The notes under the pieces: model-generated | Database searches by the model: none | Told to the model about the DNA's origin: nothing | What the model saw: only the letters and a program-made list of their open reading frames with translations | Source: Escherichia phage vB_EcoM-UFV09 | Length of the DNA stretch: 64,000 bases | Reading direction: 5' to 3' (one strand) | Sequence record: MZ291552.2 | Translations under genes and position numbers: made by a program | Shown here: piece by piece, positions 1-64,000 of the stretch | How positions within the stretch are numbered: position 1 is the first letter of the stretch | Layout of the letters: the number at the start of each line of letters is the position of its first letter

Positions 1-1100
1 GTCAGGGTGCTGCTAAGAAATTCGCTGCTTTGAAAGCAAGTGATACTCTTGAAGTTGGAACTATTTACACCCACTTCTTCCAGGACACTGGTACAGTATA
101 TCTGCAAGCTACAGAAGCTAAACAAATTGATTCAGGCGCATCTGACGCAGCTAAATTAGATGCTGAAATTAAGAAACAAATGGAAGCAGGTGTACTGGTA
201 GAAATCGCTGAAGGTATGGCTACTTCTATCGCTGAACTTCAGGAAGGTTTTAACGGTTCTACCGATAACCCATGGAATGAAATGGGCTTCCGTATCGATA
301 AGCAAGTTATCGAAGCTAAATCTCGTCAGCTGAAAGCTGCTTACTCTATTGAATTAGCACAAGACCTCCGCGCTGTTCACGGTATGGATGCTGATGCTGA
401 ACTGTCTGGTATTCTGGCTACAGAAATTATGCTGGAAATCAACCGTGAAGTTGTTGATTGGATTAACTACTCCGCTCAGGTTGGTAAATCTGGTATGACC
501 CTGACTCCGGGTTCTAAAGCTGGTGTATTCGACTTCCAGGACCCAATCGATATTCGTGGTGCTCGCTGGGCGGGTGAATCCTTTAAAGCTCTGTTGTTCC
601 AGATTGACAAAGAAGCAGTTGAAATTGCTCGTCAGACCGGTCGTGGTGAAGGTAACTTCATTATTGCTTCCCGTAACGTAGTTAACGTTCTGGCTTCAGT
701 TGATACCGGCATTTCTTATGCTGCACAGGGTCTGGCTACCGGCTTTAACACTGATACTACCAAGTCAGTATTTGCTGGTGTTCTGGGTGGTAAATACCGT
801 GTATATATCGACCAGTATGCTAAACAGGATTATTTCACTGTAGGTTATAAAGGTCCGAACGAAATGGATGCTGGTATTTACTACGCTCCATATGTAGCTC
901 TGACTCCACTGCGTGGTTCTGATCCGAAGAACTTCCAACCGGTAATGGGGTTCAAAACTCGTTACGGTATCGGTATCAACCCATTTGCAGAATCCGCTGC
1001 TCAGGCTCCGGCTTCTCGCATTCAGAGTGGTATGCCTTCTATCCTGAACAGCCTTGGTAAGAACGCTTACTTCCGCCGTGTATATGTTAAAGGTATCTAA
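1..1100 (+). CDS. 23: Major capsid protein gp23, C-terminal portion (5' end upstream of window)
   Basis: Open frame from nt 3 to stop at 1100; translation recognised as T4 gp23 C-terminus. Confidence 0.95.
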   Translation, partial: QGAAKKFAALKASDTLEVGTIYTHFFQDTGTVYLQATEAKQIDSGASDAAKLDAEIKKQMEAGVLVEIAEGMATSIAELQEGFNGSTDNPWNEMGFRIDKQVIEAKSRQLKAAYSIELAQDLRAVHGMDADAELSGILATEIMLEINREVVDWINYSAQVGKSGMTLTPGSKAGVFDFQDPIDIRGARWAGESFKALLFQIDKEAVEIARQTGRGEGNFIIASRNVVNVLASVDTGISYAAQGLATGFNTDTTKSVFAGVLGGKYRVYIDQYAKQDYFTVGYKGPNEMDAGIYYAPYVALTPLRGSDPKNFQPVMGFKTRYGIGINPFAESAAQAPASRIQSGMPSILNSLGKNAYFRRVYVKGI

Positions 1101-1114
1101 TCTTTGACGATTTA

Positions 1115-1132
1115 AGGGACCTTCGGGTCCCT
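1115..1132 (+). terminator. Stem-loop (UUCG tetraloop) plus T-rich tract downstream of gene 23
   Basis: agggacc-ttcg-ggtccct followed by ttagttgttttta. Confidence 0.5.
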
Positions 1133-1148
1133 TTAGTTGTTTTTATGG

Positions 1149-1156
1149 TATAAATA
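1149..1156 (+). promoter_or_regulatory. T4-type late promoter for gene 24
   Basis: Exact TATAAATA about 28 nt upstream of the gene 24 ATG. Confidence 0.6.
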
Positions 1157-1183
1157 AATCATATAAACTGAAAGGAAAGCGCA

Positions 1184-2467
1184 ATGGCTAAAATCAACGA
1201 ACTTCTGCGCGAATCAACCACAACGAATAGCAACTCAATCGGTCGCCCAAATCTCGTTGCTTTGACTCGCGCTACCACTAAATTAATATATTCTGACATT
1301 GTAGCAACGCAAAGAACTAATCAACCTGTTGCTGCTTTTTATGGTATCAAATACCTTAACCCAGACAACGAATTTACATTTAAAACTGGTGCTACTTATG
1401 CTGGCGAAGCTGGATATGTAGACCGAGAACAAATCACAGAATTAACAGAAGAGTCTAAATTAACTCTCAATAAAGGCGATTTATTCAAATATAATAATAT
1501 CGTTTATAAAGTATTAGAAGATACACCATTTGCTGATATTGAAGAAAGTGATTTAGAATTAGCTCTTCAGATTGCAATTGTTCTTTTAAAGGTTCGTCTA
1601 TTTTCTGACGCAGCGTCAACAAGCAAATTTGAAAGCTCTGATAGTGAAATTGCGGATGCTAGATTCCAGATTAATAAATGGCAAACCGCAGTTAAATCTC
1701 GCAAACTTAAAACTGGTATCACAGTTGAATTAGCACAAGATTTAGAAGCAAACGGATTCGATGCTCCTAATTTCTTAGAAGATTTGCTTGCAACCGAAAT
1801 GGCAGATGAAATCAATAAAGATATTCTGCAGTCTTTGATTACAGTATCAAAACGTTATAAAGTTACAGGAATTACTGATACTGGATTCATTGATTTGAGT
1901 TATGCATCTGCACCTGAAGCTGGTCGTTCATTATACCGAATGGTATGCGAAATGGTTTCACATATCCAGAAAGAATCAACTTATACTGCAACGTTCTGTG
2001 TTGCTTCAGCTCGTGCTGCTGCGATTCTTGCTGCATCAGGTTGGTTAAAACATAAACCAGAAGATGATAAATATCTTTCACAAAATGCCTATGGGTTCTT
2101 AGCTAATGGTTTGCCGCTTTATTGCGATACTAACAGCCCATTAGATTATGTAATCGTTGGCGTAGTAGAAAATATCGGTGAAAAAGAAATTGTTGGATCA
2201 ATTTTCTATGCTCCATATACAGAAGGTCTCGACTTAGATGACCCTGAACATGTAGGTGCATTTAAAGTTGTGGTTGATCCAGAAAGCTTACAACCGTCTA
2301 TCGGTTTATTAGTTAGATATGCTTTATCTGCAAATCCTTACACCGTAGCAAAAGATGAAAAAGAAGCAAGAGTAATTGATGGTGGAGACATGGATAAAAT
2401 GGCGGGTCGTTCAGATTTGTCTGTTTTATTAGGTGTTAAGCTACCGAAAATTATCATTGATGAATAA
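1184..2467 (+). CDS. 24: Capsid vertex protein gp24
   Basis: 427-aa ORF, size and sequence as recalled for T4 gp24; directly follows gene 23. Confidence 0.95.
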   Translation: MAKINELLRESTTTNSNSIGRPNLVALTRATTKLIYSDIVATQRTNQPVAAFYGIKYLNPDNEFTFKTGATYAGEAGYVDREQITELTEESKLTLNKGDLFKYNNIVYKVLEDTPFADIEESDLELALQIAIVLLKVRLFSDAASTSKFESSDSEIADARFQINKWQTAVKSRKLKTGITVELAQDLEANGFDAPNFLEDLLATEMADEINKDILQSLITVSKRYKVTGITDTGFIDLSYASAPEAGRSLYRMVCEMVSHIQKESTYTATFCVASARAAAILAASGWLKHKPEDDKYLSQNAYGFLANGLPLYCDTNSPLDYVIVGVVENIGEKEIVGSIFYAPYTEGLDLDDPEHVGAFKVVVDPESLQPSIGLLVRYALSANPYTVAKDEKEARVIDGGDMDKMAGRSDLSVLLGVKLPKIIIDE

Positions 2468-2472
2468 AACAA

Positions 2473-2498
2473 AGGGACCGAAAGGTCCCTTTTTATTT
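2473..2498. terminator. Bidirectional hairpin (GAAA tetraloop) between convergent genes 24 and rnlB
   Basis: agggacc-gaaa-ggtccct followed by ttttattt. Confidence 0.5.
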
Positions 2499-3501
2499 AG
2501 CTCACCAACTCAATCCAAGCCGGACGAAGTACATCTTGTACCATTTTAACTAATTCCTTTTTAACCAAAGAAGGATTATCCGCTTGAGTTAGAGTAATAC
2601 CTTCACGAGAAGTTTCTTCCAAAATATCTTGAACAGTTAATCCCATCACCTTTCCAAAATCTTTTGGACCAATTTCGCCAATTTTGGAAATAACGTTATT
2701 TACTCGGTTCAATGTAACATAACAAGCTAAAATTCCAACCAATTTATTATCAGCTTCTGACAATTCAACTTTAGCTTTAATAGGCTTATCAGACTTTTTC
2801 TTTTCACTAAATTTAGAGTTCTTGCATTTGATGGCCACACGATTGCGATTAGGCAGCCAAGAAGGATAACAAGGTTTCAATACATATCCTTCAGCAGTAA
2901 ATACTTCGCCTTTTGCTTCGGCATTCCAAACGCATTTATTTGCATCAACTAATCCAGCATGGTCTACTGTAAAATTATAATCTTGGACGACAGAATCTAA
3001 ATCATTTGGCAATTTAATAAGCTCTTCAAATTTACCGCGACCTAAAAGTGGAGCCATTTTAAATTTAAATGTATTACAGAATGATTCCATCATATAATCA
3101 TCGACATAAGTCACATCACCACTTTCTGTAGTGACAATAATGTCAAATACATAAAAATCTTTATCACCATAATCAACATTCTTCTGAATGCCAGGACCAG
3201 CGAATTCGCCAAATACCTGATAAGTCACAACAGCTGAAGTTTCCATAATATCTTGTACTGCTTTAATGGAATCAGCGTAATTCTTTAGAATAATTTCATA
3301 CCCAAAGAAATCTTCAGCAGGAAGAATCGGTCCAGTACGTTTAGCGCAAGTTAATTTATCACGCTCAATAATCAATGAGAAATTTGTGCCGTGAATCTTT
3401 TCACGAGCTACCCATTCGCCGCCAGTCAATCCCAAGCTATAAAGTTTTTCAATAAATTTAGAGTTGTAATGATTTTCAAGACTGCTATACTTTTTAAACA
3501 T
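2497..3501 (-). CDS. rnlB: RNA ligase 2 (Rnl2)
   Basis: 334-aa ORF; sequence recognised as T4 Rnl2; T4 position after gene 24. Confidence 0.93.
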
Positions 3502-3510
3502 AATTAATCC

Positions 3511-3789
3511 TCAAAATGTAATTTCTAACCAATCACCATCACGCTGATCACTATTGACTTTAAAATTAAATCCTTCTTTTCTCAACCAATCACCAATTTC
3601 TTCAGTAATCAATTTATCGCGAGCAGTACAATAATAACTAAAATATGTTTTACCTTGTTCAGCTGCTTTATTAGCAAGTTCTGAAAAATCTTTAATAAAG
3701 CACTCTAGCTTAAACTGTTTGCTTTTTAATGCTTTTTCGCGTAATTGATTAGCAAAAGATTCATTTTCATAAAGATCATACTGTTCCAT
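3511..3789 (-). CDS. 24.2: Hypothetical protein 24.2
   Basis: 92-aa ORF at the T4 24.2 position. Confidence 0.7.
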   Translation of the reverse strand: MEQYDLYENESFANQLREKALKSKQFKLECFIKDFSELANKAAEQGKTYFSYYCTARDKLITEEIGDWLRKEGFNFKVNSDQRDGDWLEITF

Positions 3790-3991
3790 TTTTCACCTTT
3801 TTATTGATATGTCTTTTTCTATAGACAACTTTTTCTCGAGTTTCAAATTTATTCTTAGCAGTCATAGCTCGAGCCCATAATACAGCCACTTCTTTTGCCT
3901 GTAAGTTCAATTCACGAGCAATTTCAATGAATGACTTTCCAGACTCATGAAGAGTAAACACCACAACCTCAGTTCTCATAATCAATCTCAT
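3776..3991 (-). CDS. 24.3: Small basic protein 24.3, possible helix-turn-helix
   Basis: 71-aa ORF at the T4 24.3 position. Confidence 0.7.
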   Translation of the reverse strand: MRLIMRTEVVVFTLHESGKSFIEIARELNLQAKEVAVLWARAMTAKNKFETREKVVYRKRHINKKVKNGTV

Positions 3992-4080
3992 GTTATTGAG
4001 TTGGTGCCATTATATACATCGTTTTCTGATTGTGTTTTGTGTGCTTTCAAAATGAAGAAAGGGGCCGAAGCCCCTTACGA

Positions 4081-5499
4081 TTATGGATAGGTATAGATGA
4101 TACCAGTTTCTAAAGCTGTTTTGTGAATGATGTATCCATTACGCGATTCTTGGACATCAACTTCTGGATAGTCTTTCATCATCTTCTGAAGCGTATAACG
4201 ATGCAAGTAGTACTTACTATCTGGGTCGTCAGTTTTCCAATCTTTACCTTCTTCAGTCATTTTTTGGATTTCATCCATAACCCACCAACCGCACCAGATA
4301 TAAGCTGAAGTACGGTGCGGAAGAGGATGAACATAAGGCAATTCACCTTCTGGTTCTGGAGCAACTTTATCAGTCACTTGAACTTGACCTGTTGTTTTAA
4401 CTGTTTTGCTATCATAATCAGTTGCTGTAACGACAGCAGTAACTTCAATAGTTTGACTTCCAACAGATGAGGTATCGACAGTATATACGTTAGTTGACCC
4501 TTCTACAGGAGAAGAATCTTTCTTCCACGAGTAAGTAATTTGTGCTTCTTCTGGAGCATCCGTAACATTAGCAGTAAATGTAGCCGAAGCATCTTGCTGA
4601 ACGTTAATAGAAGGAGGAGTCAATGTAACCTGTGGATTCATTGTCTTCTTATTAACTGTCAATGATACTTCATTAGAAGTAACTTCCTTTTCATTGTAAT
4701 TTTCTGCTGTTACTTGGGCTACGCATTTAATTCTTTTTACTCCACTTGTAGTTGGAGTATAGCTAAATGTAGAGTTAGTTTCTCCACCAACTTGTGAATC
4801 ATCTACATACCATTTATATGTAGCAGACGCTCCATCAGGTTGAGAAGCTAAGGCAGCAGTAAATTGAACTGGGGTTCCAATTACTCCAGCTGAAGGACTA
4901 GCAGGAGTTACTGCCAATGTAGTTGTCTGTGTCTTTTTATTAACAGTCAGTGATACTTCATTCGAAGTAACGGTTTTTTCATCATAATTTGTCGCGGTTA
5001 CTTGAGCTACACACTTGATTTTTTTAACTCCGCTTGCGGCAGGAGTGTAATTGAATGTAGCAGAAGTCGCTTCGTCTACAGGAGAACTGTCAACGTACCA
5101 TTGATACGTAGCAGATGCACCTGATGGCTGCGAAGCTAAAGCAGCGGTAAATTTAACAGCTGTTCCAATTACTCCTGCTGGAGGACTATTGGGAGTTACG
5201 GCTAAGGTAGTCGTCTGAGTTTTGTTTTTGACTGTGATAGTTGTAGTAGCTTCTGCTGTTTCAGCTTCAGATTCTGGAACTGTATTTGTTGCAACAACTT
5301 TAATAGTCTTTTAACCAGCAGGACCTTTTAATACATAATCAAAAGTTGCTTCAGACCCATCTTGTGGAGCATTATCTACACTCCAAGCATAAGTAATAGT
5401 TCCACCTCCAGTTTCACCACTGGGTGCAGCAGTAAACTGCTTGGTTTCATCAATAACTCCTGACGGTGCTTTAGGAGTTATATCAACTGTAAAAGCCAT
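4081..5499 (-). pseudogene. hoc: hoc (outer capsid decoration protein) interrupted by a single in-frame TAA at 5311..5313; reading frame otherwise open for 471 codons with four Ig-like domains plus capsid-binding C-terminus
   Basis: Track ORFs 5311..5499 and 4081..4917 are in one frame; I translated 4918..5310 by hand and found no other stop; stop falls where I recall T4 Hoc having Gln (GPAG-Q-KTIKV). Confidence 0.8.
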
Positions 5500-5508
5500 A
5501 AGTTATCC

Positions 5509-6189
5509 TTATTTTAATGTTACGAAAGAAGAATTGCGTGTTTCACGAATTAAAACTGATCCGTCGCGATTAATGTAATAAATTAAGCTAAACAAAGTTT
5601 GGTGTGCTGACGCGTGTTCAAAACTAGTTGGATGAGATTTCCAATCAGGAGTTTCAGCGATCCATTGATAAATCCACCAAGGAACCGTACAGAATCCTGG
5701 ATTTTTCCCCAATAATTGAAGATTCGGGCTAAAGTTTTCCGGAAGAGTAAATACAGACGGCTTTTCAGATTCAATAATCTCAGCTACAGCTTGTTCAAAC
5801 TTTTCTTCAACAAAAGGAGTGTCTTCAATCAAAACATCAGTATTTTCAGGAATTTTATCCGTTTCTACAACTTCAATTTTAATATCAGATTTAACTGGAG
5901 AATCAATCAGAAGCGCTGCTTCTGGATTAACTTCTTCATCGTCATATTTTAATCCCTCTGCAGCATCAGCAGCATCAATTAAGTCTTTAATAGATAACCC
6001 ATCAGTCTCTGGCATAGGTTCACTAGCGAGCTTCTGGAGGGCTTCTTCAATATCAACAACGATATTATCAAAAGATTTATTCTTTTTGACCTTTATACCA
6101 AACTGTTCAGCATATTCAGCTAATTTAGCTTTAGCTTCTTTATTATCATCAAGAGCCTTCAGCTCTGCAATATAATCTTTATCTATCAT
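5509..6189 (-). CDS. inh: Inh, inhibitor of prohead protease
   Basis: 226-aa acidic ORF immediately upstream of hoc, as in T4. Confidence 0.8.
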   Translation of the reverse strand: MIDKDYIAELKALDDNKEAKAKLAEYAEQFGIKVKKNKSFDNIVVDIEEALQKLASEPMPETDGLSIKDLIDAADAAEGLKYDDEEVNPEAALLIDSPVKSDIKIEVVETDKIPENTDVLIEDTPFVEEKFEQAVAEIIESEKPSVFTLPENFSPNLQLLGKNPGFCTVPWWIYQWIAETPDWKSHPTSFEHASAHQTLFSLIYYINRDGSVLIRETRNSSFVTLK

Positions 6190-6202
6190 AATATTTCCTC
6201 AG

Positions 6203-6210
6203 TATAAATA
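6203..6210 (+). promoter_or_regulatory. T4-type late promoter upstream of uvsW
   Basis: Exact TATAAATA about 30 nt upstream of the uvsW ATG. Confidence 0.5.
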
Positions 6211-6239
6211 TAGATATATTTATTACATGGTATTTAGAC

Positions 6240-7751
6240 ATGACTGACATTAAAGTACATTTTTATGATTTTAGTCACGTGAGAATTGATTGTGAAGAAA
6301 GTACATTTCATGAACTCCGTGATTTCTTTTCGTTTGAGGCCGATGGATATAGATTTAACCCTCGCTTCAGATATGGCAACTGGGATGGACGAATCCGTCT
6401 TTTAGATTATAATCGCCTTCTTCCATTCGGCTTAGTCGGGCAAATTAAAAAGTTCTGTGATAACTTTGGCTATAAAGCCTGGATTGACCCACAAATTAAC
6501 GAAAAAGAAGAATTATCAAGAAAAGATTTTGATGAATGGCTTTCTAAATTAGAAATCTATTCAGGAAATAAAAGAATTGAACCACACTGGTATCAAAAAG
6601 ATGCAGTGTTCGAAGGATTAGTTAATCGTCGTAGAATTCTTAATCTTCCAACATCTGCAGGTAAATCTTTAATTCAAGCTTTGCTTGCACGTTATTATTT
6701 GGAAAATTATGAAGGTAAAATTCTTATCATTGTTCCAACAACTGCTCTGACAACTCAGATGGCTGATGACTTTGTTGACTATCGTTTATTCAGTCATGCA
6801 ATGATAAAGAAAATTGGTGGCGGAGCATCAAAAGATGATAAATATAAAAATGATGCACCAGTCGTTGTTGGTACATGGCAAACTGTAGTAAAACAACCAA
6901 AAGAATGGTTCTCACAATTTGGAATGATGATGAATGATGAATGTCATCTTGCTACAGGAAAAAGTATTTCATCTATCATATCAGGTTTAAATAACTGCAT
7001 GTTCAAATTTGGTCTATCAGGTTCATTACGTGATGGCAAAGCCAATATCATGCAGTATGTTGGAATGTTCGGTGAAATATTTAAGCCAGTAACGACTTCT
7101 AAATTAATGGAAGATGGGCAAGTAACTGAGCTAAAAATTAATAGTATTTTTCTTCGTTATCCTGATGAGTTCACTACTAAATTAAAGGGAAAAACTTACC
7201 AAGAAGAAATAAAAATTATTACTGGGCTCAGTAAAAGAAATAAATGGATCGCTAAATTAGCTATTAAGCTTGCGCAAAAAGATGAAAACGCTTTTGTCAT
7301 GTTTAAACATGTATCGCACGGTAAAGCTATTTTCGATTTAATTAAAAATGAATACGATAAAGTTTATTACGTATCAGGGGAAGTTGATACCGAAACCCGC
7401 AATATAATGAAAACCTTAGCTGAAAATGGTAAAGGAATAATTATAGTAGCTAGTTATGGTGTATTTTCTACTGGTATTTCAGTTAAAAATCTGCATCACG
7501 TTGTTTTAGCGCACGGTGTTAAATCAAAAATCATTGTATTACAAACAATCGGTCGTGTATTACGTAAGCATGGTTCTAAAACAATCGCAACTGTCTGGGA
7601 CCTCATAGATGATTGTGGTGTTAAGCCAAAATCTGCTAATACGAAAAAGAAATATGTTCATTTGAACTATCTTTTAAAACACGGCATTGATCGTATTCAG
7701 CGCTACGCAGATGAAAAATTCAATTACGTAATGAAAACAGTTAATTTATAA
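6240..7751 (+). CDS. uvsW: UvsW, SF2 DNA helicase for recombination and repair
   Basis: 503-aa ORF with Walker A (PTSAGKS) and DExH-like (MNDECH) motifs; recognised as T4 UvsW. Confidence 0.95.
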   Translation: MTDIKVHFYDFSHVRIDCEESTFHELRDFFSFEADGYRFNPRFRYGNWDGRIRLLDYNRLLPFGLVGQIKKFCDNFGYKAWIDPQINEKEELSRKDFDEWLSKLEIYSGNKRIEPHWYQKDAVFEGLVNRRRILNLPTSAGKSLIQALLARYYLENYEGKILIIVPTTALTTQMADDFVDYRLFSHAMIKKIGGGASKDDKYKNDAPVVVGTWQTVVKQPKEWFSQFGMMMNDECHLATGKSISSIISGLNNCMFKFGLSGSLRDGKANIMQYVGMFGEIFKPVTTSKLMEDGQVTELKINSIFLRYPDEFTTKLKGKTYQEEIKIITGLSKRNKWIAKLAIKLAQKDENAFVMFKHVSHGKAIFDLIKNEYDKVYYVSGEVDTETRNIMKTLAENGKGIIIVASYGVFSTGISVKNLHHVVLAHGVKSKIIVLQTIGRVLRKHGSKTIATVWDLIDDCGVKPKSANTKKKYVHLNYLLKHGIDRIQRYADEKFNYVMKTVNL

Positions 7752-7776
7752 GGGCTTCGGCCCTTTGGAGAAAAAG

Positions 7777-8010
7777 ATGTTACTAGAATTTAAACAATTT
7801 CTTTATGAAGCTTCTATTGATGAATTTATGGGTAAAATTGCCTCTTGTCAAACATTAGAAGGTTTAGAAGAACTTGAAGCTTATTATAAGAAAAGAGTCA
7901 AAGAAACTGAATTAAAAGATACTGATGACATCTCTGTGAGAGATGCTTTGGCAGGAAAAAGAGCTGAATTAGAAGATTCAGACGATGATGAAGTAGAAGA
8001 AAGTTTTTAA
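7777..8010 (+). CDS. uvsW.1: UvsW.1 small acidic protein
   Basis: ATG with GGAG Shine-Dalgarno; track ORF 7765..8010 begins at an upstream non-ATG codon. Confidence 0.8.
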   Translation: MLLEFKQFLYEASIDEFMGKIASCQTLEGLEELEAYYKKRVKETELKDTDDISVRDALAGKRAELEDSDDDEVEESF

Positions 8011-8065
8011 ATAAAAAAGGCCCAACCAAAAAAGGAAGGGCCAAAACTATAGACTAAAGGTCACA

Positions 8066-8233
8066 CTATAGCAAAAGTTGTGTTTCATTTAATTGTTCTT
8101 CCGAACTTTCTGAAACTGGTAGTTCTTTAATGTAATTATAGCAAGGCCCAGGATGTACAGGACCTTTGTCTGTTTCAACAACCAATGCAGAATCGATTGG
8201 AGTTTTACAGACAACACAAATCTTATCTGACAT
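8066..8233 (-). CDS. uvsY.-2: Small Cys-rich protein (CxxC...C, possible zinc ribbon)
   Basis: Start re-assigned to internal ATG with AAGGAG Shine-Dalgarno; TATAAATA on minus strand at about 8259..8266. Confidence 0.6.
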   Translation of the reverse strand: MSDKICVVCKTPIDSALVVETDKGPVHPGPCYNYIKELPVSESSEEQLNETQLLL

Positions 8234-8356
8234 GATTGTCTCCTTTTGAATATAGTAATATTTATAAACCCATTTTAATCCGCATTTCTTGTACACGGAT
8301 TAAGCAAGCTTCCATCTCTGCTAATAGTCGAAATACTTCTTTATAATCTGTCATAT

Positions 8357-8584
8357 TTACCCCATATCTCTCATATGCATATCAATGCCCATATCTTTAG
8401 AATAAAAATATTCATCAAGATATCCGGCAAATTTTCCTTTAATATAAAGAACATCTTCACCACATGGGTGGTCGGCCAGGATACGAATATCCTGACGCTT
8501 AAGATTATGCTTTTTCATTAAGAATTGAATTTCCGTTTCAAATTCTTCTTCATAATTAAAAGCATCATCAATGCTATATCTCAT
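8357..8584 (-). CDS. uvsY.-1: Hypothetical protein uvsY.-1
   Basis: 75-aa ORF immediately downstream of uvsY. Confidence 0.7.
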   Translation of the reverse strand: MRYSIDDAFNYEEEFETEIQFLMKKHNLKRQDIRILADHPCGEDVLYIKGKFAGYLDEYFYSKDMGIDMHMRDMG

Positions 8585-8997
8585 TATTTTCCAGCCTCAA
8601 ATGCTCGCATGTCTTGAATATGCTTAATAGCAAATCCACGTGATTTAATAGCATCAAGAGCTCCGCTACAGAAATCTAATAAAATTCCCCAATATTGTAA
8701 TGAAGTATCAACCTTTAAAACATCCTTATCAGCTGATAGGACTGTCTTCATTTCTGATTTCTCGTAACGATCCATACTAAATTCATCACCATCTCCTCGT
8801 CCCGAGTAGTAATCTAATTTAGCTTTAAGAGCAACTTTTTTCTGTGCTTCAATTCTAAGCATTTCCTTTTTAATACTTGAATGCTTATTAAGCCATTTAC
8901 TATATAACATCACATTATTAGCTGCTTCATACTGTAATTTAGTCGAATCTATAAACACATCTTTCTTCAATTCTTCTTGAAGATCTTCTAATCTCAT
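8584..8997 (-). CDS. uvsY: UvsY recombination mediator
   Basis: 137-aa ORF; sequence recognised as T4 UvsY. Confidence 0.95.
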   Translation of the reverse strand: MRLEDLQEELKKDVFIDSTKLQYEAANNVMLYSKWLNKHSSIKKEMLRIEAQKKVALKAKLDYYSGRGDGDEFSMDRYEKSEMKTVLSADKDVLKVDTSLQYWGILLDFCSGALDAIKSRGFAIKHIQDMRAFEAGK

Positions 8998-9037
8998 ATT
9001 GTTCTCTATTCAATTGTTATTGGATGGACTTAGATTC

Positions 9038-9065
9038 ATTATACCACGTTTTAACGTGAAGCATT
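9038..9065 (-). promoter_or_regulatory. MotA-dependent middle promoter for uvsY
   Basis: Minus strand reads AATGCTTCA (MotA box), 13 nt, then TATAAT; box overlaps the 3' end of gene 25. Confidence 0.55.
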
Positions 9066-9462
9066 ATACCCTATTACTGGAAGCCAGTTGCAGTTTTATC
9101 TGCTCAATATCATCAGGATTATCGATGACCGAAAAGCGTATTTCTACTATCAGAGTATAATCATCATAAACCGGTATTACATTAACTGCTAATTTATCAA
9201 TACGTGGCTCATAGTTTCTTACTGCGCTTTCGATATTGCGCTCAACCGTGTCAGCAGTAAGAGGAGTCATATTCTCAAAAAGCTGGTCAGATAAATCACA
9301 TCCAAATTCAGGGTCAAACGGTCTTGAACCTTTTCTTGTTGTAATAATTCCTAAAAGACTATTTTTAATTGACCTTAATCCAAGTGATCTTGAAACGTCT
9401 TTGTTCCAATCCATTTTCATCTCTGGGTCAATATCAGAATAAAGCTTATTAATATTTGCCAT
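9064..9462 (-). CDS. 25: Baseplate wedge protein gp25
   Basis: 132-aa ORF; T4 gp25 size and sequence. Confidence 0.95.
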   Translation of the reverse strand: MANINKLYSDIDPEMKMDWNKDVSRSLGLRSIKNSLLGIITTRKGSRPFDPEFGCDLSDQLFENMTPLTADTVERNIESAVRNYEPRIDKLAVNVIPVYDDYTLIVEIRFSVIDNPDDIEQIKLQLASSNRV

Positions 9463-10088
9463 TACAATAGCTCAAAGAATTCTTTGAGTCCTCTTATTAC
9501 ATGAGCGTGAGTTTTTCCACACTCTGGACATTTAATTGGAACAGCCAAATAAACAGTAGGCTTTAAAAGAATATCTTTTATAGCTACAATATCTGACTCT
9601 GTGATGATAGAATATAAATCTTCCAACTCTTTTTCATTCAAGTCTTCAACTGGAATGCTTTCCCCGTTAGCGTGAATCGTTTCTATACATGATACTATCA
9701 TGTGGGCTATATTTTTATCATCAAAAATTTTAGGGTAATGGAATTTAATTTTAATGTCACCCAGTGTATACCAGAGGTCTTCTGGTGCATCTATTTGTGT
9801 ATGTAATAGATTTATATGGGTTGGTATTTCAGTTCCGCAGGTGCACTTCCAGGAGTTTTCGTGATTAACTTCGCCAAGAGAATGTGCCCATAAATGAATC
9901 AACAATAGTTCTGATTCTTGACGATTTAAATCTTTTGCATTTGTGCAGTCTTTGATTAGCTTTTTAACAATTACTTCTACGGAACCATTATTTTTGGCAG
10001 TAATAAGTTCTAGATATTCTTTAAGCGTGAATGCGCGACAATTGATTATTTTAGAACCAACTCTCACATCAAATTTGTATTCATACAT
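9462..10088 (-). CDS. 26: Baseplate hub protein gp26
   Basis: 208-aa ORF at the T4 gene 26 position. Confidence 0.9.
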
Positions 10089-10109
10089 ATTTAGCTCCTT
10101 TATTTATCA

Positions 10110-10121
10110 TATTTATAAATA
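10110..10121. promoter_or_regulatory. Divergent overlapping late promoters within the palindrome TATTTATAAATA (gene 51 on plus, genes 26/25 on minus)
   Basis: TATAAATA readable on both strands between divergently transcribed late genes. Confidence 0.55.
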
Positions 10122-10138
10122 GAATAAAAGGAGCATCT

Positions 10139-10891
10139 ATGGCAAACATTATTCGTTGTAAATTACCAGATGGTGTTCATCGTTTTAAACCATTTACGGT
10201 AGAAGATTATCGAGATTTTTTGTTAGTTCGAAACGATATAGAACATCGGTCACCACAAGAACAAAAAGAAGTAATTGCTGATTTAATTGCTGATTATTTT
10301 GGAGACTATCCAAAGACTTGGCAACCATTTATATTTTTGCAGGTATTTGTAGGTTCAATAGGTAAAACTAAAGTACCAGTCACATTTGTATGTCCAAAAT
10401 GTAAAAAAGAAAAGACAGTTCCATTTGAAATATATCAAAAAGAATTAAAGGAACCTATTTTTGATGTAGCTAATGTTAAAATTAAATTAAATTTTCCTTC
10501 TGAGTTTTATGAAAATAAAGCAAAGATGATTACTGAAAATATTCATTCTGTTCAAGTAGATGAAATGTGGTATGATTGGAAGGAAATTAGTGAATCAAGT
10601 CAAATAGAACTTGTTGACGCCATCGAGATAGAAACATTAGAAAAAATTCTCGATGCAATGAATCCTATTAATTTAACATTGCACATGTCGTGTTGCGATA
10701 AGTACATTAAAAAATACACTGATATAGTAGATGTGTTTAAGCTATTAGTTAATCCAGATGAGATATTTACTTTTTATCAAATCAATCACACGCTTGTAAA
10801 AAGTAATTATAGCTTAAATTCAATAATGAAAATGATTCCTGCCGAGCGCGGATTCGTATTAAAACTGATTGAGAAGGATAAACATCAATGA
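10139..10891 (+). CDS. 51: Baseplate hub assembly protein gp51
   Basis: 250-aa ORF at the T4 gene 51 position. Confidence 0.9.
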
Positions 10892-12060
10892 GTATGTTAC
10901 AACGTCCTGGATATCCAAATCTCAGCGTTAAATTATTTGAGAGTTATGACGCTTGGAGTAATAATAGATTTGTTGAATTAGCTGCTACTATTACCACATT
11001 AACTATGCGTGACTCTCTTTATGGTCGAAATGAAGGAATGCTGCAGTTTTATGATTCTAAAAACATCCATACAAAAATGGATGGAAATGAAATAATTCAG
11101 ATTTCTGTAGCTAATGCAAACGATATTAATAATGTTAAAACACGAATTTATGGATGCAAGCATTTTTCCGTGTCAGTAGATTCAAAAGGCGATAACATCA
11201 TTGCTATTGAATTGGGAACTATTCATTCTATAGAAAATCTTAAATTTGGTAGACCATTTTTCCCTGATGCCGGTGAATCTATAAAGGAAATGCTTGGCGT
11301 AATTTATCAAGATCGTACATTATTAACTCCAGCGATAAATGCTATTAATGCTTATGTTCCTGATATTCCATGGACTAGCACATTTGAAAACTATTTGTCA
11401 TATGTAAGAGAAGTTGCTCTAGCGGTAGGAAGCGATAAGTTCGTGTTTGTATGGCAAGACATCATGGGAGTTAACATGATGGACTATGATATGATGATAA
11501 ATCAAGAACCATATCCAATGATTGTCGGTGAGCCAACTTTAATAGGTCAATTCGTCCAAGAATTGAAATATCCATTAGCATATGATTTTGTTTGGTTGAC
11601 TAAATCAAACCCGCATAAACGCGATCCAATGAAAAATGCTACTATCTATGCTCATTCATTTTTAGATTCTTCATTACCAATGATTACTACAGGAAAGGGT
11701 GAAAACTCTATTGTAGTGTCAAGGTCAGGTGCTTATTCTGAAATGACTTATAGAAATGGATATGAAGAAGCTATTCGTCTTCAGACTATGGCGCAGTATG
11801 ATGGTTACGCTAAATGTTCTACTGTCGGTAATTTTAACTTGACTCCTGGCGTTAAAATTATTTTTAATGATAGTAAAAACCAATTTAAAACAGAATTTTA
11901 CGTTGATGAAGTTATTCACGAATTATCAAATAATAATTCCGTAACTCATCTTTATATGTTCACTAATGCAACGAAACTGGAAACAATCGACCCAGTTAAG
12001 GTTAAAAATGAATTTAAAACTGATACTACCACTGAAGAAAGTAGTTCTTCCGATAAGTAA
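10888..12060 (+). CDS. 27: Baseplate hub protein gp27
   Basis: 390-aa ORF; T4 gp27 size and order. Confidence 0.95.
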
Positions 12061-12541
12061 TAAAGAAGTTTCTATTCCTAAGATGGGTCTTAAACATTAT
12101 AACATTTTAAAAGATGTTAAAGGTCCTGATGAAAATTTAAAGCTTCTTATTGATTCTATTTGTCCAAATTTATCACCGGCAGAAGTTGATTTCGTTTCTA
12201 TTCATTTGCTAGAATTTAATGGAAAGATTAAATCTCGTAAAGAAATAGATGGTTATACTTATGATATTAATGACGTTTATGTATGTCAAAGATTGGAATT
12301 TCAATACCAAGGAAATACATTTTATTTTAGACCTCCTGGAAAATTTGAACAATTTTTAACTGTAAGCGATATGTTATCCAAATGCTTGCTTAAGGTCAAT
12401 GATGAAGTTAAAGAAATTAATTTTCTTGAGATGCCAGCATTTGTTTTAAAATGGGCAAATGATATTTCTACAACTTTAGCAATTCCTGGCCCTAATGGTC
12501 CAATAACCGGAATTGGCAATATTATTGGATTATTTGAATGA
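12008..12541 (+). CDS. 28: Baseplate hub distal subunit gp28
   Basis: Internal ATG with AAGG Shine-Dalgarno gives 177 aa (the T4 gp28 size I recall); track ORF 11966..12541 starts further upstream. Confidence 0.8.
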
Positions 12542-14310
12542 AAAAGCCACAAGAAATGCAAACGATGCGTAGAAAAGTTATTTCAGATAATAAACCAACA
12601 CAGGAAGCGGCTAAATCCGCTTCTAATACTTTATCTGGTCTTAATGACATTTCTACAAAATTAGATGATGCTCAAGCTGCCTCTGAATTAATAGCTCAAA
12701 CTGTCGAAGAAAAATCGAATGAAATAGTTGGAGCAATTGATAACGTTGAAAGCGCAGTAAGTGATACTACTGCCGGTTCTGAGTTAATTGCTGAAACTGT
12801 TGAAATTGGCAACAATATTAATAAAGAAATCGGTGAATCGCTCGGAAGCAAATTAGATAAATTAACAAGTTTACTGGAACAAAAAATTCAGACAGCTGGA
12901 ATTCAGCAAACTGGAACGAGTTTAGCAGTAGTCGAAAATGCTATTCCTGTTAAAGTCGTCGAGGATGATACAGCTGAATCTGTGGGTCCTTTATTACCGG
13001 CTCCTGAAGCAGTTAATAATGATCCTGATGCTGATTTTTTCCCTACTCCTCAGCCAATTGAACAAAAACAAGAGTCTCCAGAAGAGAAGCAAAAAAGAGA
13101 CGCATTTAACTTAAAAATATCTAATGCATTAGATAAATTAACAAAGACAGTTGATTTCGGATTTAAGAAATCTATTTCAATTACTGATAAAATATCTAGT
13201 ATGCTATTTAAGTATACCGTCAGTGCTGCTATTGAAGCTGCTAAAATGGTTGCATTGATAATGGCTGTTGTTATTGGAATAGACCTGCTGATGGTTCATT
13301 TTAAATACTGGTCAGATAAATTTTCAAAAGCCTGGGATTTATTTGGTACTGATTTTACTAAATTCTCTAGCGAAACCGGAACATGGGGTCCTTTATTACA
13401 GAGCATCTTTGATTCTATTGATAAAATTAAACAACTTTGGGAAGCTGGAGATTGGGGCGGATTAACAGTAGCTATTGTTGAAGGGCTTGGAAGTGTTCTT
13501 TATAATTTAGGAGAGCTTATTCAATTAGGTATGGCTAAATTATCTGCAGCAATTCTTCGAGTCATTCCTGGCATGAAGGATACTGCTGATGAAGTAGAAG
13601 GAAGAGCATTAGAAAATTTCCAAAATTCTACTGGAGCATCTCTTAATAAAGAAGACCAAGAAAAAGTAGCAAATTATCAAGATAAACGAATGAATGACGA
13701 TCTTGGCCCAATAGCAAAAGGATTAGACAAAATTGCGAACTGGAAAACTCGTGCATCTAACTGGATTCGTGGTGTAGATAATAAAGAAGCATTGACTACT
13801 GACGAAGAACGTGCAGCAGAAGAAGAAAAATTAAAACAACTTTCACCGGAAGAAAGAAAAAATGCTTTAATGAAAGCTAATGAAGCTCGTGCTGCGATGA
13901 TTCGTTTTGAAAAATACGCTGATTCAGCTGATATGAGCAAAGACTCGACAGTTAAATCAATTGAAGCTGCTCATGAAGACCTTAAAAAACGAATGAATGA
14001 TCCGGATTTAAATAATTCACCAGCGGTTAAAAAAGAACTTGCTTCTAGATTTGCTAAAATTGATGCCACTTATCAAGAGCTCAAGAAAAATCAACCTGAA
14101 GCAAAACCTGAAACTTCTGCTAAATCACCAGAAGCAAAACAGGTCCAGGTGATTGAAAAGAACAAAGCACAACAAGCTCCTGTTCAACAAGCATCTCCTT
14201 CAATCAATAATACTAATAATGTTATTAAGAAAAATACTGTCGTTCATAACATGACACCTGTCACAAGCACAACTGCTCCTGGTGTATTTGGCGCGACGGG
14301 AGTTAATTAA
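12538..14310 (+). CDS. 29: Baseplate hub protein / tail length determinant gp29
   Basis: 590-aa ORF at the T4 gene 29 position. Confidence 0.95.
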   Translation: MKKPQEMQTMRRKVISDNKPTQEAAKSASNTLSGLNDISTKLDDAQAASELIAQTVEEKSNEIVGAIDNVESAVSDTTAGSELIAETVEIGNNINKEIGESLGSKLDKLTSLLEQKIQTAGIQQTGTSLAVVENAIPVKVVEDDTAESVGPLLPAPEAVNNDPDADFFPTPQPIEQKQESPEEKQKRDAFNLKISNALDKLTKTVDFGFKKSISITDKISSMLFKYTVSAAIEAAKMVALIMAVVIGIDLLMVHFKYWSDKFSKAWDLFGTDFTKFSSETGTWGPLLQSIFDSIDKIKQLWEAGDWGGLTVAIVEGLGSVLYNLGELIQLGMAKLSAAILRVIPGMKDTADEVEGRALENFQNSTGASLNKEDQEKVANYQDKRMNDDLGPIAKGLDKIANWKTRASNWIRGVDNKEALTTDEERAAEEEKLKQLSPEERKNALMKANEARAAMIRFEKYADSADMSKDSTVKSIEAAHEDLKKRMNDPDLNNSPAVKKELASRFAKIDATYQELKKNQPEAKPETSAKSPEAKQVQVIEKNKAQQAPVQQASPSINNTNNVIKKNTVVHNMTPVTSTTAPGVFGATGVN

Positions 14311-14318
14311 GGAATAAT

Positions 14319-15413
14319 ATGGCAATTGTTAAAGAAATAACTGCTGATTTAATTAAAAAGTCCGGTGAAACAATTTCAGCCGGACAGAGTACTAAATCAG
14401 AAGTAGGAACTAAAACATACACAGCCCAGTTTCCAACTGGGCGTGCTAGTGGTAATGACACTACAGGGGACTTCCAGGTAACAGATCTATATAAGAATGG
14501 ATTATTATTTACTGCATACAATATGTCATCTAGGGATTCTGGAAGTCTTAGAACGATGAGATCTAACTACTCTTCTTCATCTTCGAGTATTTTACGTACA
14601 GCCAGAAACACTATCAGTAATACAGTATCAAAACTATCAAATGGACTAATATCAGATAATAATTCAGGAACAATAAGTAAAGTTCCTGTTGCAAATATTC
14701 TTTTACCTAGATCTAAATCTGACGTCGATACGTCATCACATAGATTTAATGATGTTCAAGATAGTCTTATTACAAAAGGCGGAGGTACTGCTACTGGTGT
14801 GCTAAGCAATATGGCTTCAACCGCAGTATTTGGAGCGTTGGAAAGTATAACACAAGGTATAATGGCTGATAATAATGAACAGATCTATACAACAGCCAGA
14901 AGCATGTACGGCGGTGCTGAAAATAGAACAAAAGTGTTCACTTGGGATTTGACTCCACGCTCAACAGAAGATTTAATGGCTATTATTAATATCTATCAGT
15001 ATTTTAACTATTTTTCTTACGGTGAAACTGGTAAATCTCAATATGCTGCTGAAATAAAAGGATATTTAGATGAGTGGTATCGTTCTACATTTATTGAACC
15101 ATTAACGCCAGAAGACGCGATTAAAAACAAGACGTTATTTGAAAAAATGACATCGAGTTTAACGAACGTTCTTGTAGTTTCAAACCCGACAATTTGGATG
15201 GTGAAAAACTTTGGTGCAACTTCTAAATTTGATGGAAAGACTGAAGTATTCGGTCCATGCCAAATACAGAGTATTAGATTTGATAAAACACCAAATGGTA
15301 ACTTTAATGGATTAGCTATTGCTCCTAACCTTCCAAGTTCTTTTACACTCGAGATTACTATGAGAGAGATTATTACGTTAAACCGTGCTTCTTTATATAC
15401 GGGGACTTTCTAA
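14319..15413 (+). CDS. 48: Baseplate tail-tube junction protein gp48
   Basis: 364-aa ORF at the T4 gene 48 position. Confidence 0.95.
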   Translation: MAIVKEITADLIKKSGETISAGQSTKSEVGTKTYTAQFPTGRASGNDTTGDFQVTDLYKNGLLFTAYNMSSRDSGSLRTMRSNYSSSSSSILRTARNTISNTVSKLSNGLISDNNSGTISKVPVANILLPRSKSDVDTSSHRFNDVQDSLITKGGGTATGVLSNMASTAVFGALESITQGIMADNNEQIYTTARSMYGGAENRTKVFTWDLTPRSTEDLMAIINIYQYFNYFSYGETGKSQYAAEIKGYLDEWYRSTFIEPLTPEDAIKNKTLFEKMTSSLTNVLVVSNPTIWMVKNFGATSKFDGKTEVFGPCQIQSIRFDKTPNGNFNGLAIAPNLPSSFTLEITMREIITLNRASLYTGTF

Positions 15414-16378
15414 TGTATTCTTTAGAGGAATTTAATAATCAAGCAATAAACGCAGACTTCCAACGTAATAATATGTTCAGCTGTGTTTTTGCTACAACTC
15501 CATCAACTAAAAGCTCATCGTTAATAAGCTCAATTAGTAACTTTGCTTATAATAACTTGGGTCTAAATTCAGATTGGTTGGGATTAACTCAAGGTGATAT
15601 TAATCAGGGAATTACCACGCTAATTACTGCTGGCACACAAAAACTAATAAGAAAATCGGGAGTCAGTAAATATCTTATTGGCGCTATGAGTCAGCGTACT
15701 GTTCAGAGTTTATTAGGCTCATTTACAGTTGGTACATATTTAATTGACTTCTTTAACATGGCATATAACTCATCTGGATTGATGATATACTCTGTAAAAA
15801 TGCCAGAGAATAGATTATCCTATGAAACTGACTGGAACTATAATTCTCCTAATATTCGTATAACTGGAAGAGAATTAGACCCTTTGGTTATTTCATTCAG
15901 AATGGATTCAGAAGCTTGTAACTATCGTGCAATGCAAGACTGGGTTAACGCTGTTCAAGACCCAGTAACTGGATTGCGTGCTTTGCCGCAAGATGTCGAG
16001 GCAGATATTCAGGTTAATCTTCATTCTCGCAATGGATTACCTCATACTGCGGTGATGTTCACTGGATGCATTCCAATATCAGTGAGCGCTCCTGAGTTAT
16101 CATATGATGGAGATAACCAAATAACTACATTTGACGTTACTTTTGCGTATAGAGTGATGCAGGCTGGAGCAGTTGATAGACAAGCTGCCCTTGAATGGCT
16201 TGAATCTGCTACTATAAATGGTATTCAAAGCGTTCTCGGAAATAGTGGAGGTGTTACTGGACTATCTAATTCGCTTTCACGACTTAGTAGATTAGGGGGA
16301 ACTGCAGGAAGCATTTCAAATATTAATACTATGACAGGAATTGTCAATTCGCAAAGTAAAATATTAGGAGCAATATAA
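15413..16378 (+). CDS. 54: Baseplate tail-tube initiator gp54
   Basis: 321-aa ORF at the T4 gene 54 position. Confidence 0.95.
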   Translation: MYSLEEFNNQAINADFQRNNMFSCVFATTPSTKSSSLISSISNFAYNNLGLNSDWLGLTQGDINQGITTLITAGTQKLIRKSGVSKYLIGAMSQRTVQSLLGSFTVGTYLIDFFNMAYNSSGLMIYSVKMPENRLSYETDWNYNSPNIRITGRELDPLVISFRMDSEACNYRAMQDWVNAVQDPVTGLRALPQDVEADIQVNLHSRNGLPHTAVMFTGCIPISVSAPELSYDGDNQITTFDVTFAYRVMQAGAVDRQAALEWLESATINGIQSVLGNSGGVTGLSNSLSRLSRLGGTAGSISNINTMTGIVNSQSKILGAI

Positions 16379-16383
16379 CAATG

Positions 16384-16409
16384 GGGACCGAAAGGTCCCC
16401 ATATTTTTA
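16384..16409. terminator. Bidirectional hairpin (GAAA tetraloop) between gene 54 and the minus-strand early cluster
   Basis: ggggacc-gaaa-ggtcccc followed by atatttttattt. Confidence 0.5.
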
Positions 16410-16697
16410 TTTACGGAATGAAATAAAAGCAGCAACTGAAGCAACAGAGGTTTCTTCAATATAAACCTCAATTTTTACCGGAGCTTCTGACTCAAATTTA
16501 CCTGTTACTACACCTTGGAAAATACTTTCAGTCTGTTCTGGCTTTGAAAAATTTTCAGAAGGAAAAATTCCAAACTTTTTATCGGTTCCGAAAATTTTAA
16601 TAAATTCATCATAAACTGCTTCATTGAAAGCGTTATCAGCGGGAATAACGCCTTCAACGACGAGTTCTTGACCTAAAAAGCGCAAAGAAGATTTCAT
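16407..16697 (-). CDS. Hypothetical early protein (96 aa)
   Basis: ORF with GAGGA Shine-Dalgarno directly downstream of an early promoter. Confidence 0.7.
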   Translation of the reverse strand: MKSSLRFLGQELVVEGVIPADNAFNEAVYDEFIKIFGTDKKFGIFPSENFSKPEQTESIFQGVVTGKFESEAPVKIEVYIEETSVASVAAFISFRK

Positions 16698-16704
16698 TTT
16701 GTGT

Positions 16705-16758
16705 TCCTCATGTTATGTCAGTAAGATTATTATAACACAACACGAGGGACTTGTAAAC
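16705..16758 (-). promoter_or_regulatory. Early promoter plus leader cassette, copy 1
   Basis: Minus strand GTTTAC-N18-TATAAT then leader with GAGGA; identical over 54 bp to 32013..32066. Confidence 0.6.
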
Positions 16759-18815
16759 TACATTTTGAACTTTTTAGACATTCCGTTGATGTTAACCAAA
16801 GAAGCTAAGATTTGAGAAACTTCGTTTTCCTCTTCTTTTGATTCTTCTACAAGGAATTGATTAAATCCAGCCATTGGACGAACTTCACCAGTTTCCATCA
16901 GATGGTCGCCATCATATACTGATTCTTCTAATTGTTCAGAAGGAGGAACGATTGTACCTTCGATTAGATACTTGTTATAAGCAGTTTCTTTCATCATGTA
17001 CGTACTTACTTTATTAATCTTCAGTAAAATTCCACGCGGCAAAATAACTTCAGCTTCGGATGGAAATCCTGATAAATGACCTGGAACGATAACTTTAACT
17101 CGTTCAGCTCCTTTAATTACCATACCTACATTAGTTTCAGCGTCTTCATTCGCATATGTAGAATGACTACCCATATGCATTAAATCTTCAGCATCAACTG
17201 AACCTTCTCCTTCACCAGAAAATACTGCTCCGGAATCATCTAAGGCCATATAATTTTTACCATATTCACCGAAGATATTTGGCTTGAGTGAAGTAGATAC
17301 AAAGTTCTTGAAATAGAACATTTTATTTTCTATATTATGACGTAAAGTTTTAAAGGTAACTTCTTGCCCACGATAAAGAGTAGTTCCTGGAGGAAGAACT
17401 GAACCTTTAGAAAATGCAGAATCCAGCGTCTCAATATGTTTAATAGCTCGTTCCATATATTCTTCACGGGTAGAATCAGGTTTACCTAGAAGGAACGAGT
17501 TCATTTCAACATATGAATCTGCGCAATAATCTTCAATTACATCAGACTCAGCCTGAGTTAATCCTTTTGGAGTTACTTCAGTGCTTGCATATTCATATGC
17601 CTGAGCAGCAGATTCATCAATTAATTTATAAATTCCATTCATTACAAATTGAATAATAGCTGTCTTTTCATCTGGTGTAGCTTTAGAACCTTTAACTAAA
17701 TCATTGACAATTTTCTTAATAACATCAAAGCTATTAGAAATATTAATGTCAGCAAGATCGCTTAAAATTTTATCAGTTTTATAATCAAAGAATTCTTTAT
17801 TCTTTAAATATTCTTGAGAACCTTGATATGTTATATCGCTCTGCAGCTTGATAGATGGATCGCGTAAACGTGCATGGGCCAATGCAATATGATTTCGGAA
17901 GCTTTCGAGTTCATAATCACTAGATTTAAAACGAGAAGCACTTCTCATACCACCGATAGCTCCTTTGCTAAAGTTTGAACCAACCTGAATAACGCCAGAG
18001 TTCATTGGTCCTTCTGCTTTATATACCGGAACTTTAGATTCAAACTCTTGATATTTCTTAGCAGCGAAGCTATCACCCTGAAGTGAAGCATCAACAGTAG
18101 AATATTGAGCTTGTGCTGCTAATCGACGACTAATTTTAGTTTTCTGAATAACAGCTTGATCCGTGCGCTTATCATTTTCTAAAGCAATAGAAGCAGCAAC
18201 AGCAACAGCTTTAGGAACAGCATTACCTGTTTTAACGTCTACATAAACATCACCAACCTTTGATTCAACTTTTGTGAATAACTCGGTTGAAATAGGAGGT
18301 ACACCTGGAATGTCTTCTAAATTGGCATTTTTACGGTAAACCATAATATATGCGTACTTTTTATCATAATCCCAGATTTCCTTTAAAAGAACATATCGAC
18401 CTGCTCCTTTAGTACGTACTAAACGGTCAGCAATAACTTGCATTTGCCGAGCAGCGCCATTTGTTTTACTTTTTAGTACGCGGAATAAGCATGCATCAAT
18501 TTTATACTGTTTCATTGTTTGAAGAGCAGTATCAAAAACAGCATTAATGACGCCAATTGGATTTCCACCCAAGTTTTTAAGCTTAACTAATGATAGTTTC
18601 TCATTAACGCCTATCATTACGATATGCATCATTTTGTCGCCTGGCTTAACGTTTTTATTCGTATCACCGCCAGAGGTGTATGTACAAAATCTAAATCCAG
18701 GAAGCACGCTTTCTTCACCTGCTTGAATAGCAAAAATTTGAGGTATTTTATGCTTAGGATTTAAGTTAACAACCGGCGCCGAAGCGCCGTCAAATAATTC
18801 TGTAATAAGTTCCAT
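16758..18815 (-). CDS. Alt-like ADP-ribosyltransferase paralogue (685 aa)
   Basis: Paralogous to the adjacent 697-aa ORF (shared MELITELFD N-terminus); YRGQ, FVSTS and EAEVILPRG motifs resemble an ART R-S-E triad. Confidence 0.8.
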   Translation of the reverse strand: MELITELFDGASAPVVNLNPKHKIPQIFAIQAGEESVLPGFRFCTYTSGGDTNKNVKPGDKMMHIVMIGVNEKLSLVKLKNLGGNPIGVINAVFDTALQTMKQYKIDACLFRVLKSKTNGAARQMQVIADRLVRTKGAGRYVLLKEIWDYDKKYAYIMVYRKNANLEDIPGVPPISTELFTKVESKVGDVYVDVKTGNAVPKAVAVAASIALENDKRTDQAVIQKTKISRRLAAQAQYSTVDASLQGDSFAAKKYQEFESKVPVYKAEGPMNSGVIQVGSNFSKGAIGGMRSASRFKSSDYELESFRNHIALAHARLRDPSIKLQSDITYQGSQEYLKNKEFFDYKTDKILSDLADINISNSFDVIKKIVNDLVKGSKATPDEKTAIIQFVMNGIYKLIDESAAQAYEYASTEVTPKGLTQAESDVIEDYCADSYVEMNSFLLGKPDSTREEYMERAIKHIETLDSAFSKGSVLPPGTTLYRGQEVTFKTLRHNIENKMFYFKNFVSTSLKPNIFGEYGKNYMALDDSGAVFSGEGEGSVDAEDLMHMGSHSTYANEDAETNVGMVIKGAERVKVIVPGHLSGFPSEAEVILPRGILLKINKVSTYMMKETAYNKYLIEGTIVPPSEQLEESVYDGDHLMETGEVRPMAGFNQFLVEESKEEENEVSQILASLVNINGMSKKFKM

Positions 18816-18818
18816 GAT

Positions 18819-20912
18819 TTATCCTTGAACGAACTTGTAAGGCATGTTTGTAATATCTATGCAAGACGCAATAATTCCAAGAGATGATTCTACTTTCTGT
18901 TTAATATTTGATGAAACAAATGATGCAAAGTCAACTCTGTCTTCTATTTCAATATCACCTGTCATTGCAACCAATTCACCAGTTTCCATTAAATGGTCTC
19001 CATCATAGATTACCGATTCGGTGAGCTCTTCCGTGGTCATAACTTCAGCTTGAATGAGTTTTGTATTATTAGATGTTGTTCCGTCATTATTAGAAGCATC
19101 GATTATTTTATTAACTTTGACCATCAATCCACGCGGTAGAATAACTTCAGCTTCTGTTGCTATTCCGAGACTTCCTGGATATACAACATTAACTTTATGA
19201 GCTCCATCAATTGCCCATCCTATTTGAACTTTAACATATTCAGGATTTTCTTTATACGCTCTTATTTCGTTTGGATTAATAGTTATTCCTTCTTCATTTT
19301 TATCAACTGTTAATTCATTGCGAGCTTCTGGTTCTAAAAGACCAATACCAGCATGTGTGATTCCAAAACGTCCAAAAATGATAGGAGTTAAAGAAGTAGA
19401 TACAAAATTTCTGAAGTAGAACACTTTATTTTTAACTAACGCTTCATATATAGGAGCAGTCATACTTTGAGCACGATAAACTGTAATGCCTTCTGGTATA
19501 CGGTCACCATTTTCAAAAGCTGAATCTAAGTTATTTATAGCAGATTCAATTTCTTTTTCACTCATTACATCGTATCGTTCTGGATTGTAACGACCTAAAA
19601 GAAGATTATTGATGTCAGTATATCCTGAACCGCAATATTCTCTAATGCCACGCTTTTGTGATGGAGTATATTTAGAACCATCGCGGGCAATAGTAATATC
19701 AATCATTGGACCAGCACCAATTCCAGAAAAACTGTAAATCATTCGTTTGAGGAATTTAGTTTTTGCTGCGTTCCAGGAATTTTTAGTTATTTCTTCCCAG
19801 ACTTCATCTGGTTGTCCTTTACGATTTTTATTATGATTAGCAAGCCATTTATCTTTATAATCTTCAAAGAATTGATTTACAGCTGCTGCGTATTTCTCTA
19901 AACATTTTATTGAAGTAGTTGGTTCATTTTTAATTGCATTAAAAATTACTTCTTTAATTTTTTCTGAAACTTCACCGACTTGACTCATTGGAAAGAATTT
20001 ATAATCATAGTGAAGTTCATCTGCCGTTCCTTCAGCAATAATTTTTGCTGCCTTTGTTTTAGAAGCTAATGAATTAATTCCAATTTTCATTTCTTCTGCT
20101 TCGGGAATTAAAGGTGCAGTAGCTGGTTTATTAAAATTAGCTGCTGTAGATTCATACTTCTGGAATAATTCACTTTCAAATCTAGAAGATTCCAATGACT
20201 GACTTTGTGCAATTGCTCTACGGGAAATTTTAACTTTAACGATTACAGCTTGGTCAGAACGTTTATCATTTTCTTGCGCAATAGATGCTGCAATTGCTTC
20301 ATTTTTAGTTACTTGAGCTCCAGTATCTTTATTGATATAAACATCACCGACCTTCGATTCAACTTTAGTAAAGAGTTCAGTGCTAATTTCTGGAACTCCT
20401 GGAATGTCTTCTAATGATACATTTTTGCGATGTATAAGAATATATGCATACTTTTTATCGTAATCCCAGAGTTCCTTAAGAAGGACGTATCTGCCACCTG
20501 AACGACTACGGATAAGTCTATCAGCAATAACTTGAATTTGTCGAGCTTGGCCAGCAGTTTTAGACTTAAGAATACGAAGCATGCAGGCATCAATTTTATA
20601 TTGACGCATCGTTTGCATTGCAACAGTAAAAACTGAATTGATATAATTAATTGGGCTTGGACCAAGACCTTTTAATTTAGCAATTGAGCCTTTAGCAGTT
20701 AATGTAAAAGGAACAATATGCATCATTTTATCGCCCATCTTTAAATCGCGATTAGTATCACCTCCAGATGTATAGGTACATAAACGAAAGCCTGGTTGTT
20801 CAATTGCATCATCAACATGAACTGAAAAAATTTGTGGTATTTTCTTCTTTGGATTTAAGTTTGTAATCGGAAGAGTAGTATCTTCGTCAAATAATTCTGT
20901 AATAAGTTCCAT
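18819..20912 (-). CDS. alt: Alt ADP-ribosyltransferase (virion-packaged, modifies host RNA polymerase)
   Basis: 697-aa ORF with YRAQ, FVSTS, EAEVILPRG motifs; late promoter upstream; T4 alt position between 54 and 30. Confidence 0.8.
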   Translation of the reverse strand: MELITELFDEDTTLPITNLNPKKKIPQIFSVHVDDAIEQPGFRLCTYTSGGDTNRDLKMGDKMMHIVPFTLTAKGSIAKLKGLGPSPINYINSVFTVAMQTMRQYKIDACMLRILKSKTAGQARQIQVIADRLIRSRSGGRYVLLKELWDYDKKYAYILIHRKNVSLEDIPGVPEISTELFTKVESKVGDVYINKDTGAQVTKNEAIAASIAQENDKRSDQAVIVKVKISRRAIAQSQSLESSRFESELFQKYESTAANFNKPATAPLIPEAEEMKIGINSLASKTKAAKIIAEGTADELHYDYKFFPMSQVGEVSEKIKEVIFNAIKNEPTTSIKCLEKYAAAVNQFFEDYKDKWLANHNKNRKGQPDEVWEEITKNSWNAAKTKFLKRMIYSFSGIGAGPMIDITIARDGSKYTPSQKRGIREYCGSGYTDINNLLLGRYNPERYDVMSEKEIESAINNLDSAFENGDRIPEGITVYRAQSMTAPIYEALVKNKVFYFRNFVSTSLTPIIFGRFGITHAGIGLLEPEARNELTVDKNEEGITINPNEIRAYKENPEYVKVQIGWAIDGAHKVNVVYPGSLGIATEAEVILPRGLMVKVNKIIDASNNDGTTSNNTKLIQAEVMTTEELTESVIYDGDHLMETGELVAMTGDIEIEDRVDFASFVSSNIKQKVESSLGIIASCIDITNMPYKFVQG

Positions 20913-20935
20913 GTTATCCTCTCTAGTGTTTATTC

Positions 20936-20943
20936 TATTTATA
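20936..20943 (-). promoter_or_regulatory. Late promoter for alt
   Basis: Minus strand TATAAATA about 21 nt upstream of the alt ATG, followed by GAGAGGA Shine-Dalgarno. Confidence 0.55.
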
Positions 20944-20968
20944 AAATTAAAGGCCCGAAGGCCTTTAA

Positions 20969-21154
20969 TTAATAGAGAGCTAAAAGAGTACGATATACTT
21001 CAAACTTTGGACCTTTTTCATATGGATCAAATCTTTCCGTGAATTCATCATATGCTAGTTTATCTGGGAATTCAAGAATAACCTGCGATACCGCAGTGGA
21101 AACATCTCCACCTTCTTTTTGAGCCACGACAATTGTTTCTAAGTAAGCTTTCAT
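20969..21154 (-). CDS. Hypothetical protein (61 aa) between gene 30 and alt
   Basis: ATG overlaps the gene 30 stop (ATGA coupling). Confidence 0.55.
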   Translation of the reverse strand: MKAYLETIVVAQKEGGDVSTAVSQVILEFPDKLAYDEFTERFDPYEKGPKFEVYRTLLALY

Positions 21155-22614
21155 AAACCAGTTACCTCATGAAAATCGCCAAATACATCTTCGAACGTAT
21201 TAGCTTTAGTTTTATCTTCACGTAAACGAATTGCAATTGGAAGAAATAGCTTAACGTAATCAGTACGTCCATCTAATTTTACCCAGCCGTTGCATTCGCA
21301 CTCTAGAATTTTTCCAATATAATAATTTTGGTTTTCCATAATGCGAGTACGATCAAGTTCATGCGATTTTATACCGGCTTTATCTTTTAAGCCTGAACCA
21401 GCATTTACTTTAATTTTTCCACACTCTGATTCAAGAATGAAACCACCTGCTTTAGTAGGGTCTTTACGGTGAGGATAAATTCCTACAATTTTTAAATCAA
21501 CATCAATTACTTCTTTAAATTTATAAAGATTTTTTGAACGAGCATTTTCCCATAATCCATCGATATTTTTGAGAATAATACCTTCAAGACCTTGGTCAAT
21601 ATACTTTTTATAAATTACCTTAGCTTCATCTAGGTTATTTACTATCTGGTTTTCAATTAAAATTACTTTATCATAGCCTGATGTCATTTGTTCTAGTTTA
21701 GAAAAACGTACATCATATTTTAAACGAAATGCTGGAAGACCATATATTTCTACTAATGGAACATAGTCCCAGACCTGAAACTTCATGCATTGTGCTTCTT
21801 TTTCCGAAATGGTTCCCTTTAAAGATTTATTAGCGATTCCATTAGAAGTAGTACGTGATTCAGCTACTTCGGCGAATTCTTTAGCTTTACTAATTTCAGG
21901 ATAAGCATCAAAAAGAAAATCTAGGCCTTCTGGCTCCTTTTTAACCTGCTCATGGTATACCAATTCGCCATCAATTAACACACCTTCTGGATGAATCTGG
22001 CGAGCTTCTGCAGTCATTTTGATTAACTCTTCTTTAAGAAGATCTAATCCTAGATATTCATTGCCAGCTCGTGATAAAAGACGAACATCATCTAATTCAT
22101 CACCTCTGACTTCAGCAAAACAGCGAGCTCCATCAGCTTTTAGCTGTGCAAAGGCTGGAAATTTGATATTCTTATTAATGCCTTTTTCGTCATAAGAACT
22201 TGCTAGCATTTGAGGTTGTTCAGGAATTAAACCTGGCCAAACTTTGTTTGCAATAGATACTGATGCACCGCATTCAAGGTCTCGCATCATCACCCGACGC
22301 AAAACTTCAACATCATCTTTTTTACCATCGGTGATATATCCGATTAATTCCTCAATTGCCGCATTTCCAGTCAATTTCCGAGTAGCTAACGTGAATTCAA
22401 TGAAGTCAAGCATATCGGTAAGAGTCAACATTCCAAAACTCTGGGTAGTAATACCCGGTTTAGGCCATTTCTTGATATAATACTGTAACCCACGAGAATA
22501 AGTCAGACGATATACTCGTTTAAGCAATTCATTATCTTTATTCTTTTCAAGAATTGCTTGCTTCTGCTTAGTTGAACCAATAGATGCTATTTCGTTCAGA
22601 ATTTTAAGAATCAT
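21151..22614 (-). CDS. 30: ATP-dependent DNA ligase
   Basis: 487-aa ORF recognised as T4 DNA ligase. Confidence 0.97.
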   Translation of the reverse strand: MILKILNEIASIGSTKQKQAILEKNKDNELLKRVYRLTYSRGLQYYIKKWPKPGITTQSFGMLTLTDMLDFIEFTLATRKLTGNAAIEELIGYITDGKKDDVEVLRRVMMRDLECGASVSIANKVWPGLIPEQPQMLASSYDEKGINKNIKFPAFAQLKADGARCFAEVRGDELDDVRLLSRAGNEYLGLDLLKEELIKMTAEARQIHPEGVLIDGELVYHEQVKKEPEGLDFLFDAYPEISKAKEFAEVAESRTTSNGIANKSLKGTISEKEAQCMKFQVWDYVPLVEIYGLPAFRLKYDVRFSKLEQMTSGYDKVILIENQIVNNLDEAKVIYKKYIDQGLEGIILKNIDGLWENARSKNLYKFKEVIDVDLKIVGIYPHRKDPTKAGGFILESECGKIKVNAGSGLKDKAGIKSHELDRTRIMENQNYYIGKILECECNGWVKLDGRTDYVKLFLPIAIRLREDKTKANTFEDVFGDFHEVTGL

Positions 22615-22880
22615 TGTTCATCCTTTAGAGTTTGGTTTACAGCTCTATTATAAATCAATTCATCATTAAGCTCAGTCAAAGACCTGTGGTACGTGGTTCT
22701 AACTTTATTTCCTTGCATCCAGTGCTTGACGTAAATGAAACCTTGCTCTACACATTTTTTAAAAATTCGTTCGTCTTTTTGAGCTCGGAATTCTGGATTG
22801 CATCTAAAAAATTGATTTACGTGACCGTAATCACGTGTAGTATTACCTTCATTTTCATAAATAGTATGAACAACAAACAT
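22611..22880 (-). CDS. 30.1: Hypothetical protein 30.1
   Basis: 89-aa ORF; first of nine ORFs between 30 and rIII, as in T4. Confidence 0.7.
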   Translation of the reverse strand: MFVVHTIYENEGNTTRDYGHVNQFFRCNPEFRAQKDERIFKKCVEQGFIYVKHWMQGNKVRTTYHRSLTELNDELIYNRAVNQTLKDEQ

Positions 22881-23722
22881 TAGAATGCTCCTTGTAAAAT
22901 ATTATCACCACTAGTAGGTCTATTATACAAATACTCTATGCCACCGGGTTTAATATAATTCCATGTCTGAAACGGATACACATGATATGGATGTGTATAA
23001 TATGGATGGTATGGATTTAATCCAGGAGTTCTCCAGGTAGTGTTCCAAGGAAAAGAATCGTTTTTAATCATCTTTTCAATTACATCTTTTATAGCTTTTT
23101 CACTATCAAAACTTTCTTTATTTTCCTTCGATGGAAAAAGCTTATTCTCTACATCATTCCATGTATAAACTCGCTGTGCAGTTTTTGGAATACTGTCACG
23201 CTCCCCTCGAGCCATCCAATAAACAGGAACATTTAATATTTCACTCGCATGATCGCAGTGGTGAGCGAGATCGTCAATATAACAAATTACGTTATATTTC
23301 TCTTTTGCCTTTTTGAATAACTCTTCTTTTGAAGAATCATGACCACACATCAATACTTCTGAGAAGGCACCAGGAAAAAGAGCATTCAAATTAAATTGAC
23401 GATTCAGCAGAGCGTCAATAGAATCACCCAGTGCTGTAACAGCTACAAAATTATAATCTTCTTTTAATTTGTTAATTACACACAGGGCATCTTTATATGG
23501 AGACAAATAGCGAATAAAATCTGAACGATTATACTTTTCGATTAATTTAACACCAAGTTCTTCATCGCAATTAAAGAGCTTACCAGGAGAAATAAATTTT
23601 TCATCCTGAATCATTTTTAAAATATGTTCTAACGGAAGATTATATTTTTGGGCAAAATAAGGAAGGCCTGATTGCCAGCTTAAACACACCCCGTCAATAT
23701 CAGTCAAAATAGTAGGCTTCAT
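22880..23722 (-). CDS. 30.2: 30.2, HAD-superfamily-like hydrolase
   Basis: N-terminal ILTDIDGV resembles HAD motif I (DxDG). Confidence 0.65.
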   Translation of the reverse strand: MKPTILTDIDGVCLSWQSGLPYFAQKYNLPLEHILKMIQDEKFISPGKLFNCDEELGVKLIEKYNRSDFIRYLSPYKDALCVINKLKEDYNFVAVTALGDSIDALLNRQFNLNALFPGAFSEVLMCGHDSSKEELFKKAKEKYNVICYIDDLAHHCDHASEILNVPVYWMARGERDSIPKTAQRVYTWNDVENKLFPSKENKESFDSEKAIKDVIEKMIKNDSFPWNTTWRTPGLNPYHPYYTHPYHVYPFQTWNYIKPGGIEYLYNRPTSGDNILQGAF

Positions 23723-24183
23723 AGAGAGTCTCTTAATAGGTTTAACACATCAATAAATTCAGCTTCGGTTAGTATTGTATCATCTTTTGTTAGACCACTA
23801 GCCATGCTGTGCTTCAAAACTTTTCCTTTTGAGGCTTGTAAGGCATCACGAAACCCCTTGTTTTGAATCGCTGCTTCAAAATATGCATTTGTATACAACT
23901 CTTTCCATGCTGCAGAGTATCTTGAAAAGGGAATTCCAAGCCAGAAAAGCGTCCCACGGTCCGCAGCTCTTGCATAAGCTCTTCCACTTTGCTGGGCGGC
24001 CAAGCCGGAGAGCCTAAATATACGACGTTGTTGTTCAACATTTTTCACCTTGCATCCTTGGAGGAATCCTTCAAGACCTCCGAATTGAATACCATCCATG
24101 ACGAAAGGCCATTGGGCGAAATTACTTAATGCACACGATGGCCATCTAAAATTGCTTCTAATCTCTAACTCAGACATTTTCAA
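23719..24183 (-). CDS. 30.3: 30.3, possible NADAR/YbiA-like protein
   Basis: 154-aa ORF; family assignment from memory only. Confidence 0.55.
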   Translation of the reverse strand: MKMSELEIRSNFRWPSCALSNFAQWPFVMDGIQFGGLEGFLQGCKVKNVEQQRRIFRLSGLAAQQSGRAYARAADRGTLFWLGIPFSRYSAAWKELYTNAYFEAAIQNKGFRDALQASKGKVLKHSMASGLTKDDTILTEAEFIDVLNLLRDSL

Positions 24184-24376
24184 TACTTATAATTTCAACA
24201 TCAGCCCAATGACCATAGCAAGGAAGACGAAATTCAACTGGCCAGTTAGGGTCCTTTTCTAATATAATAGACTTAACTTGTGGTTCTTCATGTTCATCAG
24301 TATATGGATTTTTATCTGTTACTTTATATGTGACCTTAATGTATTGAATTCCAAAAATCTTATTAATTATATTCAT
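24170..24376 (-). CDS. 30.4: Hypothetical protein 30.4
   Basis: 68-aa ORF in a tightly packed operon. Confidence 0.65.
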   Translation of the reverse strand: MNIINKIFGIQYIKVTYKVTDKNPYTDEHEEPQVKSIILEKDPNWPVEFRLPCYGHWADVEIISIENV

Positions 24377-24570
24377 ACTAATTCCTTTAATCCGTAAATA
24401 GGAGACAATTCATCACCCATACGAAGGTCTTCATTTCCATCTACCCAGGAAACAATATAAGCCTCTTTTATTTGAACACCACTCCATTTAAACGGAGGTA
24501 GAACCTTAGAAATTAATCCAGGTATACCAACTCCCTTTAATTCAACAGTTTGACCTAAAAAGAATTTCAT
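24373..24570 (-). CDS. 30.5: Hypothetical protein 30.5
   Basis: 65-aa ORF. Confidence 0.65.
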   Translation of the reverse strand: MKFFLGQTVELKGVGIPGLISKVLPPFKWSGVQIKEAYIVSWVDGNEDLRMGDELSPIYGLKELV

Positions 24571-24857
24571 TAGAACCTCATCTGAAAACCATGCGATTTA
24601 ACATTACCGCCGCCAATATCAGAAATATTAATTTCACGCGCAATCGAAGGATCGATGTCAATTTCACGATTAAGTTTAGCGATAGCTAAAGTATCACGCC
24701 CATTTACAGTACGGAACTCTAAAGGACAAACCACATCAACGTAATTTTTAATCGATTCACTGGTAGGTTGCAAATGAGCAGGAAGGTCTTTGGGCGCCTT
24801 TGAGAAAACCACTTCACAGAAATTTTTGCGGGTGTCAAAATAAGTAGTCATAAACAT
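24570..24857 (-). CDS. 30.6: Hypothetical protein 30.6
   Basis: 95-aa ORF. Confidence 0.65.
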   Translation of the reverse strand: MFMTTYFDTRKNFCEVVFSKAPKDLPAHLQPTSESIKNYVDVVCPLEFRTVNGRDTLAIAKLNREIDIDPSIAREINISDIGGGNVKSHGFQMRF

Positions 24858-24898
24858 AATATTTTCCTCAGTAAGGGGCCGAAGCCCCTCATTTATTT

Positions 24899-25264
24899 TT
24901 AAATATCAAATTCGTTAAGAACTACATCAAAGATTGCTTCAAGATGCTCAGGTTTAGCTCTGTTACTCAGAATATGACGAATCCAAGTTTTAACCAAAAG
25001 CTTACGATTATCACCATTCCAGCAAGGATGAGTCCCTAAATCGCGTTGACGAAAATCATCATCCAAAGCGATTTTGAAGTTGGAACCTTCCATTGTGATT
25101 GAAACCGTGATGCCATTTTCAAATCGCATATAAACATAATTAGGAGTCATATACTGTTCAATTTCGCATACTGATCCATTTTGATGTTTCCAAAGGCAAA
25201 TAGTATCAATAGAACCTGCAATACCATTAGAAACATATTTACGTTCAAAGTTGATGTAGTTCAT
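24899..25264 (-). CDS. 30.7: Hypothetical protein 30.7
   Basis: 121-aa ORF preceded by an early-promoter-like sequence at about 25295..25330. Confidence 0.7.
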   Translation of the reverse strand: MNYINFERKYVSNGIAGSIDTICLWKHQNGSVCEIEQYMTPNYVYMRFENGITVSITMEGSNFKIALDDDFRQRDLGTHPCWNGDNRKLLVKTWIRHILSNRAKPEHLEAIFDVVLNEFDI

Positions 25265-25332
25265 TTTTGTTCTCCGAGATGTTTAATTGCGGTACAGGTA
25301 TATAATATCATATCCTGTACCAAAGTAAACAA

Positions 25333-25665
25333 TTATTTTACTACTTTCCAGTGCTGCATGTCAAGTTTACCGACTTTTTTCATCTTCTCAATTAAGCGTT
25401 CGGCACGTTGGCGAGCTGTAACATAATACCATTCACCTAATTCATTTTGTTCAATTTTTCCAACGATTACTGTATTCAATTCATAAATCCAACCAGTAAA
25501 GAAATTATGAACTTGAATTGTAAAGGTGAAATCTGTTCCCATACCTTCTGTTGTTTCTACTTCAATAATATCACCTTCAACTGCCATTAAGAACCACATA
25601 GTTTCGTTATATTCACCATTGAAGCATTTAGCTTTAACTGAAGCGTTCAGATTAATCGTTTTCAT
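25333..25665 (-). CDS. 30.8: Hypothetical protein 30.8
   Basis: 110-aa ORF preceded by an early-promoter-like sequence at about 25690..25730. Confidence 0.7.
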   Translation of the reverse strand: MKTINLNASVKAKCFNGEYNETMWFLMAVEGDIIEVETTEGMGTDFTFTIQVHNFFTGWIYELNTVIVGKIEQNELGEWYYVTARQRAERLIEKMKKVGKLDMQHWKVVK

Positions 25666-25775
25666 TTTATTCTCCTTTGTTTGTGTAAGATAATACTATC
25701 ACAAAGGAACCATACTGTAAACAACTTTATGCAATCGTTGGAAAATAAAAAAGGACTCCCGAAGGAGTCCTCAAC

Positions 25776-25952
25776 TTATGCTTTCTGCTTACCAAAACGA
25801 GAAGCATCATCTCGAAGAACCGCACGTGCTCGGCGCATGATCTTCTCAACAGTTTGATTGATACGAGAGTTCGACCCACGCTTGTAGCCAGCGCGTTTAG
25901 AATCACCAACTTTCTTTTCAACTGCTTTCTTTGCTTTAACTTGTTTTGCCAT
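25776..25952 (-). CDS. 30.9: 30.9, small highly basic protein (about 58 aa)
   Basis: Internal ATG (MAKQVKAKK...) chosen; track ORF extends to 25994. Confidence 0.55.
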   Translation of the reverse strand: MAKQVKAKKAVEKKVGDSKRAGYKRGSNSRINQTVEKIMRRARAVLRDDASRFGKQKA

Positions 25953-26197
25953 TATAAATTCTCTTTTAAATGAAAATGCAGGACTTATTGGCATTGCCTG
26001 CGCAAGCCCTCAAGGGGAACATAGGTTTTTGGGTATTTAACGACCAGGATAACCATAAACCCGTCATCATTCACATTCAAGAGGTACACCATAAAACTGC
26101 CGGGGTCTTAAAACTATAATGATTCGCAAATCATTAATCAGACAGTTCGATGGCTCCTCGATTTTAGCTCACACTAAGGCAGTGAATCTCCAATAAA

Positions 26198-26446
26198 TTA
26201 CTTCAATGTTACCACAAAGTGACGAACTGCTTTTCGTGCAGCAGAAGCCAGAGGCTTAGCATACTTAAGTTCATCTTTTTCCTGAAGCTCAGCAGCTAAT
26301 GCAGTTTGAGCAGGATTTAGATGTTTGAAATAACGCAGGATTTCAAGAGCTTCGGCTTCAACATCAATAGATGCGCCATAGTTTTCGTGACCATTATTCC
26401 ATGCGTTTCGTTGCAGTTCAAGAGCGTGTTGTAATTGTTTAATCAT
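26198..26446 (-). CDS. rIII: rIII lysis-inhibition accessory protein
   Basis: 82-aa ORF at the T4 rIII position; TATAAATA on minus strand upstream. Confidence 0.85.
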   Translation of the reverse strand: MIKQLQHALELQRNAWNNGHENYGASIDVEAEALEILRYFKHLNPAQTALAAELQEKDELKYAKPLASAARKAVRHFVVTLK

Positions 26447-26593
26447 TTAAAAATTCTCGTTAGAGATTAAAACTCGGTAGTCACGTTCTTCTGAATTTCA
26501 TCTTCTTTCGACAGATCTCTCAGTTGTAGACTACCACATAGAATTGTTCGGTTAACTTATTATTCCGACACCCAATTCATATTATTATTTATA

Positions 26594-26929
26594 TCACTTA
26601 TAAAGACATGGAATAGCTTTATAGTGACAAGTAACGAATTTTTGTTTAATTTCTTTTGGCTGCTTAAGACCCAGAGCTACAAAAGGATGCGGAACATTTC
26701 GAATTTGACCAACTGGAAGAGAAGTCAAATCACCGACTTCGCAGAAACCTTCAGGAACATCAGGACCAACAGAGTGAACTACACACAGTTCAGGAACTTC
26801 ACCTTGAACACGTTTACCGATAATAAGTCCTGATTCTGTAACTTCTTCATCACCAGCCTGTGCAGGTTCAGAAACTAAAATAACATATTCACCGACAGCA
26901 CGAATTGGTAGCTGTTGTACTTCAGACAT
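26594..26929 (-). CDS. 31: gp31 co-chaperonin (GroES-like, needed for gp23 folding)
   Basis: 111-aa ORF recognised as T4 gp31; MotA-box-like AATGCTTTA upstream. Confidence 0.93.
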
Positions 26930-26985
26930 CGTTTTTCCTTTTTGTTAACAGATGAATTAATAATAACAAATAATTCTTAAAGCAT

Positions 26986-27294
26986 TTATTTACCAATAAA
27001 TTGAAGCAAATGCTCAACTTTCATACCATTAACAGAAATCAATTTGTCAATAGAAAAACCTCGCCATGCGCCAAGTTCAACATCAAATATCGGAATCATA
27101 TCAGTAGATTCTTTCCGAGTAGATTCAGTCAATTTACCAGTTTGCATGGTTGGCATAAAGTCTGCATCACGAGTACCTTTCATAATACGAATAGTACCAT
27201 CAGATTTTTCAAAAACTACGTTTGAAACACCCATGGACAATTTGGTTTTCAAAATTTCGCGAATTGCTACTTTCTGCTCAGTTGTCAGTTTCAT
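26986..27294 (-). CDS. 31.1: Hypothetical protein 31.1
   Basis: 102-aa ORF. Confidence 0.7.
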   Translation of the reverse strand: MKLTTEQKVAIREILKTKLSMGVSNVVFEKSDGTIRIMKGTRDADFMPTMQTGKLTESTRKESTDMIPIFDVELGAWRGFSIDKLISVNGMKVEHLLQFIGK

Positions 27295-27531
27295 TTATTT
27301 ACCTATTACAGTTTTAATATGAGTTGTTCCACGTTCTTTAAGGGTGGAAAGTAATTTTTGGCATTTTTCTAAATCAGATTTCCAACTATATGGTCTATCA
27401 ATACTAGTCCAATCAGTTTTATAATACTGTTTCCATTTAGAGAAAAAATATTTCTTATACTCTACAGCAAACGAGATGTTCTCGTTAGAATAAGAACTAA
27501 TTGCTGTGAGCTTTACCAAACGAAATTTCAT
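27295..27531 (-). CDS. 31.2: Hypothetical protein 31.2
   Basis: 78-aa ORF. Confidence 0.65.
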   Translation of the reverse strand: MKFRLVKLTAISSYSNENISFAVEYKKYFFSKWKQYYKTDWTSIDRPYSWKSDLEKCQKLLSTLKERGTTHIKTVIGK

Positions 27532-28112
27532 TATTCACCACAGAATTCGTTGATATTTTCCCAGTTTAACTTATTCAAGTTTTTCTTAGGAACATTAAAC
27601 ACTTCAATACCTGCATTTCGCAGAATATCATCCCAGCCAGGTTTATTTTTATCGTATGTTTCACAATAAACCAACTTTTTAATTCCAGATTGAGCTATTG
27701 CTTTTGCACAATCTGGGCAAGGAGAAAGTGTTACATACATAGTAGCACCTTCAATTGAAGAACCATTTCGTGCAGCAAACAAAATCGCATTTAGTTCAGC
27801 ATGAATTTCATTTTTAGACGACCATTCAGAGTGAGCGCTACGATGTTCTTTCGCCAAGACAAAACGATCAGTTGAACCAAATGATACACATTCAGGCTTA
27901 TGACCTTGAATGATAGTATGTTTAGGTTTATTCAGCAACCAACCTTGCTCAGCGGCATAATCACAACAGTTCACACCACCAGCAGGTGAACCGTTATATC
28001 CAGTAGAAATAATACGTCCATTCTTTTCAATTACTGCTCCTACCTTCCAGGAGCAACATTTTGATTCTTGTGATACTAAATATGCAATTTGAAGTACTGT
28101 ACTCGCTTTCAT
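27531..28112 (-). CDS. cd: dCMP deaminase
   Basis: 193-aa ORF with cytidine/dCMP deaminase zinc motifs (HAE...PCxxC). Confidence 0.93.
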   Translation of the reverse strand: MKASTVLQIAYLVSQESKCCSWKVGAVIEKNGRIISTGYNGSPAGGVNCCDYAAEQGWLLNKPKHTIIQGHKPECVSFGSTDRFVLAKEHRSAHSEWSSKNEIHAELNAILFAARNGSSIEGATMYVTLSPCPDCAKAIAQSGIKKLVYCETYDKNKPGWDDILRNAGIEVFNVPKKNLNKLNWENINEFCGE

Positions 28113-28447
28113 TTCATAATCACCAGATAAGCAGATTTAGCAGTTTCAACACGATAAATTTCATGACGAAGTTTAGTTATACTTTTAATAACAGAACTAA
28201 TTATATTCTGTCCGTCTTTAAAGCGGTTTTTCTTATCAATAAAAATTGCACCAACCATCTTTTTGTGAAGCTCAACTGGATACTTCGTCACAATAATAGC
28301 ATCATACACAGAAGGATGAATACTATTCACCAGAGTGTCATTCATTAAAGTTATTCTAATGAACTGCGCTGTTTCAGAGTCAAGCGCTCTATGATCGCCA
28401 GTATCATTTTCAAGACAATTATCAATTATATCAGTTAAATTCATCAT
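28109..28447 (-). CDS. cd.1: Hypothetical protein cd.1
   Basis: 112-aa ORF. Confidence 0.65.
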   Translation of the reverse strand: MMNLTDIIDNCLENDTGDHRALDSETAQFIRITLMNDTLVNSIHPSVYDAIIVTKYPVELHKKMVGAIFIDKKNRFKDGQNIISSVIKSITKLRHEIYRVETAKSAYLVIMK

Positions 28448-28683
28448 AGTACGCCATACACCCTTTGTGCTTCAACTAATCCATCAAAATCTAATTTAAG
28501 ATGCGATATTTGATCGCCATCACCTGGATTCACAATTACTAATACTGAACGAGGAATTTCGGTAATAACACGAACCGATGTTTCTGGAAATCGTTCAGAA
28601 ACCTTATTTACCAATTCCTGAGCAAATAGTTTAACTTTTTCTTGGAATTCTTTAACAGTAATTGGTTTTTCACTTAGCAGCAT
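28444..28683 (-). CDS. cd.2: Hypothetical protein cd.2
   Basis: 79-aa ORF preceded by an early-promoter-like sequence at about 28700..28745. Confidence 0.65.
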   Translation of the reverse strand: MLLSEKPITVKEFQEKVKLFAQELVNKVSERFPETSVRVITEIPRSVLVIVNPGDGDQISHLKLDFDGLVEAQRVYGVL

Positions 28684-28744
28684 TTTGTTTTCCTCATTTA
28701 TTTGGTAGAGCTATAATATCACAACTCTACCGTAAAGTAAACTA

Positions 28745-29026
28745 TTAAATTGCTTTGAATTCTGCTGTCTGCGATTCAAAACGAATATCGCCTTTGATGA
28801 CTAGCTCAGCATCAAGACCGAATACGACAATGATATGTGCGGAACCTGGATACAGCGTAATTGCAATAGAATCCACCTGGTCTGGAAGCAAAGTGTTCAA
28901 TACATGAGTCACTTGAGCATGAATTCGAAGCTCGGCTGCGTTATCAAGCTTTTCAAACATATTATTAGCGATAATTTGACTAAACACTACTTCTACGATT
29001 TTAGAATAAGTCGGAAACATATTCAC
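28745..29026 (-). CDS. cd.3: Hypothetical protein cd.3
   Basis: 93-aa ORF. Confidence 0.65.
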   Translation of the reverse strand: MNMFPTYSKIVEVVFSQIIANNMFEKLDNAAELRIHAQVTHVLNTLLPDQVDSIAITLYPGSAHIIVVFGLDAELVIKGDIRFESQTAEFKAI

Positions 29027-29223
29027 CTCACATAATTTTCTTCAAGCCAATTAATAACATCCAACGCATTATCAAAAGTTGAACCATCTACTATGTCTTC
29101 TGTTTCATAATCAAGAATATCTAAGTCTACTCTTCCATCAACAATAGGCCATAAACAAAATAGATATTTCTTTTCTTTTTCAATTTTATCACAAAGTTGA
29201 TAAATCTTTTCTATGTTATTCAT
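29023..29223 (-). CDS. cd.4: Hypothetical protein cd.4
   Basis: 66-aa ORF. Confidence 0.65.
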   Translation of the reverse strand: MNNIEKIYQLCDKIEKEKKYLFCLWPIVDGRVDLDILDYETEDIVDGSTFDNALDVINWLEENYVR

Positions 29224-29412
29224 AAGTTTTCCATGGTAAAGGCAGTTTAGTTTTCTTTACTGTTAGTTCAACATCAGGATTCTTTTCTCTTAATTTAAGA
29301 CATTCCTCCCAAGCTCTGATTTCACTAGTGAATACACAAAATTGCCCATTACTAGTACCAACTAAACCACTATTTACAATAACAATAGACCAAGTTTCAT
29401 GATGCCACGCCA

Positions 29413-29413
<1 letters not shown>
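29216..29413 (-). CDS. cd.5: Hypothetical protein cd.5
   Basis: Start set at ATG overlapping the pseT stop (TAATG); track ORF extends to 29443. Confidence 0.6.
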
Positions 29414-30634
<1,221 letters not shown>

Positions 30635-30638
<4 letters not shown>

Positions 30639-30865
30639 TTATTTTTCTCAACTAATGATTGAATATAATCATGCAGATCTTTAGACGCCTTAGCCCAATT
30701 ATTTTGATATTCATTTTTAAGATTAGCACGTGATTGAGCTAATAAAACATCATTAGTTGGAGGTAAAGATTCTAACCGCTGAATCTGGCGTCCGTAAATC
30801 ATTGCAGCCATCTCGGATTCATAAATCAATCCTTTGAGATGTTCAAATTGATGCCATGAAATCAT
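30635..30865 (-). CDS. Hypothetical protein (76 aa)
   Basis: ORF in the pseT-alc interval. Confidence 0.6.
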
Positions 30866-31161
30866 TTACATTTATCCTCTTTTAACTCTTGACGATAATA
30901 ACATATCATAGTTTTTTGATCATGTACATATCGTTTTACATCATTAAGCCAAATACGAAATTCCTGGGAATCTTCAAATGGCATACCGACCCAAGCTTTA
31001 CCATCAATAACTTTAACTTGCCAAGATAGTTTAGCTTCGTCATATGACTTTATTTGTACAGGCCAATTAGGATGAACTGTTTCTTTCTTTACTTCTAGAG
31101 GCTTTGTCGAACAACCAACTAGAAGACCAATAGATAATATTACTGCTGATAGTTTAATCAT
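30862..31161 (-). CDS. pseT.2: Outer-membrane spanin lipoprotein (o-spanin)
   Basis: Signal peptide with lipobox (LLVGC) then Cys-containing periplasmic domain; overlaps the upstream i-spanin by 4 nt. Confidence 0.75.
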   Translation of the reverse strand: MIKLSAVILSIGLLVGCSTKPLEVKKETVHPNWPVQIKSYDEAKLSWQVKVIDGKAWVGMPFEDSQEFRIWLNDVKRYVHDQKTMICYYRQELKEDKCK

Positions 31162-31511
31162 TTAGAAAGGTCCTGGATGTCTTCTGCGAACTTGTTGAAG
31201 GAGTTGTTGATTTGTTTTTCAACCAATCCTGGCTTACGAGCCACCACATCCGCCTTCTTTGCGTCTTTGCGCAGCTTTTCATTTTCACGCTCAATAGCAG
31301 CAATTGCCTCACGATTTTTATTATTCATCGCGTCAATATAATTATACTGAATTCGCAAATTATTTAATGCTAAGGCGTTTTCATTGGCCGTTTTTGTAAT
31401 TTCAGTAACTGATGTTTCTAATCTTTCTACCTTATTTTTTAAAATAATAGATGTTCCGCCTAATGCTATTACAATTAATAGCAAACCTGCTGTAGTATTA
31501 CTTAATTGCAT
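31158..31511 (-). CDS. pseT.3: Inner-membrane spanin (i-spanin)
   Basis: N-terminal transmembrane helix followed by coiled-coil-like sequence; adjacent to the o-spanin. Confidence 0.75.
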   Translation of the reverse strand: MQLSNTTAGLLLIVIALGGTSIILKNKVERLETSVTEITKTANENALALNNLRIQYNYIDAMNNKNREAIAAIERENEKLRKDAKKADVVARKPGLVEKQINNSFNKFAEDIQDLSK

Positions 31512-32005
31512 AAAGTTTTAATAACCTCTACAATATCATCTTGAGAAAGACCGTTAATTAAAATATGATGTTCAGCCGGAGATTTAGAAATTTTAAAGCA
31601 TGCCTCAACATCTTCTGCCATATCCGATGCACTACGATTTGGATTACTAATTCCAAGACGATGCTTTCCAGTCAAAGGATTAACGATGATATAGCATTTA
31701 CAGCTATTGATATGAACATTGGGCTGAGTCTGATTAATGAACACTTCGCACTCATACTTAGCGAGTTGATTTTCTAAAAAGACTTTCATCTCTTCAACCG
31801 CATCAGGAAGCATATCGCGGGCTTGCTCAAGACGACGATTTCGATATTCTTTAATGGTAGTTTTCCGCTTGACTTGCTTAGCTAAATCTTTCTTAAGATC
31901 GGTGATATATCCAACTCGACGATTTCCTTTGAATACAGAAATCCCATCTGTAGTATCACCGTATGCTTCAACGACCATCTCAGTAGTAATAAGCTGCAAA
32001 TCCAT
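31502..32005 (-). CDS. alc: Alc, terminator of host transcription on dC-containing DNA
   Basis: 167-aa ORF at the T4 alc position. Confidence 0.8.
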   Translation of the reverse strand: MDLQLITTEMVVEAYGDTTDGISVFKGNRRVGYITDLKKDLAKQVKRKTTIKEYRNRRLEQARDMLPDAVEEMKVFLENQLAKYECEVFINQTQPNVHINSCKCYIIVNPLTGKHRLGISNPNRSASDMAEDVEACFKISKSPAEHHILINGLSQDDIVEVIKTLCN

Positions 32006-32012
32006 TATAAAG

Positions 32013-32066
32013 TCCTCATGTTATGTCAGTAAGATTATTATAACACAACACGAGGGACTTGTAAAC
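32013..32066 (-). promoter_or_regulatory. Early promoter plus leader cassette, copy 2 (drives alc)
   Basis: Identical over 54 bp to 16705..16758. Confidence 0.6.
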
Positions 32067-32069
32067 AGC

Positions 32070-33657
<1,588 letters not shown>

Positions 33658-33663
33658 AATAAA

Positions 33664-33680
33664 ATGGGCCTTGCGGCCCA
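33664..33680 (-). terminator. Hairpin between nrdB and denA
   Basis: gggccgcaaggccc on minus strand (GGGCC / GGCCC stem). Confidence 0.4.
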
Positions 33681-33684
33681 CTCC

Positions 33685-34863
33685 TTAAAAATATTTTTTA
33701 AAACTCATCATAACTTTATCATCAACATCATTATCAATCTGTGCAACAAGATAAGATGACAGTTCTACTTCTTGCGGCGCGGATTGAACATTATCAGAAT
33801 TAAGGTATTCACGAATCCAAGGATATGGATGTTTAACCGGAGCATCGGTAATTGGGCATGGAAGACCGCACTGTTTCATACGAGATACAGTTAAGTAATC
33901 AATAAAACTCCACATGCTATTTGTATTTAATCCAGGAACATCGCCATCTTTAAATAAATGAACTGCCCAATCTTTTTCTTGGCGGTTAACTTCCATGAAA
34001 ATATCAACTGCTTCTTGTTCACACTCTTGAGCAATTTTAACCCATTCATCGCCATCAGTGCCAAGTTGAAGTTGACGAATAATATATTGGGTGCCTTTAA
34101 GGTGAAGCTGCTCATCACGTGCAATGAACTTCATAATCTTGGCATTACCTTCCATGATTTCCATGTTTTTATGGAAGTTAAAGGTACATGCGAAAGATAC
34201 ATAAAAACGAATAGCTTCCAATGCGTTGATTACATGAAGGCAAAGATAAAGAGATTTCATTAGCTCACGCTTCCAATATGTCTCATGCTCAATAGCATCT
34301 TCAATAACGTCTTCGTCTGCATTAATTTCTTTTTGGTATTCGATATCAGCTTTAGCATTTTCCCAATAACGAGTTTTAGTCAGAACATCATCATAATAGC
34401 GTCCAATAGATTCGGCTCGTTTCATGATTGCTTCATCTAATACAATCTCATCAAATACCTTTGACGGATCAGTATAAAGATTTCGCATGATATGTGTATA
34501 TGAACGACTGTGAATAGTTTCACTAAAAGTCCATGTAGCAACCCATGTATCAAGGCTAGGGTCTGAAATTAATGACATAAGTACAGCAGATGGCGCACGA
34601 CCCTGAATGCTATCCAAAAGTGATTGATACTTCAAGTTATTAGTAAAAATATTCTGCTGATACTGAGGAAGCTTATTAAACTGTGCAGCATCCATCATTA
34701 AGTTTACTTCTTCGGGACGCCAGAAAAATGATAAGGACTTCTCTGTAAGTTCTTCAAATACTCGATGCCGTTGAATATCATAACGCGCAATACCAAGACC
34801 TGAACCAAAAAACATAGGTTCTTTTAAAACATCAACTGGATTTGTATTAAAAACTGTGCTCAT
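33685..34863 (-). CDS. nrdB: Ribonucleotide reductase small subunit, uninterrupted (no intron)
   Basis: Continuous 392-aa ORF with R2-type residues. Confidence 0.93.
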   Translation of the reverse strand: MSTVFNTNPVDVLKEPMFFGSGLGIARYDIQRHRVFEELTEKSLSFFWRPEEVNLMMDAAQFNKLPQYQQNIFTNNLKYQSLLDSIQGRAPSAVLMSLISDPSLDTWVATWTFSETIHSRSYTHIMRNLYTDPSKVFDEIVLDEAIMKRAESIGRYYDDVLTKTRYWENAKADIEYQKEINADEDVIEDAIEHETYWKRELMKSLYLCLHVINALEAIRFYVSFACTFNFHKNMEIMEGNAKIMKFIARDEQLHLKGTQYIIRQLQLGTDGDEWVKIAQECEQEAVDIFMEVNRQEKDWAVHLFKDGDVPGLNTNSMWSFIDYLTVSRMKQCGLPCPITDAPVKHPYPWIREYLNSDNVQSAPQEVELSSYLVAQIDNDVDDKVMMSFKKYF

Positions 34864-34914
34864 AAATTTTCCACTTAGTTAATAGTTGGTGACTCGTCCG
34901 TGAGTCAAATTATA

Positions 34915-37179
34915 TCATAATTTACAGGATGAACAATCTTCAGCTTTAGGAGTTTCTATTTCATAATCATCAGTACCAGAACCATCACGGGTATTATGAT
35001 AATAGAAATTTTTAATGCCATAATACCATCCGTATAGCATGTCATCAATCATTATTGACATTGGAACCTTTCCTTTTGGAAAAATCTGTGGGTCATAATA
35101 TGTATTCGCTGAAGCTGATTGACATACCCATTTCAGCATAATAGCTACCTGCGTAAGATAAGGTTTATTACCTTTCTTAGCTAATTTCCATGTATAATCA
35201 TAGAGGTCTATGTTATGCTCAATATTGGGCACGACTTGATTAAAGGAACCCTCTTTTGATTCTTTAACAGAGACTGGTCCACGTGGAGGCTCGATACCGT
35301 TTGTACTGTTAGAAACTTGGGAAGATGACTCACATGGCATAAGTGCTGATAATGTGCTATTACGGATGCCAAAGAGCTTAAGGTCTTCCCGCAGCGACGA
35401 CCAGTCACAAACGTATTTTGGAGCTGCGATTTGGTCAATCTTTTTATTGTACCAGTCGATAGGTAATTCGCCTCGAGACCAACGAGTGTCTGAATAATAT
35501 TCACAAGGTCCTTTTTCTTTGGCGAGCTTAATGGATGCTTTAATGAGTCCATACTGTAATCTCTCAAATAGTTCATGTGTTAAATCGTTAGCATCTTCAT
35601 AAGAAGCAAAGTTACTTGCCAGCCAAGCTGCATAGTTAGTAACACCTACACCGAGGTTACGACGCTTTTTAGCTTTTTCTGCTTCAGGAACTGGATATCC
35701 TTGGTAATCCAAAAGATTATCAAGAGCACGAACTTGGACTTCTGCCAATTCATTAATTTTATCTTGGTCTTGCCAATCGAAGTTATCCAGCACAAATGCA
35801 GATAACGTGCACAATCCAATTTCAGCATCAGGACTATTCACATCATTTGTTGGAATAGCAATTTCACAACACAAGTTACTCTGACGAATAGGTGCCTTTT
35901 CACGAATAAACGGAGTATAGTTATTCGTATTATCAATGAACTGTACATAAATCCTTGCTGTTCCTGAACGTTCAGTCATGAGCAATTCAAATAGTTCACG
36001 GGCTTTAATACGCTTTTTACGAATATTAGGGTCTTTTTCTGCTGCTTCGTATAATTCACGGAAACGGTCTTGGTCTTTAAAATAAGAATAATAAAGCTCT
36101 CCACCCATTTCATGCGGACTGAACAAAGTAATGTAATCGTTCTTTCCAAAACGTTCCATCATCAAATCATTCAGCTGGACGCCATAATCCATATGACGGA
36201 TACGGTTTTCTTCTACACCTTTGTTATTTTTCAAAACGAGAAGATTTTCAACTTCCAAATGCCAAATAGGATAATAAGCAGTAGCAGCGCCGCCCCGAAT
36301 TCCACCTTGTGAGCATGATTTAACAGCAGTCTGAAAATGTTTCCAAAAAGGAATAACACCAGTATGGCGTACTTCACCCATGCCAATCTTAGAACCTTCG
36401 GCACGAATCATACCAACGTTAATACCAATTCCAGCACGTTTGGAGATATATTCAACAATTGAAGCGGAAGCCTTATTGATAGACTTTAATGAATCACCTG
36501 CCTCAATAACAACACATGAACTAAACTGTCGAGTCGGAGTACGACAACCAGCCATAATAGGAGTTGGTAATGAAATCTGTCGAGTAGATACTGCTTCATA
36601 AAAATGAATAACATGTTTTAATCTATCAACAGGTTCATCTTGATGCAATGCCATTCCAATAGTCATAAATGCAAACTGAGGAGTTTCATAAATTTGACCA
36701 GTGGTTTTATCTTTAACTAGATATTTTTCTTTTAATTGCATCGCCCCGGAATAAGTAAATTCCATATCCCGCTCGTGCTTAATTTTTGATTCTAAAAATG
36801 TAATTTCTTCTGCTGAATATTTTGACAATAATTCAGGGTCATATTTACCTGCATTTACACAATAAGAAATATGGTCAATAAATGAACGCGGTTCATACTG
36901 CCCATAAACATGCTTACGAAGAGCGAACATTAGACAACGTGCAGCTACATATTGATAATCAGGCTCTTCAACCGAAATAGAATTCGCAGCGGCCTTAATG
37001 ACAATAGTCTGAATATCATCAGTTGTCATTCCATCACGGAGATAAGATTTAATATTTTCATATAATTCATAAGGATCGACTGATGTTCCTTCAGCTGCCC
37101 AAGATAAAACTTTAATAATTTTTTGTGGGTCAAAGCTCTGAGAAACACCACTACTTTTGATAACATTAATTAATTGCAT
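34915..37179 (-). CDS. nrdA: Ribonucleotide reductase large subunit
   Basis: 754-aa ORF with class Ia RNR motifs. Confidence 0.95.
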   Translation of the reverse strand: MQLINVIKSSGVSQSFDPQKIIKVLSWAAEGTSVDPYELYENIKSYLRDGMTTDDIQTIVIKAAANSISVEEPDYQYVAARCLMFALRKHVYGQYEPRSFIDHISYCVNAGKYDPELLSKYSAEEITFLESKIKHERDMEFTYSGAMQLKEKYLVKDKTTGQIYETPQFAFMTIGMALHQDEPVDRLKHVIHFYEAVSTRQISLPTPIMAGCRTPTRQFSSCVVIEAGDSLKSINKASASIVEYISKRAGIGINVGMIRAEGSKIGMGEVRHTGVIPFWKHFQTAVKSCSQGGIRGGAATAYYPIWHLEVENLLVLKNNKGVEENRIRHMDYGVQLNDLMMERFGKNDYITLFSPHEMGGELYYSYFKDQDRFRELYEAAEKDPNIRKKRIKARELFELLMTERSGTARIYVQFIDNTNNYTPFIREKAPIRQSNLCCEIAIPTNDVNSPDAEIGLCTLSAFVLDNFDWQDQDKINELAEVQVRALDNLLDYQGYPVPEAEKAKKRRNLGVGVTNYAAWLASNFASYEDANDLTHELFERLQYGLIKASIKLAKEKGPCEYYSDTRWSRGELPIDWYNKKIDQIAAPKYVCDWSSLREDLKLFGIRNSTLSALMPCESSSQVSNSTNGIEPPRGPVSVKESKEGSFNQVVPNIEHNIDLYDYTWKLAKKGNKPYLTQVAIMLKWVCQSASANTYYDPQIFPKGKVPMSIMIDDMLYGWYYGIKNFYYHNTRDGSGTDDYEIETPKAEDCSSCKL

Positions 37180-37496
37180 AAGTCCTCAACTTGAAAATCG
37201 TCTTTAAACAATCGGTTAACTATATGAGCTATTATATCACCATGACACGGCTTTGGTTTACATGTGCATCCTAGCCTCATTCCACGTAAAGGCTCTAAAT
37301 GTGCTTTAGTTATTTCTCCGGATTTAATTCGACGTATAAAATCTTTTTTGAATAATTCAATGGCAGCCTCCCGGCTGCCAGCATCTTTACCGACGTAATT
37401 TCCCCAAAATGTACCACGGTGAATATTAACATCAAAGTCGGATTTATATTTATTCACTACCCGGCATAGACGGCCCGCGCGGTTGTAGGTGTTCAT
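37170..37496 (-). CDS. nrdA.1: Hypothetical protein nrdA.1 (CxC...CHGD motif)
   Basis: 108-aa ORF; start overlaps the nrdA.2 3' end by 47 nt. Confidence 0.6.
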
Positions 37497-37713
37497 ATTG
37501 TTCTTCCGTTAAAACAGTAATATCGTAGTAACAGTCAGAAGAAGTTTTAACTGTGGAAATTTTATTATCAAAATACTCACGAGTCATTTTATGAGTATAA
37601 TATTTTTTGCCATAAATGATAATAGGCTGATTTGGTCCTGGAACTTCTAACTCACTTGGATTAGGAAGTGTAAAAAGAACGGCACCAGAAGTATCTTTAA
37701 ATCGTAAAATCAT
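37450..37713 (-). CDS. nrdA.2: Hypothetical protein nrdA.2
   Basis: Internal ATG chosen; track ORF extends to 37725. Confidence 0.55.
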
Positions 37714-37736
37714 ATATCCTCTCAATTAAATTAAAA

Positions 37737-38597
37737 TTATACCGCCATCTTTCCTTTAATTGACGGATGAGATACATAGTTATTAAGAACAAAATTATGA
37801 GGCTTTGCAAATTGACTCAACCAAAATACCTGCGATTCTGTGTCCCATTCATCAAATTCATCTGGAAATTTTAATTGTAATTCGCATAAATCCATAGGTT
37901 CACGGCGTAAAATTTCTTTACATTGTTCTACGTGATTCATATAGATATGAGTATTACCACCAGAAAATATCAAATCTCCAGGAATAAGATTACACATTTT
38001 AGCTACAATATGAACTAACGTAGCATATGATGCAATATTAAATGGAAGACCGAGGAAAACATCTACCGAACGTTGATACCACTGCAAATCCAAATAGCCA
38101 TTACGCACATTAAACTGATAGAACATATGACAAGGCGGTAATGCCATATATTTAAGTTCAGCTGGATTCCATGCAGAAACAATTTGACGCCTATCATTTG
38201 GCAGTTTTTTAATACGATCAATAACTTCTATAATTTGGTCTACACCGCCAAAATCACGCCACTGTTTTCCATAAATTGGACCAAGTTCACCACTATGGTA
38301 TCCTAAATCTTTTGCTTGATTTTCGTAATTTTCATCCCAGACTGTTTTGCCTTGAATTAATGAATCATGTTGAATTAATCGTAAATCATTGACATTTGTG
38401 CTTCCTGATAAAAACCATATTAGCTCAGCAATGCATGCATTCCAGGCGAGCTTTTTAGTTGTTACTGCAGGAAAGCCTTTAGTTAAATCCCAACGCAATT
38501 TAGTACCGAACAGAGCAATTGTTCCTGTGCCCGTTCGGTCATCGGTTTCATAGCCATTTTCAAAAATGTCTTTAATTAAATCTTGGTATTGTTTCAT
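37737..38597 (-). CDS. td: Thymidylate synthase, uninterrupted (no intron)
   Basis: Continuous 286-aa ORF with the TS active-site region (ALPPCH). Confidence 0.95.
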   Translation of the reverse strand: MKQYQDLIKDIFENGYETDDRTGTGTIALFGTKLRWDLTKGFPAVTTKKLAWNACIAELIWFLSGSTNVNDLRLIQHDSLIQGKTVWDENYENQAKDLGYHSGELGPIYGKQWRDFGGVDQIIEVIDRIKKLPNDRRQIVSAWNPAELKYMALPPCHMFYQFNVRNGYLDLQWYQRSVDVFLGLPFNIASYATLVHIVAKMCNLIPGDLIFSGGNTHIYMNHVEQCKEILRREPMDLCELQLKFPDEFDEWDTESQVFWLSQFAKPHNFVLNNYVSHPSIKGKMAV

Positions 38598-38642
38598 TTA
38601 GTACCTTATATAAATTATAATACATTTTATGAAGCTAAATAA

Positions 38643-38990
38643 TCAATACGGTTTAGCATCAAATTTTCTCTCAATTTCAGGCGTGAAATATAATTCTTTA
38701 CCGCGTTTGGAAAAGCGACCAATAATATGATAATTATTCTCATCAAACGTGATATTACCAATATCCATAGCTTTCAACCAAATATCGATATTTCTATCCA
38801 GCTTTATGTCAAAATTCCAATATGGAGAACTATTACCGAAAATACTGCAAGCGGATTCAGTGAAACAACTGCTATAAATCTTGTCTTTAGGAACTACTAA
38901 TTGATAGACACCTTTAATAAACTGAGGACCCTGCCACTTTGGCTGTTTCTCGTCTTTTTCTAATAGAATAGGGTAATAATTAAAATTCAT
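38643..38990 (-). CDS. Hypothetical protein (115 aa) between frd and td
   Basis: ORF filling a 413-bp gap between frd stop and td start; no recognisable motif. Confidence 0.6.
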   Translation of the reverse strand: MNFNYYPILLEKDEKQPKWQGPQFIKGVYQLVVPKDKIYSSCFTESACSIFGNSSPYWNFDIKLDRNIDIWLKAMDIGNITFDENNYHIIGRFSKRGKELYFTPEIERKFDAKPY

Positions 38991-39009
38991 ATTTCCGCCA
39001 CGCGTTATT

Positions 39010-39835
<826 letters not shown>

Positions 39836-39839
<4 letters not shown>

Positions 39840-40195
39840 ATTACCTCCCATTGAAAAGAGTCATGAGCATATCCGCTAGCGTCAATCATTTTAACTAAAG
39901 TTACCATTCCTCTGTTAACTGCTTGTGCGATTTCATCAAAAACTTCATCACTATCATCGTAAAGATCATTAAAAAGTTCTAACACGTTCTTCTGAACTTT
40001 TAATTTACGGCCGACAATTTCCCCTACAGTAAATTCGTTTCCGCCAAATCCAGCGTAAAATGTAATTACACCCATTAACTGGCTTTCACGGGAATCTATG
40101 TCGTGTGATAAATTAATAAAAGCCGTCCCAGGCGCGGTTTTAAGTTGGCAACGAATTTTTACTTGGGTAATTCCAGTTATATGAATGTTAGACAT
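39836..40195 (-). CDS. frd.2: Hypothetical protein frd.2
   Basis: 119-aa ORF. Confidence 0.65.
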
Positions 40196-40205
40196 AATAT
40201 TTTCC

Positions 40206-40448
40206 TCAGACAGACTTTTTCACAATTTTCCAATCAGCTTTAAACTGATCAACATCAGAATGATAAATCCAGAATCCTGCGCTTTCTCCATCTTCATAAA
40301 GAGGACATCCATCGCATTCATCTTCCCATCCCATATCACGTAAAAGATGTTCAGCTTTTTCAATGAGTTCAGAATCTTTACCGATGATATTAAAATACCA
40401 TTTACCTCTAACTTCCGAATCTTTGATGCTCTGGCGTTGTAATCTCAT
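40206..40448 (-). CDS. frd.3: Hypothetical protein frd.3
   Basis: 80-aa ORF with early promoter immediately upstream. Confidence 0.65.
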   Translation of the reverse strand: MRLQRQSIKDSEVRGKWYFNIIGKDSELIEKAEHLLRDMGWEDECDGCPLYEDGESAGFWIYHSDVDQFKADWKIVKKSV

Positions 40449-40469
40449 TTTATTCTCCTCAGTAGTTGA

Positions 40470-40508
40470 TAGGGTAATAGTATCACACTACTACCCTGTT
40501 GTAAACAA
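40470..40508 (-). promoter_or_regulatory. Early promoter for frd.3
   Basis: Minus strand GTTTACAA, 18 nt, TACTAT. Confidence 0.5.
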
Positions 40509-40769
40509 TTATTTTTGAATTTTATCTAGCCACTTACCAAGCTTAATCATTTCTTTAGTAGCCTTTTCCATACTTCTGAACTTAACCAATAGAGGATAGG
40601 TATCGACACTCATAACTAAATTGGTTGCAAGACTGTGTTCACCCACAAGCCATAACGAATACGTTTGAATATCGAGTCCGTAATTTCTGTCTTTATGGAC
40701 CCGTACACCCATCACTTCAAATTTCTCACTAGCTTTTTCTACCGCATCCAGGAAATCATCTTTAGTCAT
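40509..40769 (-). CDS. Hypothetical protein (about 86 aa)
   Basis: Start set at internal ATG with AAGG Shine-Dalgarno; track ORF 40509..40811. Confidence 0.55.
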   Translation of the reverse strand: MTKDDFLDAVEKASEKFEVMGVRVHKDRNYGLDIQTYSLWLVGEHSLATNLVMSVDTYPLLVKFRSMEKATKEMIKLGKWLDKIQK

Positions 40770-40770
40770 A

Positions 40771-41157
40771 TTAGGCCTTAAAAGTTTTTCGCAAAAGTTC
40801 AATGATTTCATCTACATTGTTTTCGTCAACAATACAGTGAATTTTTGTTACGCCAGAAACTATACCTTCATTAGCGGATTGAGGCTTTTCTAAAGTTACC
40901 TCAGTAAAGTATTTGAATTCTTCAGGGTAAATCTCAAAATACGTCTCAAGTGGGCCACCCGCCATGTATTCAGTGCCATCTTCCATAGTTACACGTACCA
41001 CACATTCACCAGTACAATCATCACTTTCCATTTCATCTACAACAAAACTAGGTCCGTGCTTCTCTATTAAATTTAGCATCATTACATTGCAACGGCACTC
41101 GTTAGCAAAGTCATTTTTAAATAAAGGGTTAATGATATAAGTTTTTCCAACTTCCAT
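40771..41157 (-). CDS. Hypothetical acidic protein (128 aa)
   Basis: ORF in the frd-32 interval. Confidence 0.65.
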   Translation of the reverse strand: MEVGKTYIINPLFKNDFANECRCNVMMLNLIEKHGPSFVVDEMESDDCTGECVVRVTMEDGTEYMAGGPLETYFEIYPEEFKYFTEVTLEKPQSANEGIVSGVTKIHCIVDENNVDEIIELLRKTFKA

Positions 41158-41202
41158 TTTGATTTCCTCATTTTAACGGGGCTATTATAGCCCCCTTGAT
41201 AA

Positions 41203-41433
41203 TTATTGTTCAATCAATCCCATGTAAAATTCTGCGTCTTCAGAATCCATACCATCACAATATTCATTAGCCATAAAGCGGGTGAGGTCTTCAAGAGGAC
41301 CTTCAATGACAATAGAAAAATTGCAATAATTGGGATCATCATGAATACTTGTGATACTAAGTTCAGGATAACGATTACGAATAGTCTCTTCAATATATTC
41401 AAAATCAACGATGTCAATATCAACTTTAGCCAT
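41203..41433 (-). CDS. Hypothetical acidic protein (about 76 aa)
   Basis: Start set at ATG with AAAGAGGA Shine-Dalgarno downstream of an early promoter; track ORF 41203..41496 begins inside the promoter. Confidence 0.6.
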
Positions 41434-41469
41434 ATTATTTTCCTCTTTAATCATCAGCAGTATTGCCGA

Positions 41470-41510
41470 TAGTTGTATAGTACCATGGAAGGACAAGGAT
41501 GTAAACAGTT
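41470..41510 (-). promoter_or_regulatory. Early promoter
   Basis: Minus strand GTTTACAT, 18 nt, TACTAT, with AT-rich upstream element. Confidence 0.5.
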
Positions 41511-41578
41511 TTGTGAAAAATTTTTGAAATAAAAAAAGGGGACCTCTAGGGTCCCCAATTAATTAGTAATATAATCTA

Positions 41579-42487
41579 TTAAAGGTCATTCAAAAGGTCA
41601 TCCAGGTCCGTGTCATCAGCACTAGATGAACTGCCAGAGCTTGAGCTCATAAAATCATCTTCAGTTTTTGTTTTGAAGTCATCAACATTGAATGCATCCA
41701 AATCATCAGCAACTTTATCAGCTTTCTTAGCAGCAGTTGCAGCGGCACCGCCCATCACAGCAGTTCCCATAACTTGACCGAATTTAGTATTCAGTTCTTC
41801 AAACGATTTGAATTTATCTTTAGAAGTCATTTCAGAAAGGTCAACCATTTGTTCGAACAGTTCTTTCTGGAAAGATTCATCGTCAATGTTTGGAATCGCA
41901 GATTGATTCAGGAATTTAGATTCGTCGTAGTTACTAAATCCAGAAACTTGTTTAACTTTCAATACAAAGTTAGCACCTTCCCACGGACAAGTTACATCAA
42001 CCGGAGTTTCACCCATTTCAACATCAACTGCAATCATTGCATTGATTTTATCCCAGATTTTCTTACCGAAACGGTATTTAAATACTTTACCTTCATTTTC
42101 TGGAGCAGCTGGGTCTTTTACTACAAGAATGTTAGCCCAGTAAGAAGTTTTACGTTTAACAAGACCGTACTCTTTATTGTCAGTGTTGTACAAATCATTT
42201 TTACTGATGTACTGACATACTGGACAAGAATCGTAATCACCGTGTGTAGATGAACAGTTTTCAATATACCATTTACCATTTTTCTTGAAACCGTGATTTA
42301 CAAGAATTGCGAATGGTGCTTGTTCATCATTTTTAGACGGAAGAAAACGAATTACTGCTTGACCGTTACCCGCATTGTCGAGTTTCAGTTTCCACTCGCC
42401 TTTATCTTCAGAAGAAAAACCACCTTTATTTCCAGCCAGTTTAGCCATTTGTGCAGCGAGTTCAGCAGTAGATTTACGTTTAAACAT
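41579..42487 (-). CDS. 32: gp32 single-stranded DNA-binding protein
   Basis: 302-aa ORF recognised as T4 gp32 (zinc-binding Cys/His, acidic Ser-rich C-terminus). Confidence 0.97.
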
Positions 42488-42586
42488 TTTTATTTCCTTT
42501 TTAATTTAATTAACAGTTGGTGCTATGACGATGTATGACCTCATAGCTGGTCAGTGAGATAATTATAATCTATTTATAATAAGCAA
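42488..42586 (-). promoter_or_regulatory. Gene 32 leader: late promoter (42571..42578) plus A/U-rich translational operator
   Basis: Minus strand TATAAATA, then leader ending AUUAAAUUAAAAAGGAAAUAAAA-AUG. Confidence 0.55.
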
Positions 42587-43240
42587 TTAATACTTGCAAG
42601 ATTTCACAGTTTCAATAAAAACTTTTTTAGCTTCCTGTGAATCAATATTTAAAATTTTTCTATAAGCCTTTAACTTTATAGAATAATTATTCCAGACTAA
42701 ATTATCAGTCTGTTCATCATGTTTATCGATTATATTTAAAAACGAATCAAGCAAGATAAACGTCTCAAACGAAATTATATTCGATTGAAGTAGTTTAAAA
42801 ATATAACTTGACTGAACTTTTGGATTATAATCAAAGATTTCTTTAAAAGCAGAAACTTCAACTTTTTTACTAAAATAATAAATGTTGCGAATATCTTCTT
42901 CAAACTTAAATTTAATTTGCTTTAAGCGTCCGATATATTCACGATAAAACACAAGTGCATCAGCGTCAGAGATGTCACCAATCCAAGCATCCTGGTTAGC
43001 AACCAGATTGCTTATAAAGATTAAAGCAAGTTCCTTTAATTTATATTTTTCTGATAACTTCTGAAAAAAATACTTATCCCTTCGCTTTTGATAAGCGGCA
43101 TCAGACACCCGCATGCACCAATTATACTTAATAACATCATACTTTCCATTCATATGTTGTTTTATCATTAAGTATAATTTATAAACTGATTTACCATCAA
43201 TATATCTTTCACCACCAGCAGGCATGCGGAGTTTAATCAT
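42587..43240 (-). CDS. 59: gp59 helicase loader
   Basis: 217-aa ORF at the T4 gene 59 position. Confidence 0.9.
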   Translation of the reverse strand: MIKLRMPAGGERYIDGKSVYKLYLMIKQHMNGKYDVIKYNWCMRVSDAAYQKRRDKYFFQKLSEKYKLKELALIFISNLVANQDAWIGDISDADALVFYREYIGRLKQIKFKFEEDIRNIYYFSKKVEVSAFKEIFDYNPKVQSSYIFKLLQSNIISFETFILLDSFLNIIDKHDEQTDNLVWNNYSIKLKAYRKILNIDSQEAKKVFIETVKSCKY

Positions 43241-43575
43241 AGCAGAAAGTCTAACGTATTTGTTTTTTCACAACGAACAACAGAAGGACGTAAAAGATTT
43301 TCGTCAATAGCTTCTGACTGAATTTTTTCAATTATACCCGAAGGAATAAATTTAGCAAATTGAGTTTCAGGAATAGAGTTTTCTTCCAAGAATGCTGTCG
43401 TAGCTTCAAGATAACTCATTCCAAACTCTTCTACCATTTTTTCAATAATAAATCCATTTTCTTGACGATCAAGAAGCTTTGCTATTTCATCCTTTTCTTT
43501 CTTAATTGAAAGTTCTTTTTCTGAAAGACCGGTCTCATCGACCGGACGAATATCATTTAGAGAAAACTGTGTCAT
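43237..43575 (-). CDS. 33: gp33 late-transcription co-activator
   Basis: Internal ATG gives 112 aa (the T4 gp33 size I recall); track ORF extends to 43584. Confidence 0.85.
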   Translation of the reverse strand: MTQFSLNDIRPVDETGLSEKELSIKKEKDEIAKLLDRQENGFIIEKMVEEFGMSYLEATTAFLEENSIPETQFAKFIPSGIIEKIQSEAIDENLLRPSVVRCEKTNTLDFLL

Positions 43576-43822
43576 AAAGTTCAACTACCTCTTCGGTTTC
43601 AGCTTCAAACACATCACGGTTATCTTTATGATACAAAGCTAATAGACGATTAAACATCTTACCATCAACGCCAAGTTCATCTTTGGCACGAATTCGAATA
43701 TCTTTAATCAGTTCATTATAACCGGAAATTTTCAGTTTATGATCAGATGCTTCTTTGATAAATTTAGCCAAGTCTTCGCCATGGATAGCTTCATCAAATT
43801 CAACCATTTCTTTTTTAGCCAT
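43553..43822 (-). CDS. dsbA: DsbA, dsDNA-binding late transcription enhancer
   Basis: 89-aa ORF at the T4 dsbA position. Confidence 0.8.
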   Translation of the reverse strand: MAKKEMVEFDEAIHGEDLAKFIKEASDHKLKISGYNELIKDIRIRAKDELGVDGKMFNRLLALYHKDNRDVFEAETEEVVELYDTVFSK

Positions 43823-43830
43823 TATTCACC

Positions 43831-44748
43831 TCAAAATTCATTAATGCTGTTAGTTAATTTAGAAAGACCAGATTTTACAAAATAAGAATAAATTTTGCCA
43901 CGCGGTGGTAATTTATATGAATTATAGTAATTCACAATGTTTGAAGCAATATTATCAGGAATATAATCAAAATCAATTAGAACTAAATTTTCTTTATAAC
44001 GATTATATTCAGATTCTGTGAGAAGCACCTTAGCTTGTTCACGGTCATTAGCAATAGCTTCAACGATTGAAGTTTTCATTGAAGGGGTTCGTTCACCTTC
44101 AACTTTGGTAAACCAAAAGTCAGATCGTACTTTAACTGAAGCAACGTTATCCTTTTTGTCACCTTTAAGGATTTTAGTCATACAGTCAATTTCAGCAGAA
44201 CCGCTTTTAATTTTAACCCATTTCTTATGCATCGGTGACCATTGCTTAACATTTGGATATTTGTGAAGTTGAGTAAAGTCACCATCCGATGAAATGATTA
44301 AAATCTTGTGTCCTTCTAAAGAGAACTTTTTAACAAGAACAGCAATATGGTCATCTGCTTCATACTTATCAATATCCATAACAATGTATGGCATATAAGC
44401 TTTCAATTCATCTATAACTTTATGGCTGGATTCAAAATAACCTTCCCAGTCCCAAGTTGATTCTTCTCGTGCTTTTCCACGGTTTTTCTTATAATAATAC
44501 GCGAAATCACGACGCCAGTATCCAGATTTCGCATTATCAATACACAGTACAATTTTAGTGTATCCAAGAGTTTTTGCTTTTTTGACATTAAACTTAATTG
44601 AGTTCAATATCAAATGACGAACCATTGATAAATTAATTTTTTCTTTATCTGGGAAGTTTACCAGAGCAGTTGAAAGCGCAATTTGACTAAAGTCAATAAA
44701 GCAAATTCCTTCTTTGTAATCTTCATCCAGCATCATTTCTAAATCCAT
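43831..44748 (-). CDS. rnh: RNase H / 5'-3' exonuclease (FEN-1 family)
   Basis: Internal ATG (MDLEMML...) with GAGG Shine-Dalgarno gives 305 aa. Confidence 0.93.
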   Translation of the reverse strand: MDLEMMLDEDYKEGICFIDFSQIALSTALVNFPDKEKINLSMVRHLILNSIKFNVKKAKTLGYTKIVLCIDNAKSGYWRRDFAYYYKKNRGKAREESTWDWEGYFESSHKVIDELKAYMPYIVMDIDKYEADDHIAVLVKKFSLEGHKILIISSDGDFTQLHKYPNVKQWSPMHKKWVKIKSGSAEIDCMTKILKGDKKDNVASVKVRSDFWFTKVEGERTPSMKTSIVEAIANDREQAKVLLTESEYNRYKENLVLIDFDYIPDNIASNIVNYYNSYKLPPRGKIYSYFVKSGLSKLTNSINEF

Positions 44749-44810
44749 ATGAACCTCGTTCAATTAGTGAGATTTCTATTATATACCATCCAAATCTTAA
44801 AGTAAACAAG

Positions 44811-44818
44811 TATAAATA
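44811..44818 (+). promoter_or_regulatory. Late promoter for gene 34
   Basis: Exact TATAAATA about 35 nt upstream of the gene 34 ATG; AGGAG Shine-Dalgarno. Confidence 0.6.
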
Positions 44819-44852
44819 CTTATTATTGAAAACACAATAGGAGCCCGGGAGA

Positions 44853-47800
44853 ATGGCCGAGATTAAAAGAAAGTTCAGAGCAGAAGACGGTCTGGACGCA
44901 GGTGGTGATAAAATAATCAACGTAGCTTTAGCTGATCGTACCGTAGGAACTGACGGTGTTAACGTTGATTACTTAATTCAAGAAAACACAGTTCAACAAT
45001 ATGATCCAACTCGTGGATATTTAAAAGATTTTGTAATCATTTATGATAACCGCTTTTGGGCTGCTATAAATGATATTCCAAAACCAGCAGGAGCTTTTAA
45101 TAGCGTACGATGGAGAGCGTTACGTACTGATGCAAACTGGACAACTGTTTCGTCAGGACCTTATCAATTAAAATCAGGCGAATCGATTTCAGTTAACACT
45201 GCAGCGGGTAATGACATTACATTTACTTTGCCATCTTCTCCAATTGATGGTGATACTATCGTTCTCCAAGATATTGGAGGAAAACCTGGAGTTAACCAGG
45301 TTTTAATTACAGCTCCGGTACAAAGCATTGTAAACTTTAGAGGTCAACAAGTACGCTCAGTACTAATGACTCATCCAAAATCACAGATAGTTTTAATTTT
45401 TAGTAATCGTCTGTGGCAAATGTATGTTGCTGATTATAGCAGAGAAGCGGCAGTTGTAACGCCAGCGAGTCTTTATCAAGCGCAATCAAACGATTTTATC
45501 GTGCGTAGATTTACTTCTGCTTCAGCAATTAATATTAAACTTCCTAGATTTGCTAATCATGGGGATATTATTAATTTTGTTGATTTAGATAAATTAAATC
45601 CGTTATATCATACTATCGTTACTACATACGATGAAACGACTTCAGTACAAGAAGTTGGAACTCATTCCATTGAAGGCCGTACATCTATTGATGGTTTCTT
45701 AATGTTTGATGATAATGAGAAATTGTGGAGATTATTTGACGGTGATAGTAAAGCGCGTTTACGCATTATAACAACTAATTCAAACATTCGTCCAAATGAA
45801 GAAGTCATGGTATTTGGCGCGAATAATGGAACAACTCAAACGATTGAACTTCAGCTTCCAACTGATATTTCTATCGGTGATACTGTTAAGATTTCCATGA
45901 ATTACATGAGAAAAGGACAAACAGTTAAAATCAAAGCTGCCGGTGAAGATAAAATTGCTTCTTCAGTTCAATTGTTGCAATTTCCAAAACGTTCAGAATA
46001 CCCACCTGAAACTAAATGGGTGACTGTTCAAGAATTAGTTTTTAACGGCGAAACTAATTATGTTCCAGTTTTACAGCTTGCTTATATCGAAGATTCCGAT
46101 GGAAAATATTGGGTTGTACAGCAAAACGTTCCAACAGTTGAAAGAGTAGACTCTTTAAATAATTCTACTAGAGCAAGATTAGGTGTAATTGCATTAGCTA
46201 CACAGGCTCAAGCTAATGCAGATTTAGAAAATTCTCCACAAAAAGAATTGGCAATTACTCCAGAAACGTTAGCTAATCGTACTGCTACAGAAACTCGTAG
46301 AGGTATTGCAAGAATAGCAACAACTGCGCAAGTAAACCAGGATACCACATTCTCTTTTGCAGATGACCTTATCATCACTCCTAAAAAGTTGAATGAAAGA
46401 ACTGCTACAGAAACTCGCAGAGGTGTCGCAGAAATTGCTACGCAGCAGGAAACTAATACAGGTACTGATGATACTACAATCATTACTCCTAAAAAGCTTC
46501 AAGCTCGCCAAGGTTCTGAATCATTATCTGGTATTGTAACTTTTGTATCTACTGCAGGAGCTACTCCAGCTTCTAGCCGCGAATTAAATGGTACGAATGT
46601 TTATAATAAAAACACTAATAACTTAGTTGTTTCACCTAAAGCCTTGGATCAGTATAAAGCTACTCCAACACAGCAAGGTGCGGTAATTTTAGCAGTTGAA
46701 AGTGAAGTAATTGCTGGACAAAGTCAAGAAGGATGGGCAAATGCGGTTGTAACGCCAGAAACGTTACATAAAAAGACATCAACTGATGGAAGAATTGGTT
46801 TAATTGAAATTGCTACTCAAAGTGAAGTTAATACAGGAACTGATTATACTCGTGCAGTCACTCCTAAAACTTTAAATGACCGTAGAGCAACTGAAAGTTT
46901 AAGTGGTATAGCTGAAATTGCTACACAAGTTGAATTCGACGCAGGCGTCGACGATACTCGTATCTCTACACCATTAAAAATTAAAACTAGATTTAATAGT
47001 ACTGATCGTACTTCAATTGCTACACAAGTTGAATTCGACGCAGGCGTCGACGATACTCGTATCTCTACACCATTAAAAATTAAAACTAGATTTAATAGTA
47101 CTGATCGTACTTCTGTTGTTGCTCTATCTGGATTAGTTGAATCAGGAACTCTCTGGGACCATTATACCCTTAATATTCTTGAAGCAAATGAGACACAACG
47201 TGGTACACTTCGTGTGGCTACACAAGTTGAAGCTGCTGCCGGAAAATTAGATAATGTTTTAATAACTCCTAAAAAGCTTTTAGGTACTAAATCTACCGAA
47301 TCGCAAGAAGGTGTTATTAAAGTTGCAACTCAGTCTGAAACTGTGGCTGGAACGTCAGTAAACACTGCTGTATCTCCAAAAAATTTAAAATGGATTGTAC
47401 AGAGTGAACCTACCTGGGCAGCTACTACTGCGATAAGAGGTTTTGTTAAAACTTCATCTGGTTCAATTACATTTGTCGGTAATGATACAGTCGGTTCTAC
47501 CCAAGATTTAGAACTGTATGAGAAAAATAGCTATGCAGTATCACCATATGAATTAAACCGTGTATTAGCAAATTATTTGCCATTAAAAGCAAAAGCTGCA
47601 GATAGTAATTTATTGGATGGTCTAGATTCATCTCAGTTCATTCGTAGGGACATTGCGCAGACGGTTAATGGTTCACTAACCTTAACCCAACAAACGAATC
47701 TGAGTGCCCCTCTTGTATCATCTAGTACTGCTACGTTTGGTGGATCAGTTTCAGCAAATAGTACATTAACTATTTCTAATACTGGAACAGCAACTCGATT

Positions 47801-48821
47801 GATTTTTGAGAAAGGACCTCAAACTGGAACAAACCCAGCCCAAACGATGACTGTTAGAGTGTGGGGAAATCAATTTAGTGGGGAATTAGATACAACACGT
47901 TCTACCGTATTTGAAGTTAGTGATGAAACATCTAGTCATTTTTATTCTCAGCGCAATAAAGCCGGAAATATAACATTTAATATCAACGGTACAGTAACAC
48001 CGATAAATGTTAATGCTTCAGGAACATTGAATGCAAATGGCGTAGCAACATTTGGTAATTCAGTCACTGCAACTGGTGAAATTATTTCTCGAAGCGCAAA
48101 TGCTTTCCGTGCTATTAACGGAAATTATGGTTTCATTGTTCGCAATGATGGATCAGTAACGAATTTTATGCTTACTGCATCGGGTGATCAGACTGGTGGA
48201 TTTAACGGATTACGTCCTTTGGCTATTAATAATGCATCTGGTCAAGTAACGATTGGTGAAAGCTTAATCATCGCCAAAGGTGCTACTATAAATTCTGGTG
48301 GTTTAACTGTTAATTCGAGAATTCGTTCTCAAGGTACTAAAACTTCTGATTTATATACCCGTGCGCCAACATCTGATACTGTAGGATTCTGGTCAATTGA
48401 TATTAATGATTCAGCTACTTATAACCAGTTCCCCGGTTATTTTAAAATGGTTGAAAAAACTAATGAAGTGACTGGACTTCCGTACTTAGAACGTGGCGAA
48501 GAAGTTAAATCTCCTGGTACACTGACACAGTTTGGTAACACACTTGATTCGCTTTACCAAGATTGGATTACTTATCCAACGACACCAGAAGCGCGTACCA
48601 CTCGTTGGACCCGCACATGGCAGAAAACCAAAAATTCTTGGTCAAGTTTTGTTCAGGTATTTGATGGAGGTAACCCTCCTCAACCGTCTGATATCGGTGC
48701 TTTACCATCTGATAATGCTACAATGGGGAATCTTACTATTCGTGATTTCTTACGAATTGGTAATGTTCGCATTATTCCTGACCCAGTGAATAAAACTGTT
48801 AAATTTGAATGGGTTGAATAA
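44853..48821 (+). CDS. 34: Long tail fibre proximal subunit gp34 (1322 aa) with an internal 33-aa tandem duplication
   Basis: Large repeat-rich ORF at the T4 gene 34 position; contains the 99-bp perfect tandem repeat at 46916..47113. Confidence 0.95.
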   Translation: MAEIKRKFRAEDGLDAGGDKIINVALADRTVGTDGVNVDYLIQENTVQQYDPTRGYLKDFVIIYDNRFWAAINDIPKPAGAFNSVRWRALRTDANWTTVSSGPYQLKSGESISVNTAAGNDITFTLPSSPIDGDTIVLQDIGGKPGVNQVLITAPVQSIVNFRGQQVRSVLMTHPKSQIVLIFSNRLWQMYVADYSREAAVVTPASLYQAQSNDFIVRRFTSASAINIKLPRFANHGDIINFVDLDKLNPLYHTIVTTYDETTSVQEVGTHSIEGRTSIDGFLMFDDNEKLWRLFDGDSKARLRIITTNSNIRPNEEVMVFGANNGTTQTIELQLPTDISIGDTVKISMNYMRKGQTVKIKAAGEDKIASSVQLLQFPKRSEYPPETKWVTVQELVFNGETNYVPVLQLAYIEDSDGKYWVVQQNVPTVERVDSLNNSTRARLGVIALATQAQANADLENSPQKELAITPETLANRTATETRRGIARIATTAQVNQDTTFSFADDLIITPKKLNERTATETRRGVAEIATQQETNTGTDDTTIITPKKLQARQGSESLSGIVTFVSTAGATPASSRELNGTNVYNKNTNNLVVSPKALDQYKATPTQQGAVILAVESEVIAGQSQEGWANAVVTPETLHKKTSTDGRIGLIEIATQSEVNTGTDYTRAVTPKTLNDRRATESLSGIAEIATQVEFDAGVDDTRISTPLKIKTRFNSTDRTSIATQVEFDAGVDDTRISTPLKIKTRFNSTDRTSVVALSGLVESGTLWDHYTLNILEANETQRGTLRVATQVEAAAGKLDNVLITPKKLLGTKSTESQEGVIKVATQSETVAGTSVNTAVSPKNLKWIVQSEPTWAATTAIRGFVKTSSGSITFVGNDTVGSTQDLELYEKNSYAVSPYELNRVLANYLPLKAKAADSNLLDGLDSSQFIRRDIAQTVNGSLTLTQQTNLSAPLVSSSTATFGGSVSANSTLTISNTGTATRLIFEKGPQTGTNPAQTMTVRVWGNQFSGELDTTRSTVFEVSDETSSHFYSQRNKAGNITFNINGTVTPINVNASGTLNANGVATFGNSVTATGEIISRSANAFRAINGNYGFIVRNDGSVTNFMLTASGDQTGGFNGLRPLAINNASGQVTIGESLIIAKGATINSGGLTVNSRIRSQGTKTSDLYTRAPTSDTVGFWSIDINDSATYNQFPGYFKMVEKTNEVTGLPYLERGEEVKSPGTLTQFGNTLDSLYQDWITYPTTPEARTTRWTRTWQKTKNSWSSFVQVFDGGNPPQPSDIGALPSDNATMGNLTIRDFLRIGNVRIIPDPVNKTVKFEWVE
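46916..47113 (+). repeat. Perfect 99-bp direct tandem duplication (2 copies), in frame, inside gene 34
   Basis: 46916..47014 is identical to 47015..47113; encodes IATQVEFDAGVDDTRISTPLKIKTRFNSTDRTS twice. Confidence 0.95.
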
Positions 48822-48829
48822 GAGGTATT

Positions 48830-49945
48830 ATGGAAAAATTTATGGCAGAGTTTGGACAAGGATATGTCCAAACGCCATTTTTATCGGAAAGCAATTCAGT
48901 AAGATATAAAATAAGCATAGCGGGTTCTTGCCCGCTTTCTACAGCAGGATCATACGTTAAATTTCAGGATAATCCTGTAGGAAGTCAAACATTTAGTGCA
49001 GGTCTTCATTTAAGAGTTTTTGACCCTTCCACGGGAGCATTGGTTGATAGTAAGTCATATGTTTTTTCTACTTCAAATGATACAACATCTGCTGCTTTTG
49101 TTAGTTTCATGAATTCTTTTTCAAGCAATAGACTTGTTGCCATATTAACTAGCGGAAAGGTTAATTTTCCTCCTGAAGTAGTATCTTGGTTAAGAACGGC
49201 AGGAACATCTGCTTTTCCATCTGATTCTTTATTGTCAAGATTTGATGTATCATATGCTGCCTTTTACACTTCTTCTAAAAGAGCTATCGCACTAGAGCAT
49301 GTTAAACTGAGTAACAGAAAAAGCACAGATGACTATCAAACTATATTAGATGTAGTATTTGACAGTTTAGAAGATGTTGGAGCGACAGGATTTCCTAAAA
49401 GAACATATGAAAGCGTTGAGCAATTTATGTCAGCTGTTGGTGGAACTAATAACGAAATTGCACGTCTACCTACAGCATCTGCAATAAGTAAACTTTCTGA
49501 CTATAATTTAATTCCTGGAGATGTTCTTTATCTTAAAGCACAACTATATGCTGATGCTGATTTACTTGCTCTTGGAACTACAAATATATCTATCCGTTTT
49601 TATAATGCGTCGAATGGATATATTTCCTCGACACAAGCTGAGTTTACCGGACAAGCTGGGTCTTGGGAATTAAAGGAAGATTATGTAGTTGTTCCTGAAA
49701 ATGCAGTTGGATTTACGATATATGCACAGAGAACTGCTCAAGCGGGACAAGGCGGTATGCGAAATTTAAGCTTTTCTGAAGTATCAAGAAACGGCGGTAT
49801 TTCAAAACCTGCTGAATTTGGCGTCAATGGTATTCGTGTTAATTATATCTGTGAATCTGCTTCACCTCCGGATATAATGGTACTTCCTACGCAAGCATCG
49901 TCTAAAACTGGTAAAGTGTTTGGACAGGAATTTAGAGAAGTTTAA
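48830..49945 (+). CDS. 35: Long tail fibre hinge protein gp35
   Basis: 371-aa ORF at the T4 gene 35 position. Confidence 0.9.
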   Translation: MEKFMAEFGQGYVQTPFLSESNSVRYKISIAGSCPLSTAGSYVKFQDNPVGSQTFSAGLHLRVFDPSTGALVDSKSYVFSTSNDTTSAAFVSFMNSFSSNRLVAILTSGKVNFPPEVVSWLRTAGTSAFPSDSLLSRFDVSYAAFYTSSKRAIALEHVKLSNRKSTDDYQTILDVVFDSLEDVGATGFPKRTYESVEQFMSAVGGTNNEIARLPTASAISKLSDYNLIPGDVLYLKAQLYADADLLALGTTNISIRFYNASNGYISSTQAEFTGQAGSWELKEDYVVVPENAVGFTIYAQRTAQAGQGGMRNLSFSEVSRNGGISKPAEFGVNGIRVNYICESASPPDIMVLPTQASSKTGKVFGQEFREV

Positions 49946-49950
49946 ATTGA

Positions 49951-49975
49951 GGGAGCCTTCGGGTTCCCTTTTTCT
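49951..49975 (+). terminator. Hairpin (UUCG tetraloop) plus T-tract downstream of gene 35
   Basis: gggagcc-ttcg-ggttccc followed by tttttc. Confidence 0.55.
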
Positions 49976-49976
49976 T

Positions 49977-49984
49977 TATAAATA
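49977..49984 (+). promoter_or_regulatory. Late promoter for genes 36-37-38
   Basis: Exact TATAAATA about 24 nt upstream of the gene 36 ATG. Confidence 0.6.
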
Positions 49985-50007
49985 CTATTAAAATAAAGGG
50001 GCATACA

Positions 50008-50664
50008 ATGGCTGATTTAAAAGTAGGTTCAACAACCGGAGGCTCTGTCATTTGGCATCAAGGAAATTTTCCATTGAATCCAGCCGGTGACGATGTACTC
50101 TATAAATCATTTAAAATATATTCAGAATATAATAAACCACAAGCAACTGATAACGATTTCGTTTCTAAAGCTAATGGTGGTACTTATTTAAATAAAGTAA
50201 TTTTTAATAAAGGAATGACTGTTCCTGGTGCTGGGTCAGGTGACAACGGTATTTTTGCCGGTCCTGGTGATAATGCCACATATGATACTACAAATATGGA
50301 TATTGTTTCATGGTATGGTATCGGCTTTAAATCATCACAAGGAGCAGCAGGTAGAACTGTAGTAATTAACACACGAAACGGAGATATTAGCTCAAAGGGT
50401 GTAATTGAAGCATCACAAATACGCGCAACTTCGTTATCACCAGTAAATAATTATGACCTTACGAGAAAAGATTATGTTGATGGAGCAATAAATATTGTTA
50501 CAACAAATGCAAACTCTAGAGTATTACGCTCTGGAGACACTATGACAGGAAATTTAACTGCGCCAAACCTTTTTTCACAGAATCCTGCATCTCAACCCTC
50601 GCATGTTCCGCGATTTGACCAAATCGTAATTAAGGATTCTGTTCAAGATTTCGGCTATTATTAA
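50008..50664 (+). CDS. 36: Long tail fibre distal connector gp36
   Basis: 218-aa ORF at the T4 gene 36 position. Confidence 0.9.
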   Translation: MADLKVGSTTGGSVIWHQGNFPLNPAGDDVLYKSFKIYSEYNKPQATDNDFVSKANGGTYLNKVIFNKGMTVPGAGSGDNGIFAGPGDNATYDTTNMDIVSWYGIGFKSSQGAAGRTVVINTRNGDISSKGVIEASQIRATSLSPVNNYDLTRKDYVDGAINIVTTNANSRVLRSGDTMTGNLTAPNLFSQNPASQPSHVPRFDQIVIKDSVQDFGYY

Positions 50665-50672
50665 GAGGACTT

Positions 50673-53600
50673 ATGGCTACTTTAAAACAAATACAATTTA
50701 AAAGAAGCAAAACGGCAGGTCAACGTCCAGCTGCTTCAGTATTAGCCGAAGGTGAATTGGCTATAAACTTAAAAGACCGTGTACTTTTTACTAAAGATGA
50801 CCAGGGAAATATTATTGATTTAGGTTTTGCTAAAGGCGGTAGTATTGACGGGAATGTTATTCATAAAGGCAATTATAACCAAACTGGAGATTATACTTTA
50901 AACGGTACATTCACCCAGACTGGTAATTTTAATTTAACCGGTATTGCTCGAGTAACTCGTGATATTATTGCTGCTGGGCAGATTATGACTGAAGGCGGAG
51001 AACTTATTACAAAAAGTTCAGGTACATCACATGTTCGTTTTCATGATTCAGCTGACCGTGAACGCGGTATTATTTTTTCTCCTGCTAATGATGGATTAAC
51101 TACACAAGTAATTAACATCAGAGTTCAAGATTACAAAGCCGGTTCAGAAAATACTTTTTCTTTTAGCGGTAGTGGTCTTTTCACATCGCCGGAAGTTTCT
51201 GCATGGAAATCTATGTCAACCCCCCAGATTTTGACTAACAAAGTCATTACTAATAATAAATCTACGAGTGATTATGACATTTATTCGATGGCAGACAATG
51301 TTCCATTGTCTGAAAGCACTACTGCTATTAATCATCTTCGTGTTATGCGTAATGCAGTTGGTTCTGGTATTTTTCATGAAGTTAAAGATAATGATGGAAT
51401 AACATGGTATAGTGGAGATGGATTAGATGCTTATCTGTGGTCATTTACCTGGAGCGGCGGAATTAAATCAAGTCACTCAATTTCCATCGGTTTAACACCC
51501 GGACCTAAGGATTACTCAATATTAGGACCGTCTAGTATCGCTTTAGGAGATAATGATACTGGATTTAAATGGCATCAAGACGGATATTATTTCAGTGTTA
51601 ACAATGGCACAAAAACGTTTTTATTTAGTCCCAGCGAAACAACTAGCCTAAGAAAATTTGTAGCTGGATATTCTACTAACGGAACCGATTTAACTACTCC
51701 TCCAACTGAAAATTATGCTCTTGCTACTGTAGTGACATACCACGATAATAACGCGTTTGAAGATGGTCAGACTCTTTTAGGATATTATCAAGGCGGTAAT
51801 TATCATCACTATTTCCGCGGTAAAGGTACTACAAACATTAATACTCACGGTGGTTTGTTAGTTACTCCTGGTAATATTGACGTTATTGGTGGTTCTGTTA
51901 ATATCGATGGTAGAAATAATGCTTCTACACTGATGTTTAGAGGTAACACAACTGGTAGTAGTTCAGTTGATAATATGACAATTTCCGTTTGGGGCAATAC
52001 GTTTACTAATCCTAGTGTAGGTAATCGTAAAAACGTCATGGAAATTTCTGATGCAACTAGTTGGATGAGCTATATTCAAAGACTTACAACAGGTGAAGTA
52101 GAAATGAACGTTAACGGTTCATTTGAATCATCTGGTGTTACTGCTGGAAATAGAGGAGTTCACACAACAGGCGAAATTTCATCTGGAGCAGTGAATGCGC
52201 TTCGTATTTGGAACGCAGATTATGGAGCCATTTTTAGACGTTCAGAAGGTAGTCTTCATATTATTCCGACTGCTTATGGTGAAGGCAAAAATGGTGATAT
52301 CGGTCCACTTCGTCCATTTAGTATTGCTTTGGATACTGGTAAGGTTGTTATTCCAGATTTAGAATCAAGTTATAACACGTTTGCTGCAAATGGCTACATT
52401 AAATTTGCTGGTCATGGCGCGGGTGCAGGTGGTTATGATATTCAGTATTCACAAGCTGCTCCTATTTTCCAAGAAATCGATGATGCTGCTGTAAGCAAAT
52501 ATTATCCTATTGTTAAACAGAAGTTTTTAAATGGTAAAGCTGTCTGGTCTTTGGGTACTGAAATTAATTCTGGTACATTTGTTTTACATCATTTGAAAGA
52601 AGATGGTTCACAAGGCCATACATCAAGATTTAATGCTGATGGTACAGTCAATTTCCCCGATAACGTTCAAGTCGGTGGTGGTGAAGCTACTATTGCTCGT
52701 AATGGTAATATTTTCTCAGATATTTGGAAATCGTTTACTTCTGCGGGAGAAACCACAAATATTCGCGATGCAATAGCTACTCGTGTTGCCAAAGAAGGCG
52801 ATACGATGACTGGCAAATTAATCGTTAAAAGAGGCTCTGACGCTATTAACATTGCTGCCGATGAAAATGATTCTTGCTATTTACTTGGAACATCGGGTGG
52901 AGCGAATTCATGGTACATTGGTAAAGGAGGAGCAGATGACACTGCTTCATTTTATAATTTCAAAACTACCGCAGGAATTACTCTTAATAGTGTTGGTGAT
53001 ATTGATTTTAACGTTAAAAATCAAGCTACTGCAGCTTCATTAAATTTTTATCGTTTATATTTAAATGGAAGACAGTGGACAGCTACACAAGGACATGGAT
53101 ATAATAATCAATGGCAAACAGAAGCCCCATTCTTCGTTGACTTTGGCGAATCTGTTCCGAAAGATAGTTATATGCCTATAATTAAAGGAAGAAGCCAAAT
53201 CATTAACGAAGGATATGCCACAAAGGCAGATTTTGGTATTATTCGATTAGGCGGAAATGCTACTTGGGGAAATGCAGTAATTCGTGTTGGTTCTGCAGAA
53301 AGCGGAGATAGCAGTCATCCTAATGCAATATTTGTGTTTCAGGCTAATGGCGATTTTAAAGCTCCGGCTGGCCTTCGTGCTGGTGTTAACTTGGGCGTCG
53401 GCACAATTCCAGTATGGGGCGGAGCATCTATCGCCATCGGTGATGATGATACCGGTTTAGTTCATGGCGGCGATGGTCGAATTAATATGTATGCTAACGC
53501 GCAGCATATTGCATCATGGGGCACGATGTATCAATCTCATCCAGGCCTTTGGGATTCATATGGAGCTTTTTGGACAGAAGTTGGCAAAGCAATTATTTCT

Positions 53601-53999
53601 CATGGCCATTTAGTTCAGGCGAATGACAGTTATTCCACATATGTACGCGATGTTTATGTCCGCTCTGATATTCGTGTCAAAAAGGACCTAGTTAAATTTG
53701 AAAATGCTTCTGAGAAGCTTTCAAAAATTAACGGTTACACTTATATGCAGAAGCGAGGTCTAGATGAAGAAGGTAATCAAAAATGGGAACCTAACGCAGG
53801 TTTAATTGCTCAAGAAGTTCAAGCTATTTTACCTGAATTAGTTGAAGGCGATCAGGATGGTGAAGCACTACTTCGTTTGAACTACAACGGTGTAATCGGT
53901 TTAAATACAGCTGCAATCAATGAGCATACTGCAGAAATTGCAGAACTTAAGTCAGAGATTGAAGAGCTTAAAAAATTAGTCAAATCATTGTTAAAATAA
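50673..53999 (+). CDS. 37: Long tail fibre distal subunit gp37 with C-terminal intramolecular-chaperone-like domain (T2-type)
   Basis: 1108-aa ORF; C-terminal about 110 aa (SDIRVKKDL...coiled-coil tail) resembles the autoproteolytic chaperone domains of phage fibres and tailspikes. Confidence 0.9.
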
Positions 54000-54003
54000 A
54001 ATG

Positions 54004-54019
54004 AGGGGCTTCGGCCCCT
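54004..54019 (+). other. Stable RNA hairpin (UUCG tetraloop) between genes 37 and 38
   Basis: aggggc-ttcg-gcccct immediately followed by GGAGG Shine-Dalgarno and the gene 38 ATG. Confidence 0.5.
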
Positions 54020-54030
54020 TGGAGGTTTAT

Positions 54031-54825
54031 ATGGCAGTTGAAGGACCGTGGGTAGGATGGTCTGCGAGGGTACAAACTGGAGACCCTTGGATGGGTGGTG
54101 CCGCGCAGAGATTGAGAATGGGAATTCCGTTTTGGATGAGTAATATGATAGGTCGATCTGTTGAAGTAATTCACACACTTGGAGCGGACCATAACTTCAA
54201 TGGTCAATGGTTCCGAGATAGATGTTTTGAGGCAGGTAGTGCACCTATAGTGTTTAATATTACCGGAAATTTGGTATCATATTCTAGAGACGTTCCTTTA
54301 TTCTTTATGTATGGAGATACACCTAATGAATATGTTCAGTTGAATATTGGTGGCGGCGTCCATATGTGGGGTAGAGGTGGACAAGGTGGATGGACTCATT
54401 CCGGCGGAGATGGTAATGGTCAACAAGGTGGTCATTGTATTCAAAATGACATCGGTGGACGATTAAGAATTAATAACGGTGGAGTAATTTGCGGTGGAGG
54501 TGGAGGTGGAGGTGGTATCGCTTATCGTCCTCGCTCTGGCGCAAAATGGCAAGATATTGGTGGTGGCGGTGGAAGACCATTTGGCCCAGGAGGTGGCGGC
54601 GGTTACTCGGGTGGCGCAGCTTCATACGACGGTCCAGGAGGTGGTTATCAATACGGAAATGCTCACTCCGGCCAGGGTGGCGATGCCGGAGGAAATGGAC
54701 AAAATGCCTGGTCGGATGGCGGTAAAGTTCTAAAAGTTGGAGCTGGTGGCGCTGCCGGATATGCTGTTATAGGATCCGCTCCAACATGGCAAAATGTTGG
54801 AGTAATATATGGTCCAAGGGTATAA
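54031..54825 (+). CDS. 38: gp38 receptor-binding adhesin (T2-type, glycine-rich motifs)
   Basis: 264-aa product from ATG with GGAGG Shine-Dalgarno; conserved N-terminal region then poly-Gly blocks separated by variable segments; track ORF starts at 54001 inside the hairpin. Confidence 0.85.
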
Positions 54826-54855
54826 TTTGAATAAATATCCTTAAAAGGAGGGTCT

Positions 54856-55512
54856 ATGGCAGCACCTAGAATATCATTTTCGCCCTCTGATATTCTATTT
54901 GGTGTTCTAGATCGCTTGTTCAAAGATAACGCTACCGGGAAAGTTCTTGCTTCCCGGGTAGCTGTCGTAATTCTTTTATTTATGATGGCGATTGTTTGGT
55001 ATAGGGGAGATAGTTTCTTTGAGTACTATAAGCAATCAAAGTATGAAACATACAGTGAAATTATTGAAAAGGAAAGAAATGCACGCTTTGAATCTGTCGC
55101 CCTGGAACAACTCCAGATAGTTCACATATCATCTGAGGCAGACTTTAGTGCGGTGTATTCTTTCCGCCCTAAAAACTTAAACTATTTTGTCGATATTATA
55201 GCATATGAAGGAAAATTACCTTCAACAATAAGTGAAAAATCACTTGGAGGATATCCTGTTGATAAAACTATGGATGAATATGCAGTTCATTTAAATGGAC
55301 GTCATTATTATTCCAACTCAAAATTTGCTTTTTTACCAACTAAAAAGCCTACTCCCGAAATAAACTACATGTACAGTTGTCCATATTTTAATTTGGATAA
55401 TATCTATGCTGGAACGATAACCATGTACTGGTATAGAAATGATCATATAAGTAATGACCGCCTTGAATCAATATGCGCCCAGGCGGCCAGAATATTAGGA
55501 AGGGCTAAATAA
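54856..55512 (+). CDS. t: Holin T
   Basis: 218-aa ORF with one N-terminal transmembrane segment and large periplasmic domain. Confidence 0.93.
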   Translation: MAAPRISFSPSDILFGVLDRLFKDNATGKVLASRVAVVILLFMMAIVWYRGDSFFEYYKQSKYETYSEIIEKERNARFESVALEQLQIVHISSEADFSAVYSFRPKNLNYFVDIIAYEGKLPSTISEKSLGGYPVDKTMDEYAVHLNGRHYYSNSKFAFLPTKKPTPEINYMYSCPYFNLDNIYAGTITMYWYRNDHISNDRLESICAQAARILGRAK

Positions 55513-55785
55513 TTATTTGTTCGTATACATCTCTAGATATCGATATACACCCTCAAAACCCTCGTTGAATTCGTCGATGAGGGTTTTCTTATCTTCTTGA
55601 GTTAATTCAGAAACAATTTTACGGAATGAATTCTGATTTAATTTTCTACCTTCATGTGTTACTCCAATCTCATTCAGAAATGCAATAAAATTAGCACGAT
55701 TTTCAACAATATCTTCTCTGGAAAATTTAATCAAAATAGACGCAACAGTAATAATTTCACGAACTGTATCAATATTTTTATTCAT
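55513..55785 (-). CDS. asiA: AsiA anti-sigma-70 factor
   Basis: 90-aa ORF recognised as T4 AsiA. Confidence 0.95.
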   Translation of the reverse strand: MNKNIDTVREIITVASILIKFSREDIVENRANFIAFLNEIGVTHEGRKLNQNSFRKIVSELTQEDKKTLIDEFNEGFEGVYRYLEMYTNK

Positions 55786-55797
55786 TAACTATACCAC

Positions 55798-55950
55798 TCA
55801 ATTAGTTGACTTTGTTATAATATCATCAGACGCTTGATTTGTAAACTGGTCTGTGTTATTTTCTTCAAAAATTTTTTCTACGAATTCCTTGAACGACTTA
55901 CGTTCCTGAGCTACATTATGCTCGATTACTTTTTCAAGATTATGACTCAT
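55798..55950 (-). CDS. asiA.5: Small protein asiA.5 (50 aa); contains the asiA early promoter in its coding sequence
   Basis: Hand-translated ORF below the track threshold; ATG overlaps the arn stop (ATGA); GTTTAC-N18-TATTAT at about 55811..55850. Confidence 0.5.
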   Translation of the reverse strand: MSHNLEKVIEHNVAQERKSFKEFVEKIFEENNTDQFTNQASDDIITKSTN

Positions 55951-56225
55951 TCGAAATAATCTTCAATTTCATAATCATGGACGTAAATCATTATAGTTTT
56001 TAATACATCATCAATACTTTTTCCTGGAGCTGGAATTACGTAGAAATATCCTGCTTTTGAGAGGTCTTTATAAGTTCCAATCAGGAAATCATTATTCTCG
56101 AGATGTAGTTCTTCAACTAATTCATTAACAATTGAGTGGTATAAATTTGGTAGAAACTTATGTAGCTTTTCTAGAATATCAATTTTGATTGTGTATTGAA
56201 CCACAGACTGAGAATCAATAATCAT
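55947..56225 (-). CDS. arn: Arn, anti-restriction protein (McrBC inhibitor)
   Basis: 92-aa acidic ORF at the T4 arn position. Confidence 0.75.
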   Translation of the reverse strand: MIIDSQSVVQYTIKIDILEKLHKFLPNLYHSIVNELVEELHLENNDFLIGTYKDLSKAGYFYVIPAPGKSIDDVLKTIMIYVHDYEIEDYFE

Positions 56226-56308
56226 AGACCTTCCCCTTATGTTTCTGTTTACGATTAGAATCTTTAAACGCTTTCTTCTTATCTTTATGAACAGAAGCTT
56301 TATTAAAA

Positions 56309-56527
56309 TTATGTTTTGCGACTAAATTGTTCATAGTGCTGAATTACCTCTCTTAAACATTTGCATGTGAATGAGAACTTTTTAGCTACACCACATTCAA
56401 ATATATGTTCTCTTAAATCACGTGTATCAGTATATCCCATCTCAACAATAAAATGCCTTATTAGATTTTTATCTTTATCATTGAGAGAATTAAAATAATC
56501 AGATTTTGAATTAATTTCCCTGGCCAA
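56309..56527 (-). CDS. Hypothetical protein (72 aa)
   Basis: ORF in the arn-motA interval. Confidence 0.6.
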   Translation of the reverse strand: MAREINSKSDYFNSLNDKDKNLIRHFIVEMGYTDTRDLREHIFECGVAKKFSFTCKCLREVIQHYEQFSRKT

Positions 56528-56806
56528 ATTGAATCACCTTCAGTTGACGTTTTAATTCTTTTATCATTTCTTCGTTCATCGCAATATAAAGATCGCGTAA
56601 AGCAGGTTTTAGCATTCCATTTACCGGAGAACTAAATGGGCATACATAATCTTTTCCTACAAGCTTTTTGGTAAATTCCATATCACAAAATTTAAATGCT
56701 GGCTCATTCGCATAAATCCCCAATTAGTTGACATCATTTTATTGGCATATTCCAGTGCCTGAATTTGATTCATAATTCCATCAATTTGAAACTTTTTAAT
56801 ATTCAT
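56511..56806 (-). pseudogene. Probable frameshift-split gene: N-terminal ORF 56657..56806 and C-terminal ORF 56511..56723 overlap at a G4 run
   Basis: Upstream ORF has an ATG coupled to the preceding stop (TAATG); downstream ORF has no ATG or Shine-Dalgarno; one extra G at plus 56718..56721 would fuse them into about 98 aa. Confidence 0.4.
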
Positions 56807-57267
56807 TAGTAAAGGTCCTCAGAGTAAAGTTCTTTTTCACTACCACCACGTTCAATACGTACTTGTCCAGCGTAAGTTGCAATAATCATTGCTTCTTCGC
56901 GTGTCCAATAATTACTGTATTGGTCAATAAACCCTTGGTCATCATCACAAACTTGTTGAGTAACTAATTGAGGTTTAACTACATCTAAAACTTCTGCCAT
57001 ATCTTTAGAATAATGACGAGCACCTGGAATAACGAGAGTTCGTCCATCTTTTAATTTAAAACGGTTGGCTGCACAGACAATTCGTCGTTGATACTTTTGG
57101 TTTTCATCCCAATACGCAGTCTGCCAACATATTTCAGGAACTTCATCTAAAACATTTTGTTCTGTATATTCACCGCCGTAAGAAGCTAATTTAGCAGCCA
57201 GACTTTCCGGAGTCTCACGTAACAAAGCTTTATCTAACAGAGCTAAACGTTCTTTAAAAGTTTTCAT
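56806..57267 (-). CDS. Hypothetical protein (153 aa)
   Basis: ORF in the arn-motA interval. Confidence 0.65.
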
Positions 57268-57593
57268 TTAAACCATCCTTTAATACGTTGCCACAAAGTT
57301 TTCTGTTGAGCTTTGTTAACACCAATTGAGCGAATAACCGGTTGAGATTCCTGGAATTCTTTATAATCAGCAAGATAAATTTCGTAAGCTGCATCTGTAA
57401 AGGAACTTATCGCTGCCATAAAATTATTACGAATACCTACTGGAGCATCTTTACTTTCACGAATAATCATGTATTTACCAGTCTTAATCTTTACGATAGT
57501 TCCAAGATAAGCTCCATGATACCAGATGTCCCAACCCTCTTGAGTAGGTTCTGCACAACGACGAAGTTCATTGACAATTTCTAACTTGTTCAT
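57264..57593 (-). CDS. Hypothetical protein (109 aa) immediately downstream of motA
   Basis: ORF overlapping the next gene by 4 nt. Confidence 0.65.
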
Positions 57594-57603
57594 TATTTAT
57601 TCC

Positions 57604-58239
57604 TCACAGTTCAGATGCTACAGTTATTACTGCTTCAATGTTTTCTGCTGAGCGTTTAATGTCAAGATACACATTACCGTTTTTAGCGATTTTACATGAC
57701 ATTCCGATGTCAGTAAATTTCTGAATATGATGTTCCATCATTTTGTATCCAAAAATTCGCATGTTTCCATTATTGTTAATTTCAAAATTGCGAATTCCGT
57801 GAGTGCGTTTTTCTAAAATAGCAAGATAGTTACTGCGGTAAGTTTCAACCTTTTTAAGAACAAATCCATTTTCATCTAAAAGTTTTAACATGAGGTCTTT
57901 ATCTTCTTCCATATCGGAAGTAATTTCGCGAGCTTTACGAGTTGCTCGTTTTTTCAGCAGTTCGGGAGCATTTTCCTGTGCATATAAAGTTGCTGCATTT
58001 GAAATAATATCCTGAGCTTCACCAGTAATGATTAATCCATCACCAGATTTCTCTACCAGGCCTTTTTTAATCAATACCCCAATATTATTATTAACTACTG
58101 CGTTACCTAAATCTGGATGCACCTCACGAACTTCTGCAGCTGTAATGAAATCTTTCTTAGCAATGGTAATTAAAATCGCAGCAGTTTTTTCATTCAGAAC
58201 ATCGTTAGAAGCTTTGATGATGTAAGTTACTTTAGACAT
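57604..58239 (-). CDS. motA: MotA middle-transcription activator
   Basis: 211-aa ORF recognised as T4 MotA. Confidence 0.95.
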   Translation of the reverse strand: MSKVTYIIKASNDVLNEKTAAILITIAKKDFITAAEVREVHPDLGNAVVNNNIGVLIKKGLVEKSGDGLIITGEAQDIISNAATLYAQENAPELLKKRATRKAREITSDMEEDKDLMLKLLDENGFVLKKVETYRSNYLAILEKRTHGIRNFEINNNGNMRIFGYKMMEHHIQKFTDIGMSCKIAKNGNVYLDIKRSAENIEAVITVASEL

Positions 58240-58274
58240 TTTCTAATCTCCGTAATTCTGTATCAGCAGTTGAT

Positions 58275-58312
58275 AGTTGTATAGTACCACAGTATGCTTT
58301 GGTTGTAAACCG
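58275..58312 (-). promoter_or_regulatory. Early promoter for motA
   Basis: Minus strand GTTTACAA, 18 nt, TACTAT, with A/T-rich upstream element. Confidence 0.55.
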
Positions 58313-58320
58313 TTTTGTGA

Positions 58321-58360
58321 AAAAAATTAAAATAAAAAAGGGAGAGCCTTCGGCTCTCCC
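58321..58360 (-). terminator. Intrinsic terminator downstream of gene 52
   Basis: gggagagcc-ttcg-ggctctccc hairpin followed on the minus strand by a U-rich tract. Confidence 0.6.
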
Positions 58361-58370
58361 TAAAAAATTA

Positions 58371-58517
58371 CTACATGACTGTGATAACTGTCATGATAAC
58401 ACGTTGAATTCCGAACGCAAGAAGACCTCCTGCTACGGCTGGAACAACACCTAAACCCGCCAGTAAAATGCTACCGGATACTAATGCAGCGCTTGTAATA
58501 CCAATGAATGGACTCAT
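58371..58517 (-). CDS. Small hydrophobic membrane protein (48 aa)
   Basis: Hand-translated; ATG overlaps the gene 52 stop (ATGA). Confidence 0.45.
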   Translation of the reverse strand: MSPFIGITSAALVSGSILLAGLGVVPAVAGGLLAFGIQRVIMTVITVM

Positions 58518-59842
58518 TTGATTTCCTCTAAATCTTTAGTGTATTCTGTAACTACATCAGTAGTTTTCCAATATTCGTTTTCTTCTTTTTTAGCTTTAGC
58601 TTCTTCAGCAAGTTTCTTTGCTTCGTCGGAAGTCATATGAAAAATATTCATTCCGACTAGTTTATCAACATAAGAAGAATACATCTCAATTTTAGAAAGT
58701 TCTTCAGTCAGTTCTTTGCGAGTTTTACCCTGTACAACGATTTCACCTGAAATTACTTTCTTAATGAAATGTGCCTTGGCAAAAGCTAAACGAAAAGCTG
58801 ACTCAGTTTCTTTAATTTTATTATCAATTCGTTTTTGGACATAAGTTTTACGAACTTCAACGAAGTCTTTGATTAAATCAACTACGTTATCGTAAACTTG
58901 TAGTTTTCCTTTCTCATTAATAACCGTAATATTCTGAGAACGACGCTCAATCAACCCGAAGTCTTTCATAATTTTTGCATGGCGTTCTTCTTCATTATCG
59001 CTCAAAGAATATTCTTTACGGAATTTAACTTTAAAGCCAAACCCGTGCTCACCACAAGCATCATCCCATGTAATGAAGCCTTTATCTTCAAGCGGGTCTA
59101 AGATTTTACTCACATAAGTTTCACGATCATACTTATACGGAATCTCAGTGATATGCATTTGAGTTCGTGAAGTAAACTTATATGTTCCACGAATTTCATA
59201 TTGACCGTCAATTTCAACGACTTCACCGCGAAATTCTGGGAATTCTACCTTTGGTTTAGTTACTTTCTTTCCTTGAAGAGCTTGCAATACAGCTTTCTTG
59301 ACAGAAGAAACACTATGAGGAAGAATGTAAGTTGCATAACCAGTTGCAATACCGGAAACACCATTAAGAAGAACAGTAGGAATAATAGGCAAATAGAAAG
59401 CAGGCGGAATGTGTTCTTTATCTTGATGTACCGGAGCATATTCAGTATCTTTATATACGCTATAGAAATTTTTACTTACACGAGCAAAAATATAACGACT
59501 TGCCGCTGCTTTTTGAACGGTACGAGAACCAAAGTTTCCTTGACCATCTAACAAAGGAAAGTTATTATTCCAAGTATTAGCCATCAAAGCCCCCGCGTCT
59601 TGCGCAGAGTTTTCACCATGATGATATCCAAGGTCCGCTACACCACCTGCAATAGAAGCGAGTTTGTGAAACTTATCTTTATTTCCTCGTGCCAAATCAA
59701 GAGCTCGAGCAATAACAAATCGTTGGACTGGCTTAAATCCATCAATCATATTTGGAATAGCACGATTTTCAACCGTGTACATAGCATAAGCCAATGCTTC
59801 ATTATCAATGATACTTTTTAAATCGCGATTATTCAGTTGCAT
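58514..59842 (-). CDS. 52: DNA topoisomerase II medium subunit gp52
   Basis: 442-aa ORF at the T4 gene 52 position. Confidence 0.93.
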   Translation of the reverse strand: MQLNNRDLKSIIDNEALAYAMYTVENRAIPNMIDGFKPVQRFVIARALDLARGNKDKFHKLASIAGGVADLGYHHGENSAQDAGALMANTWNNNFPLLDGQGNFGSRTVQKAAASRYIFARVSKNFYSVYKDTEYAPVHQDKEHIPPAFYLPIIPTVLLNGVSGIATGYATYILPHSVSSVKKAVLQALQGKKVTKPKVEFPEFRGEVVEIDGQYEIRGTYKFTSRTQMHITEIPYKYDRETYVSKILDPLEDKGFITWDDACGEHGFGFKVKFRKEYSLSDNEEERHAKIMKDFGLIERRSQNITVINEKGKLQVYDNVVDLIKDFVEVRKTYVQKRIDNKIKETESAFRLAFAKAHFIKKVISGEIVVQGKTRKELTEELSKIEMYSSYVDKLVGMNIFHMTSDEAKKLAEEAKAKKEENEYWKTTDVVTEYTKDLEEIK

Positions 59843-59846
59843 AAAT

Positions 59847-59987
59847 TTACCATACTAGTGAATGTAGTGCCATAATAACATCAGAAATGAAAAGCACGAC
59901 TTGAATTAATCCGAACATTACTCCATAATATAGTGCTACTAATAAAGTAGCAAGGGCTAATGAATAGCCCAAGATTTTCTTAATCAT
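59847..59987 (-). CDS. Small hydrophobic membrane protein (46 aa)
   Basis: Hand-translated; no clear Shine-Dalgarno; ATG lies 3 nt upstream of the ac stop. Confidence 0.4.
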   Translation of the reverse strand: MIKKILGYSLALATLLVALYYGVMFGLIQVVLFISDVIMALHSLVW

Positions 59988-60138
59988 TAGTAGATAACAA
60001 CACAAATGTTAAATATGCACACATACCCTGAGCTAAAGCTTGCGAAAACACACTGCTGGCATCAATACAGATAGTTAAAACACATGCTACTATCCAACAA
60101 ATAAATGAAATAACTCCTAATAATTTTGCAATATTCAT
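59980..60138 (-). CDS. ac: Small membrane protein (52 aa), probable Ac (acridine sensitivity)
   Basis: Hand-translated; GAGGAAAAT Shine-Dalgarno; size and position match what I recall of T4 ac. Confidence 0.5.
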   Translation of the reverse strand: MNIAKLLGVISFICWIVACVLTICIDASSVFSQALAQGMCAYLTFVLLSTND

Positions 60139-60148
60139 ATTTTCCTCA

Positions 60149-60226
60149 CTAGCGTCCGAAGACGCCTTTAGTTTTAAGATTATTACGATAGAACTGCATC
60201 ACATGTTCGTTATGGAAATTACTCAT
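60149..60226 (-). CDS. stp: Stp peptide (25 codons), activator of the host PrrC anticodon nuclease
   Basis: Hand-translated [25 protein letters not shown]-stop; ATG overlaps the ndd stop (TAATG). Confidence 0.65.
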
Positions 60227-60684
60227 TAATATGCCTGCAAAACAAATTTAAAGTTATCAGCCAACATACGGTTCATTTCTTCAAGTGTTTGATACTCAGA
60301 ATGATGATTACGAGTAAACGCTAAAGCTAACTGTCCTTTTCCAAATCCCGTCGTCAGAGGTTTCATCTTAGAAGCAGGCAGATAAAATACTGTGTATGGA
60401 ACATTGTTATTTGCAATAGTACGCGCAAGCTGAGACCGGCGTTGACGAATATGACTTAAAACTGCGCTGAATCCTTGCTTAGAACGCTGATTACCTACAT
60501 AAAATCGTGCAGACACACATGGATTACTAAATAGACGACCATCTAATTTACTCACTAAAAAGTAAAATCCAGGTTTAGATAAAAAGTCTTTATGTGGAAC
60601 TCCCAAAAACCATTCACCGTTCTTGATTGTACCAATAACGGTAGCGCCTGCATTATTCAGATCAGTAACAGTCATATATTTCAT
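60226..60684 (-). CDS. ndd: Ndd nucleoid disruption protein
   Basis: Internal ATG (MKYMTVTDL...) with GAGGAAAT Shine-Dalgarno; track ORF extends to 60732. Confidence 0.85.
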
Positions 60685-60744
60685 ATTAATTTCCTCTAAA
60701 TTATTTTCTACTCCAAGGCCGCATGAATACATACGGCCGATAAA

Positions 60745-60960
60745 TTAATCGTCGCAGTCGACGCTCAATTCCCAAAACTCTTCTACAGTATAAGTTTCAG
60801 TATCATTTTCAATACAGAAACGTTCATTACTGTTATTTGCTAAAGTAGCATTAACTGTCGGTTTCTCGCTAGTGCTCTTAAGAGGTGAAATACGAATTAA
60901 CTGATCACCGTTATCTAAACAGAAAATTTCACCAACTTTTACATCTTTAAAACTTTTCAT
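60745..60960 (-). CDS. Hypothetical protein (71 aa)
   Basis: ORF upstream of ndd. Confidence 0.6.
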   Translation of the reverse strand: MKSFKDVKVGEIFCLDNGDQLIRISPLKSTSEKPTVNATLANNSNERFCIENDTETYTVEEFWELSVDCDD

Positions 60961-60968
60961 AATTCACC

Positions 60969-61079
60969 TCAAGGAGTATAAAATCCGAATGCAGTTGTTG
61001 ACCATCCCATCCAATATGGGAAATTTGCGCCAATGTAAAACATAAGAATATAAAACCAACCGCTCAGCAAATTCATCAT
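60969..61079 (-). CDS. Small hydrophobic membrane protein (36 aa)
   Basis: Hand-translated; ATG overlaps the upstream gene stop (ATGA). Confidence 0.4.
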   Translation of the reverse strand: MMNLLSGWFYILMFYIGANFPYWMGWSTTAFGFYTP

Positions 61080-61273
61080 TTTACACCATTCCAAATTGTT
61101 TCAACCACGGATTTTAAACCATTTTGATGAATGTCCATTCCGACAACTGCCATCAAATAGATTCCAACTACAACTGAACCCAAGGCGAAAATCAGCATGA
61201 AAATGAATAAAGCCGGAAAAATATTATCGAAAAACCATTCAATAAATGTAAAAGCACTGCGTTTACGCTTCAT
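61076..61273 (-). CDS. Small membrane protein (65 aa)
   Basis: Internal ATG with GAGGAAAAT Shine-Dalgarno; track ORF extends to 61294. Confidence 0.55.
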   Translation of the reverse strand: MKRKRSAFTFIEWFFDNIFPALFIFMLIFALGSVVVGIYLMAVVGMDIHQNGLKSVVETIWNGVK

Positions 61274-61280
61274 ATTTTCC

Positions 61281-61394
61281 TCACATAAATCCAAAGTAAA
61301 CGTTTAATACATCAATCATTAAAACGATTGGGAATATACTCAAAACTATTAGTATTATAACTACATTCCATATAGCTTTAATAATCTTTTTCAT
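61281..61394 (-). CDS. Small membrane protein (37 aa)
   Basis: ATG with GGAGGA Shine-Dalgarno downstream of an early promoter; track ORF 61281..61529 runs through the promoter. Confidence 0.5.
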   Translation of the reverse strand: MKKIIKAIWNVVIILIVLSIFPIVLMIDVLNVYFGFM

Positions 61395-61414
61395 TTTCTG
61401 TTCCTCCGTAGTTG

Positions 61415-61455
61415 ATAGGGTAATAGTACCACGGAAGAACAGTCTTGTAAACAAC
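61415..61455 (-). promoter_or_regulatory. Early promoter
   Basis: Minus strand GTTTACAA, 18 nt, TACTAT. Confidence 0.5.
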
Positions 61456-61637
61456 TTTTTTAAAAATATTCGTAATAAATGTGAATACCAACTACTACCG
61501 CTGAAACCTGTGCAACCCACCACGCGCAAGCAATAAGTACAGAATTCAAAATTTTCATAATAACCTCATTACAAAAGTAAATGTTAAACAAATTACTGGA
61601 ATACTAATTAACCAAATAAAACACCACCATAATGAAC

Positions 61638-61910
61638 TCATAGCTCAATCTCAGCGATTTTCATTTCATTACTATTAATAGCCGCTTTAAGACTATCTGA
61701 AAGAATTACATTCCAGTGGTCATTCATATGACCATTAATTAAGCGTGTAATTTCTTCTGGAGTTGAAAAATAAGGCGTATCAGACTCCCAATGCGATAGT
61801 CCCAAGCGAGTATAAATCATACCTTCATCATCGCTAGAATATTCAACTGACACAAACTCATCAGTTATTTTATGTTTAGCGTAATAAAATTTAAATTTCA
61901 TTTTACTCAA
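61638..61910 (-). CDS. Hypothetical protein (90 aa)
   Basis: ORF overlapping the upstream gene by 4 nt. Confidence 0.65.
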   Translation of the reverse strand: MSKMKFKFYYAKHKITDEFVSVEYSSDDEGMIYTRLGLSHWESDTPYFSTPEEITRLINGHMNDHWNVILSDSLKAAINSNEMKIAEIEL

Positions 61911-62125
61911 TAATCCGCTAAAAGATCGACGATTGCATCACGAAGACACTTATTCGCAATACGTTTAAGAGCAATTTCAGTTTCTGGAGCATTTTGAATA
62001 ATCATCGAATTCAACTCAGCCTCAGCAAACTGAAGTTCTTTAACTAGTTCAGCTTTATATTTCCCTTGCCCTTTCTTAGCCTTTGCCCGTTTTAATTCAG
62101 CTGTAGTAAACATTTTATTCTCCAA
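61907..62125 (-). CDS. Hypothetical protein (72 aa)
   Basis: ORF downstream of an early promoter. Confidence 0.65.
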   Translation of the reverse strand: MENKMFTTAELKRAKAKKGQGKYKAELVKELQFAEAELNSMIIQNAPETEIALKRIANKCLRDAIVDLLADY

Positions 62126-62139
62126 ATCCGTATCAGTTG

Positions 62140-62180
62140 ATAGTTGTATAGTACCACAGTCCTTGTGGTATGTAAACTGT
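62140..62180 (-). promoter_or_regulatory. Early promoter
   Basis: Minus strand GTTTACAT, 18 nt, TACTAT, with A/T-rich upstream element. Confidence 0.5.
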
Positions 62181-62194
62181 TTTATGAAATTTTT

Positions 62195-62752
62195 TTAAAT
62201 AGAAAGATACCATCCATTGTAGTTGCTTTTTCTTACAACCTTACGAAGGTCTTCTCTGTCACCGATGAACTTCGGAGTGTACTGGATGACACCTGGATGA
62301 ATTTCTTTAGTGTTGAATATAATTATACAGTCCGCGACTTGATGATTTAGAATGGGCCCTAGATTTATTCCAGAACCATATGGATACTCTCCGCTGCATC
62401 CCGTTGTTACCGAAATCCAACGCGAGTCAGTTTGATGTGTCTTAACTTCTACACGGAGCCCACAGTATTTTGGATGTGCTAAAACATCCCATGCATATGT
62501 GTACGGATCATCGACATCTTCTTGGCCTTTATTGACATATCCGCTTAGCCAATCTGCCACAAAAAACTCTGCGTACACAGCGATACGGCATCTTTCGATA
62601 ACTTCTGCCTTATCCTGATTCGGATTTTGTTTTAAAGAGTATCTTGCTGTATCAGCAATTTTGACCTTCATTTCACTAGTCAAGTCACTGTTCGATAGGG
62701 TAAATGTCGGAATCTGAAATAGTCTCTGTAAACCCGGATTCGTTTTCTGCAT
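62195..62752 (-). CDS. denB: Endonuclease IV (dC-specific ssDNA endonuclease)
   Basis: 185-aa ORF at the T4 denB position next to rIIB. Confidence 0.85.
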   Translation of the reverse strand: MQKTNPGLQRLFQIPTFTLSNSDLTSEMKVKIADTARYSLKQNPNQDKAEVIERCRIAVYAEFFVADWLSGYVNKGQEDVDDPYTYAWDVLAHPKYCGLRVEVKTHQTDSRWISVTTGCSGEYPYGSGINLGPILNHQVADCIIIFNTKEIHPGVIQYTPKFIGDREDLRKVVRKSNYNGWYLSI

Positions 62753-62838
62753 TAAACTTTCCTTTTACGTCGGAATCACTGATATTCATACAATAAATCA
62801 TAGTTTCCCTTAAAACAAAAGGGCCGAAGCCCCTTATT

Positions 62839-63033
62839 TTATTTGAATTGTGCAATTCTTTTTTCTAAACACTCTGCGTAAGATTTCATTGAGATGAACT
62901 GTGAAAGTAGAAGTTCTTGCTCAACTGCACTAACTGTTAGAAACTTTGCGCTTTCTAAAAATTTGCTCAGTGCATTAATTTTGAGCATTAATTGATCGTA
63001 TTCTTCTTTTACTCGTGCTTGATAACCTAACAT
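62839..63033 (-). CDS. Hypothetical protein (64 aa)
   Basis: ORF flanked by GAA-tetraloop hairpins (gggccgaagccc at about 62821..62837 and 63049..63063). Confidence 0.55.
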   Translation of the reverse strand: MLGYQARVKEEYDQLMLKINALSKFLESAKFLTVSAVEQELLLSQFISMKSYAECLEKRIAQFK

Positions 63034-63061
63034 AATTTTCCTTAGTTAAGGGCCGAAGCCC

Positions 63062-64000
63062 TTATTTAAATTGTTCAGTAACGTCTTCAACTACTTCGTA
63101 TTGGCAGGTACGCATTTTAGCATCGTTGTAATCAATCGGAATTGATACTACATCACGTGGATGTACTTTAACTTTTACAACTCGGCTGGTTGAACTGCCA
63201 AAGTGACGAATATAAGATTTAGAACACACATGCAGACCACGAGAACAAGTTTGTGTATCATCGTCATTCACACGAGTACGTGGCATTTTAACTACTTTGC
63301 CAGGACTGTTATCAAAGGTGTTTGAGTGGCAGTCAAAGTAATTGCTGCGAACTACTTTCCAAGCATAGAAGTAGCCATCTTCTGTAATTTCAATATCGTT
63401 TGCTACCAAGAAATCAAAGAGTCGAGATACCGCTTTTTGGCTTGGGTTTTCCAGCAGATTTTCCAAGAACGGAAAATAAAATTCAAAGTTTTCGCCTTTT
63501 TCCATCGAGTCAAGAATACGATCAACCAAACCAGACCGCAATTCGATATTTTGATAGAACAAGCTTCCACCTTCAATTCGAACATCGCCGGAAATATATT
63601 TTTCAACAGCGCGACGAACATTAATTTTTTGTGCCGCTTCTTCTAACTTATCTGCTACGAGCAGATTAAGAATTTCCTGGAAGTTTGAATGAGTATTAGG
63701 TGTTGCATTATAAGTTACACCATCAACAGTAATCGAAATGAATTTTTTAGATGCATTCCAAATAATGTCAGATTTAGCAACTGGAGCAATAACTGCATCG
63801 CTATTAACTTTAACTGTAATATCACCACTAATAGTAACTTTAGGGCGTTTAGCTTCTTCAGCATTTTTCAAAACACGACGGATTGTGTCAACCGATACAT
63901 CCTTCCAATAAGCTAATTCCTGCTGAGTGTAATTACCACTTGAATACAGTTTAACAATTTCAGCTTGTTCGTTTTTGGTCAGGCATTTAATATTGTACAT
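63062..64000 (-). CDS. rIIB: rIIB protein
   Basis: 312-aa ORF recognised as T4 rIIB; start codon is the last three bases of the window. Confidence 0.93.
   Translation of the reverse strand: MYNIKCLTKNEQAEIVKLYSSGNYTQQELAYWKDVSVDTIRRVLKNAEEAKRPKVTISGDITVKVNSDAVIAPVAKSDIIWNASKKFISITVDGVTYNATPNTHSNFQEILNLLVADKLEEAAQKINVRRAVEKYISGDVRIEGGSLFYQNIELRSGLVDRILDSMEKGENFEFYFPFLENLLENPSQKAVSRLFDFLVANDIEITEDGYFYAWKVVRSNYFDCHSNTFDNSPGKVVKMPRTRVNDDDTQTCSRGLHVCSKSYIRHFGSSTSRVVKVKVHPRDVVSIPIDYNDAKMRTCQYEVVEDVTEQFK

Follow-up and report, generated by a model that had tools for sequence, protein, structure and literature searches.

The minus-strand reading frame at positions 5499..4081 of the window, by which we mean the whole analysed stretch of 64,000 nucleotides from Escherichia phage vB_EcoM-UFV09, reads like the hoc gene of phage T4 and is open from end to end except for one in-frame ochre codon. 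The question raised by this locus is what such a frame represents: a gene that was inactivated only recently, a gene that decayed long ago in a Hoc-less lineage, a gene that still yields a capsid protein through a restart behind the stop or through suppression of it, or an intact gene with an error in its sequence record.

Identity and domain layout of the locus

Translation of the frame from 5499 down to 4081 gave 473 codons in total, namely 471 sense codons, one internal TAA at 5311..5313 and the terminal TAA, which agrees with the preliminary description of 471 sense codons and a single in-frame stop. The read-through product has 472 aa, as compared with 376 aa in T4. According to our own estimate, about 30 stops would be expected in 472 codons of a random frame with a G+C content of about 35%, so that a single internal stop speaks for a broken gene rather than an ORF open by chance. 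The name hoc given to it at the outset was correct, since the read-through protein hits T4 Hoc chains of the PDB (5vf3_Z and others) with E = 4.2e-219, PHROG 1149 ('Hoc-like head decoration') matches both halves of the split frame, and the neighbours are those of T4. The gene lies between inh and 24.3/24.2/rnlB as in T4, with an inh homologue of 226 aa (5509..6189) upstream and, downstream, small ORFs matching T4 24.3 and 24.2 followed by RNA ligase 2. Per-domain identity of the read-through protein to T4 Hoc is 79-98%. The locus has full-length homology to T4 Hoc, the domain layout and the genomic position of hoc, and what it lacks is an uninterrupted full-length frame, because TAA occupies codon 63. 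It is the hoc gene in the form of a null allele (4081..5499, minus strand), real yet ordinary. When ORFs are listed mechanically, it comes out as two, a 62-aa ATG-started ORF (5499..5311) and a 278-aa TTG-started ORF (4917..4081).

Four units of about 93-96 aa, with Pfam PKD and Ig matches, precede a capsid-binding domain, all on the minus strand; the limits of the T4 Hoc domains were taken from the literature (PMC10385173). Ig-like domain 1 (aa 1-93, 5221..5499) holds the stop and is identical to T4 domain 1 at 79/93 positions. The extra copy is Ig-like domain 2 (aa 94-189, 4933..5220), which shares 76/96 residues (79%) with T4 domain 2. Ig-like domain 3 (aa 190-285, 4645..4932), which has a Pfam PKD match, shares 88/96 with T4 domain 2 and is its orthologue, and Ig-like domain 4 (aa 286-376, 4372..4644) is the orthologue of T4 domain 3 (81/91). 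The domain at the C terminus that binds the capsid (aa 377-472, 4084..4371) is identical to T4 residues 281-376 at 94/96 positions. On alignment to T4, the difference between 472 and 376 aa is one exact 96-aa insertion. The domain coordinates proposed earlier were roughly right but about 5 nt off. The preliminary description had also placed four Ig-like domains downstream of the stop; this count holds for the whole frame, but because the stop sits inside domain 1, only three complete Ig-like domains and the capsid-binding domain lie 3' of it.

Between the tandem domains 2 and 3, identity is 79.2% in protein (76/96) and 74.7% in DNA, which bears out the early figure of about 80 percent, and they differ by 38 synonymous and 20 non-synonymous codon changes. 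The excess of synonymous changes agrees with the older internal duplication suggested beforehand, and it indicates that the pair comes from an old duplication under purifying selection. The extra Ig domain itself is a common variant that is not special to this phage. We found a hoc of 1419-1425 nt in 21 of 60 records sampled evenly from 678 matching phage records, and the 46 full-length matches in that sample comprised these 21 long forms and 25 forms of about 1131 nt. Four-Ig and three-Ig Hoc are thus about equally common, and the 1419-nt form occurs in about one third of the sampled Tequatrovirus records. The lengths of Hoc homologues in IMG/VR group at about 280, 367-378, 471-472 and at least 545 aa, and such discrete classes are consistent with the gain and loss of whole Ig modules. 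Researchers have reported a range of 1 to 10 Ig domains for Hoc, and a two-Ig variant has also been described (PMC10385173, PMC11853027). The layout Ig1, Ig2, Ig2', Ig3 and capsid-binding domain is the same in ECP52, ECO4, PP01, Sf23 and many Tequatroviruses; however, the 472-aa Hoc genes of ECP52, ECO4, PP01 and Sf23 are intact, whereas the window hoc carries the ochre codon.

Origin and age of the ochre codon

The stop is codon 63 of the frame (5311..5313, minus strand; context GGT TAA AAG) and derives from CAA (Gln). Alignment and base comparison showed that codon 63 is CAA (Gln63) in T4, ECP52, UFV05 and UFV06, and TAA in the window genome, UFV10 and UFV11; the mutated base is window position 5313, a C-to-T change on the hoc strand. 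The preliminary description had given CAA for T4 and proposed exactly this single change, and the alignments with T4 and ECP52 as well as the sister isolates support it. What the comparison reveals is one substitution in an otherwise wild-type frame whose close relatives keep the ancestral CAA, as in a hoc nonsense mutant. The hoc region of the window is 100% identical to that of Escherichia phages vB_EcoM-UFV10 and UFV11 (wastewater, Brazil) and 99.9% identical to that of UFV05 and UFV06, and the gene calls of 3 public contigs, OP555981 among them, include the identical 62-aa ORF. We found no publication describing UFV05, UFV06, UFV10 or UFV11 in our literature search.

The closest intact relative, ECP52, is 98.5% identical in DNA over hoc and differs by 11 synonymous and 7 missense codon changes, which by our own arithmetic (about 333 synonymous and 1083 non-synonymous sites) gives a dN/dS of about 0.2. 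Compared with ECP52, no second lesion or other decay was found in the window hoc frame. The low dN/dS and the single lesion suggest that hoc was functional and under purifying selection until very recently.

The sister isolates UFV05 and UFV06 carry a second and different lesion. A single base that is present in the window, the A of codon 27 (AGT; position 5421, minus strand), is deleted in both, so that the frame shifts and ends at a stop at codon 41; the local change is CACCCAGTGG -> CACCCGTGG, which involves no homopolymer. The background, the gene, the domain and the predicted outcome are the same as in the window, but the lesion differs, and codon 63 is still CAA. Because the sites of codon 27 and codon 63 are both intact in all outgroups, the common ancestor would have been hoc+, and by this comparison an ancestral intact hoc has been lost twice, independently and very recently, once in each sub-lineage. 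The preliminary description would have been refuted by close relatives with the same stop together with further decay of the frame; this is not what is seen, as UFV11 has the same stop and no other lesion, and UFV05 and UFV06 are without the stop and have a lesion of their own. UFV13, which comes from the same laboratory, was considered as a further sibling at hoc and rejected, as it has an intact three-Ig gene of 1131 nt.

How closely these phages are related can be seen from the rest of the window. UFV10 equals the window over 64 kb, bar one 99-bp duplication. UFV05 shows 8 real differences from the window over the same 64 kb, and 2 of them are the hoc lesions of the opposite lineages. Three others are missense differences in the distal tail fibre gene gp37 (50673..53999, plus strand), at 51760 (E363G), 53502 (Q944E) and 53520 (G950S); the remainder are a missense difference in motA at 58088 (N51S), the length of an intergenic A-run at 58327, and a synonymous difference at 18609 in a 685-aa ORF (16758..18815, minus strand). 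Two of the three gp37 differences lie near the receptor-binding tip, and this position suggests a possible host-range adaptation between the sister isolates. In all, the comparison of UFV10 or the window with UFV05 covered about 114 of 166 kb, on either side of record positions of about 50-102 kb. In this wider comparison, UFV05 was seen to have a 7-bp tandem duplication (AATCCAC) in rIIA at about 1493 of its own record (compare 1482 in UFV10), which shifts the frame and leaves the gene annotated as split; rIIA is classically non-essential, and its loss, which adds a second inactivated gene to this clone, is consistent with selection in culture or by plaque picking.

Taken together, we consider it very probable that hoc carries a very recent spontaneous Gln63 CAA-to-TAA mutation in a Tequatrovirus of the UFV10/UFV11 lineage, and that its particles are predicted to be Hoc-less. 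The ancestral hoc would have been an intact 472-aa four-Ig gene, the common variant that arose by the old tandem duplication of Ig domain 2. In the mutant, translation would end after 62 residues, within the first Ig-like domain, and the sole expected product is the N-terminal part of Ig domain 1, 62 aa long (5311..5499, minus strand). No Hoc is expected on the capsid, because this product is without the capsid-binding domain. Phages of the window type are viable, being plaque isolates with complete genomes. The allele may have persisted through relaxed selection, or through positive selection during enrichment or propagation without a mucosal surface. The preliminary description had offered a choice between a naturally Hoc-minus phage and a nonsense mutant, and the two merge here: the nonsense mutant stands, and the phage is for that reason predicted to be Hoc-minus.

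Restart, sequence error and suppression

An internal restart might still put a truncated Hoc on the capsid. The candidates, which are the next in-frame starts after the stop, are ATG287, which would give Ig domain 4 and the capsid-binding domain (186 aa), and TTG195, which would give the 278-aa ORF found in GenBank. The capsid-binding domain of the window gene is intact and 94/96 identical to that of T4, there are naturally short Hoc proteins that have one or two Ig domains (PMC10385173), and the 278-aa TTG ORF was called by Phanotate in all four deposits, but such ORF calls are merely mechanical, and neither candidate has a recognisable Shine-Dalgarno sequence upstream (...acagacaactacaTTG and ...taataagaagacaATG). 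We listed all in-frame ATG, GTG and TTG codons after the stop, and none had a good Shine-Dalgarno sequence. The two starts also lie 132 and 224 codons past the stop, which is too far for termination-reinitiation. We therefore regard a truncated Hoc on the capsid as unlikely.

As a second alternative, TAA could be an error of sequencing or of the consensus, with CAA in the actual phage and full-length Hoc as its product. The sibling assemblies do contain evident artefacts, which are exact 99-bp tandem duplications that differ between them, and the consensus quality of deposits with assembly artefacts is not to be assumed perfect. Nevertheless, because these closure duplications are at different places, UFV10, UFV11 and the window appear to be separate assemblies, and the T is common to all three. 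The records are otherwise identical base for base over 64 kb, which points to a very low error rate. Moreover, the change is a substitution and not a homopolymer-length error, and the UFV05/06 lesion is also outside homopolymers and common to two records. An error at this base is thus quite improbable. As for the duplications themselves, the one in the window lies in gp34 (proximal long tail fibre), where 46916-47014 is repeated exactly and in frame as 47015-47113 on the plus strand; it is absent from UFV05, UFV06, UFV10 and UFV11, and a search of 50,697 phage records did not find its junction. In UFV10, another exact 99-bp duplication lies within the mod (ADP-ribosyltransferase) gene, and in UFV11 there must be one at yet another place. 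Most likely, these duplications are assembler k-mer overlaps left at the closure of circular contigs and not biology.

Suppression of the stop, by an ochre suppressor of phage or host or by programmed read-through, would allow the full-length four-Ig Hoc to be made, and we consider it slightly less probable still. The 409 codons past the stop are fully open, but the recent lesion explains an open downstream frame equally well. T-even phages are able to evolve suppressor tRNAs, and the phage tRNA-Gln(TTG) is one mutation away from an ochre suppressor; however, a TTA anticodon is missing from all 11 phage tRNAs, and the search for an ochre suppressor tRNA was negative both among the 11 tRNAs of the UFV10 cluster and within the 64-kb window, which holds no tRNA. 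Both release factors recognise UAA, and E. coli shows very little natural read-through. Only the UFV10/11 clone has the stop, which is hence no conserved recoding site. The window hoc is accompanied by neither a cognate phage tRNA nor a conserved stop.

Loss of Hoc in relatives and its significance

T2 offers the contrasting case of an old loss. In the comparison with T4 and T2 that had been proposed at the outset, T4 has CAA at codon 63, and in T2 (PV958097.1, 151-1267) hoc has deletions of 11 bp, 1 bp and 2 bp when set against T4, and its annotation lists three fragments. T2 is thereby confirmed, at the level of its sequence, as naturally Hoc-less. The window phage and T2 are both fully viable Tequatroviruses whose hoc is disrupted, but T2 shows old decay by three frameshifting deletions, that is, several independent lesions of the frame, whereas the window has a single point lesion in a conserved frame. 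Further split hoc genes were found in SfPhi01 (1-base insertion, codon 252), in UPWr_E2 (A7 -> A6, codon 159), in JK42 and vB_EcoM_FN (both in the record sample) and in one IMG/VR genome (frameshifted), and altogether in roughly 5-8% of the sampled deposited relatives. That the window hoc is likewise an old decaying pseudogene of the T2 kind, the fixed state of a Hoc-less lineage, is an idea to which the three T2 deletions and these split genes lend some colour, but it is hardly credible for a gene with a single lesion, a dN/dS of about 0.2 relative to ECP52, and CAA still in sister isolates that differ at 8 sites per 64 kb.

A closer parallel to the recent nonsense mutation is T4 HAP1 from the Dabrowska laboratory, in which the spontaneous hoc mutation C496T turned CAA (Gln166) into TAA and the particles are without Hoc (PMC10580926). 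The gene is the same, the mutation is of the same C-to-T, CAA -> TAA type, and it is spontaneous and viable in both. The differences are that the HAP1 stop is at Q166, at 44% of the protein length of the three-Ig T4 gene, in a laboratory-selected phage whose particles were seen to be Hoc-less, whereas the window stop is at Q63, within the first Ig domain encoded by a four-Ig gene of wastewater isolates, and its loss of Hoc is predicted. The window lesion is a further instance of an already documented mutation type. The hoc strand also has homopolymer runs that are potential slippage sites, at window positions 5025 (A7), 4979 (A6) and 4265 (A6); the UPWr_E2 frameshift is the loss of one A from the run at 5025, and neither lesion of the UFV clones lies within a homopolymer. 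The idea that hoc is a contingency locus was set aside, as it goes unmentioned in a preprint on such loci in phages, and a published evolution experiment (gut-on-chip) yielded only the missense change D246N in hoc, with no hoc null alleles in test tubes.

Only one thing is notable here, namely that hoc was broken by different lesions in sister isolates. By our own arithmetic, the probability that at least 2 of 8 random differences fall in hoc, which makes up 2.2% of the window, is about 0.013, a value that ignores the need for inactivation, nonsense changes being only 4.6% of the possible point substitutions in hoc. Two independent nulls in Ig domain 1, in sub-lineages that are 8 sites per 64 kb apart, may be read as a sign that Hoc display is actively selected against in this phage lineage, which we regard as possible but doubtful. 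If this were true, the Hoc fibre would be costly in some condition, for example when a host defence or surface trap engages Hoc, or during a propagation or purification step, and the recurrent loss of hoc (about 5-8% of deposited Tequatrovirus genomes) would be adaptive rather than neutral decay. Nevertheless, drift or plaque picking with recurrent loss of non-essential functions is a sufficient explanation of the double hit in hoc, because loss-of-function mutations survive only in dispensable genes, and UFV05 has lost rIIA as well. The mutations are too few to separate selection against Hoc from drift in a dispensable gene.

Hoc, whose place on the virion is the centre of the gp23 hexamers, mediates the adherence of phages to mucus, and T4-type capsids have in it their main display scaffold and antigen. 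If an isolate for therapy or biocontrol were silently without Hoc, its in vivo behaviour would differ in mucus retention, immunogenicity and aggregation. The paired knock-outs of the sister isolates amount to a small natural experiment on the cost of Hoc outside a mucosal setting. Otherwise, the locus confirms known biology, in that phages can do without hoc and that Hoc varies in its number of Ig domains.

Directly after hoc, at 4059..4076 on the minus strand, lies a hairpin with a T-run that resembles an intrinsic terminator, and because it stands directly 3' of hoc, polarity on downstream genes is unlikely. A weak antisense sigma-70-like promoter match (5311..5339, plus strand; TTAACC...CATAAT) that overlaps the mutated base was taken as chance, the region having 4 matches of this kind as compared with 7.0 expected from shuffles.

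The gene is also mis-annotated in its deposits. In GenBank records OP555981, OP555982, OP572230 and OP555980, hoc is broken into four ORFs, namely an N-terminal piece of 62 aa or 40 aa, a 31-aa out-of-frame piece, a 40-aa antisense piece and the 278-aa TTG-started piece, labelled 'capsid and scaffold protein' or 'hypothetical protein'. The 278-aa, 31-aa and 40-aa ORFs inside hoc are gene-caller artefacts, and the correct annotation for hoc in these deposits is disrupted hoc.

Follow-up and report, generated by a model that had tools for sequence, protein, structure and literature searches.

A tandem pair of Alt-type ADP-ribosyltransferase genes in Escherichia phage vB_EcoM-UFV09 and the putative role of its second member

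Alt-type enzymes and the locus in UFV09

The Alt protein of phage T4 acts on MazF. It ADP-ribosylates the α subunit of RNA polymerase at Arg265 and has a broad target range (PMC2988021), and cleavage at ITE-6 and LTE-619 reduces it to a protein of 68.2 kDa (PMC5694885), a value with which the mass that we computed for residues 7–619 agrees. A glutamate mutant of its E-x-E motif (named E577A) is inactive (PMC11404850). T4 ModA and ModB, phage-encoded modifiers of host proteins, belong to the same R-S-E clade of ADP-ribosyltransferases (ARTs) (PMC5512222), but they are unpackaged early proteins of approximately 200 aa in which the N, middle, and C-terminal tail modules of Alt are missing. The C3-like and binary-toxin R-S-E ARTs (Vis, C3cer/C3bot, CDTa, iota Ia, and VIP2; PF03496) have the catalytic fold and motifs in common with Alt proteins, although at just 14–25% identity; unlike them, Alt proteins carry an N-terminal extension of approximately 415 residues that comprises the N and helical domains, a long acidic insert following the S-T-S motif, and a cleavable C-terminal tail, and are delivered by the phage head instead of by secretion. 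Duplications of alt have been on record since 2006, and the tandem pair is already known as alt_1/alt_2 in RefSeq, as altA/altB in IME08, and from GenBank annotations. In the Dhakavirus phages IME08 and JS10, the altA–altB pair lies between alt.1 and alt.-3, as in UFV09.

The window analyzed here is a stretch of 64,000 nucleotides of Escherichia phage vB_EcoM-UFV09 (MZ291552.2), a Tequatrovirus whose alt locus (5 kb) is 100% identical to that of phage vB_EcoM-UFV10. The adjacent open reading frames (ORFs) of 697 and 685 aa that had been predicted there match exactly in coordinates and length; they lie on the minus strand, 3 nt apart, flanked by alt.1 and alt.-3 (Table 1), and two ORFs of about 690 codons in DNA of 35% GC are not chance. 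The junction between them is kept in T6, UFV-AREG1, the diverged relative L006, and T4, and an AAGGA Shine-Dalgarno sequence sits inside the 3' end of alt1. As to the downstream neighbor, T4 alt.-3 mutants with a C-terminal extension evade the CmdTAC defense (PMC11618068).

Table 1. Features of the alt locus in the window (positions are those of the whole stretch)
Feature	Position	Strand	Basis or remark
Bidirectional hairpin terminator, alt.-3 versus convergent gene 54	16381..16402	.	9-bp stem, 6 GC pairs, scored on both strands
alt.-3, downstream neighbor, 96 aa, DUF5498	16407..16697	-	ORF and family match; own early promoter
T4 early-type sigma-70 promoter GTTTACA-N17-TGTTATAAT (TGT-TATAAT)	16729..16758	-	Top promoter-like site of the region
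alt2, 685 aa, second Alt paralogue (B lineage)	16758..18815	-	PF03496 73.5 bits; phrog_802 residues 1–685
alt2 acidic C-terminal tail, residues 632–685, predicted propeptide	16761..16922	-	Follows the L629-E-E631 gp21 motif
alt2 ART domain, residues 416–625	16941..17570	-	F584-P585 in ARTT loop
alt2 catalytic codons	R482 17370–17372; S507 17295–17297; S509 17289–17291; E587 17055–17057; E589 17049–17051	-	
alt2 all-helical middle domain, residues 239–415	17571..18101	-	Most divergent region
alt2 N domain, residues 1–238, with MELITE propeptide	18102..18815	-	68% identical to Alt1
Spacer between alt1 stop and alt2 start, 3 nt (ATC)	18816..18818	-	Junction CAAGGATAAATCATGG
alt1, 697 aa, T4 Alt orthologue	18819..20912	-	71% identity to T4 Alt; PF03496 126.9 bits
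T4-type late promoter TATAAATA	20936..20943	-	Motif match, 23 nt 5' of alt1 ATG
GC-rich hairpin and U-rich tract, candidate terminator	20945..20970	-	RNA fold -15.9 kcal/mol, z=-3.7
alt.1, upstream neighbor, 61 aa	20969..21154	-	PF24647 Phage_blade E=7e-28; position as T4 alt.1

Divergence, age, and loss of the second copy

Alt1 and Alt2 align end to end (42% identity, E=1e-164), phrog_802 (T4 Alt-type) covers residues 1–696 of the former and the whole of the latter, and both score above the curated PF03496 cut-off of 23.4 bits, so that each is a full-length member of the Alt family, as the original prediction held; PF26846 (Tevenvirinae_ADPRT) is a precomputed match on close homologues of the pair. 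In BLASTP, T4 Alt (NP_049811) is collinear with both proteins over their full length, N-terminal domain included, and the pairwise alignment proposed as a check gave 71% identity for the 697-aa protein and 41% for the 685-aa protein. Alt1 occupies the position of T4 Alt and is about 95–100% identical to it over residues 1–246 and the C-terminal tail, while its ART allele is 65–66% identical to that of T4 and 95% to that of Dhakavirus AltA. Alt2 resembles T4 Alt in its full-length architecture, catalytic R / S-T-S / E-x-E set, pair of motifs for the prohead protease gp21, and late transcription as judged from motifs, but differs from it in a middle domain that is unrelated at 9–18% and in another post-S-T-S insert.

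The similarity between the two copies is uneven, with identities of 68% in the N domain (1–238), 14–20% in the middle domain, 35–37% in the ART domain, and 42–45% in the C-terminal tail. The near-identical N-terminus that had been claimed thus holds for the first nine residues, encoded by 28 identical nucleotides, and is overstated for the N domain. Differences peak in the helical middle domain (helices at 250–414 in the structural model), the post-S-T-S insert, and the substrate-recognition loop. In its ARTT loop, Alt2 has an aromatic-Pro turn as in C3cer, whose Y-P-G-Q-Y-E pattern is matched by F-P-S-E-A-E, whereas the Alt1/T4 Alt lineage is without such a turn. Since regions of this kind set specificity in other ARTs, their divergence points to different targets for Alt1 and Alt2, although it does not prove them, and because T4 Alt is promiscuous some overlap is possible.

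The separation of the copies is old. In trees of the middle, ART, and C-tail domains, Alt2 groups with IME08 AltB (43–45, 57–59, and 64–66% identity, respectively) and Alt1 with AltA, which shows at the level of sequence that the B lineage predates the split of the genera and that the duplication is ancient. The N domains of the UFV09 and IME08/JS10 pairs, on the other hand, sort by genome and not by paralogue (66–67% identity within a genome, 41–47% between genera), having been homogenized between copies while the effector domains were not. Natural hybrids with the N domain of Alt1 and the C-terminal part of Alt2 occur as the sole alt gene, which suggests that the N modules are interchangeable. 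With dN/dS values of 0.045 against T6 (dS 0.21) and 0.13 against L006, Alt2 is shown by codon comparison to be under strong purifying selection. Full-length orthologues of at least 90% identity are found in about 400 phage records, including T6, RB14, and RB33, and some three quarters of the Tequatrovirus-type records in our sample have an intact, strongly constrained Alt2.

These data make it unlikely that Alt2 is a redundant dosage copy, packaged and active on essentially the targets of Alt1, which raises or buffers the injected ART activity. The common architecture, arginine-type E-x-E motif, and operon would fit such a copy, as would the broad target range of T4 Alt (PMC2988021), but the lineages have been apart since before the Tequatrovirus/Dhakavirus split, each under purifying selection, and pure redundancy is rarely retained for so long; moreover, the middle domains have little identity, the ARTT loops differ, and homogenization was limited to the N domains, leaving the effector domains out.

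T4 itself keeps a remnant of the gene that is intact in the UFV09 window. Together, its alt.-1 and alt.-2 (NP_049810 and NP_049809) represent ~355 nt from the start of alt2 and ~20 nt from its end, with flanks 96% identical, a 1-nt deletion that shifts the reading frame, and a 1,699-bp deletion bounded by 9-bp repeats CTAAAAAGT; phrog_23015 and phrog_15247 are closer matches to Alt2 than to Alt1. Sequence comparison thus shows that T4 lost Alt2 by repeat-mediated deletion, its copy being a pseudogene of the same locus and gene lineage, and the repeats that flank the deletion, together with the AltB orthologue, mark the intact gene as the ancestral state. The ORF named alt.-2 in T6 (AXN58232), in turn, is a full gene 98% identical to Alt2. 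The T4 record, by contrast, describes the remnant as a duplicated first part of alt, and in the T6 record the full gene is labeled an "insertion". As T4 thrives without Alt2 and alt is non-essential, any role of Alt2 is accessory or host-dependent.

Transcription and packaging

Promoters are given here as motif matches, not mapped 5' ends. Both of those predicted for the pair were recovered: the late promoter ahead of alt1 has the same position in T6, UFV-AREG1, L006, T4, and the L003 hybrid, followed downstream by the Shine-Dalgarno sequence GAGG (20918–20921) and the ATG (20910–20912), and the early promoter said to overlap the stop of the downstream copy begins at the G of the alt2 TAG codon. 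The latter combines 11/12 matches with an extended -10, the best score in the region, keeps its position in T6, UFV-AREG1, L006, and T4, and is predicted to drive alt.-3. No promoter of its own for alt2 fits in the 3-nt spacer, and we infer from the motifs that alt2 is co-transcribed with alt1 from the late promoter. The hairpin upstream likely shields the alt genes from upstream early and middle transcripts; a terminator 5' of alt is conserved in 5/6 T4-like genomes (PMC1524935).

Both proteins carry two gp21 cleavage motifs, read as motif matches and not as mapped termini: ITE6 and LTE632 in Alt1, and ITE6 (18798–18806) and LEE631 in Alt2. The MELITE sequence is the same in both, the downstream sites align with LTE-619 of T4 Alt, and E6, E631, and the YDGDxxxExGE block of the C-tail are invariant in a 24-sequence alignment. 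In the Alt2 model, pLDDT is below 50 over residues 630–648, and both sites lie in low-confidence segments that are probably flexible. In the literature searched, we found no report of Alt2 in virions, of its activity, or of its targets. Phage fD1, for which a virion proteome exists, carries both alt genes (g200 and g201).

A late enzyme that stays unpackaged and modifies host or phage proteins in the producing cell would agree with the late promoter motif and with the literature searched, in which Alt2 is not reported from virions. This is nevertheless improbable, given that Alt2 has kept the MELITE propeptide and an N domain in common with packaged Alt, as well as the L-x-E site and conserved acidic C-terminal tail, which in T4 Alt are processed within the prohead, and that hybrids of Alt1-N and Alt2-C serve as the sole alt gene.

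Catalytic residues and proposed role of Alt2

The motifs of an R-S-E triad are present in both proteins, as the original prediction stated: YRGQ (481–484), FVSTS (505–509), and EAEVILPRG (587–595) in Alt2, and YRAQ (479–482), FVSTS (503–507), and EAEVILPRG (587–595) in Alt1, where R480, S505-T-S507, and E587-A-E589 are the residues predicted to be catalytic. A loss of catalytic residues from the 685-aa protein was looked for by proper alignment, and all are retained, the Arg, two Ser, and two Glu being invariant in the 24-sequence family alignment. R482 of Alt2 and R480 of Alt1, the catalytic Arg of strand β1, align with the arginine that C3cer and BECa carry in VYRG/TYR, and E587-A-E589 of both proteins aligns with Q-Y-E in C3cer and with E-Y-E in BECa. 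The profile alignment with C3cer is gapped at S-T-S, where the match rests on fold and family conservation. The predicted fold is C3/Vis-like, in keeping with R-S-E mono-ADP-ribosyltransferases, the Alt2 model having been built on that shallow 24-sequence alignment. An E-x-E in the ARTT loop is of the arginine-specific type, and both enzymes are predicted to modify arginines.

There is only a slight chance that the substrate of Alt2 is non-canonical, for example nucleic acid instead of protein arginine, and that Alt2 transfers to it ADP-ribose or, in the manner of ModB, NAD-capped RNA, as might be imagined from the RNAylation of proteins by T4 ModB, of the same R-S-E clade, and from the nucleic-acid ARTs now known. 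That Alt2 is a pseudoenzyme serving as a structural part of the head core can practically be dismissed, for although Alt has been called a core protein as well as an enzyme (PMC11404850), the catalytic residues are all invariant and the ART domain has a dN/dS of 0.04 against T6.

We therefore consider it probable that the locus is a late-transcribed operon of two anciently duplicated Alt-type mono-ADP-ribosyltransferases that are packaged and have different targets. One late mRNA would give both proteins, which would enter the prohead core by means of the shared N-terminal module and six-residue propeptide, and gp21 would cut both at ITE6 and at the L-x-E that precedes the acidic tail, leaving mature enzymes of approximately 69–70 kDa. 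At the next infection, both would be ejected with the DNA and modify arginines of host proteins using NAD+, Alt1 acting as T4 Alt does on RNA polymerase α Arg265 and other proteins, and Alt2 on another set of host proteins. The packaged effector with other targets that the original prediction had suggested is consistent with the sequence of Alt2, since it fits the gp21 motifs, late co-transcription, purifying selection, and diverged recognition regions. More tentatively, our analysis raises the possibility that the AltB lineage is a second injected arginine ADP-ribosyltransferase for non-Alt targets, e.g., host defense or toxin proteins, by analogy with the action of T4 Alt on MazF, and that the shared N module, kept similar by gene conversion, is a generic head-delivery cassette for swapped ART "warheads".

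The locus is an ordinary, known feature, and what is left of interest is the function of its second copy. Alt is the textbook example of a head-carried, injected enzyme that reprograms the host, and this knowledge comes almost entirely from T4, which lost Alt2. Because about three quarters of the sampled Tequatrovirus-type records keep Alt2, the usual T-even infection probably opens with two injected ARTs, not one. If Alt2 is indeed a second injected effector, T4 would under-report the injected effectors of most T-even phages, and the targets of Alt2, which could be sought in T6 as a carrier of both genes, could expose a new host-takeover or counter-defense target.

Organization and distribution of the alt locus

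The source phage belongs to Tequatrovirus, and a 5-kb locus query matched 543 phage records in total, with 100% identity to Escherichia phages vB_EcoM-UFV10 and UFV11 and 99% to UFV-AREG1. Along the minus strand, gene 30 (DNA ligase) is followed by alt.1, the 697-aa ORF (alt1), the 685-aa ORF (alt2) and alt.-3, beyond which lies the convergent gene 54. The original prediction of two tandem Alt-family paralogues was confirmed: both proteins match phrog_802 end to end and lie well over the curated cut-off of PF03496, and they share 42% identity in an end-to-end alignment. Its interpretation, in which the second copy may be a packaged effector with different targets, was supported. The two genes are separated by a spacer of 3 nt (TAA-ATC-ATG), the Shine-Dalgarno sequence of alt2 (AAGGA) being located within the 3' end of alt1.

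Features of the alt locus in window coordinates
Feature	Position	Strand	Remark
alt.1	20969-21154	-	small ORF upstream of the alt genes; Pfam PF24647 'Phage blade protein' match, E=7e-28
Late promoter motif TATAAATA	20936-20943		ahead of alt1
alt1, 697-aa ORF	18819-20912	-	T4 Alt orthologue
N domain of Alt1	20199-20912		
ART domain of Alt1	19038-19665		
Second exact TATAAATA	19532-19539	-	inside alt1
alt2, 685-aa ORF	16758-18815	-	second Alt paralogue
N domain of Alt2	18102-18815		
1-nt deletion in T4	18656		in an A-run
1,699-bp deletion in T4	16778-18476		ends are a 9-bp direct repeat
sigma-70-type site	16758-16729		own promoter of alt.-3
alt.-3	16407-16697	-	DUF5498, 96 aa
Bidirectional terminator	16381-16402		ends alt.-3

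Upstream of alt1 lie, in order, a stable hairpin, the T4-type late promoter motif TATAAATA, a GAGG Shine-Dalgarno sequence and the ATG, while the best sigma-70-type site of the region (GTTTACA, 17 nt, TGT-TATAAT) is found directly at the Alt2 stop codon, ahead of alt.-3. Both the late promoter before the upstream copy and the early-type promoter at the stop of the downstream one had been anticipated; T6, UFV-AREG1, T4 and a diverged relative (L006) retain both of them and also the alt1/alt2 junction. The second exact late motif, situated some 720 nt before alt2 begins, was considered as an internal promoter for this gene and rejected as probably a chance occurrence, because it is kept in near-identical relatives only (T6 and UFV-AREG1), being absent from L006 and T4, and because chance alone would give about nine motifs of this type in the window. 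The presence of its own strong early-type promoter indicates that alt.-3 would follow an expression schedule different from that of the alt genes. In T4, the CmdTAC defence system is evaded by mutants whose Alt.-3 is extended at the C-terminus (PMC11618068).

Full-length orthologues of Alt2 with at least 90% identity were retrieved by tblastn from about 400 phage records (T6, RB14 and RB33 among them), and Alt1-type proteins with at least 60% identity from about 530, whose identities fall in two bands, with 316 records at 90% or above to the 697-aa allele and 212 at 60-80% (the T4 type). The RefSeq pair of UFV-AREG1 is named alt_1 and alt_2, both "Alt-like RNA polymerase ADP-ribosyltransferase"; the second gene of T6 is annotated "apparent insertion in alt.-2; also similar to alt"; and the Dhakavirus IME08 carries altA and altB at the equivalent position. 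Duplications of alt in T4-like phages were also noted by Nolan et al. 2006 (PMC1524935). Given these annotations, the approximately 400 records and the 2006 report, the gene pair is known and widespread, and the genomic observation is therefore not new. GenBank labels are inconsistent, with one or both genes given as 'hypothetical protein' or 'protein of unknown function' in UFV10, bov9_1, RB33, T6 and fD1, and the full-length gene of RB14 labelled 'alt.-2 hypothetical protein'. Our literature search on the function, packaging, targets and virion data of the second copy returned only genomic mentions of the duplication (PMC1524935) and database annotations. Phage fD1 carries both genes (Gp200 and Gp201), neither of which is named in the main text of its virion proteome paper.

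Catalytic residues and predicted processing sites of Alt2

Loss of catalytic residues from the 685-aa protein, which the original prediction had named as the result that would speak against it, was looked for on proper alignment and not found, since R482, S507, S509, E587 and E589 (Alt2 numbering), together with the ILPRG that follows, are invariant in an alignment of 24 sequences drawn from both Alt lineages, and the family-alignment profile matches C3cer and BECa with the Arg on the catalytic Arg and E-A-E on Q-Y-E and E-Y-E, respectively. The family profile was needed to reach these two enzymes, as the Alt2 sequence by itself matched none of the solved structures, and no NCBIfam family matched either Alt1 or Alt2. 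The dN/dS of Alt2 is 0.045 against T6, at a dS of 0.21 (0.04 for the ART domain alone), and 0.13 against L006. The reading of Alt2 as a pseudoenzyme was rejected in view of the invariant catalytic residues and the low dN/dS. In T4 Alt, ADP-ribosylation is abolished by a glutamate mutant in the E-x-E motif, named E577A (PMC11404850); the motif glutamates of the RefSeq protein are E574 and E576, a mismatch probably due to a numbering offset of the construct.

About 40 copies of T4 Alt are present in the prohead core, and gp21 cuts the protein at ITE-6 and LTE-619, yielding a product of 68.2 kDa (PMC5694885, PMC9026906), a value reproduced by the mass that we computed for residues 7-619. At the T4-aligned positions, gp21 motifs are found in Alt1 (ITE6 and LTE632) and in Alt2 (ITE6 and LEE631), with predicted mature masses of about 70 and 69 kDa, respectively. 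E6, E631 and a YDGD..E.GE block just past the C-terminal site are invariant in the 24 sequences, and both predicted cleavage sites lie in model segments with pLDDT below 50. From these motifs we infer that Alt2 may carry signals for gp21 processing and packaging.

The T4 remnant and the apparent exchange of modules

Alt1 (697 aa) is orthologous to T4 Alt, with 71% identity overall: residues 1-246 and the last 80 or so are nearly identical, whereas the middle and catalytic parts are divergent. For Alt2, identity to T4 Alt is 41%, and its position in T4 is occupied by two small ORFs, alt.-1 and alt.-2, which the T4 annotation treats as an old duplicate of the initial part of alt. On DNA alignment, these ORFs correspond to the 5' 355 nt (approximately) and the last 20 nt or so of Alt2, with 96% identity, and T4 (locus L002, 3036-3466) carries two deletions relative to Alt2, one of 1 nt in an A-run and one of 1,699 bp whose ends are the direct repeat CTAAAAAGT. 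PHROG families built on alt.-1 and alt.-2 also match Alt2 better than Alt1. Taken together, the Alt2-like remnants, the frameshift, the repeat-flanked deletion and the PHROG matches show that what T4 carries is a pseudogene, reduced by deletion, of the intact gene of the window; the T4 ('duplication of the first part of alt') and T6 ('insertion in alt.-2') records have the direction reversed.

The trees of the individual domains conflict. Those of the middle, ART and C-terminal tail regions place Alt2 with T6 "alt.-2", L006 and IME08 AltB (the B lineage), and Alt1 with T4 Alt and IME08 AltA, whereas in the N-domain tree the two copies of one genome come together. N-domain identity is 65-67% for the copies within Tequatrovirus and for those within IME08, compared to 41-47% between genera (tandem loci L005 of IME08, 3989-8206, and L006, 2242-6423). 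This is a signature of concerted evolution limited to the N module, and it is consistent with an ancient duplication in which gene conversion affected this presumed packaging module alone. Four database proteins (P0003, P0004, P0005 and P0007) that are Alt1-N/Alt2-C chimeras with differing breakpoints in the 24-sequence alignment agree with such conversion.

A hybrid alt also follows alt.1 directly in two metagenomic contigs, being the sole alt gene between alt.1 and alt.-3 in L003 (4001-6055); L007 (4001-6061) stops at the hybrid gene and covers only the alt.1 side. Each hybrid has one clean crossover, at codons 182-186 and 220-223, approximately. Mis-assembly of short reads is the less likely origin, because the junctions share only 8-11 nt, the two samples are distinct and their breakpoints differ; exact sequence common to the paralogues reaches 28 nt at the start codon and at most 17 nt elsewhere. 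The hybrids are thus probably unequal crossovers that deleted one gene length. Exchange between genera is indicated as well, since the ART domain of Alt1 is 95% identical to that of IME08 AltA (dS 0.44) and 65% to that of T4 Alt, while its N domain is 46% identical to IME08 (dS > 2) and 100% to T4; the catalytic module appears to have been transferred.

Divergence between the paralogues

Identity between Alt1 and Alt2 is unevenly distributed, with 68% in the N domain, 14-20% in the helical middle domain, 35-37% in the ART domain, 16% in the insert between S-T-S and the next strand, and 42-45% in the C-terminal tail. CesA-like matches of the helical middle domain were weak (Pfam E=0.036; PDB E=0.1-0.3) and were taken as coiled-coil noise. 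Every B-lineage sequence carries an aromatic-Pro pair in the ARTT loop, at the third and second residues ahead of the first Glu (F-P-S-E-A-E or Y-P-E-E-A-E), which matches the Y-P-G-Q-Y-E of C3cer, whereas I-A-T, P-S-N or Q-S-Q is found there in the Alt1/T4 lineage. In C3-type enzymes, the aromatic-Pro turn of this loop contributes to target recognition. Because the paralogues differ both by region and in the ARTT loop, we infer that the targets of Alt1 and Alt2 may differ.

Follow-up and report, generated by a model that had tools for sequence, protein, structure and literature searches.

Two genes that lie about 15 kb apart in a T4-like phage, alc and the homologue of T4 alt.-3, are preceded by the same 54 bp of DNA, which raises the question of what this unit is and what keeps its two copies alike. 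The window, by which we mean the whole 64,000-nucleotide stretch analysed here, comes from a Tequatrovirus (a relative of T4) and is essentially identical to Escherichia phage vB_EcoM-UFV05. Within this 64-kb window the segments at 16705-16758 and 32013-32066 were found to be exactly identical over 54 nt, and the match could not be extended by a single base at either end; the flanks of the two copies resemble each other only at the level expected by chance. An independent repeat search also lists the 54-bp pair (family D10), with a spacing of 15,308. At 36% GC and a per-base match probability of about 0.27, our own arithmetic gives approximately 1e-22 as the number of exact 54-mer pairs that chance would produce in 64 kb. 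Read along the transcribed (minus) strand, the unit is GTTTACAAGTCCCTCGTGTTGTGTTATAATAATCTTACTGACATAACATGAGGA. The two copies and their neighbours are as follows.

16705..16758, minus strand: cassette copy 1, 54 bp, between the alt paralogue and alt.-3, exactly identical to copy 2.
32013..32066, minus strand: cassette copy 2, 54 bp, between rnlA (gene 63) and alc, exactly identical to copy 1; relatives annotate rnlA and alc here.
16407..16697, minus strand: alt.-3 homologue (T4 Alt.-3), 96 aa, Pfam DUF5498, the gene downstream of copy 1.
31502..32005, minus strand: alc, 167 aa, Pfam ALC, inhibitor of host transcription, the gene downstream of copy 2.
16758..18815, minus strand: alt paralogue, 685 aa, intact, named from the annotation of relatives; its stop codon abuts copy 1, which makes it a source of read-through RNA.
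32070..32072, minus strand: TAA stop codon of rnlA; copy 2 starts 3 nt further on, and no terminator separates the two.

Copy 1 opens with the G of TAG, the stop codon of the alt paralogue, and both copies end 7 nt before an ATG, that of alt.-3 in one case and that of alc in the other. Given these distances from stop codon to cassette and from cassette to ATG, each copy fills essentially the whole of its intergenic space. The two neighbourhoods vary among relatives: the alt paralogue is truncated in T4 and ACG-C40, and tandem duplications are present at the rnlA-alc junction in G28 and VR20.

We scanned both copies against the early promoter consensus (TTTACA, a 17-bp spacer and TATAAT). In each case 11 of the 12 positions match, and an extended -10 element (TG before the second hexamer) is also present at both loci. 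The leader closes with the Shine-Dalgarno (SD) sequence GAGGA, and the ATG follows 7 nt after GAGGA at alc and alt.-3 alike. The positions of these elements are given below; the transcription starts are predictions from promoter geometry.

16752..16757, minus strand: -35 element TTTACA of copy 1, within GTTTAC, whose G is the final base of the alt-paralogue TAG.
16729..16737, minus strand: TGn and -10 element (TGT TATAAT) of copy 1, from the 11/12 match.
16722, minus strand: predicted transcription start of copy 1, an A located 7 nt after the -10 element.
16705..16709, minus strand: SD sequence GAGGA of copy 1, which forms the base of the 3' arm of the hairpin described below.
32060..32065, minus strand: -35 element TTTACA of copy 2, from the consensus scan.
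32037..32045, minus strand: TGn and -10 element (TGT TATAAT) of copy 2, from the consensus scan.
32030, minus strand: predicted transcription start of copy 2.
32013..32017, minus strand: SD sequence GAGGA of copy 2.

The T4-type early promoter is composed of UP, -35, TGn and -10 elements (Hinton 2010, PMC2988021). On the strength of the consensus match, the 54-mer is very probably a T-even sigma-70 early promoter cassette, and a promoter is annotated at the alc copy in one relative. These results uphold the first-pass annotation, which had described an identical 54-bp early promoter and leader used twice, once for a 96-aa protein (here alt.-3) and once for alc. Its further prediction, that transcription and translation would initiate identically at the two genes, stands in part: the promoter, the leader and the SD sequence are shared, but the UP-element region, the 7-nt spacers between SD and AUG and the first codons differ. 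The region upstream of -35 is coding sequence that is different in the two copies and contains A-tracts (CTAAAAAGTTCAAAATG; GAAAAATTATAAAAAATTTATCC). Two other features of the leader were considered and set aside. The SD sequence GAGGA occurs without GGAG, so that the RegB route reviewed in PMC3014915 is inapplicable on inspection of the sequence. A mini-ORF in the leader (AUG AGG ...), the end of which overlaps the main AUG at both loci, was attributed to chance; it is without an SD sequence, and its AUG is lost in GBLB0003 alt.-3 (ATAAGGA). A literature search, which did not extend to the T4 genome review (Miller 2003), found no T4 transcription start map for, or published comment on, the alc/alt.-3 promoter pair.

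The likeness of the two copies exceeds that of early promoters in general. Among the 10 early-type promoters in the window, the alc/alt.-3 pair is 100% identical, as against 78% for the next pair and a mean of 48%, and this bears out the earlier proposal that the identity goes beyond ordinary early-promoter conservation. The genome-wide search suggested by the first-pass annotation was carried out by blastn with the 54-mer against 50,697 phage records. It returned 997 places in 499 records, all of them T4-like, or about two per genome instead of one at most early promoters; with some two copies per Tequatrovirus record, general promoter similarity is not the explanation. Both copies are at least 90% conserved across these 499 Tequatrovirus records. 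Comparison with T4, which had also been suggested, showed that T4 holds both copies (positions 6041-6094 and 19284-19337 of the T4 sequence compared, L001) and that they are one base apart (a 1/54 difference). In many relatives the copies differ at 2-5 positions, and the exact allele of the window is found at both loci in only 9/499 records. It follows from these figures that exact identity of the pair is not a fixed feature. A degenerate 50-mer scan of IMG/VR yielded six loci from five contigs. Phage G28 has a third copy, which lies inside a perfect 300-bp tandem duplication (rnlA 3' end, cassette, alc 5' end); as that duplication is not bounded by the cassette, we rejected the third copy as an instance of cassette mobility.

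The transcribed strand of the 54-mer folds into a hairpin of about 18 bp with a predicted energy of about -20 to -25 kcal/mol (z approximately -5). The 5' arm consists of the promoter spacer and the -10 element (CCCUCGUGUUGUGUUAUAA), and the 3' arm consists of the leader and the SD sequence (UUACUGACAUAACAUGAGG).

16706..16747, minus strand: hairpin of copy 1, -21.4 kcal/mol, z -5.1.
32010..32060, minus strand: hairpin of copy 2, core 32014-32055, -22.8 kcal/mol, z -5.6; AAG/CUU pairs extend it past the 54-mer.

None of 200 shuffled sequences folded as well as either copy (61-nt folds). Across the 14 cassette haplotypes of the genome sample described below, the hairpin is kept in every case, with energies of -20.4 kcal/mol or lower in 13 of them and 98.8% of cells paired. 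In the T4-type allele the top of the hairpin refolds so that G29 pairs with C38. Within the same 14 haplotypes, covariation in the stem did not reach significance: a single compensatory pair was seen (C15U with G50A, in GBLB0003), and 74/500 shuffles did equally well. We also observed several changes from G-U to A-U in the stem and two or three pair-breaking variants, including G18A and G40U in the structure tested. Because 14 haplotypes are too uniform for such a test, we claim no support from covariation, and the case for the predicted structure rests on thermodynamics together with its recurrence at other promoters. The hairpin probably explains why the 54-bp unit is discrete. A search of curated RNA families (Rfam 15) gave no hit at gathering score, and the two matches at the alc locus were at chance level (E 0.27 and 0.65). 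The long hairpin of the 54-mer itself had been missed by the first-pass annotation.

Early promoters (GTTTAC) are also present at both junctions in Mosigvirus p000v and Gaprivervirus VR20, where they abut the alt stop codon and follow the rnlA stop codon. An older origin of the twin was considered for this reason and rejected, since the pairs in p000v and VR20 have a gapped identity of 0.80, which is no better than that of other promoter pairs, and fold with only -7 to -9 kcal/mol. As these counterparts are dissimilar and are without the long hairpin, the sequences thus indicate that the twin hairpin cassette is specific to Tequatrovirus, having arisen or been homogenised in that lineage.

The position of the SD sequence within the stem directs attention to the RNAs that carry the cassette. 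A consensus scan found no terminator-like sites between the upstream genes and the cassette at either copy, and transcripts from upstream would therefore be expected to run into it. A candidate source of such RNA lies further upstream of copy 1.

20936..20943, minus strand: late-promoter motif TATAAATA, a motif match, 24 nt upstream of the alt ATG; a terminator-like hairpin (GGCCTTCGGGCC with a T-rich tail) immediately precedes the motif.

The motif has 12 matches in the window against 9 expected, and none of them falls within the cassette. Alt is a virion protein that is injected with the DNA (PMC2988021). Since TATAAATA precedes alt and Alt is such an injected virion protein, the RNA that enters copy 1 is probably late RNA, and late read-through transcripts reaching copy 1 from this putative promoter are likely.

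We compared the predicted folding of two kinds of RNA. In read-through RNA, with 0-300 nt of upstream context, the SD sequence is about 0% unpaired, and opening the region from SD to AUG costs 12-13 kcal/mol. In RNA that begins at the cassette's own predicted start, the corresponding cost is 2.3-2.4 kcal/mol. The predicted +1 is A37 of the 54-mer, at the start of the 3' arm, and RNA from this position folds with -2 to -3 kcal/mol (z approximately 0). Own-start alt.-3 RNA is predicted to show weak pairing of the SD sequence with downstream codons (unpaired probability about 0.1, 2.4 kcal/mol to open). Shuffling the 17-nt spacer alone abolishes the effect, and only 0-1 of 200 shuffles reach the observed value. 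RNA that reads in from alt (as late or other transcripts) or from rnlA would hold both arms of the hairpin, and the SD sequence would be buried; RNA from the cassette's own promoter would start atop the 3' arm, lack the 5' arm and leave the SD sequence free. On this model, translation of Alc and Alt.-3 would depend wholly on RNA from their own early promoter and would be restricted to the first minutes of infection. On the folding predictions, we regard such a translational gate, with the SD sequence hidden in read-through RNA and free in own-start RNA, as an evenly balanced possibility. For the combined reading, in which a promoter-early stem-loop (PeSL) type of cassette at alt.-3 and alc is kept by ectopic conversion and its hairpin gates translation, our estimate of the probability is about 0.6.

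The same complementarity between spacer and SD sequence was found at two unrelated promoters of the window, namely P61452 (16 kcal/mol) and P25722, upstream of the gp30.8 homologue (7 kcal/mol). In six of the nine independent early-promoter families of the window the SD sequence is not sequestered, so that the design is not a general one. It may be, although on balance we doubt it, that the remaining three families (the alc/alt.-3 cassette, P61452 and P25722) are 'promoter-in-hairpin' modules in which the spacer doubles as an anti-SD sequence. The downstream gene would then be translated only from RNA of that promoter and its protein confined to the immediate-early window, with the alc/alt.-3 module in addition kept in step by ectopic conversion, perhaps aided by breakage at the palindrome.

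The stem-loop might act on transcription instead, as a terminator or attenuator of RNA synthesis that insulates alc and alt.-3 from upstream transcription. One stem-loop of RB49 reduced downstream lacZ about as much as a strong terminator (PMC2839356), and the alc copy is followed by the somewhat U-rich CUUUAUAAU. The alt.-3 copy is followed by AACACAAAAUG, however, which contains no U tract, and A-U and G-U pairs are frequent in the stem, which is not of the GGGG/CCCC type. The consensus scan, which looks for a G+C-rich stem with a U tract, scored zero terminator-like sites at the two copies. Moreover, a terminator here would also cut off the genes past alc (pseT.3 onward), which have little or no intergenic space. 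We therefore consider a role in termination unlikely.

RNase III sites are known in phage RNA, T7 early mRNA being an example, and an imperfect duplex of about 18-22 bp between two cistrons resembles the RNase III sites of other phages. The hairpin could accordingly be read as an element for RNA processing or stability, such as a site of the RNase III type or a hairpin that protects the 3' ends of the alt and rnlA mRNAs, with no translational gate. Consistent with this, the promoters P25330, P28742 and P40506 of the window carry hairpins that enclose the -10 element without including an SD sequence, with that of P25330 conserved in Mosigvirus and Gaprivervirus. Such a role would not need the specific complementarity between spacer and SD sequence, however, and we judge it to be quite unlikely.

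Translational coupling would require that ribosomes ending alt or rnlA melt the stem, so that initiation at alt.-3 and alc is proportional to translation of the upstream gene. The stop codons are indeed directly upstream, with the TAG overlapping the G of GTTTAC at copy 1 and the TAA 3 nt before copy 2. However, the part of the 5' arm that pairs with the SD sequence starts 11-16 nt after the stop codon, a distance that lies, by our own estimate from published ribosome helicase geometry, at the limit of what a terminating ribosome can reach or outside it. The cassette is the same in both places, yet the stop codon is not equally far from the stem. Coupling of this kind seems very unlikely. A point against the proposed gate is that a ribosome which stops at the upstream stop codon, 11-16 nt ahead of the stem, could open part of the stem base.

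The proposed gate concerns the function of the unit; the alleles present in relatives of the window phage bear on how its two copies have stayed alike. Our sample comprised 16 genomes with both copies (the window, T4, one IMG/VR contig and 13 GenBank phages), which are related and were picked by hand. They contain 14 cassette haplotypes, five of which were found at both loci, and of the 13 variant states five are common to both (G16A, T27C, G29A, G32A and T33A). Identical pairs occur in six of the 16 genomes and represent four different haplotypes (window and G28; RB32 and the IMG/VR contig; RB51; BF15). The permutation p-value for this count is 0.0006, which is optimistic given 16 related, hand-sampled genomes. 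The mean distance between paralogues is 1.94 within a genome compared with 2.73 across genomes, with a permutation p of 0.004 that is optimistic for the same reason. The remaining 10 of the 16 sampled genomes have non-identical pairs. The qualitative pattern of allele sharing is independent of these p-values.

Individual alleles can be followed between the loci. T4 has TATAGTAGTC in both copies, and the window has TATAATAATC in both. Relative to the commonest (T4-like) allele, the window allele carries two linked changes, through which the -10 element passes from TATAGT to the consensus TATAAT. This allele (A29/A32) is present at alc only in KMB39, at alt.-3 only in PEC04 and EP01, and in every copy in G28 and the window. 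The alc copy of KIT03 is a mosaic of two alleles (C27, G29, A32), which places end-points of exchange inside the 54 bp. When locus-specific 60-mers were used on the whole collection, the records listed with the window allele numbered 15 for alc and 30 for alt.-3. Nine records have it at both loci, where independence of the two would predict about 0.9. For this association the Fisher test gave 1e-8 on records and 0.001-0.016 after rough de-duplication. The sharing of multi-site alleles by two non-allelic loci requires transfer between them, and purifying selection alone cannot give the pattern. Taken together, the sequences make repeated and ongoing ectopic gene conversion between the alc and alt.-3 copies highly likely, and the gene conversion that had been suggested from a single genome thereby gains support from alleles common to both loci across relatives. 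It is highly improbable that the copies instead go back to an ancient duplication and that purifying selection alone, in the absence of exchange, has kept them identical: they are at least 90% conserved in 499 records, and constraints from promoter, SD sequence and hairpin could slow divergence, but five derived states and five complete haplotypes are found at both loci, identical pairs exist in four haplotypes, the two-substitution allele A29/A32 sits at alc alone, at alt.-3 alone or at both depending on the phage, and it is very unlikely that five sites mutated independently in parallel.

The two copies are direct repeats 13-15 kb apart that flank gene 30 (DNA ligase), gene 31, rIII, cd, pseT and others. 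Under ectopic gene conversion, the direct copies would swap sequence by non-crossover homologous recombination, and allelic recombination between phages would afterwards reshuffle the cassette alleles. A crossover between the copies would delete or duplicate a 13-15 kb block containing gene 30, gene 31, cd and pseT, and for this reason only non-crossover products, the conversions, would be expected to persist. It would be by chance that the window phage carries the perfect-consensus TATAAT allele at both loci. The 54-bp tract is about as long as the minimal homology for T4 recombination that PMC2839356 gives after Singer et al. (1982). As in the concerted evolution of dispersed repeats, paralogues within a genome are closer than expected and have polymorphisms in common across lineages; the difference is that a very short regulatory tract, and not a gene, is involved here, and that homogenisation is incomplete (10/16 pairs are non-identical).

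Cassettes of this general kind have been described as PeSLs, which combine a strong sigma-70 promoter, an SD sequence and a stem-loop that lies mostly between the -35 and -10 elements or over the -10 box (Arbiol et al. 2010, PMC2839356). The same authors found one cassette to be active as a promoter and one stem-loop to act like a terminator, and they demonstrated recombination among PeSLs. In Comeau et al. (2014, PMC4122927), PeSLs are extended to the T4/PST pair with the promoter consensus TTTACW, N17, TAYWAT, and the 54-mer fits the consensus as given there. The order of elements is also the same, running from an upstream stop codon through a sigma-70-like early promoter, a stem-loop and an SD sequence to a start codon. 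The position of the stem-loop agrees with that in the PeSLs of phi1 and RB49, between -35 and -10 or over the -10 box. PeSLs provide short patches of homology for phage recombination, and the 54-mer has alleles common to both loci. Because its layout, the stem-loop over the -10 element and the recombination between copies match the PeSL definition, the cassette is, as judged from sequence, a member of the PeSL class.

There are nevertheless differences. At about 18 bp the stem of the 54-mer is long; A-U and G-U pairs abound in it, it differs from the GGGG/CCCC type and lacks a U tract, and the SD sequence is part of its 3' arm. The two copies lie 15 kb apart across essential genes, whereas PeSLs flank one or two ORFans in a hyperplastic region. 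The outcome also differs, in that it appears to be gene conversion (concerted evolution) for the 54-mer and consists of indels and mini-circles for PeSLs. In the phage PST, one legend of the 2014 paper (PMC4122927) puts the stems just upstream of the promoter. The PeSL authors read the stem as a terminator or attenuator, and not as a translational gate.

A precedent for gating by a hairpin is provided by T4 e, soc, 49 and I-TevI, in which a helix covers the SD sequence, the AUG or both in long upstream transcripts, and an internal promoter gives rise to a shorter, translatable RNA without the 5' arm (Uzan and Miller 2010, PMC3014915). Folding predicts the same geometry for the 54-mer. The timing is reversed, since the internal promoter of those genes is late and the silent RNA early or middle, whereas the 54-mer has an early promoter of the sigma-70 type, and it is later read-through RNA that would be silent. 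The switches at e, soc, 49 and I-TevI were shown experimentally, whereas that of the 54-mer is a prediction. If the promoter-in-hairpin reading is true, such modules would be the mirror image of these late switches.

Overall, the pair is a tidy and fairly ordinary case within the known PeSL framework, to which it adds one testable new idea, the translational gate. The promoter itself and recombining promoter cassettes in general were already known; the new element is the predicted SD-sequestering hairpin, which suggests promoter-specific translation. As an instance of ectopic gene conversion in a virulent phage, the pair is clean and countable, and the element affected is a regulatory one of about 54 bp. 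The pair would extend the PeSL idea from the shuffling of indels in hyperplastic regions to the concerted evolution of two promoters that flank essential genes. A second extension, beyond termination, is suggested by the stem, which may hide the ribosome-binding site in RNA from other promoters. If the gating is real, it would matter for the use of T4 RNA-seq as a proxy for protein output and for the reuse of these promoters in engineered phages. It would also explain how Alc, which shuts off host transcription, and Alt.-3 stay strictly early despite later transcripts running through their genes. Should conversion and hairpin both act as proposed, two otherwise unlinked genes would be held under one identical temporal programme.

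A promoter spacer complementary to its own Shine-Dalgarno (SD) sequence was also observed at two further early-type promoters of the window, named here by position:

61392-61452, minus strand: P61452, with spacer/SD complementarity, GACTGTTCTTCCGTGG ... CTACGGAGGAACAG
25663-25722, minus strand: P25722, with spacer/SD complementarity

Predicted SD sequestration was significant at both, shuffled spacers reaching it in 0-1 of 200 cases. P61452 has a folding energy of -22.7 kcal/mol, and opening its SD costs 16 kcal/mol, the corresponding cost at P25722 being 7 kcal/mol. P61452 lies upstream of a 37-aa hydrophobic ORF (MKKIIKAIW...) and P25722 upstream of a gp30.8 homologue. Both promoters show the same complementarity as the alc/alt.-3 cassette, the identical early promoter and leader preceding those two genes, although the sequences are unrelated.

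Upstream of the gp30.7 homologue, the early promoter hairpin (GGTACAGG...CCTGTACC, -19 kcal/mol) encloses the -10 box and leaves the SD outside. It is kept across three genera:

Window 25264-25330, minus strand: promoter hairpin of the gp30.7 homologue
T4 (L001) ~12919, p000v (L023) ~10812 and VR20 (L022) ~6814: its counterparts

Further hairpins of the -10-enclosing kind were found at 28742 and 40506 in the window, and all three look like stems of the promoter-early stem-loop (PeSL) type. We also observed G+C-rich hairpins with loops of four bases, which form a family recurring on both strands of the window:

20937-20974, 24861-24898, 53991-54020, 62806-62843 and 63035-63072: G+C-rich hairpin family

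These read GGGGCC-GAAG-CCCC on the plus strand and, on the minus strand, GGCC-TTCG-GGCC; all run into a T-rich tail and have the appearance of intrinsic terminators. The hairpin upstream of alt (20945-20965, minus strand) is directly followed by a late-promoter motif, TATAAATA.

In the leader shared by both cassette copies, an AUG (within CAUGAGGA) opens a mini-ORF of 4-5 codons that terminates, at each locus, in a stop codon sharing bases with the main AUG (AUGA and UAAUG):

16695-16712 and 32003-32020, minus strand: leader mini-ORF

Because the mini-ORF lacks its own SD and its AUG is destroyed in one natural variant, it is probably due to chance.

Two relatives carry a duplication of the rnlA-alc junction:

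L013 15497-16147: duplicated junction, phage G28
L022 14106-14927: duplicated junction, phage VR20

In G28, a perfect 300-bp tandem repeat with a spacing of 351 adds a third copy of the cassette along with a truncated alc. In VR20 (Gaprivervirus), an ORF for a 77-aa alc-like fragment sits between rnlA and alc. In p000v (L023, MK047717.1; 3381-3446), the alc homologue is annotated as starting at an ATG that overlaps the stop codon of rnlA, and this position lies within a clear early promoter (GTTTACAAACACCAAGGATGGTGTTACTAT). Translation probably begins at another ATG, located 63 nt further downstream and preceded by GAGGAG (MNMQLITND...), and the ORF in the record is likely over-extended by 21 codons.

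Repeats were also seen within one plus-strand gene of the window, as a perfect 99-bp tandem duplication (46916-47113, plus strand) and a diverged ~68-nt repeat family of 65-74% identity (46254-46924). The ADP-ribosyltransferase gene alt is present as two tandem, full-length paralogues:

16758-18815 and 18819-20912, minus strand: alt paralogues

Their identity is ~72-80% in patches at a spacing of 2.09-2.10 kb, and an exact 29-nt repeat (18788-18816, 20885-20913) covers both 5' ends. In T4 and ACG-C40 the second copy is reduced to fragments (alt.-1/alt.-2); the indel therefore abuts cassette copy 1.

Follow-up and report, generated by a model that had tools for sequence, protein, structure and literature searches.

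The 64,000-nucleotide stretch of DNA from Escherichia phage vB_EcoM-UFV09 (MZ291552.2) analysed here, referred to below as the window, comes from an ordinary UFV05-type Tequatrovirus, of whose genome it forms the right-hand (last) 64 kb, from gene 23 through to the end of rIIB. It is near-identical to Escherichia phages vB_EcoM-UFV05, UFV06, UFV10 and UFV11 (100% match over 33000-39500 and 59000-64000) and has its gene order in common with T4, with a protein identity of 94-99% for nearly all window genes. The genes, spacers and sites discussed below are as follows.

1101..1183: spacer between gene 23 and gene 24, 83 bp; T4 has segD here
6190..6239: spacer between inh and uvsW, 50 bp; T4 has segE here
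33247..33681, minus strand: denA (endonuclease II), 144 aa, single domain; the sole nuclease-domain HMM match in the window
33685..34863, minus strand: nrdB (RNR small subunit), uninterrupted, 392 aa
34187..34188, minus strand: nrdB intron insertion site, empty; occupied by a 598-nt intron in T4 and by a 1089-nt intron in phage Bas43
34738..34742, minus strand: counterpart of the MobE nick position (nrdB nt 122-126; positions according to PMC2790892)
34864..34914, minus strand: spacer between nrdA and nrdB, 51 bp; T4 has nrdB.1 and mobE here (about 700 bp)
34915..37179, minus strand: nrdA, 754 aa, 99% identical to T4 NrdA
37737..38597, minus strand: td (thymidylate synthase), uninterrupted, 286 aa
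38031..38075, minus strand: counterpart of the I-TevI homing site, -27 to +18 (45 bp), with the CAACG cleavage motif retained
38048..38049, minus strand: empty td intron insertion site (exon 1/exon 2 join); T4 has 1017 nt here, including I-TevI
38643..38990, minus strand: 115-aa ORF (348 bp) between frd and td; absent in T4
42488..42586: spacer between gene 32 and gene 59, 99 bp; T4 has segG here

As the initial annotation had stated, td and nrdB are continuous in the window (286 and 392 aa; single ORFs with no internal stops), and the absence of the group I introns that interrupt both genes in T4 is borne out by the T4 annotation and by alignment gaps of 1017 and 598 nt. Alignment of the exon junctions to T4, proposed there as a check, gives exact joins between 38048 and 38049 for td and between 34187 and 34188 for nrdB. 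Spliced T4 td and the window td are colinear, the first 549 nt being 96% identical to T4 exon 1, and the window sequence reads ...CCTCGGT up to the join and CTTCCATTT after it. This comparison used explicit exon joins, a global alignment with near-zero gap extension having come out fragmented. The window NrdB exceeds that of T4 by 4 aa, the extra length arising in a variable patch around aa 165-197.

Group I intron cores were searched for with Rfam model RF00028. At the gathering score there are 0 matches in the window, yet there are also 0 in T4 DNA containing both introns; since this threshold misses T4's own introns, a point of caution for other users, only a permissive scan with a matched control is informative. 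Such a scan of 32500-40000 (7.5 kb) gives no match up to E=10, and the matched 7.5-kb T4 control yields the td intron at 40.3 bits and the nrdB intron at 35.7 bits. A permissive scan of the whole window also finds no intron core, which is partial evidence at reduced sensitivity (in a 42-kb T4 control run in the same style, the td intron was recovered and the nrdB intron was lost to filters), so that intron absence outside 32500-40000 depends on colinearity with T4 genes. No DNA homologous to the T4 td and nrdB introns is found in the window by blastn.

Homologs of the 15 T4 homing endonucleases, MobE among them, are likewise lacking in the window by tblastn, in which DenA as positive control is found at 1.6e-95; for GIY-YIG endonuclease genes the best tblastn match in the window has E 0.023 and is no homolog. 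Weak tblastn matches to MobB and MobC (plus strand, 63316-63890) lie antisense inside rIIB and were discarded as noise. Custom GIY-YIG and HNH profiles, which recover all 15 genes in the T4 control, find no gene in the six frames of the window (best E 0.056). The best match to the Mob profile is UvsY (E=0.056), which this profile also matches in T4 (E=0.21) and which is therefore noise; a real Mob gene of UFV05, lying outside the window, is found by the same profile at 2.6e-35. The Seg/I-Tev profile gives a best E of 0.48 in six frames of the window. The leave-one-out profile control failed for I-TevIII, and the absence of this enzyme is accordingly based on tblastn and Pfam only. Each window ORF either has a clear T4 non-endonuclease homolog (at least 71% identity) or shows no homing-endonuclease domain in Pfam or PHROGs scans.

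The sole nuclease-domain match is denA, which scores 27.8 bits against the Pfam GIY-YIG cut-off of 22.6. Its product is 97% identical to T4 DenA and is encoded at the same position in T4, T2 and RB32. A role as homing endonuclease was rejected, denA being endonuclease II at a conserved place, with a single domain and no arrangement with a C-terminal DNA-binding module; the match is not to be taken for a homing endonuclease. The six-frame HMM and covariance searches that the initial annotation had named as its refutation check thus return no homing gene and no intron core, the GIY-YIG HMM matching this one gene for another enzyme. Its statement that no homing endonuclease gene is present holds within the window by tblastn, six-frame profiles, Pfam and PHROGs, and the observation is confirmed, neither such a gene nor a group I intron core having been found in the window.

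A separate candidate is the 115-aa ORF, which stands free between two conserved genes, has a 9-bp direct repeat (TAAATGAAA) at its borders, and occurs in 362 phage records and not in T4. Its ortholog in Bas43 is annotated 'putative homing endonuclease', and together these features could indicate a cryptic homing endonuclease of a novel type, in which case the window would not be free of such genes. Hef of phage U5 is a precedent for a homing endonuclease of a new kind. We consider this reading very improbable. The string 'GVYQL...KIY' was considered as a GIY-(X9-11)-YIG motif and rejected: the ORF has no Pfam match at E<=1, the second motif is unconserved across the family, and the modelled fold is other than GIY-YIG. 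A nuclease fold and conserved catalytic residues were looked for in the 115-aa protein and neither was found; the predicted structure was built from 24 sequences (pLDDT 90, against pLDDT 61 for a poor model from 4 sequences). No support was thus found for the Bas43 label, and other users are cautioned against taking such a database label on the frd-td ORF as a sign of a homing endonuclease. In diverse T4-like phages the ORF is flanked by the DHFR and thymidylate synthase genes; that it is a new small mobility-associated or nuclease-accessory gene (cf. Hef), or, more modestly, an unrecognised partner of DHFR and thymidylate synthase, is a long shot.

The six T4 elements of this interval are taken from the T4 annotation (NC_000866) and from Table 1 of PMC2988022. 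In blastn against T4, exactly the T4 intron and endonuclease segments are clean gaps in the window, and where T4 has the free-standing genes segD, segE, mobE and segG the window has only 83, 50, 51 and 99 bp of spacer, respectively, the search for a Seg- or Mob-type insertion between conserved genes finding short spacers at all four sites. The 51-bp nrdA-nrdB gap (34864..34914) and the hoc-uvsW interval with inh (5509..6189) as its sole gene, followed after the 50-bp spacer by uvsW (from 6240), agree with the earlier description. The empty segD and segG positions were unmentioned there. All six sites being empty, translation of td and nrdB would proceed from mRNA that needs no splicing, and the window part of the genome would yield no homing nuclease. 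Where the target gene is known (three cases), divergence from T4 is larger on the target-gene flank: identity to T4 is 89.5% for nrdB vs 98.0% for nrdA at the mobE site, 92.5% for uvsW vs 98.8% for inh at the segE site, and 93.3% for gene 32 vs 96.5% for gene 59 at the segG site. This is the pattern expected for endonuclease-minus alleles.

The empty sites could also be secondary losses, some of these introns or endonuclease genes having been present in an ancestor and lost precisely, e.g. by recombination with an element-free relative. In Bas43, 96% identical, this very site of nrdB holds a full intron, and nrdB is a mosaic with three alleles of the NrdB patch among close relatives, which shows that exchange is frequent; loss would also fit the cyclic gain-degeneration-loss model of homing elements treated in PMC2988022. 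The window nevertheless contains no endonuclease or intron remnants, and the majority of relatives are likewise empty. We regard secondary loss as unlikely, although the data fit sites that were never invaded and sites from which elements were cleanly lost equally well. Taken together, the window is very probably best explained as part of a UFV05-type Tequatrovirus in which the six T4 element sites are empty and which is a probable recipient with respect to T4.

The recipient role is probable by analogy with T2, which is the recipient in the classic crosses with T4, with marker exclusion as the outcome (PMC2988022; PMC2790892). By this analogy, in co-infection with T4 the td, nrdB, uvsW and gene 32 alleles of the window phage would probably be cut or nicked, and their repair with the T4 copy as template would bring in the T4 elements, with conversion of the flanking markers. 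The initial annotation had described the homing sites as intact. At td, the CAACG motif is retained at -27 to -23 with its spacing, and exon 2 from +1 to +20 is identical to that of T2, a proven recipient. Across the 45 positions the site has 7 substitutions relative to T4 (38/45 identical) and 4 differences from T2, and in the MobE nick region the window allele (GAGAAGTCC) differs from those of both T2 (GAAAAGCAG) and T4 (GAGCGGCAG), with 4/9 compared positions unlike the proven T2 substrate; the description as intact is thus borne out only in part. If such variant targets were cut poorly by the T4 nucleases, the elements would home inefficiently and the phage would be a poor recipient. This appears doubtful, given the retained motif and spacing, the T2-identical exon 2 segment, and the gain of the nrdB intron by the close relative Bas43. 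I-TevI is also described as tolerating altered sites, with a preference for 5'-CNNNG-3' at 23/25 nt, and the window td site is predicted from its sequence to be susceptible.

A recipient phage that is 'not a donor', as had been proposed, describes these loci only. In the near-identical UFV05, a Mob-type HNH endonuclease of 238 aa is encoded between genes 45.2 and 46, in a part of the genome beyond the window; the genome as a whole is therefore not free of such genes.

Introns in td and nrdB and seg and mob genes have been known since the late 1980s to vary among T-even phages, and it has been known equally long that phages without these elements, T2 among them, act as recipients in marker exclusion. 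The biology is thus already known and the intron- and endonuclease-free state is no novelty. Of 638 phage records that match td, 197 have the td intron; the nrdB intron query is covered to at least 80% in 118 records, and the mobE region has matches in 143. T-even phages are usually poor in homing endonuclease genes, T4 with its 15 being exceptional; because this state is common among T4 relatives, the finding is correct but ordinary. Beyond correct annotation its significance is slight; in practice it provides a clean map of the six sites that are empty in this genome.

The assignment to a T2-like lineage is supported by the T2 architecture of the region and by the T2-type gp38 adhesin of the window; the architecture is unspecific, as RB32 and hundreds of Tequatrovirus records share the empty sites, and the td/nrdB region has a higher DNA identity to phages of the RB32 and PE37 kind (96-97%) than to T2 (94.5%, over 30014-39848). 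Like the window, T2 (AP018813) has denA, an nrdB of 1179 bp, the 51-bp gap, nrdA, nrdA.1, nrdA.2 and a td of 861 bp, with a 348-bp ORF and then frd past td; it also lacks segG, and has the same type of gp38 and the same NrdB variable-patch allele. It differs in the I-TevI site and in the MobE nick region, as described above. RB32, RB33 and PE37 come next after the UFV phages among the named relatives (96.4-96.7%) and have the same empty sites and the extra td-frd ORF, annotated 'flanked by 9 bp repeat'. Unlike the window, these three have another NrdB variable-patch allele, and RB32 has CAAAG in place of CAACG at the td site.

Bas43 (TadeuszReichstein, MZ501106) is 96.2% identical to the window over the region and has the intron-less td, the 51-bp nrdA-nrdB gap and the 115-aa ORF. 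In contrast to the window, its 1089-nt nrdB intron contains a 229-aa endonuclease ORF; the ends of this intron are 99.5% identical to T4. In T4 (NC_000866) itself the 115-aa ORF and several small ORFs are missing and gp38 is of the other type; T4 carries the td intron with I-TevI, the nrdB intron with I-TevIII, mobE, segD, segE and segG, whereas the window is without all six.

In the window, td and nrdB are each encoded as a single ORF, as the initial annotation had described, whereas T4 (NC_000866, used whole as the comparison genome) has at the corresponding places a td intron with I-TevI, an nrdB intron with a truncated I-TevIII, nrdB.1 with mobE, and segE (T4 annotation; Table 1, PMC2988022).

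Window loci matching T4 intron and endonuclease positions
37737..38597, minus strand: td, single ORF of 286 aa
33685..34863, minus strand: nrdB, single ORF of 392 aa
34915..37179: nrdA
5509..6189: inh, with uvsW starting at 6240
Between genes 23 and 24, the segD position: spacer of 83 bp
Between genes 32 and 59, the segG position: spacer of 99 bp

The T4 intron and endonuclease segments appear as clean gaps against the window (blastn), and alignment to the joined T4 exons places precisely empty insertion sites at 38048/38049 in td and 34187/34188 in nrdB. The 51-bp spacer between nrdB (ending at 34863) and nrdA (starting at 34915), and a hoc-uvsW interval holding only inh and a 50-bp spacer before uvsW, are borne out by the coordinates. 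Two further T4 endonuclease genes that had not been listed, segD and segG, are also absent, extending the set to six empty sites (td intron/I-TevI, nrdB intron/I-TevIII, mobE, segD, segE and segG). [quoted passage not shown] Close relatives carry at least three unrelated alleles of it: the T2 type present in the window, the type shared by RB32 and Bas43 (phage TadeuszReichstein, MZ501106), and the T4 type. Alleles of different types are ∼50% identical in DNA, compared with 95-99% for the remainder of nrdB.

A default Rfam scan of the window gave no match, but the same scan was also blank on T4 DNA holding both introns, and its negative result is therefore uninformative. In a 7.5-kb T4 control segment searched permissively, the td intron (match at 20361-20591 of the T4 control DNA) scores 40.3 bits and the nrdB intron (match at 15274-15514) 35.7 bits against RF00028. 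Neither reaches the gathering score of 50, so default Rfam scans miss these textbook phage introns. The matched permissive search of 7.5 kb of the window (32500-40000) gave no RF00028 match up to E=10, in agreement with the claimed lack of a group I intron core. A permissive search of the whole window likewise found no intron core, at a reduced sensitivity indicated by the 42-kb T4 control, in which only the td intron was recovered and the nrdB intron was lost to filters. Outside 32500-40000, the absence of introns rests on the colinearity of every gene with an uninterrupted T4 ortholog. Two sub-threshold Rfam matches on the minus strand recur at orthologous T4 positions: Atu_C8 at 25737-25820 (29.1 bits in the window, 31.4 in T4) and L20_leader at 33650-33776, at the nrdB/denA junction (25.8 and 21.9 bits). 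These are probably chance matches or a conserved local hairpin.

Searches for homing endonucleases throughout the window also support their claimed absence. With all 15 T4 homing endonucleases as tblastn queries, the best match had E=0.023, compared with 1.6e-95 for the positive control DenA; weak MobB and MobC matches near 63300-63900, antisense inside rIIB, were dismissed as noise. Custom profiles built from nine GIY-YIG and six HNH proteins of T4, searched in six frames with filters off, gave a best E of 0.056, to UvsY, which was rejected as an HNH match because the same profile also matches it in T4 (0.21). These profiles found all 15 T4 genes and recovered most of them, though not I-TevIII, in leave-one-out controls. 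For all but eight of the 101 non-overlapping ORFs, T4 has a homolog that is not one of its endonucleases, and no endonuclease domain was found in these eight (Pfam and PHROGs) or in the ten most diverged ORFs (Pfam). The sole nuclease-domain match is that of denA (33247..33681) to Pfam GIY-YIG (27.8 bits, cut-off 22.6). Its product, endonuclease II, degrades cytosine DNA. It shares 97% identity with T4 DenA, has the same position in T4, T2 and RB32, and is not a homing endonuclease; the GIY-YIG HMM scan proposed with the initial annotation would thus yield a positive that needs interpretation. Six small minus-strand ORFs without T4 counterparts (30318-30638, 39594-39851, 39836-40195, 40509-40811, 61638-61910 and 61907-62125) each belong to a PHROG of unknown function; one matches DUF7247, and no nuclease domain was found in them.

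The interval separating frd from td holds one further ORF without a T4 counterpart. The two T4 genes overlap there, the stop codon of frd with the start codon of td; in the window, two copies of TAAATGAAA enclose 416 bp that encode a 115-aa ORF.

38601-39004: repeat-bounded segment, TAAATGAAA repeats 416 bp apart, ORF on the minus strand
38643..38990, minus strand: 115-aa ORF

The annotators of RB32 record the same ORF as "flanked by 9 bp repeat", and its ortholog in Bas43 is labelled "putative homing endonuclease". This label finds no support. The ORF matches no Pfam family at E<=1, its PHROG family is of unknown function, none of 24 members of its family matches a Pfam nuclease family, and its profile matches no solved structure. 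A search with the profile through 1.8 billion representatives yielded just 23 relatives, almost all 95-116 aa long. Q16, W19, G27, G91, K95 and G97 are invariant in the family, no acidic or histidine residue is conserved, and the predicted fold is confident, without a clear relative. Distant T4-like phages encode homologs of 48% and 32% identity in the same position, flanked by the genes for DHFR and thymidylate synthase; 362 phage records contain the full-length segment, those of T2 and T6 among them, and T4 lacks it. Fifteen other named members are annotated "hypothetical protein". It is thus highly improbable that the ORF encodes a homing endonuclease: lacking nuclease signatures and conserved in placement, it behaves as an accessory gene missing from T4, and is mislabelled in MZ501106.

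Several other variants were observed. The hoc gene (4084-5502, minus strand) contains an in-frame TAA at codon 64 (5311-5313), where T4 has CAG and the near-identical phage vB_EcoM-UFV05 (OP572230.1) has CAA; UFV05 instead has a 1-bp indel near 5421, and its hoc annotation is fragmented. The window gene is longer than in T4, apparently through an extra Ig-like repeat. In gene 34 (plus strand; proximal long tail fibre), 99 bp (33 codons) are perfectly duplicated in tandem and in frame (46916-47014 / 47015-47113). Neither UFV05 nor T4 has this duplication, and it may be either genuine or introduced by the assembly. The minus strand also carries a tandem pair of full-length ADP-ribosyltransferase genes of the alt type (16761-18818 and 18822-20999), with 71% identity to T4 Alt in one case and no more than 41% in the other; where the second lies, T4 has just two short remnants, alt.-1 and alt.-2.

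The phage had been cast as a recipient, not a donor, in mixed infection with T4, which may hold for the loci in the window. In the I-TevI site counterpart (-27..+18, window 38031-38075), the CAACG cleavage motif is kept at -27..-23, with changes from T4 at -22, -19, -6, -4, +3, +6 and +18; compared with T2, the site has just four changes, and the stretch +1..+20 is the same in both. I-TevI has been described as generally tolerating site changes and favouring 5'-CNNNG-3' at 23/25 nt (PMC2988022), making cleavage of the window td site plausible. MobE nicks T2 nrdB at nt 122-126 (PMC2790892), a region that reads GAGAAGTCC in the window, GAAAAGCAG in T2 and GAGCGGCAG in T4. Where the target gene is known, which is the case for three sites, the target-side flank is the more diverged from T4 (nrdB 89.5% vs nrdA 98.0% identity; uvsW 92.5% vs inh 98.8%; gene 32 93.3% vs gene 59 96.5%), the pattern that endonuclease-minus alleles should show. 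Bas43, which shares 96% identity with the window, carries at the empty nrdB site a 1089-nt intron with an intact endonuclease ORF and ends 99.5% identical to those of T4, showing that the lineage does acquire this intron in nature. A gene outside the window speaks against the recipient role as a general claim. With genes 45.2 and 46 as its neighbours and on the opposite strand, UFV05 has a gene (31564-32280) for a 238-aa Mob-type HNH endonuclease (2.6e-35 against the HNH profile; 43% identical to MobB and MobE); T4 has no endonuclease there, and the phage could act as donor to T4 at this locus. The first 100 kb of UFV05 contain no other homing-endonuclease-like gene; nrdD is uninterrupted and mobC is absent.

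The window begins within gene 23 and its final base is the last of rIIB, the point at which the right end of T4-type genomes is conventionally set. By megablast, 33000-39500 and 59000-64000 are 100% identical to the Tequatrovirus phages vB_EcoM-UFV05, -UFV06, -UFV10 and -UFV11, followed at 96-97% by vB_EcoM_11B_SA_NWU, PE37, RB32 and RB33. The proposed T2-like lineage is partly upheld: T2 (AP018813) has exactly the layout of the window, the same gp38 adhesin type (Pfam GP38; annotation note on T4 gene 38) and the same NrdB patch allele. However, RB32 shares this layout and is closer both in DNA identity over 30014-39848 (96.4%, compared with 94.5% for T2) and in td (813/861 matches vs 765/861), and the genes are mosaic. 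Over its last ∼160 nt (37737-37900), td departs strongly from T4: an ungapped comparison gives 15-21 matches per 50 nt. Together with the RB32 affinity, this is another sign of mosaicism. "T2-like" therefore describes a common condition and no specific lineage. T4 td is matched by 638 phage records, and coverage of the query, intron included, reaches 80% or more in 197 of them; for the nrdB intron, 118 records reach this level of coverage, the nrdB.1-mobE segment has any match in 143, and the td-nrdB region of the window is matched by about 500-1000. With introns or mobE in a minority of records, and T2 and RB32 sharing the layout, empty sites are the normal condition, in line with the already known biology of intron and endonuclease presence or absence, homing and marker exclusion among T-even phages.

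Follow-up and report, generated by a model that had tools for sequence, protein, structure and literature searches.

We find that Escherichia phage vB_EcoM-UFV09 (sequence record MZ291552.2) carries, between the dihydrofolate reductase gene frd and the thymidylate synthase gene td, an open reading frame (ORF) of 115 amino acids that phage T4 lacks. We conclude with good confidence that this ORF is a genuine, non-essential and strongly constrained gene, ancestral at the frd-td junction of the T4-like (Tevenvirinae) phages, and that the junction of T4 is derived from the ancestral one by deletion. A caution follows for the annotation of T-even genomes, as T4, their reference, is atypical at this very junction. 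Because T4 is without the ORF, a conserved and strongly selected gene has been left with no T4 name, no genetics and scattered wrong labels in GenBank. Throughout the text, the window is the whole stretch of 64,000 nucleotides that was analysed.

A real and constrained gene between frd and td

The window comes from a Tequatrovirus, in which frd, the ORF, td, nrdA.2, nrdA.1 and nrdA all run on the minus strand (Table 1). The frd stop codon is TGA (39012-39010), and the encoded Frd shares 89% amino acid identity with that of T4. An earlier note, made from the letters of this DNA alone, had described an extra ORF within a 413-bp gap between frd and td and had stated that in T4 the two genes overlap as ATGA. 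The ORF is there, in an interval that measures 412 bp (38598-39009), and the statement on T4 is correct: in NC_000866 frd spans 145109-145690 and td ends at 145112, a 4-bp overlap, with no ORF between the two. No terminator was found within the frd-td interval of the window. Ahead of the ORF start, the short frd-ORF spacer holds a weak Shine-Dalgarno-like run, GGCGGA. This spacer is kept in T2, RB32, N2 and Bas43 save for one G/C substitution in RB32 and a single-base difference in the length of an A-run, which sets the window and Bas43 apart from T2, RB32 and N2.

Downstream of td, nrdA.2 and nrdA.1 overlap by 47 nt in different frames (37450-37496), and they are annotated likewise in T4 and its relatives. 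On the other side of the locus, two more small ORFs lie on the minus strand between the frd.1 homologue and frd; T2 has one of the two, and the frd.1-frd interval is a 71-bp gap in T4 and a 3-bp gap in RB69. Given these gaps and their fused frd-td junctions, T4 and RB69 are thus without small ORFs on either side of frd. The td gene is intronless in the window and is split in T4 by a group I intron with I-TevI. N2, Lutter, Isf-Pm2 and NBG2 carry both the 115-aa ORF and the td intron/endonuclease, and the two polymorphisms are therefore unlinked.

Table 1. Features around frd and td in the window, with the tandem paralogues found at the same junction in other loci
Feature	Coordinates	Strand	Remarks
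frd.1 homologue	40206-40448	-	DUF5417
119-aa ORF, upstream side of frd	39836-40195	-	DUF7247, PHROG 3566
85-aa ORF, upstream side of frd	39594-39851	-	PHROG 3183
frd, dihydrofolate reductase, 194 aa	39010-39594	-	Pfam DHFR_1, E 4.4e-18
Direct repeat copy 1, TAAATGAAA	39008-39016	-	last frd codon and frd stop; sequence read
frd-ORF spacer	38991-39009	-	19 bp; 38991-39007 is the part outside repeat copy 1
ORF, 115 aa plus stop	38643-38990	-	RB32ORF229c family / PHROG 1928
ORF-td spacer, 45 bp	38598-38642	-	nearly invariant
Direct repeat copy 2, TAAATGAAA	38592-38600	-	spans the td start codon; 416 bp from copy 1
td, thymidylate synthase, 286 aa, intronless	37737-38597	-	Pfam Thymidylat_synt, E 4.3e-94, profile positions 1-266 of 266
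nrdA.2	37450-37725	-	DUF5496
nrdA.1	37170-37496	-	DUF4326
nrdA	34915-37179	-	
Tandem paralogues (locus coordinates)	L004 2326-2685; L007 2287-2634; L008 2314-2688; L006 1559-1993; L015 3332-3673		

The ORF is a hypothetical gene that databases already list, RB32ORF229c / PHROG 1928, and it sits where this gene normally does. Its protein matches the profile of PHROG 1928 with an E-value of 3.1e-36 (residues 4-111 against profile positions 2-125 of 126), a family whose function the database gives as unknown, and tblastn finds the ORF in 581 phage records, 362 of them at 90% amino acid identity or more, including T2, T6, RB5, RB32 and RB68. Hundreds of phage genomes have the gene annotated already. 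Under the name of a hypothetical protein the gene is known from T2, T6, RB5, RB14, RB32, RB33, RB51, RB68, Bas43 and others. The 2.1 kb around the ORF are 100% identical to vB_EcoM-UFV05, UFV06, UFV10 and UFV11; with RB32 and RB33 the identity is 96%. A family HMM detects no paralogue elsewhere in the 64-kb window, and at every homologue locus inspected a family member lies directly downstream of frd and upstream of td. A literature search by locus tag, accession, PHROG identifier and phrases found no paper on the gene, and Petrov et al. 2010 do not discuss it (PMC2993671). The product names given in GenBank conflict, ranging over putative homing endonuclease, putative prohead core scaffold protein, reductase, putative dihydrofolate reductase and putative glucose-1-phosphate adenylyltransferase; all five are unsupported by the present analyses.

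Nei-Gojobori estimates from pairwise comparison with five phages (T2, RB32, N2, BASEL Bas43 and the Mosigvirus Shf125875) give the ORF a dN/dS of 0.01-0.21 at a dS of 0.05-0.99, a low ratio, from which it follows that purifying selection acts on the ORF no less strongly than on frd. Its dS resembles that of its neighbours, both between the window and T2 (ORF 0.26, frd 0.31, td 0.26) and among Tequatroviruses (0.05-0.33, similar to frd and td), and therefore the ORF is as old as its flanks and has not spread recently. A recent sweep, which would appear as a near-identical element between diverged flanks, was rejected on the same figures. That the ORF merely arose by chance in a non-coding spacer would agree with the absence of a known domain and with the weak Shine-Dalgarno sequence, but such an origin is next to impossible: the selection analysis, with dN/dS this low over dS values of up to 0.99, effectively refutes it, the frame and the length are kept across genera at 26-47% identity, and the AlphaFold2 fold described below is confident and reproducible.

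The direct repeat and the direction of the event

On either side of the ORF stands a perfect copy of TAAATGAAA, the two copies being 416 bp apart. The fused junction of T4 keeps a single copy and lacks exactly the 416 bp between the copies, and in silico removal of these 416 bp reproduces the T4 junction sequence. The 9-bp repeat was observed before, since the GenBank record of RB32 already notes for RB32ORF229c that it is "flanked by 9 bp repeat". Only 35 records (T4 isolates, RB55, RB59 and a few relatives) have the T4-type fused junction, about 9% of Tequatrovirus-type records (35 versus about 350). Two conserved coding ends supply the 9-mer, VYK-stop at the C-terminus of frd and MKQ at the start of td, and it recurs for this reason. 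By itself the repeat would suit a deletion as well as an insertion that duplicated its target; it is the distribution of the gene that separates the two.

Homologues of the ORF are found directly downstream of frd in Kanagawavirus, Jiaodavirus, Roskildevirus, Moonvirus, Winklervirus and Muldoonvirus, and also at the same junction in two metagenomic T4-like contigs. The synteny comparison suggested at the outset thus finds the family at the frd-td junction of at least six other T4-like genera. Across genera the identity is 26-47% for the ORF, 37-56% for frd and 69-80% for td, and that of the ORF declines with distance roughly like that of frd. Four genera, Kanagawa-, Moon-, Winkler- and Roskildevirus, have at the junction a second ORF that hhalign identifies as a tandem paralogue from the same family (probability 99.1%, E 1e-18); in a metagenomic contig (L015) the paralogue was recognised by eye, from shared motifs. 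A third junction ORF, of 69-70 aa (MSNKLKVKDVP...), recurs in loci L009 and L015.

The simplest reading of this distribution is that an ancestral gene was lost by T4 (35 records) and by RB69-type Mosigviruses (135 records). T4 probably represents a microhomology-mediated deletion of the ancestral gene, which reverses the direction of the event assumed in the earlier note. A deletion of 416 bp between the TAAATGAAA copies would have taken out both the ORF and its downstream spacer and would have recreated an ATGA overlap, now directly between frd and td. In most other genera the start of the ORF homologue lies across the end of frd, an arrangement that suggests translational coupling and often takes the form of ATGA. 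As ATGA is seen in several genera, the coupling motif would be ancestral, and T4 would have re-formed it. The ORF had at first been taken for accessory or mobile cargo. The idea of an inserted or mobile element is not supported, as the family keeps the same junction in six other genera, has a dS like that of its flanks and shows no nuclease or mobility motif; accessory the gene is only in the loose sense that it is non-essential and variably present.

Under the opposite polarity, mobile cargo, for example a free-standing gene resembling a homing endonuclease, would have been inserted at an ATGA junction like that of T4 and RB69, duplicating a 9-bp target, TAAATGAAA. Such an insertion would explain the perfect direct repeat around the ORF, its patchy presence within Tequatrovirus and Mosigvirus, and a fused junction common to two lineages with very different frd genes, and the BASEL and ValerieMcCarty04 records do label the product 'putative homing endonuclease'. 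We nevertheless consider it very unlikely. No recognisable nuclease catalytic motif or domain (GIY-YIG, HNH, LAGLIDADG, PD-(D/E)XK or EDxHD) was found in the ORF, nor did the window protein and 28 family members give another Pfam, NCBIfam or PDB match, the members, when scanned individually against Pfam, returning only scattered hits to non-nuclease families at E 0.045 or worse. With its 115 aa the protein is shorter than the seg and mob endonucleases; six other genera have homologues, tandem paralogues included, at this very junction; its dS is like that of the flanks and not near zero, as expected after recent spread; and the 9-mer recurs for coding reasons. Petrov et al. 2010 (PMC2993671) count one homing endonuclease gene in T2, apparently under HNH in a flattened table, and give none for RB26; T2 carries the ORF, which was so evidently not counted among such genes there. 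The homing-endonuclease label is without support in sequence, fold or population pattern.

What, then, of the Mosigviruses? The frd/td junction is fused in RB69 and in 134 further Mosigvirus-type records too, and it contains the 9-mer known from T4, TAAATGAAA (RB69 locus L013, 5384-5392); RB69 Frd is only 58% identical to that of the window. A copy of the ORF with 90-95% identity is present in about 14 records, among them the inspected Mosigviruses, Shf125875 and its relatives. Shf125875 (locus L010, 894-2722), the one analysed in detail among the ORF-carrying Mosigviruses, combines a Tequatrovirus-like frd (94%) with a native td, which shares 96% identity with RB69 and 80% with the window, and so carries a recombinant block. 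In the same phage a 2-nt A-run difference just before the frd stop (L010, 1501-1511) shifts the frame, and the annotated frd continues 11 nt into the ORF. Because the 9-mer is built of the conserved frd end and td start, a second, independent deletion in the Mosigvirus line is plausible. Insertion of the ORF into an already fused ancestor of Tequatrovirus and Mosigvirus deserves very little credence.

The spacer ahead of td

The ORF-td spacer is invariant in five Tequatroviruses in which neighbouring synonymous sites differ by 5-33%, and is so constrained. A 48-bp query made of the spacer and the ORF stop codon (38598-38645) found 344 records, 215 of them with 100% identity and 342 with 95% or more (1-2 differences). 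The Mosigvirus Shf125875 is without 32 bp of the spacer. An Rfam search and RNA folding of the spacer yielded no family and no significant fold.

The earlier note had pointed to a promoter-like sequence in front of td and, as far as the motifs go, it was right, as a MotA-like box and -10-like elements are present. The MotA box of T4 has the consensus (a/t)(a/t)(a/t)TGCTTtA, centred near -30. In the spacer we find a MotA-box-like TAGCTTCA at 38630-38637; in the longer ATTTAGCTTCA (38630-38640) the GCTT core is kept and an A replaces T at the first box position. Downstream of the box, where a MotA promoter has its -10 element TAnnnT at 11-13 bp, TAATTT (38612-38617) lies at 12 bp, and a perfect TATAAT (38614-38619) lies at 10 bp. 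A sigma-70-like TTGATT-18-TATTAT was flagged in the spacer as well, and the annotation of the Lutter record places a predicted promoter here. The relaxed MotA-box/-10 pattern, matched at 38612-38637, is unenriched in the window (20 found versus 14.3 +/- 3.8 expected), and any start site at a promoter in the spacer would give td a leader of only about 9-13 nt. A candidate MotA promoter before td is plausible on these motifs; the conservation of the spacer could equally reflect the translation-initiation region of td, which has its Shine-Dalgarno AAGG at 38604-38607. As to late transcription, TATAAATG at the frd end was rejected as a late promoter, matching the consensus TATAAATA at only 7 of 8 positions.

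The spacer provides td in the window with a ribosome-binding site of its own and possibly with an internal promoter, both absent in T4. Given that T4 is without the Shine-Dalgarno of the spacer, td translation in T4 must start within the frd end.

The product and its possible role

The product of the ORF is a small, single-domain, beta-rich, mildly basic and aromatic-rich protein without catalytic motifs. That it holds no recognisable motif had been noted from the translation, and the searches agree: no sequence match was obtained from Pfam, NCBIfam, PADLOC or the PDB, for Pfam and NCBIfam not even at E up to 1-10, and phmmer and family-profile searches of the PDB returned nothing relevant. 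An exhaustive HMMER scan of 1.8 billion representatives gave only 19 clusters, of 95-116 aa save for one 838-aa match (E 5e-4) that was treated as spurious, its best stretch covering query residues 50-90 only, and word-indexed homology searches recovered only proteins of T4-like contigs and phages. The residues conserved in the alignments are Q16, W19, G27, Y29, G78-N79, G91, F93, K95, G97, F102 and P104, and the motifs QKKW, HG(I/V)Y, GN(I/V) and IGRFxKxGxxxxFxP recur in the family; W, G, F, K and P stand among the conserved residues in place of an acidic/histidine catalytic set. Members of the family are mostly mildly basic (pI mostly 7.7-9.5), and aromatic residues make up 17% of the window protein; both features bear only indirectly on a possible binding of ssDNA, RNA or oligosaccharide.

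AlphaFold2 was run twice, on 9 and on 29 sequences, and reached a pLDDT of 75 and 81 and a pTM of 0.72 and 0.75; both models have the same topology, with strands at 8-12, 27-34 and 62-64, a helix at 68-76 and strands at 80-82, 86-96 and 99-104. A Foldseek search of the PDB with the model gave nothing significant. Structural matches in BFVD are confined to uncharacterised proteins of T4-like phages and Aeromonas phage proteins; they include a 144-aa Cronus protein, equal in length to the upstream junction paralogue.

What might such a protein do? The ORF lies inside the frd-td-nrdA nucleotide-precursor block, and so its gene would presumably be co-expressed with those genes. The product may act by binding, not by catalysis, either on nucleic acid, in the manner of OB-fold domains such as S1, RPA, Teb1, HIN and SSB, or with a partner in nucleotide synthesis. 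We put forward tentatively that it is a binding module of this kind, an OB-like nucleic-acid binder or a partner of a nucleotide-precursor enzyme, made together with the products of frd, td and nrdA. To go further and see in the family an unrecognised component or regulator of the T-even deoxynucleotide-synthesis module, for example an OB-like adaptor tethering Frd/Td (dNTP synthetase complex) to DNA, RNA or gp32, or a translational regulator of td, is a proposal that we regard as quite unlikely to hold. Were the protein to act with Frd/Td or on nucleic acid, it would be a new component of the classic T-even nucleotide-precursor module.

The main functional rival is a factor for host takeover or anti-defence that has no part in nucleotide metabolism; its position at the junction would then be inherited synteny only. 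We hold it to be unlikely, if worth keeping in mind. As such a factor might be, the protein is small and confined to phages, and no homologue of known function was found; T4 and RB69 dispense with it, and the frd.3-td interval varies in its content of small ORFs between relatives. Arms-race genes, however, are generally expected to evolve fast and turn over, and a dN/dS as low as that of the ORF, together with its retention across genera, speaks to some degree against this role. PADLOC, whose library consists of defence and not anti-defence proteins, gave no match, and no literature tying the ORF to any defence system was found.

Regardless of function, the ORF is dispensable under laboratory conditions, because T4 and RB69 lack it. 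T4 genetics would have missed the ORF, since T4 deleted it, and its absence from the model phage explains why a strongly conserved T-even gene adjoining frd and td has gone unstudied.

Compared with T4 (NC_000866), the window has the same flanking frd and td, and the junctions are identical once the 416 bp are removed; T4 lacks the ORF, the td-proximal spacer and the Shine-Dalgarno that the spacer holds, and has in td the intron with I-TevI that is absent from the window. RB32ORF229c / PHROG 1928 is the same gene as the window ORF, with 97-100% amino acid identity; both have the frd-td position, the flanking 9-bp repeat and the downstream spacer, and no difference between them was found. With the seg, mob and hef homing endonuclease genes of T-even phages the ORF has in common that they are small ORFs between conserved genes, variably present in close relatives. 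Unlike these, it carries no nuclease motif, its dS is ordinary, it has tandem paralogues, and its one locus is deeply conserved across genera.
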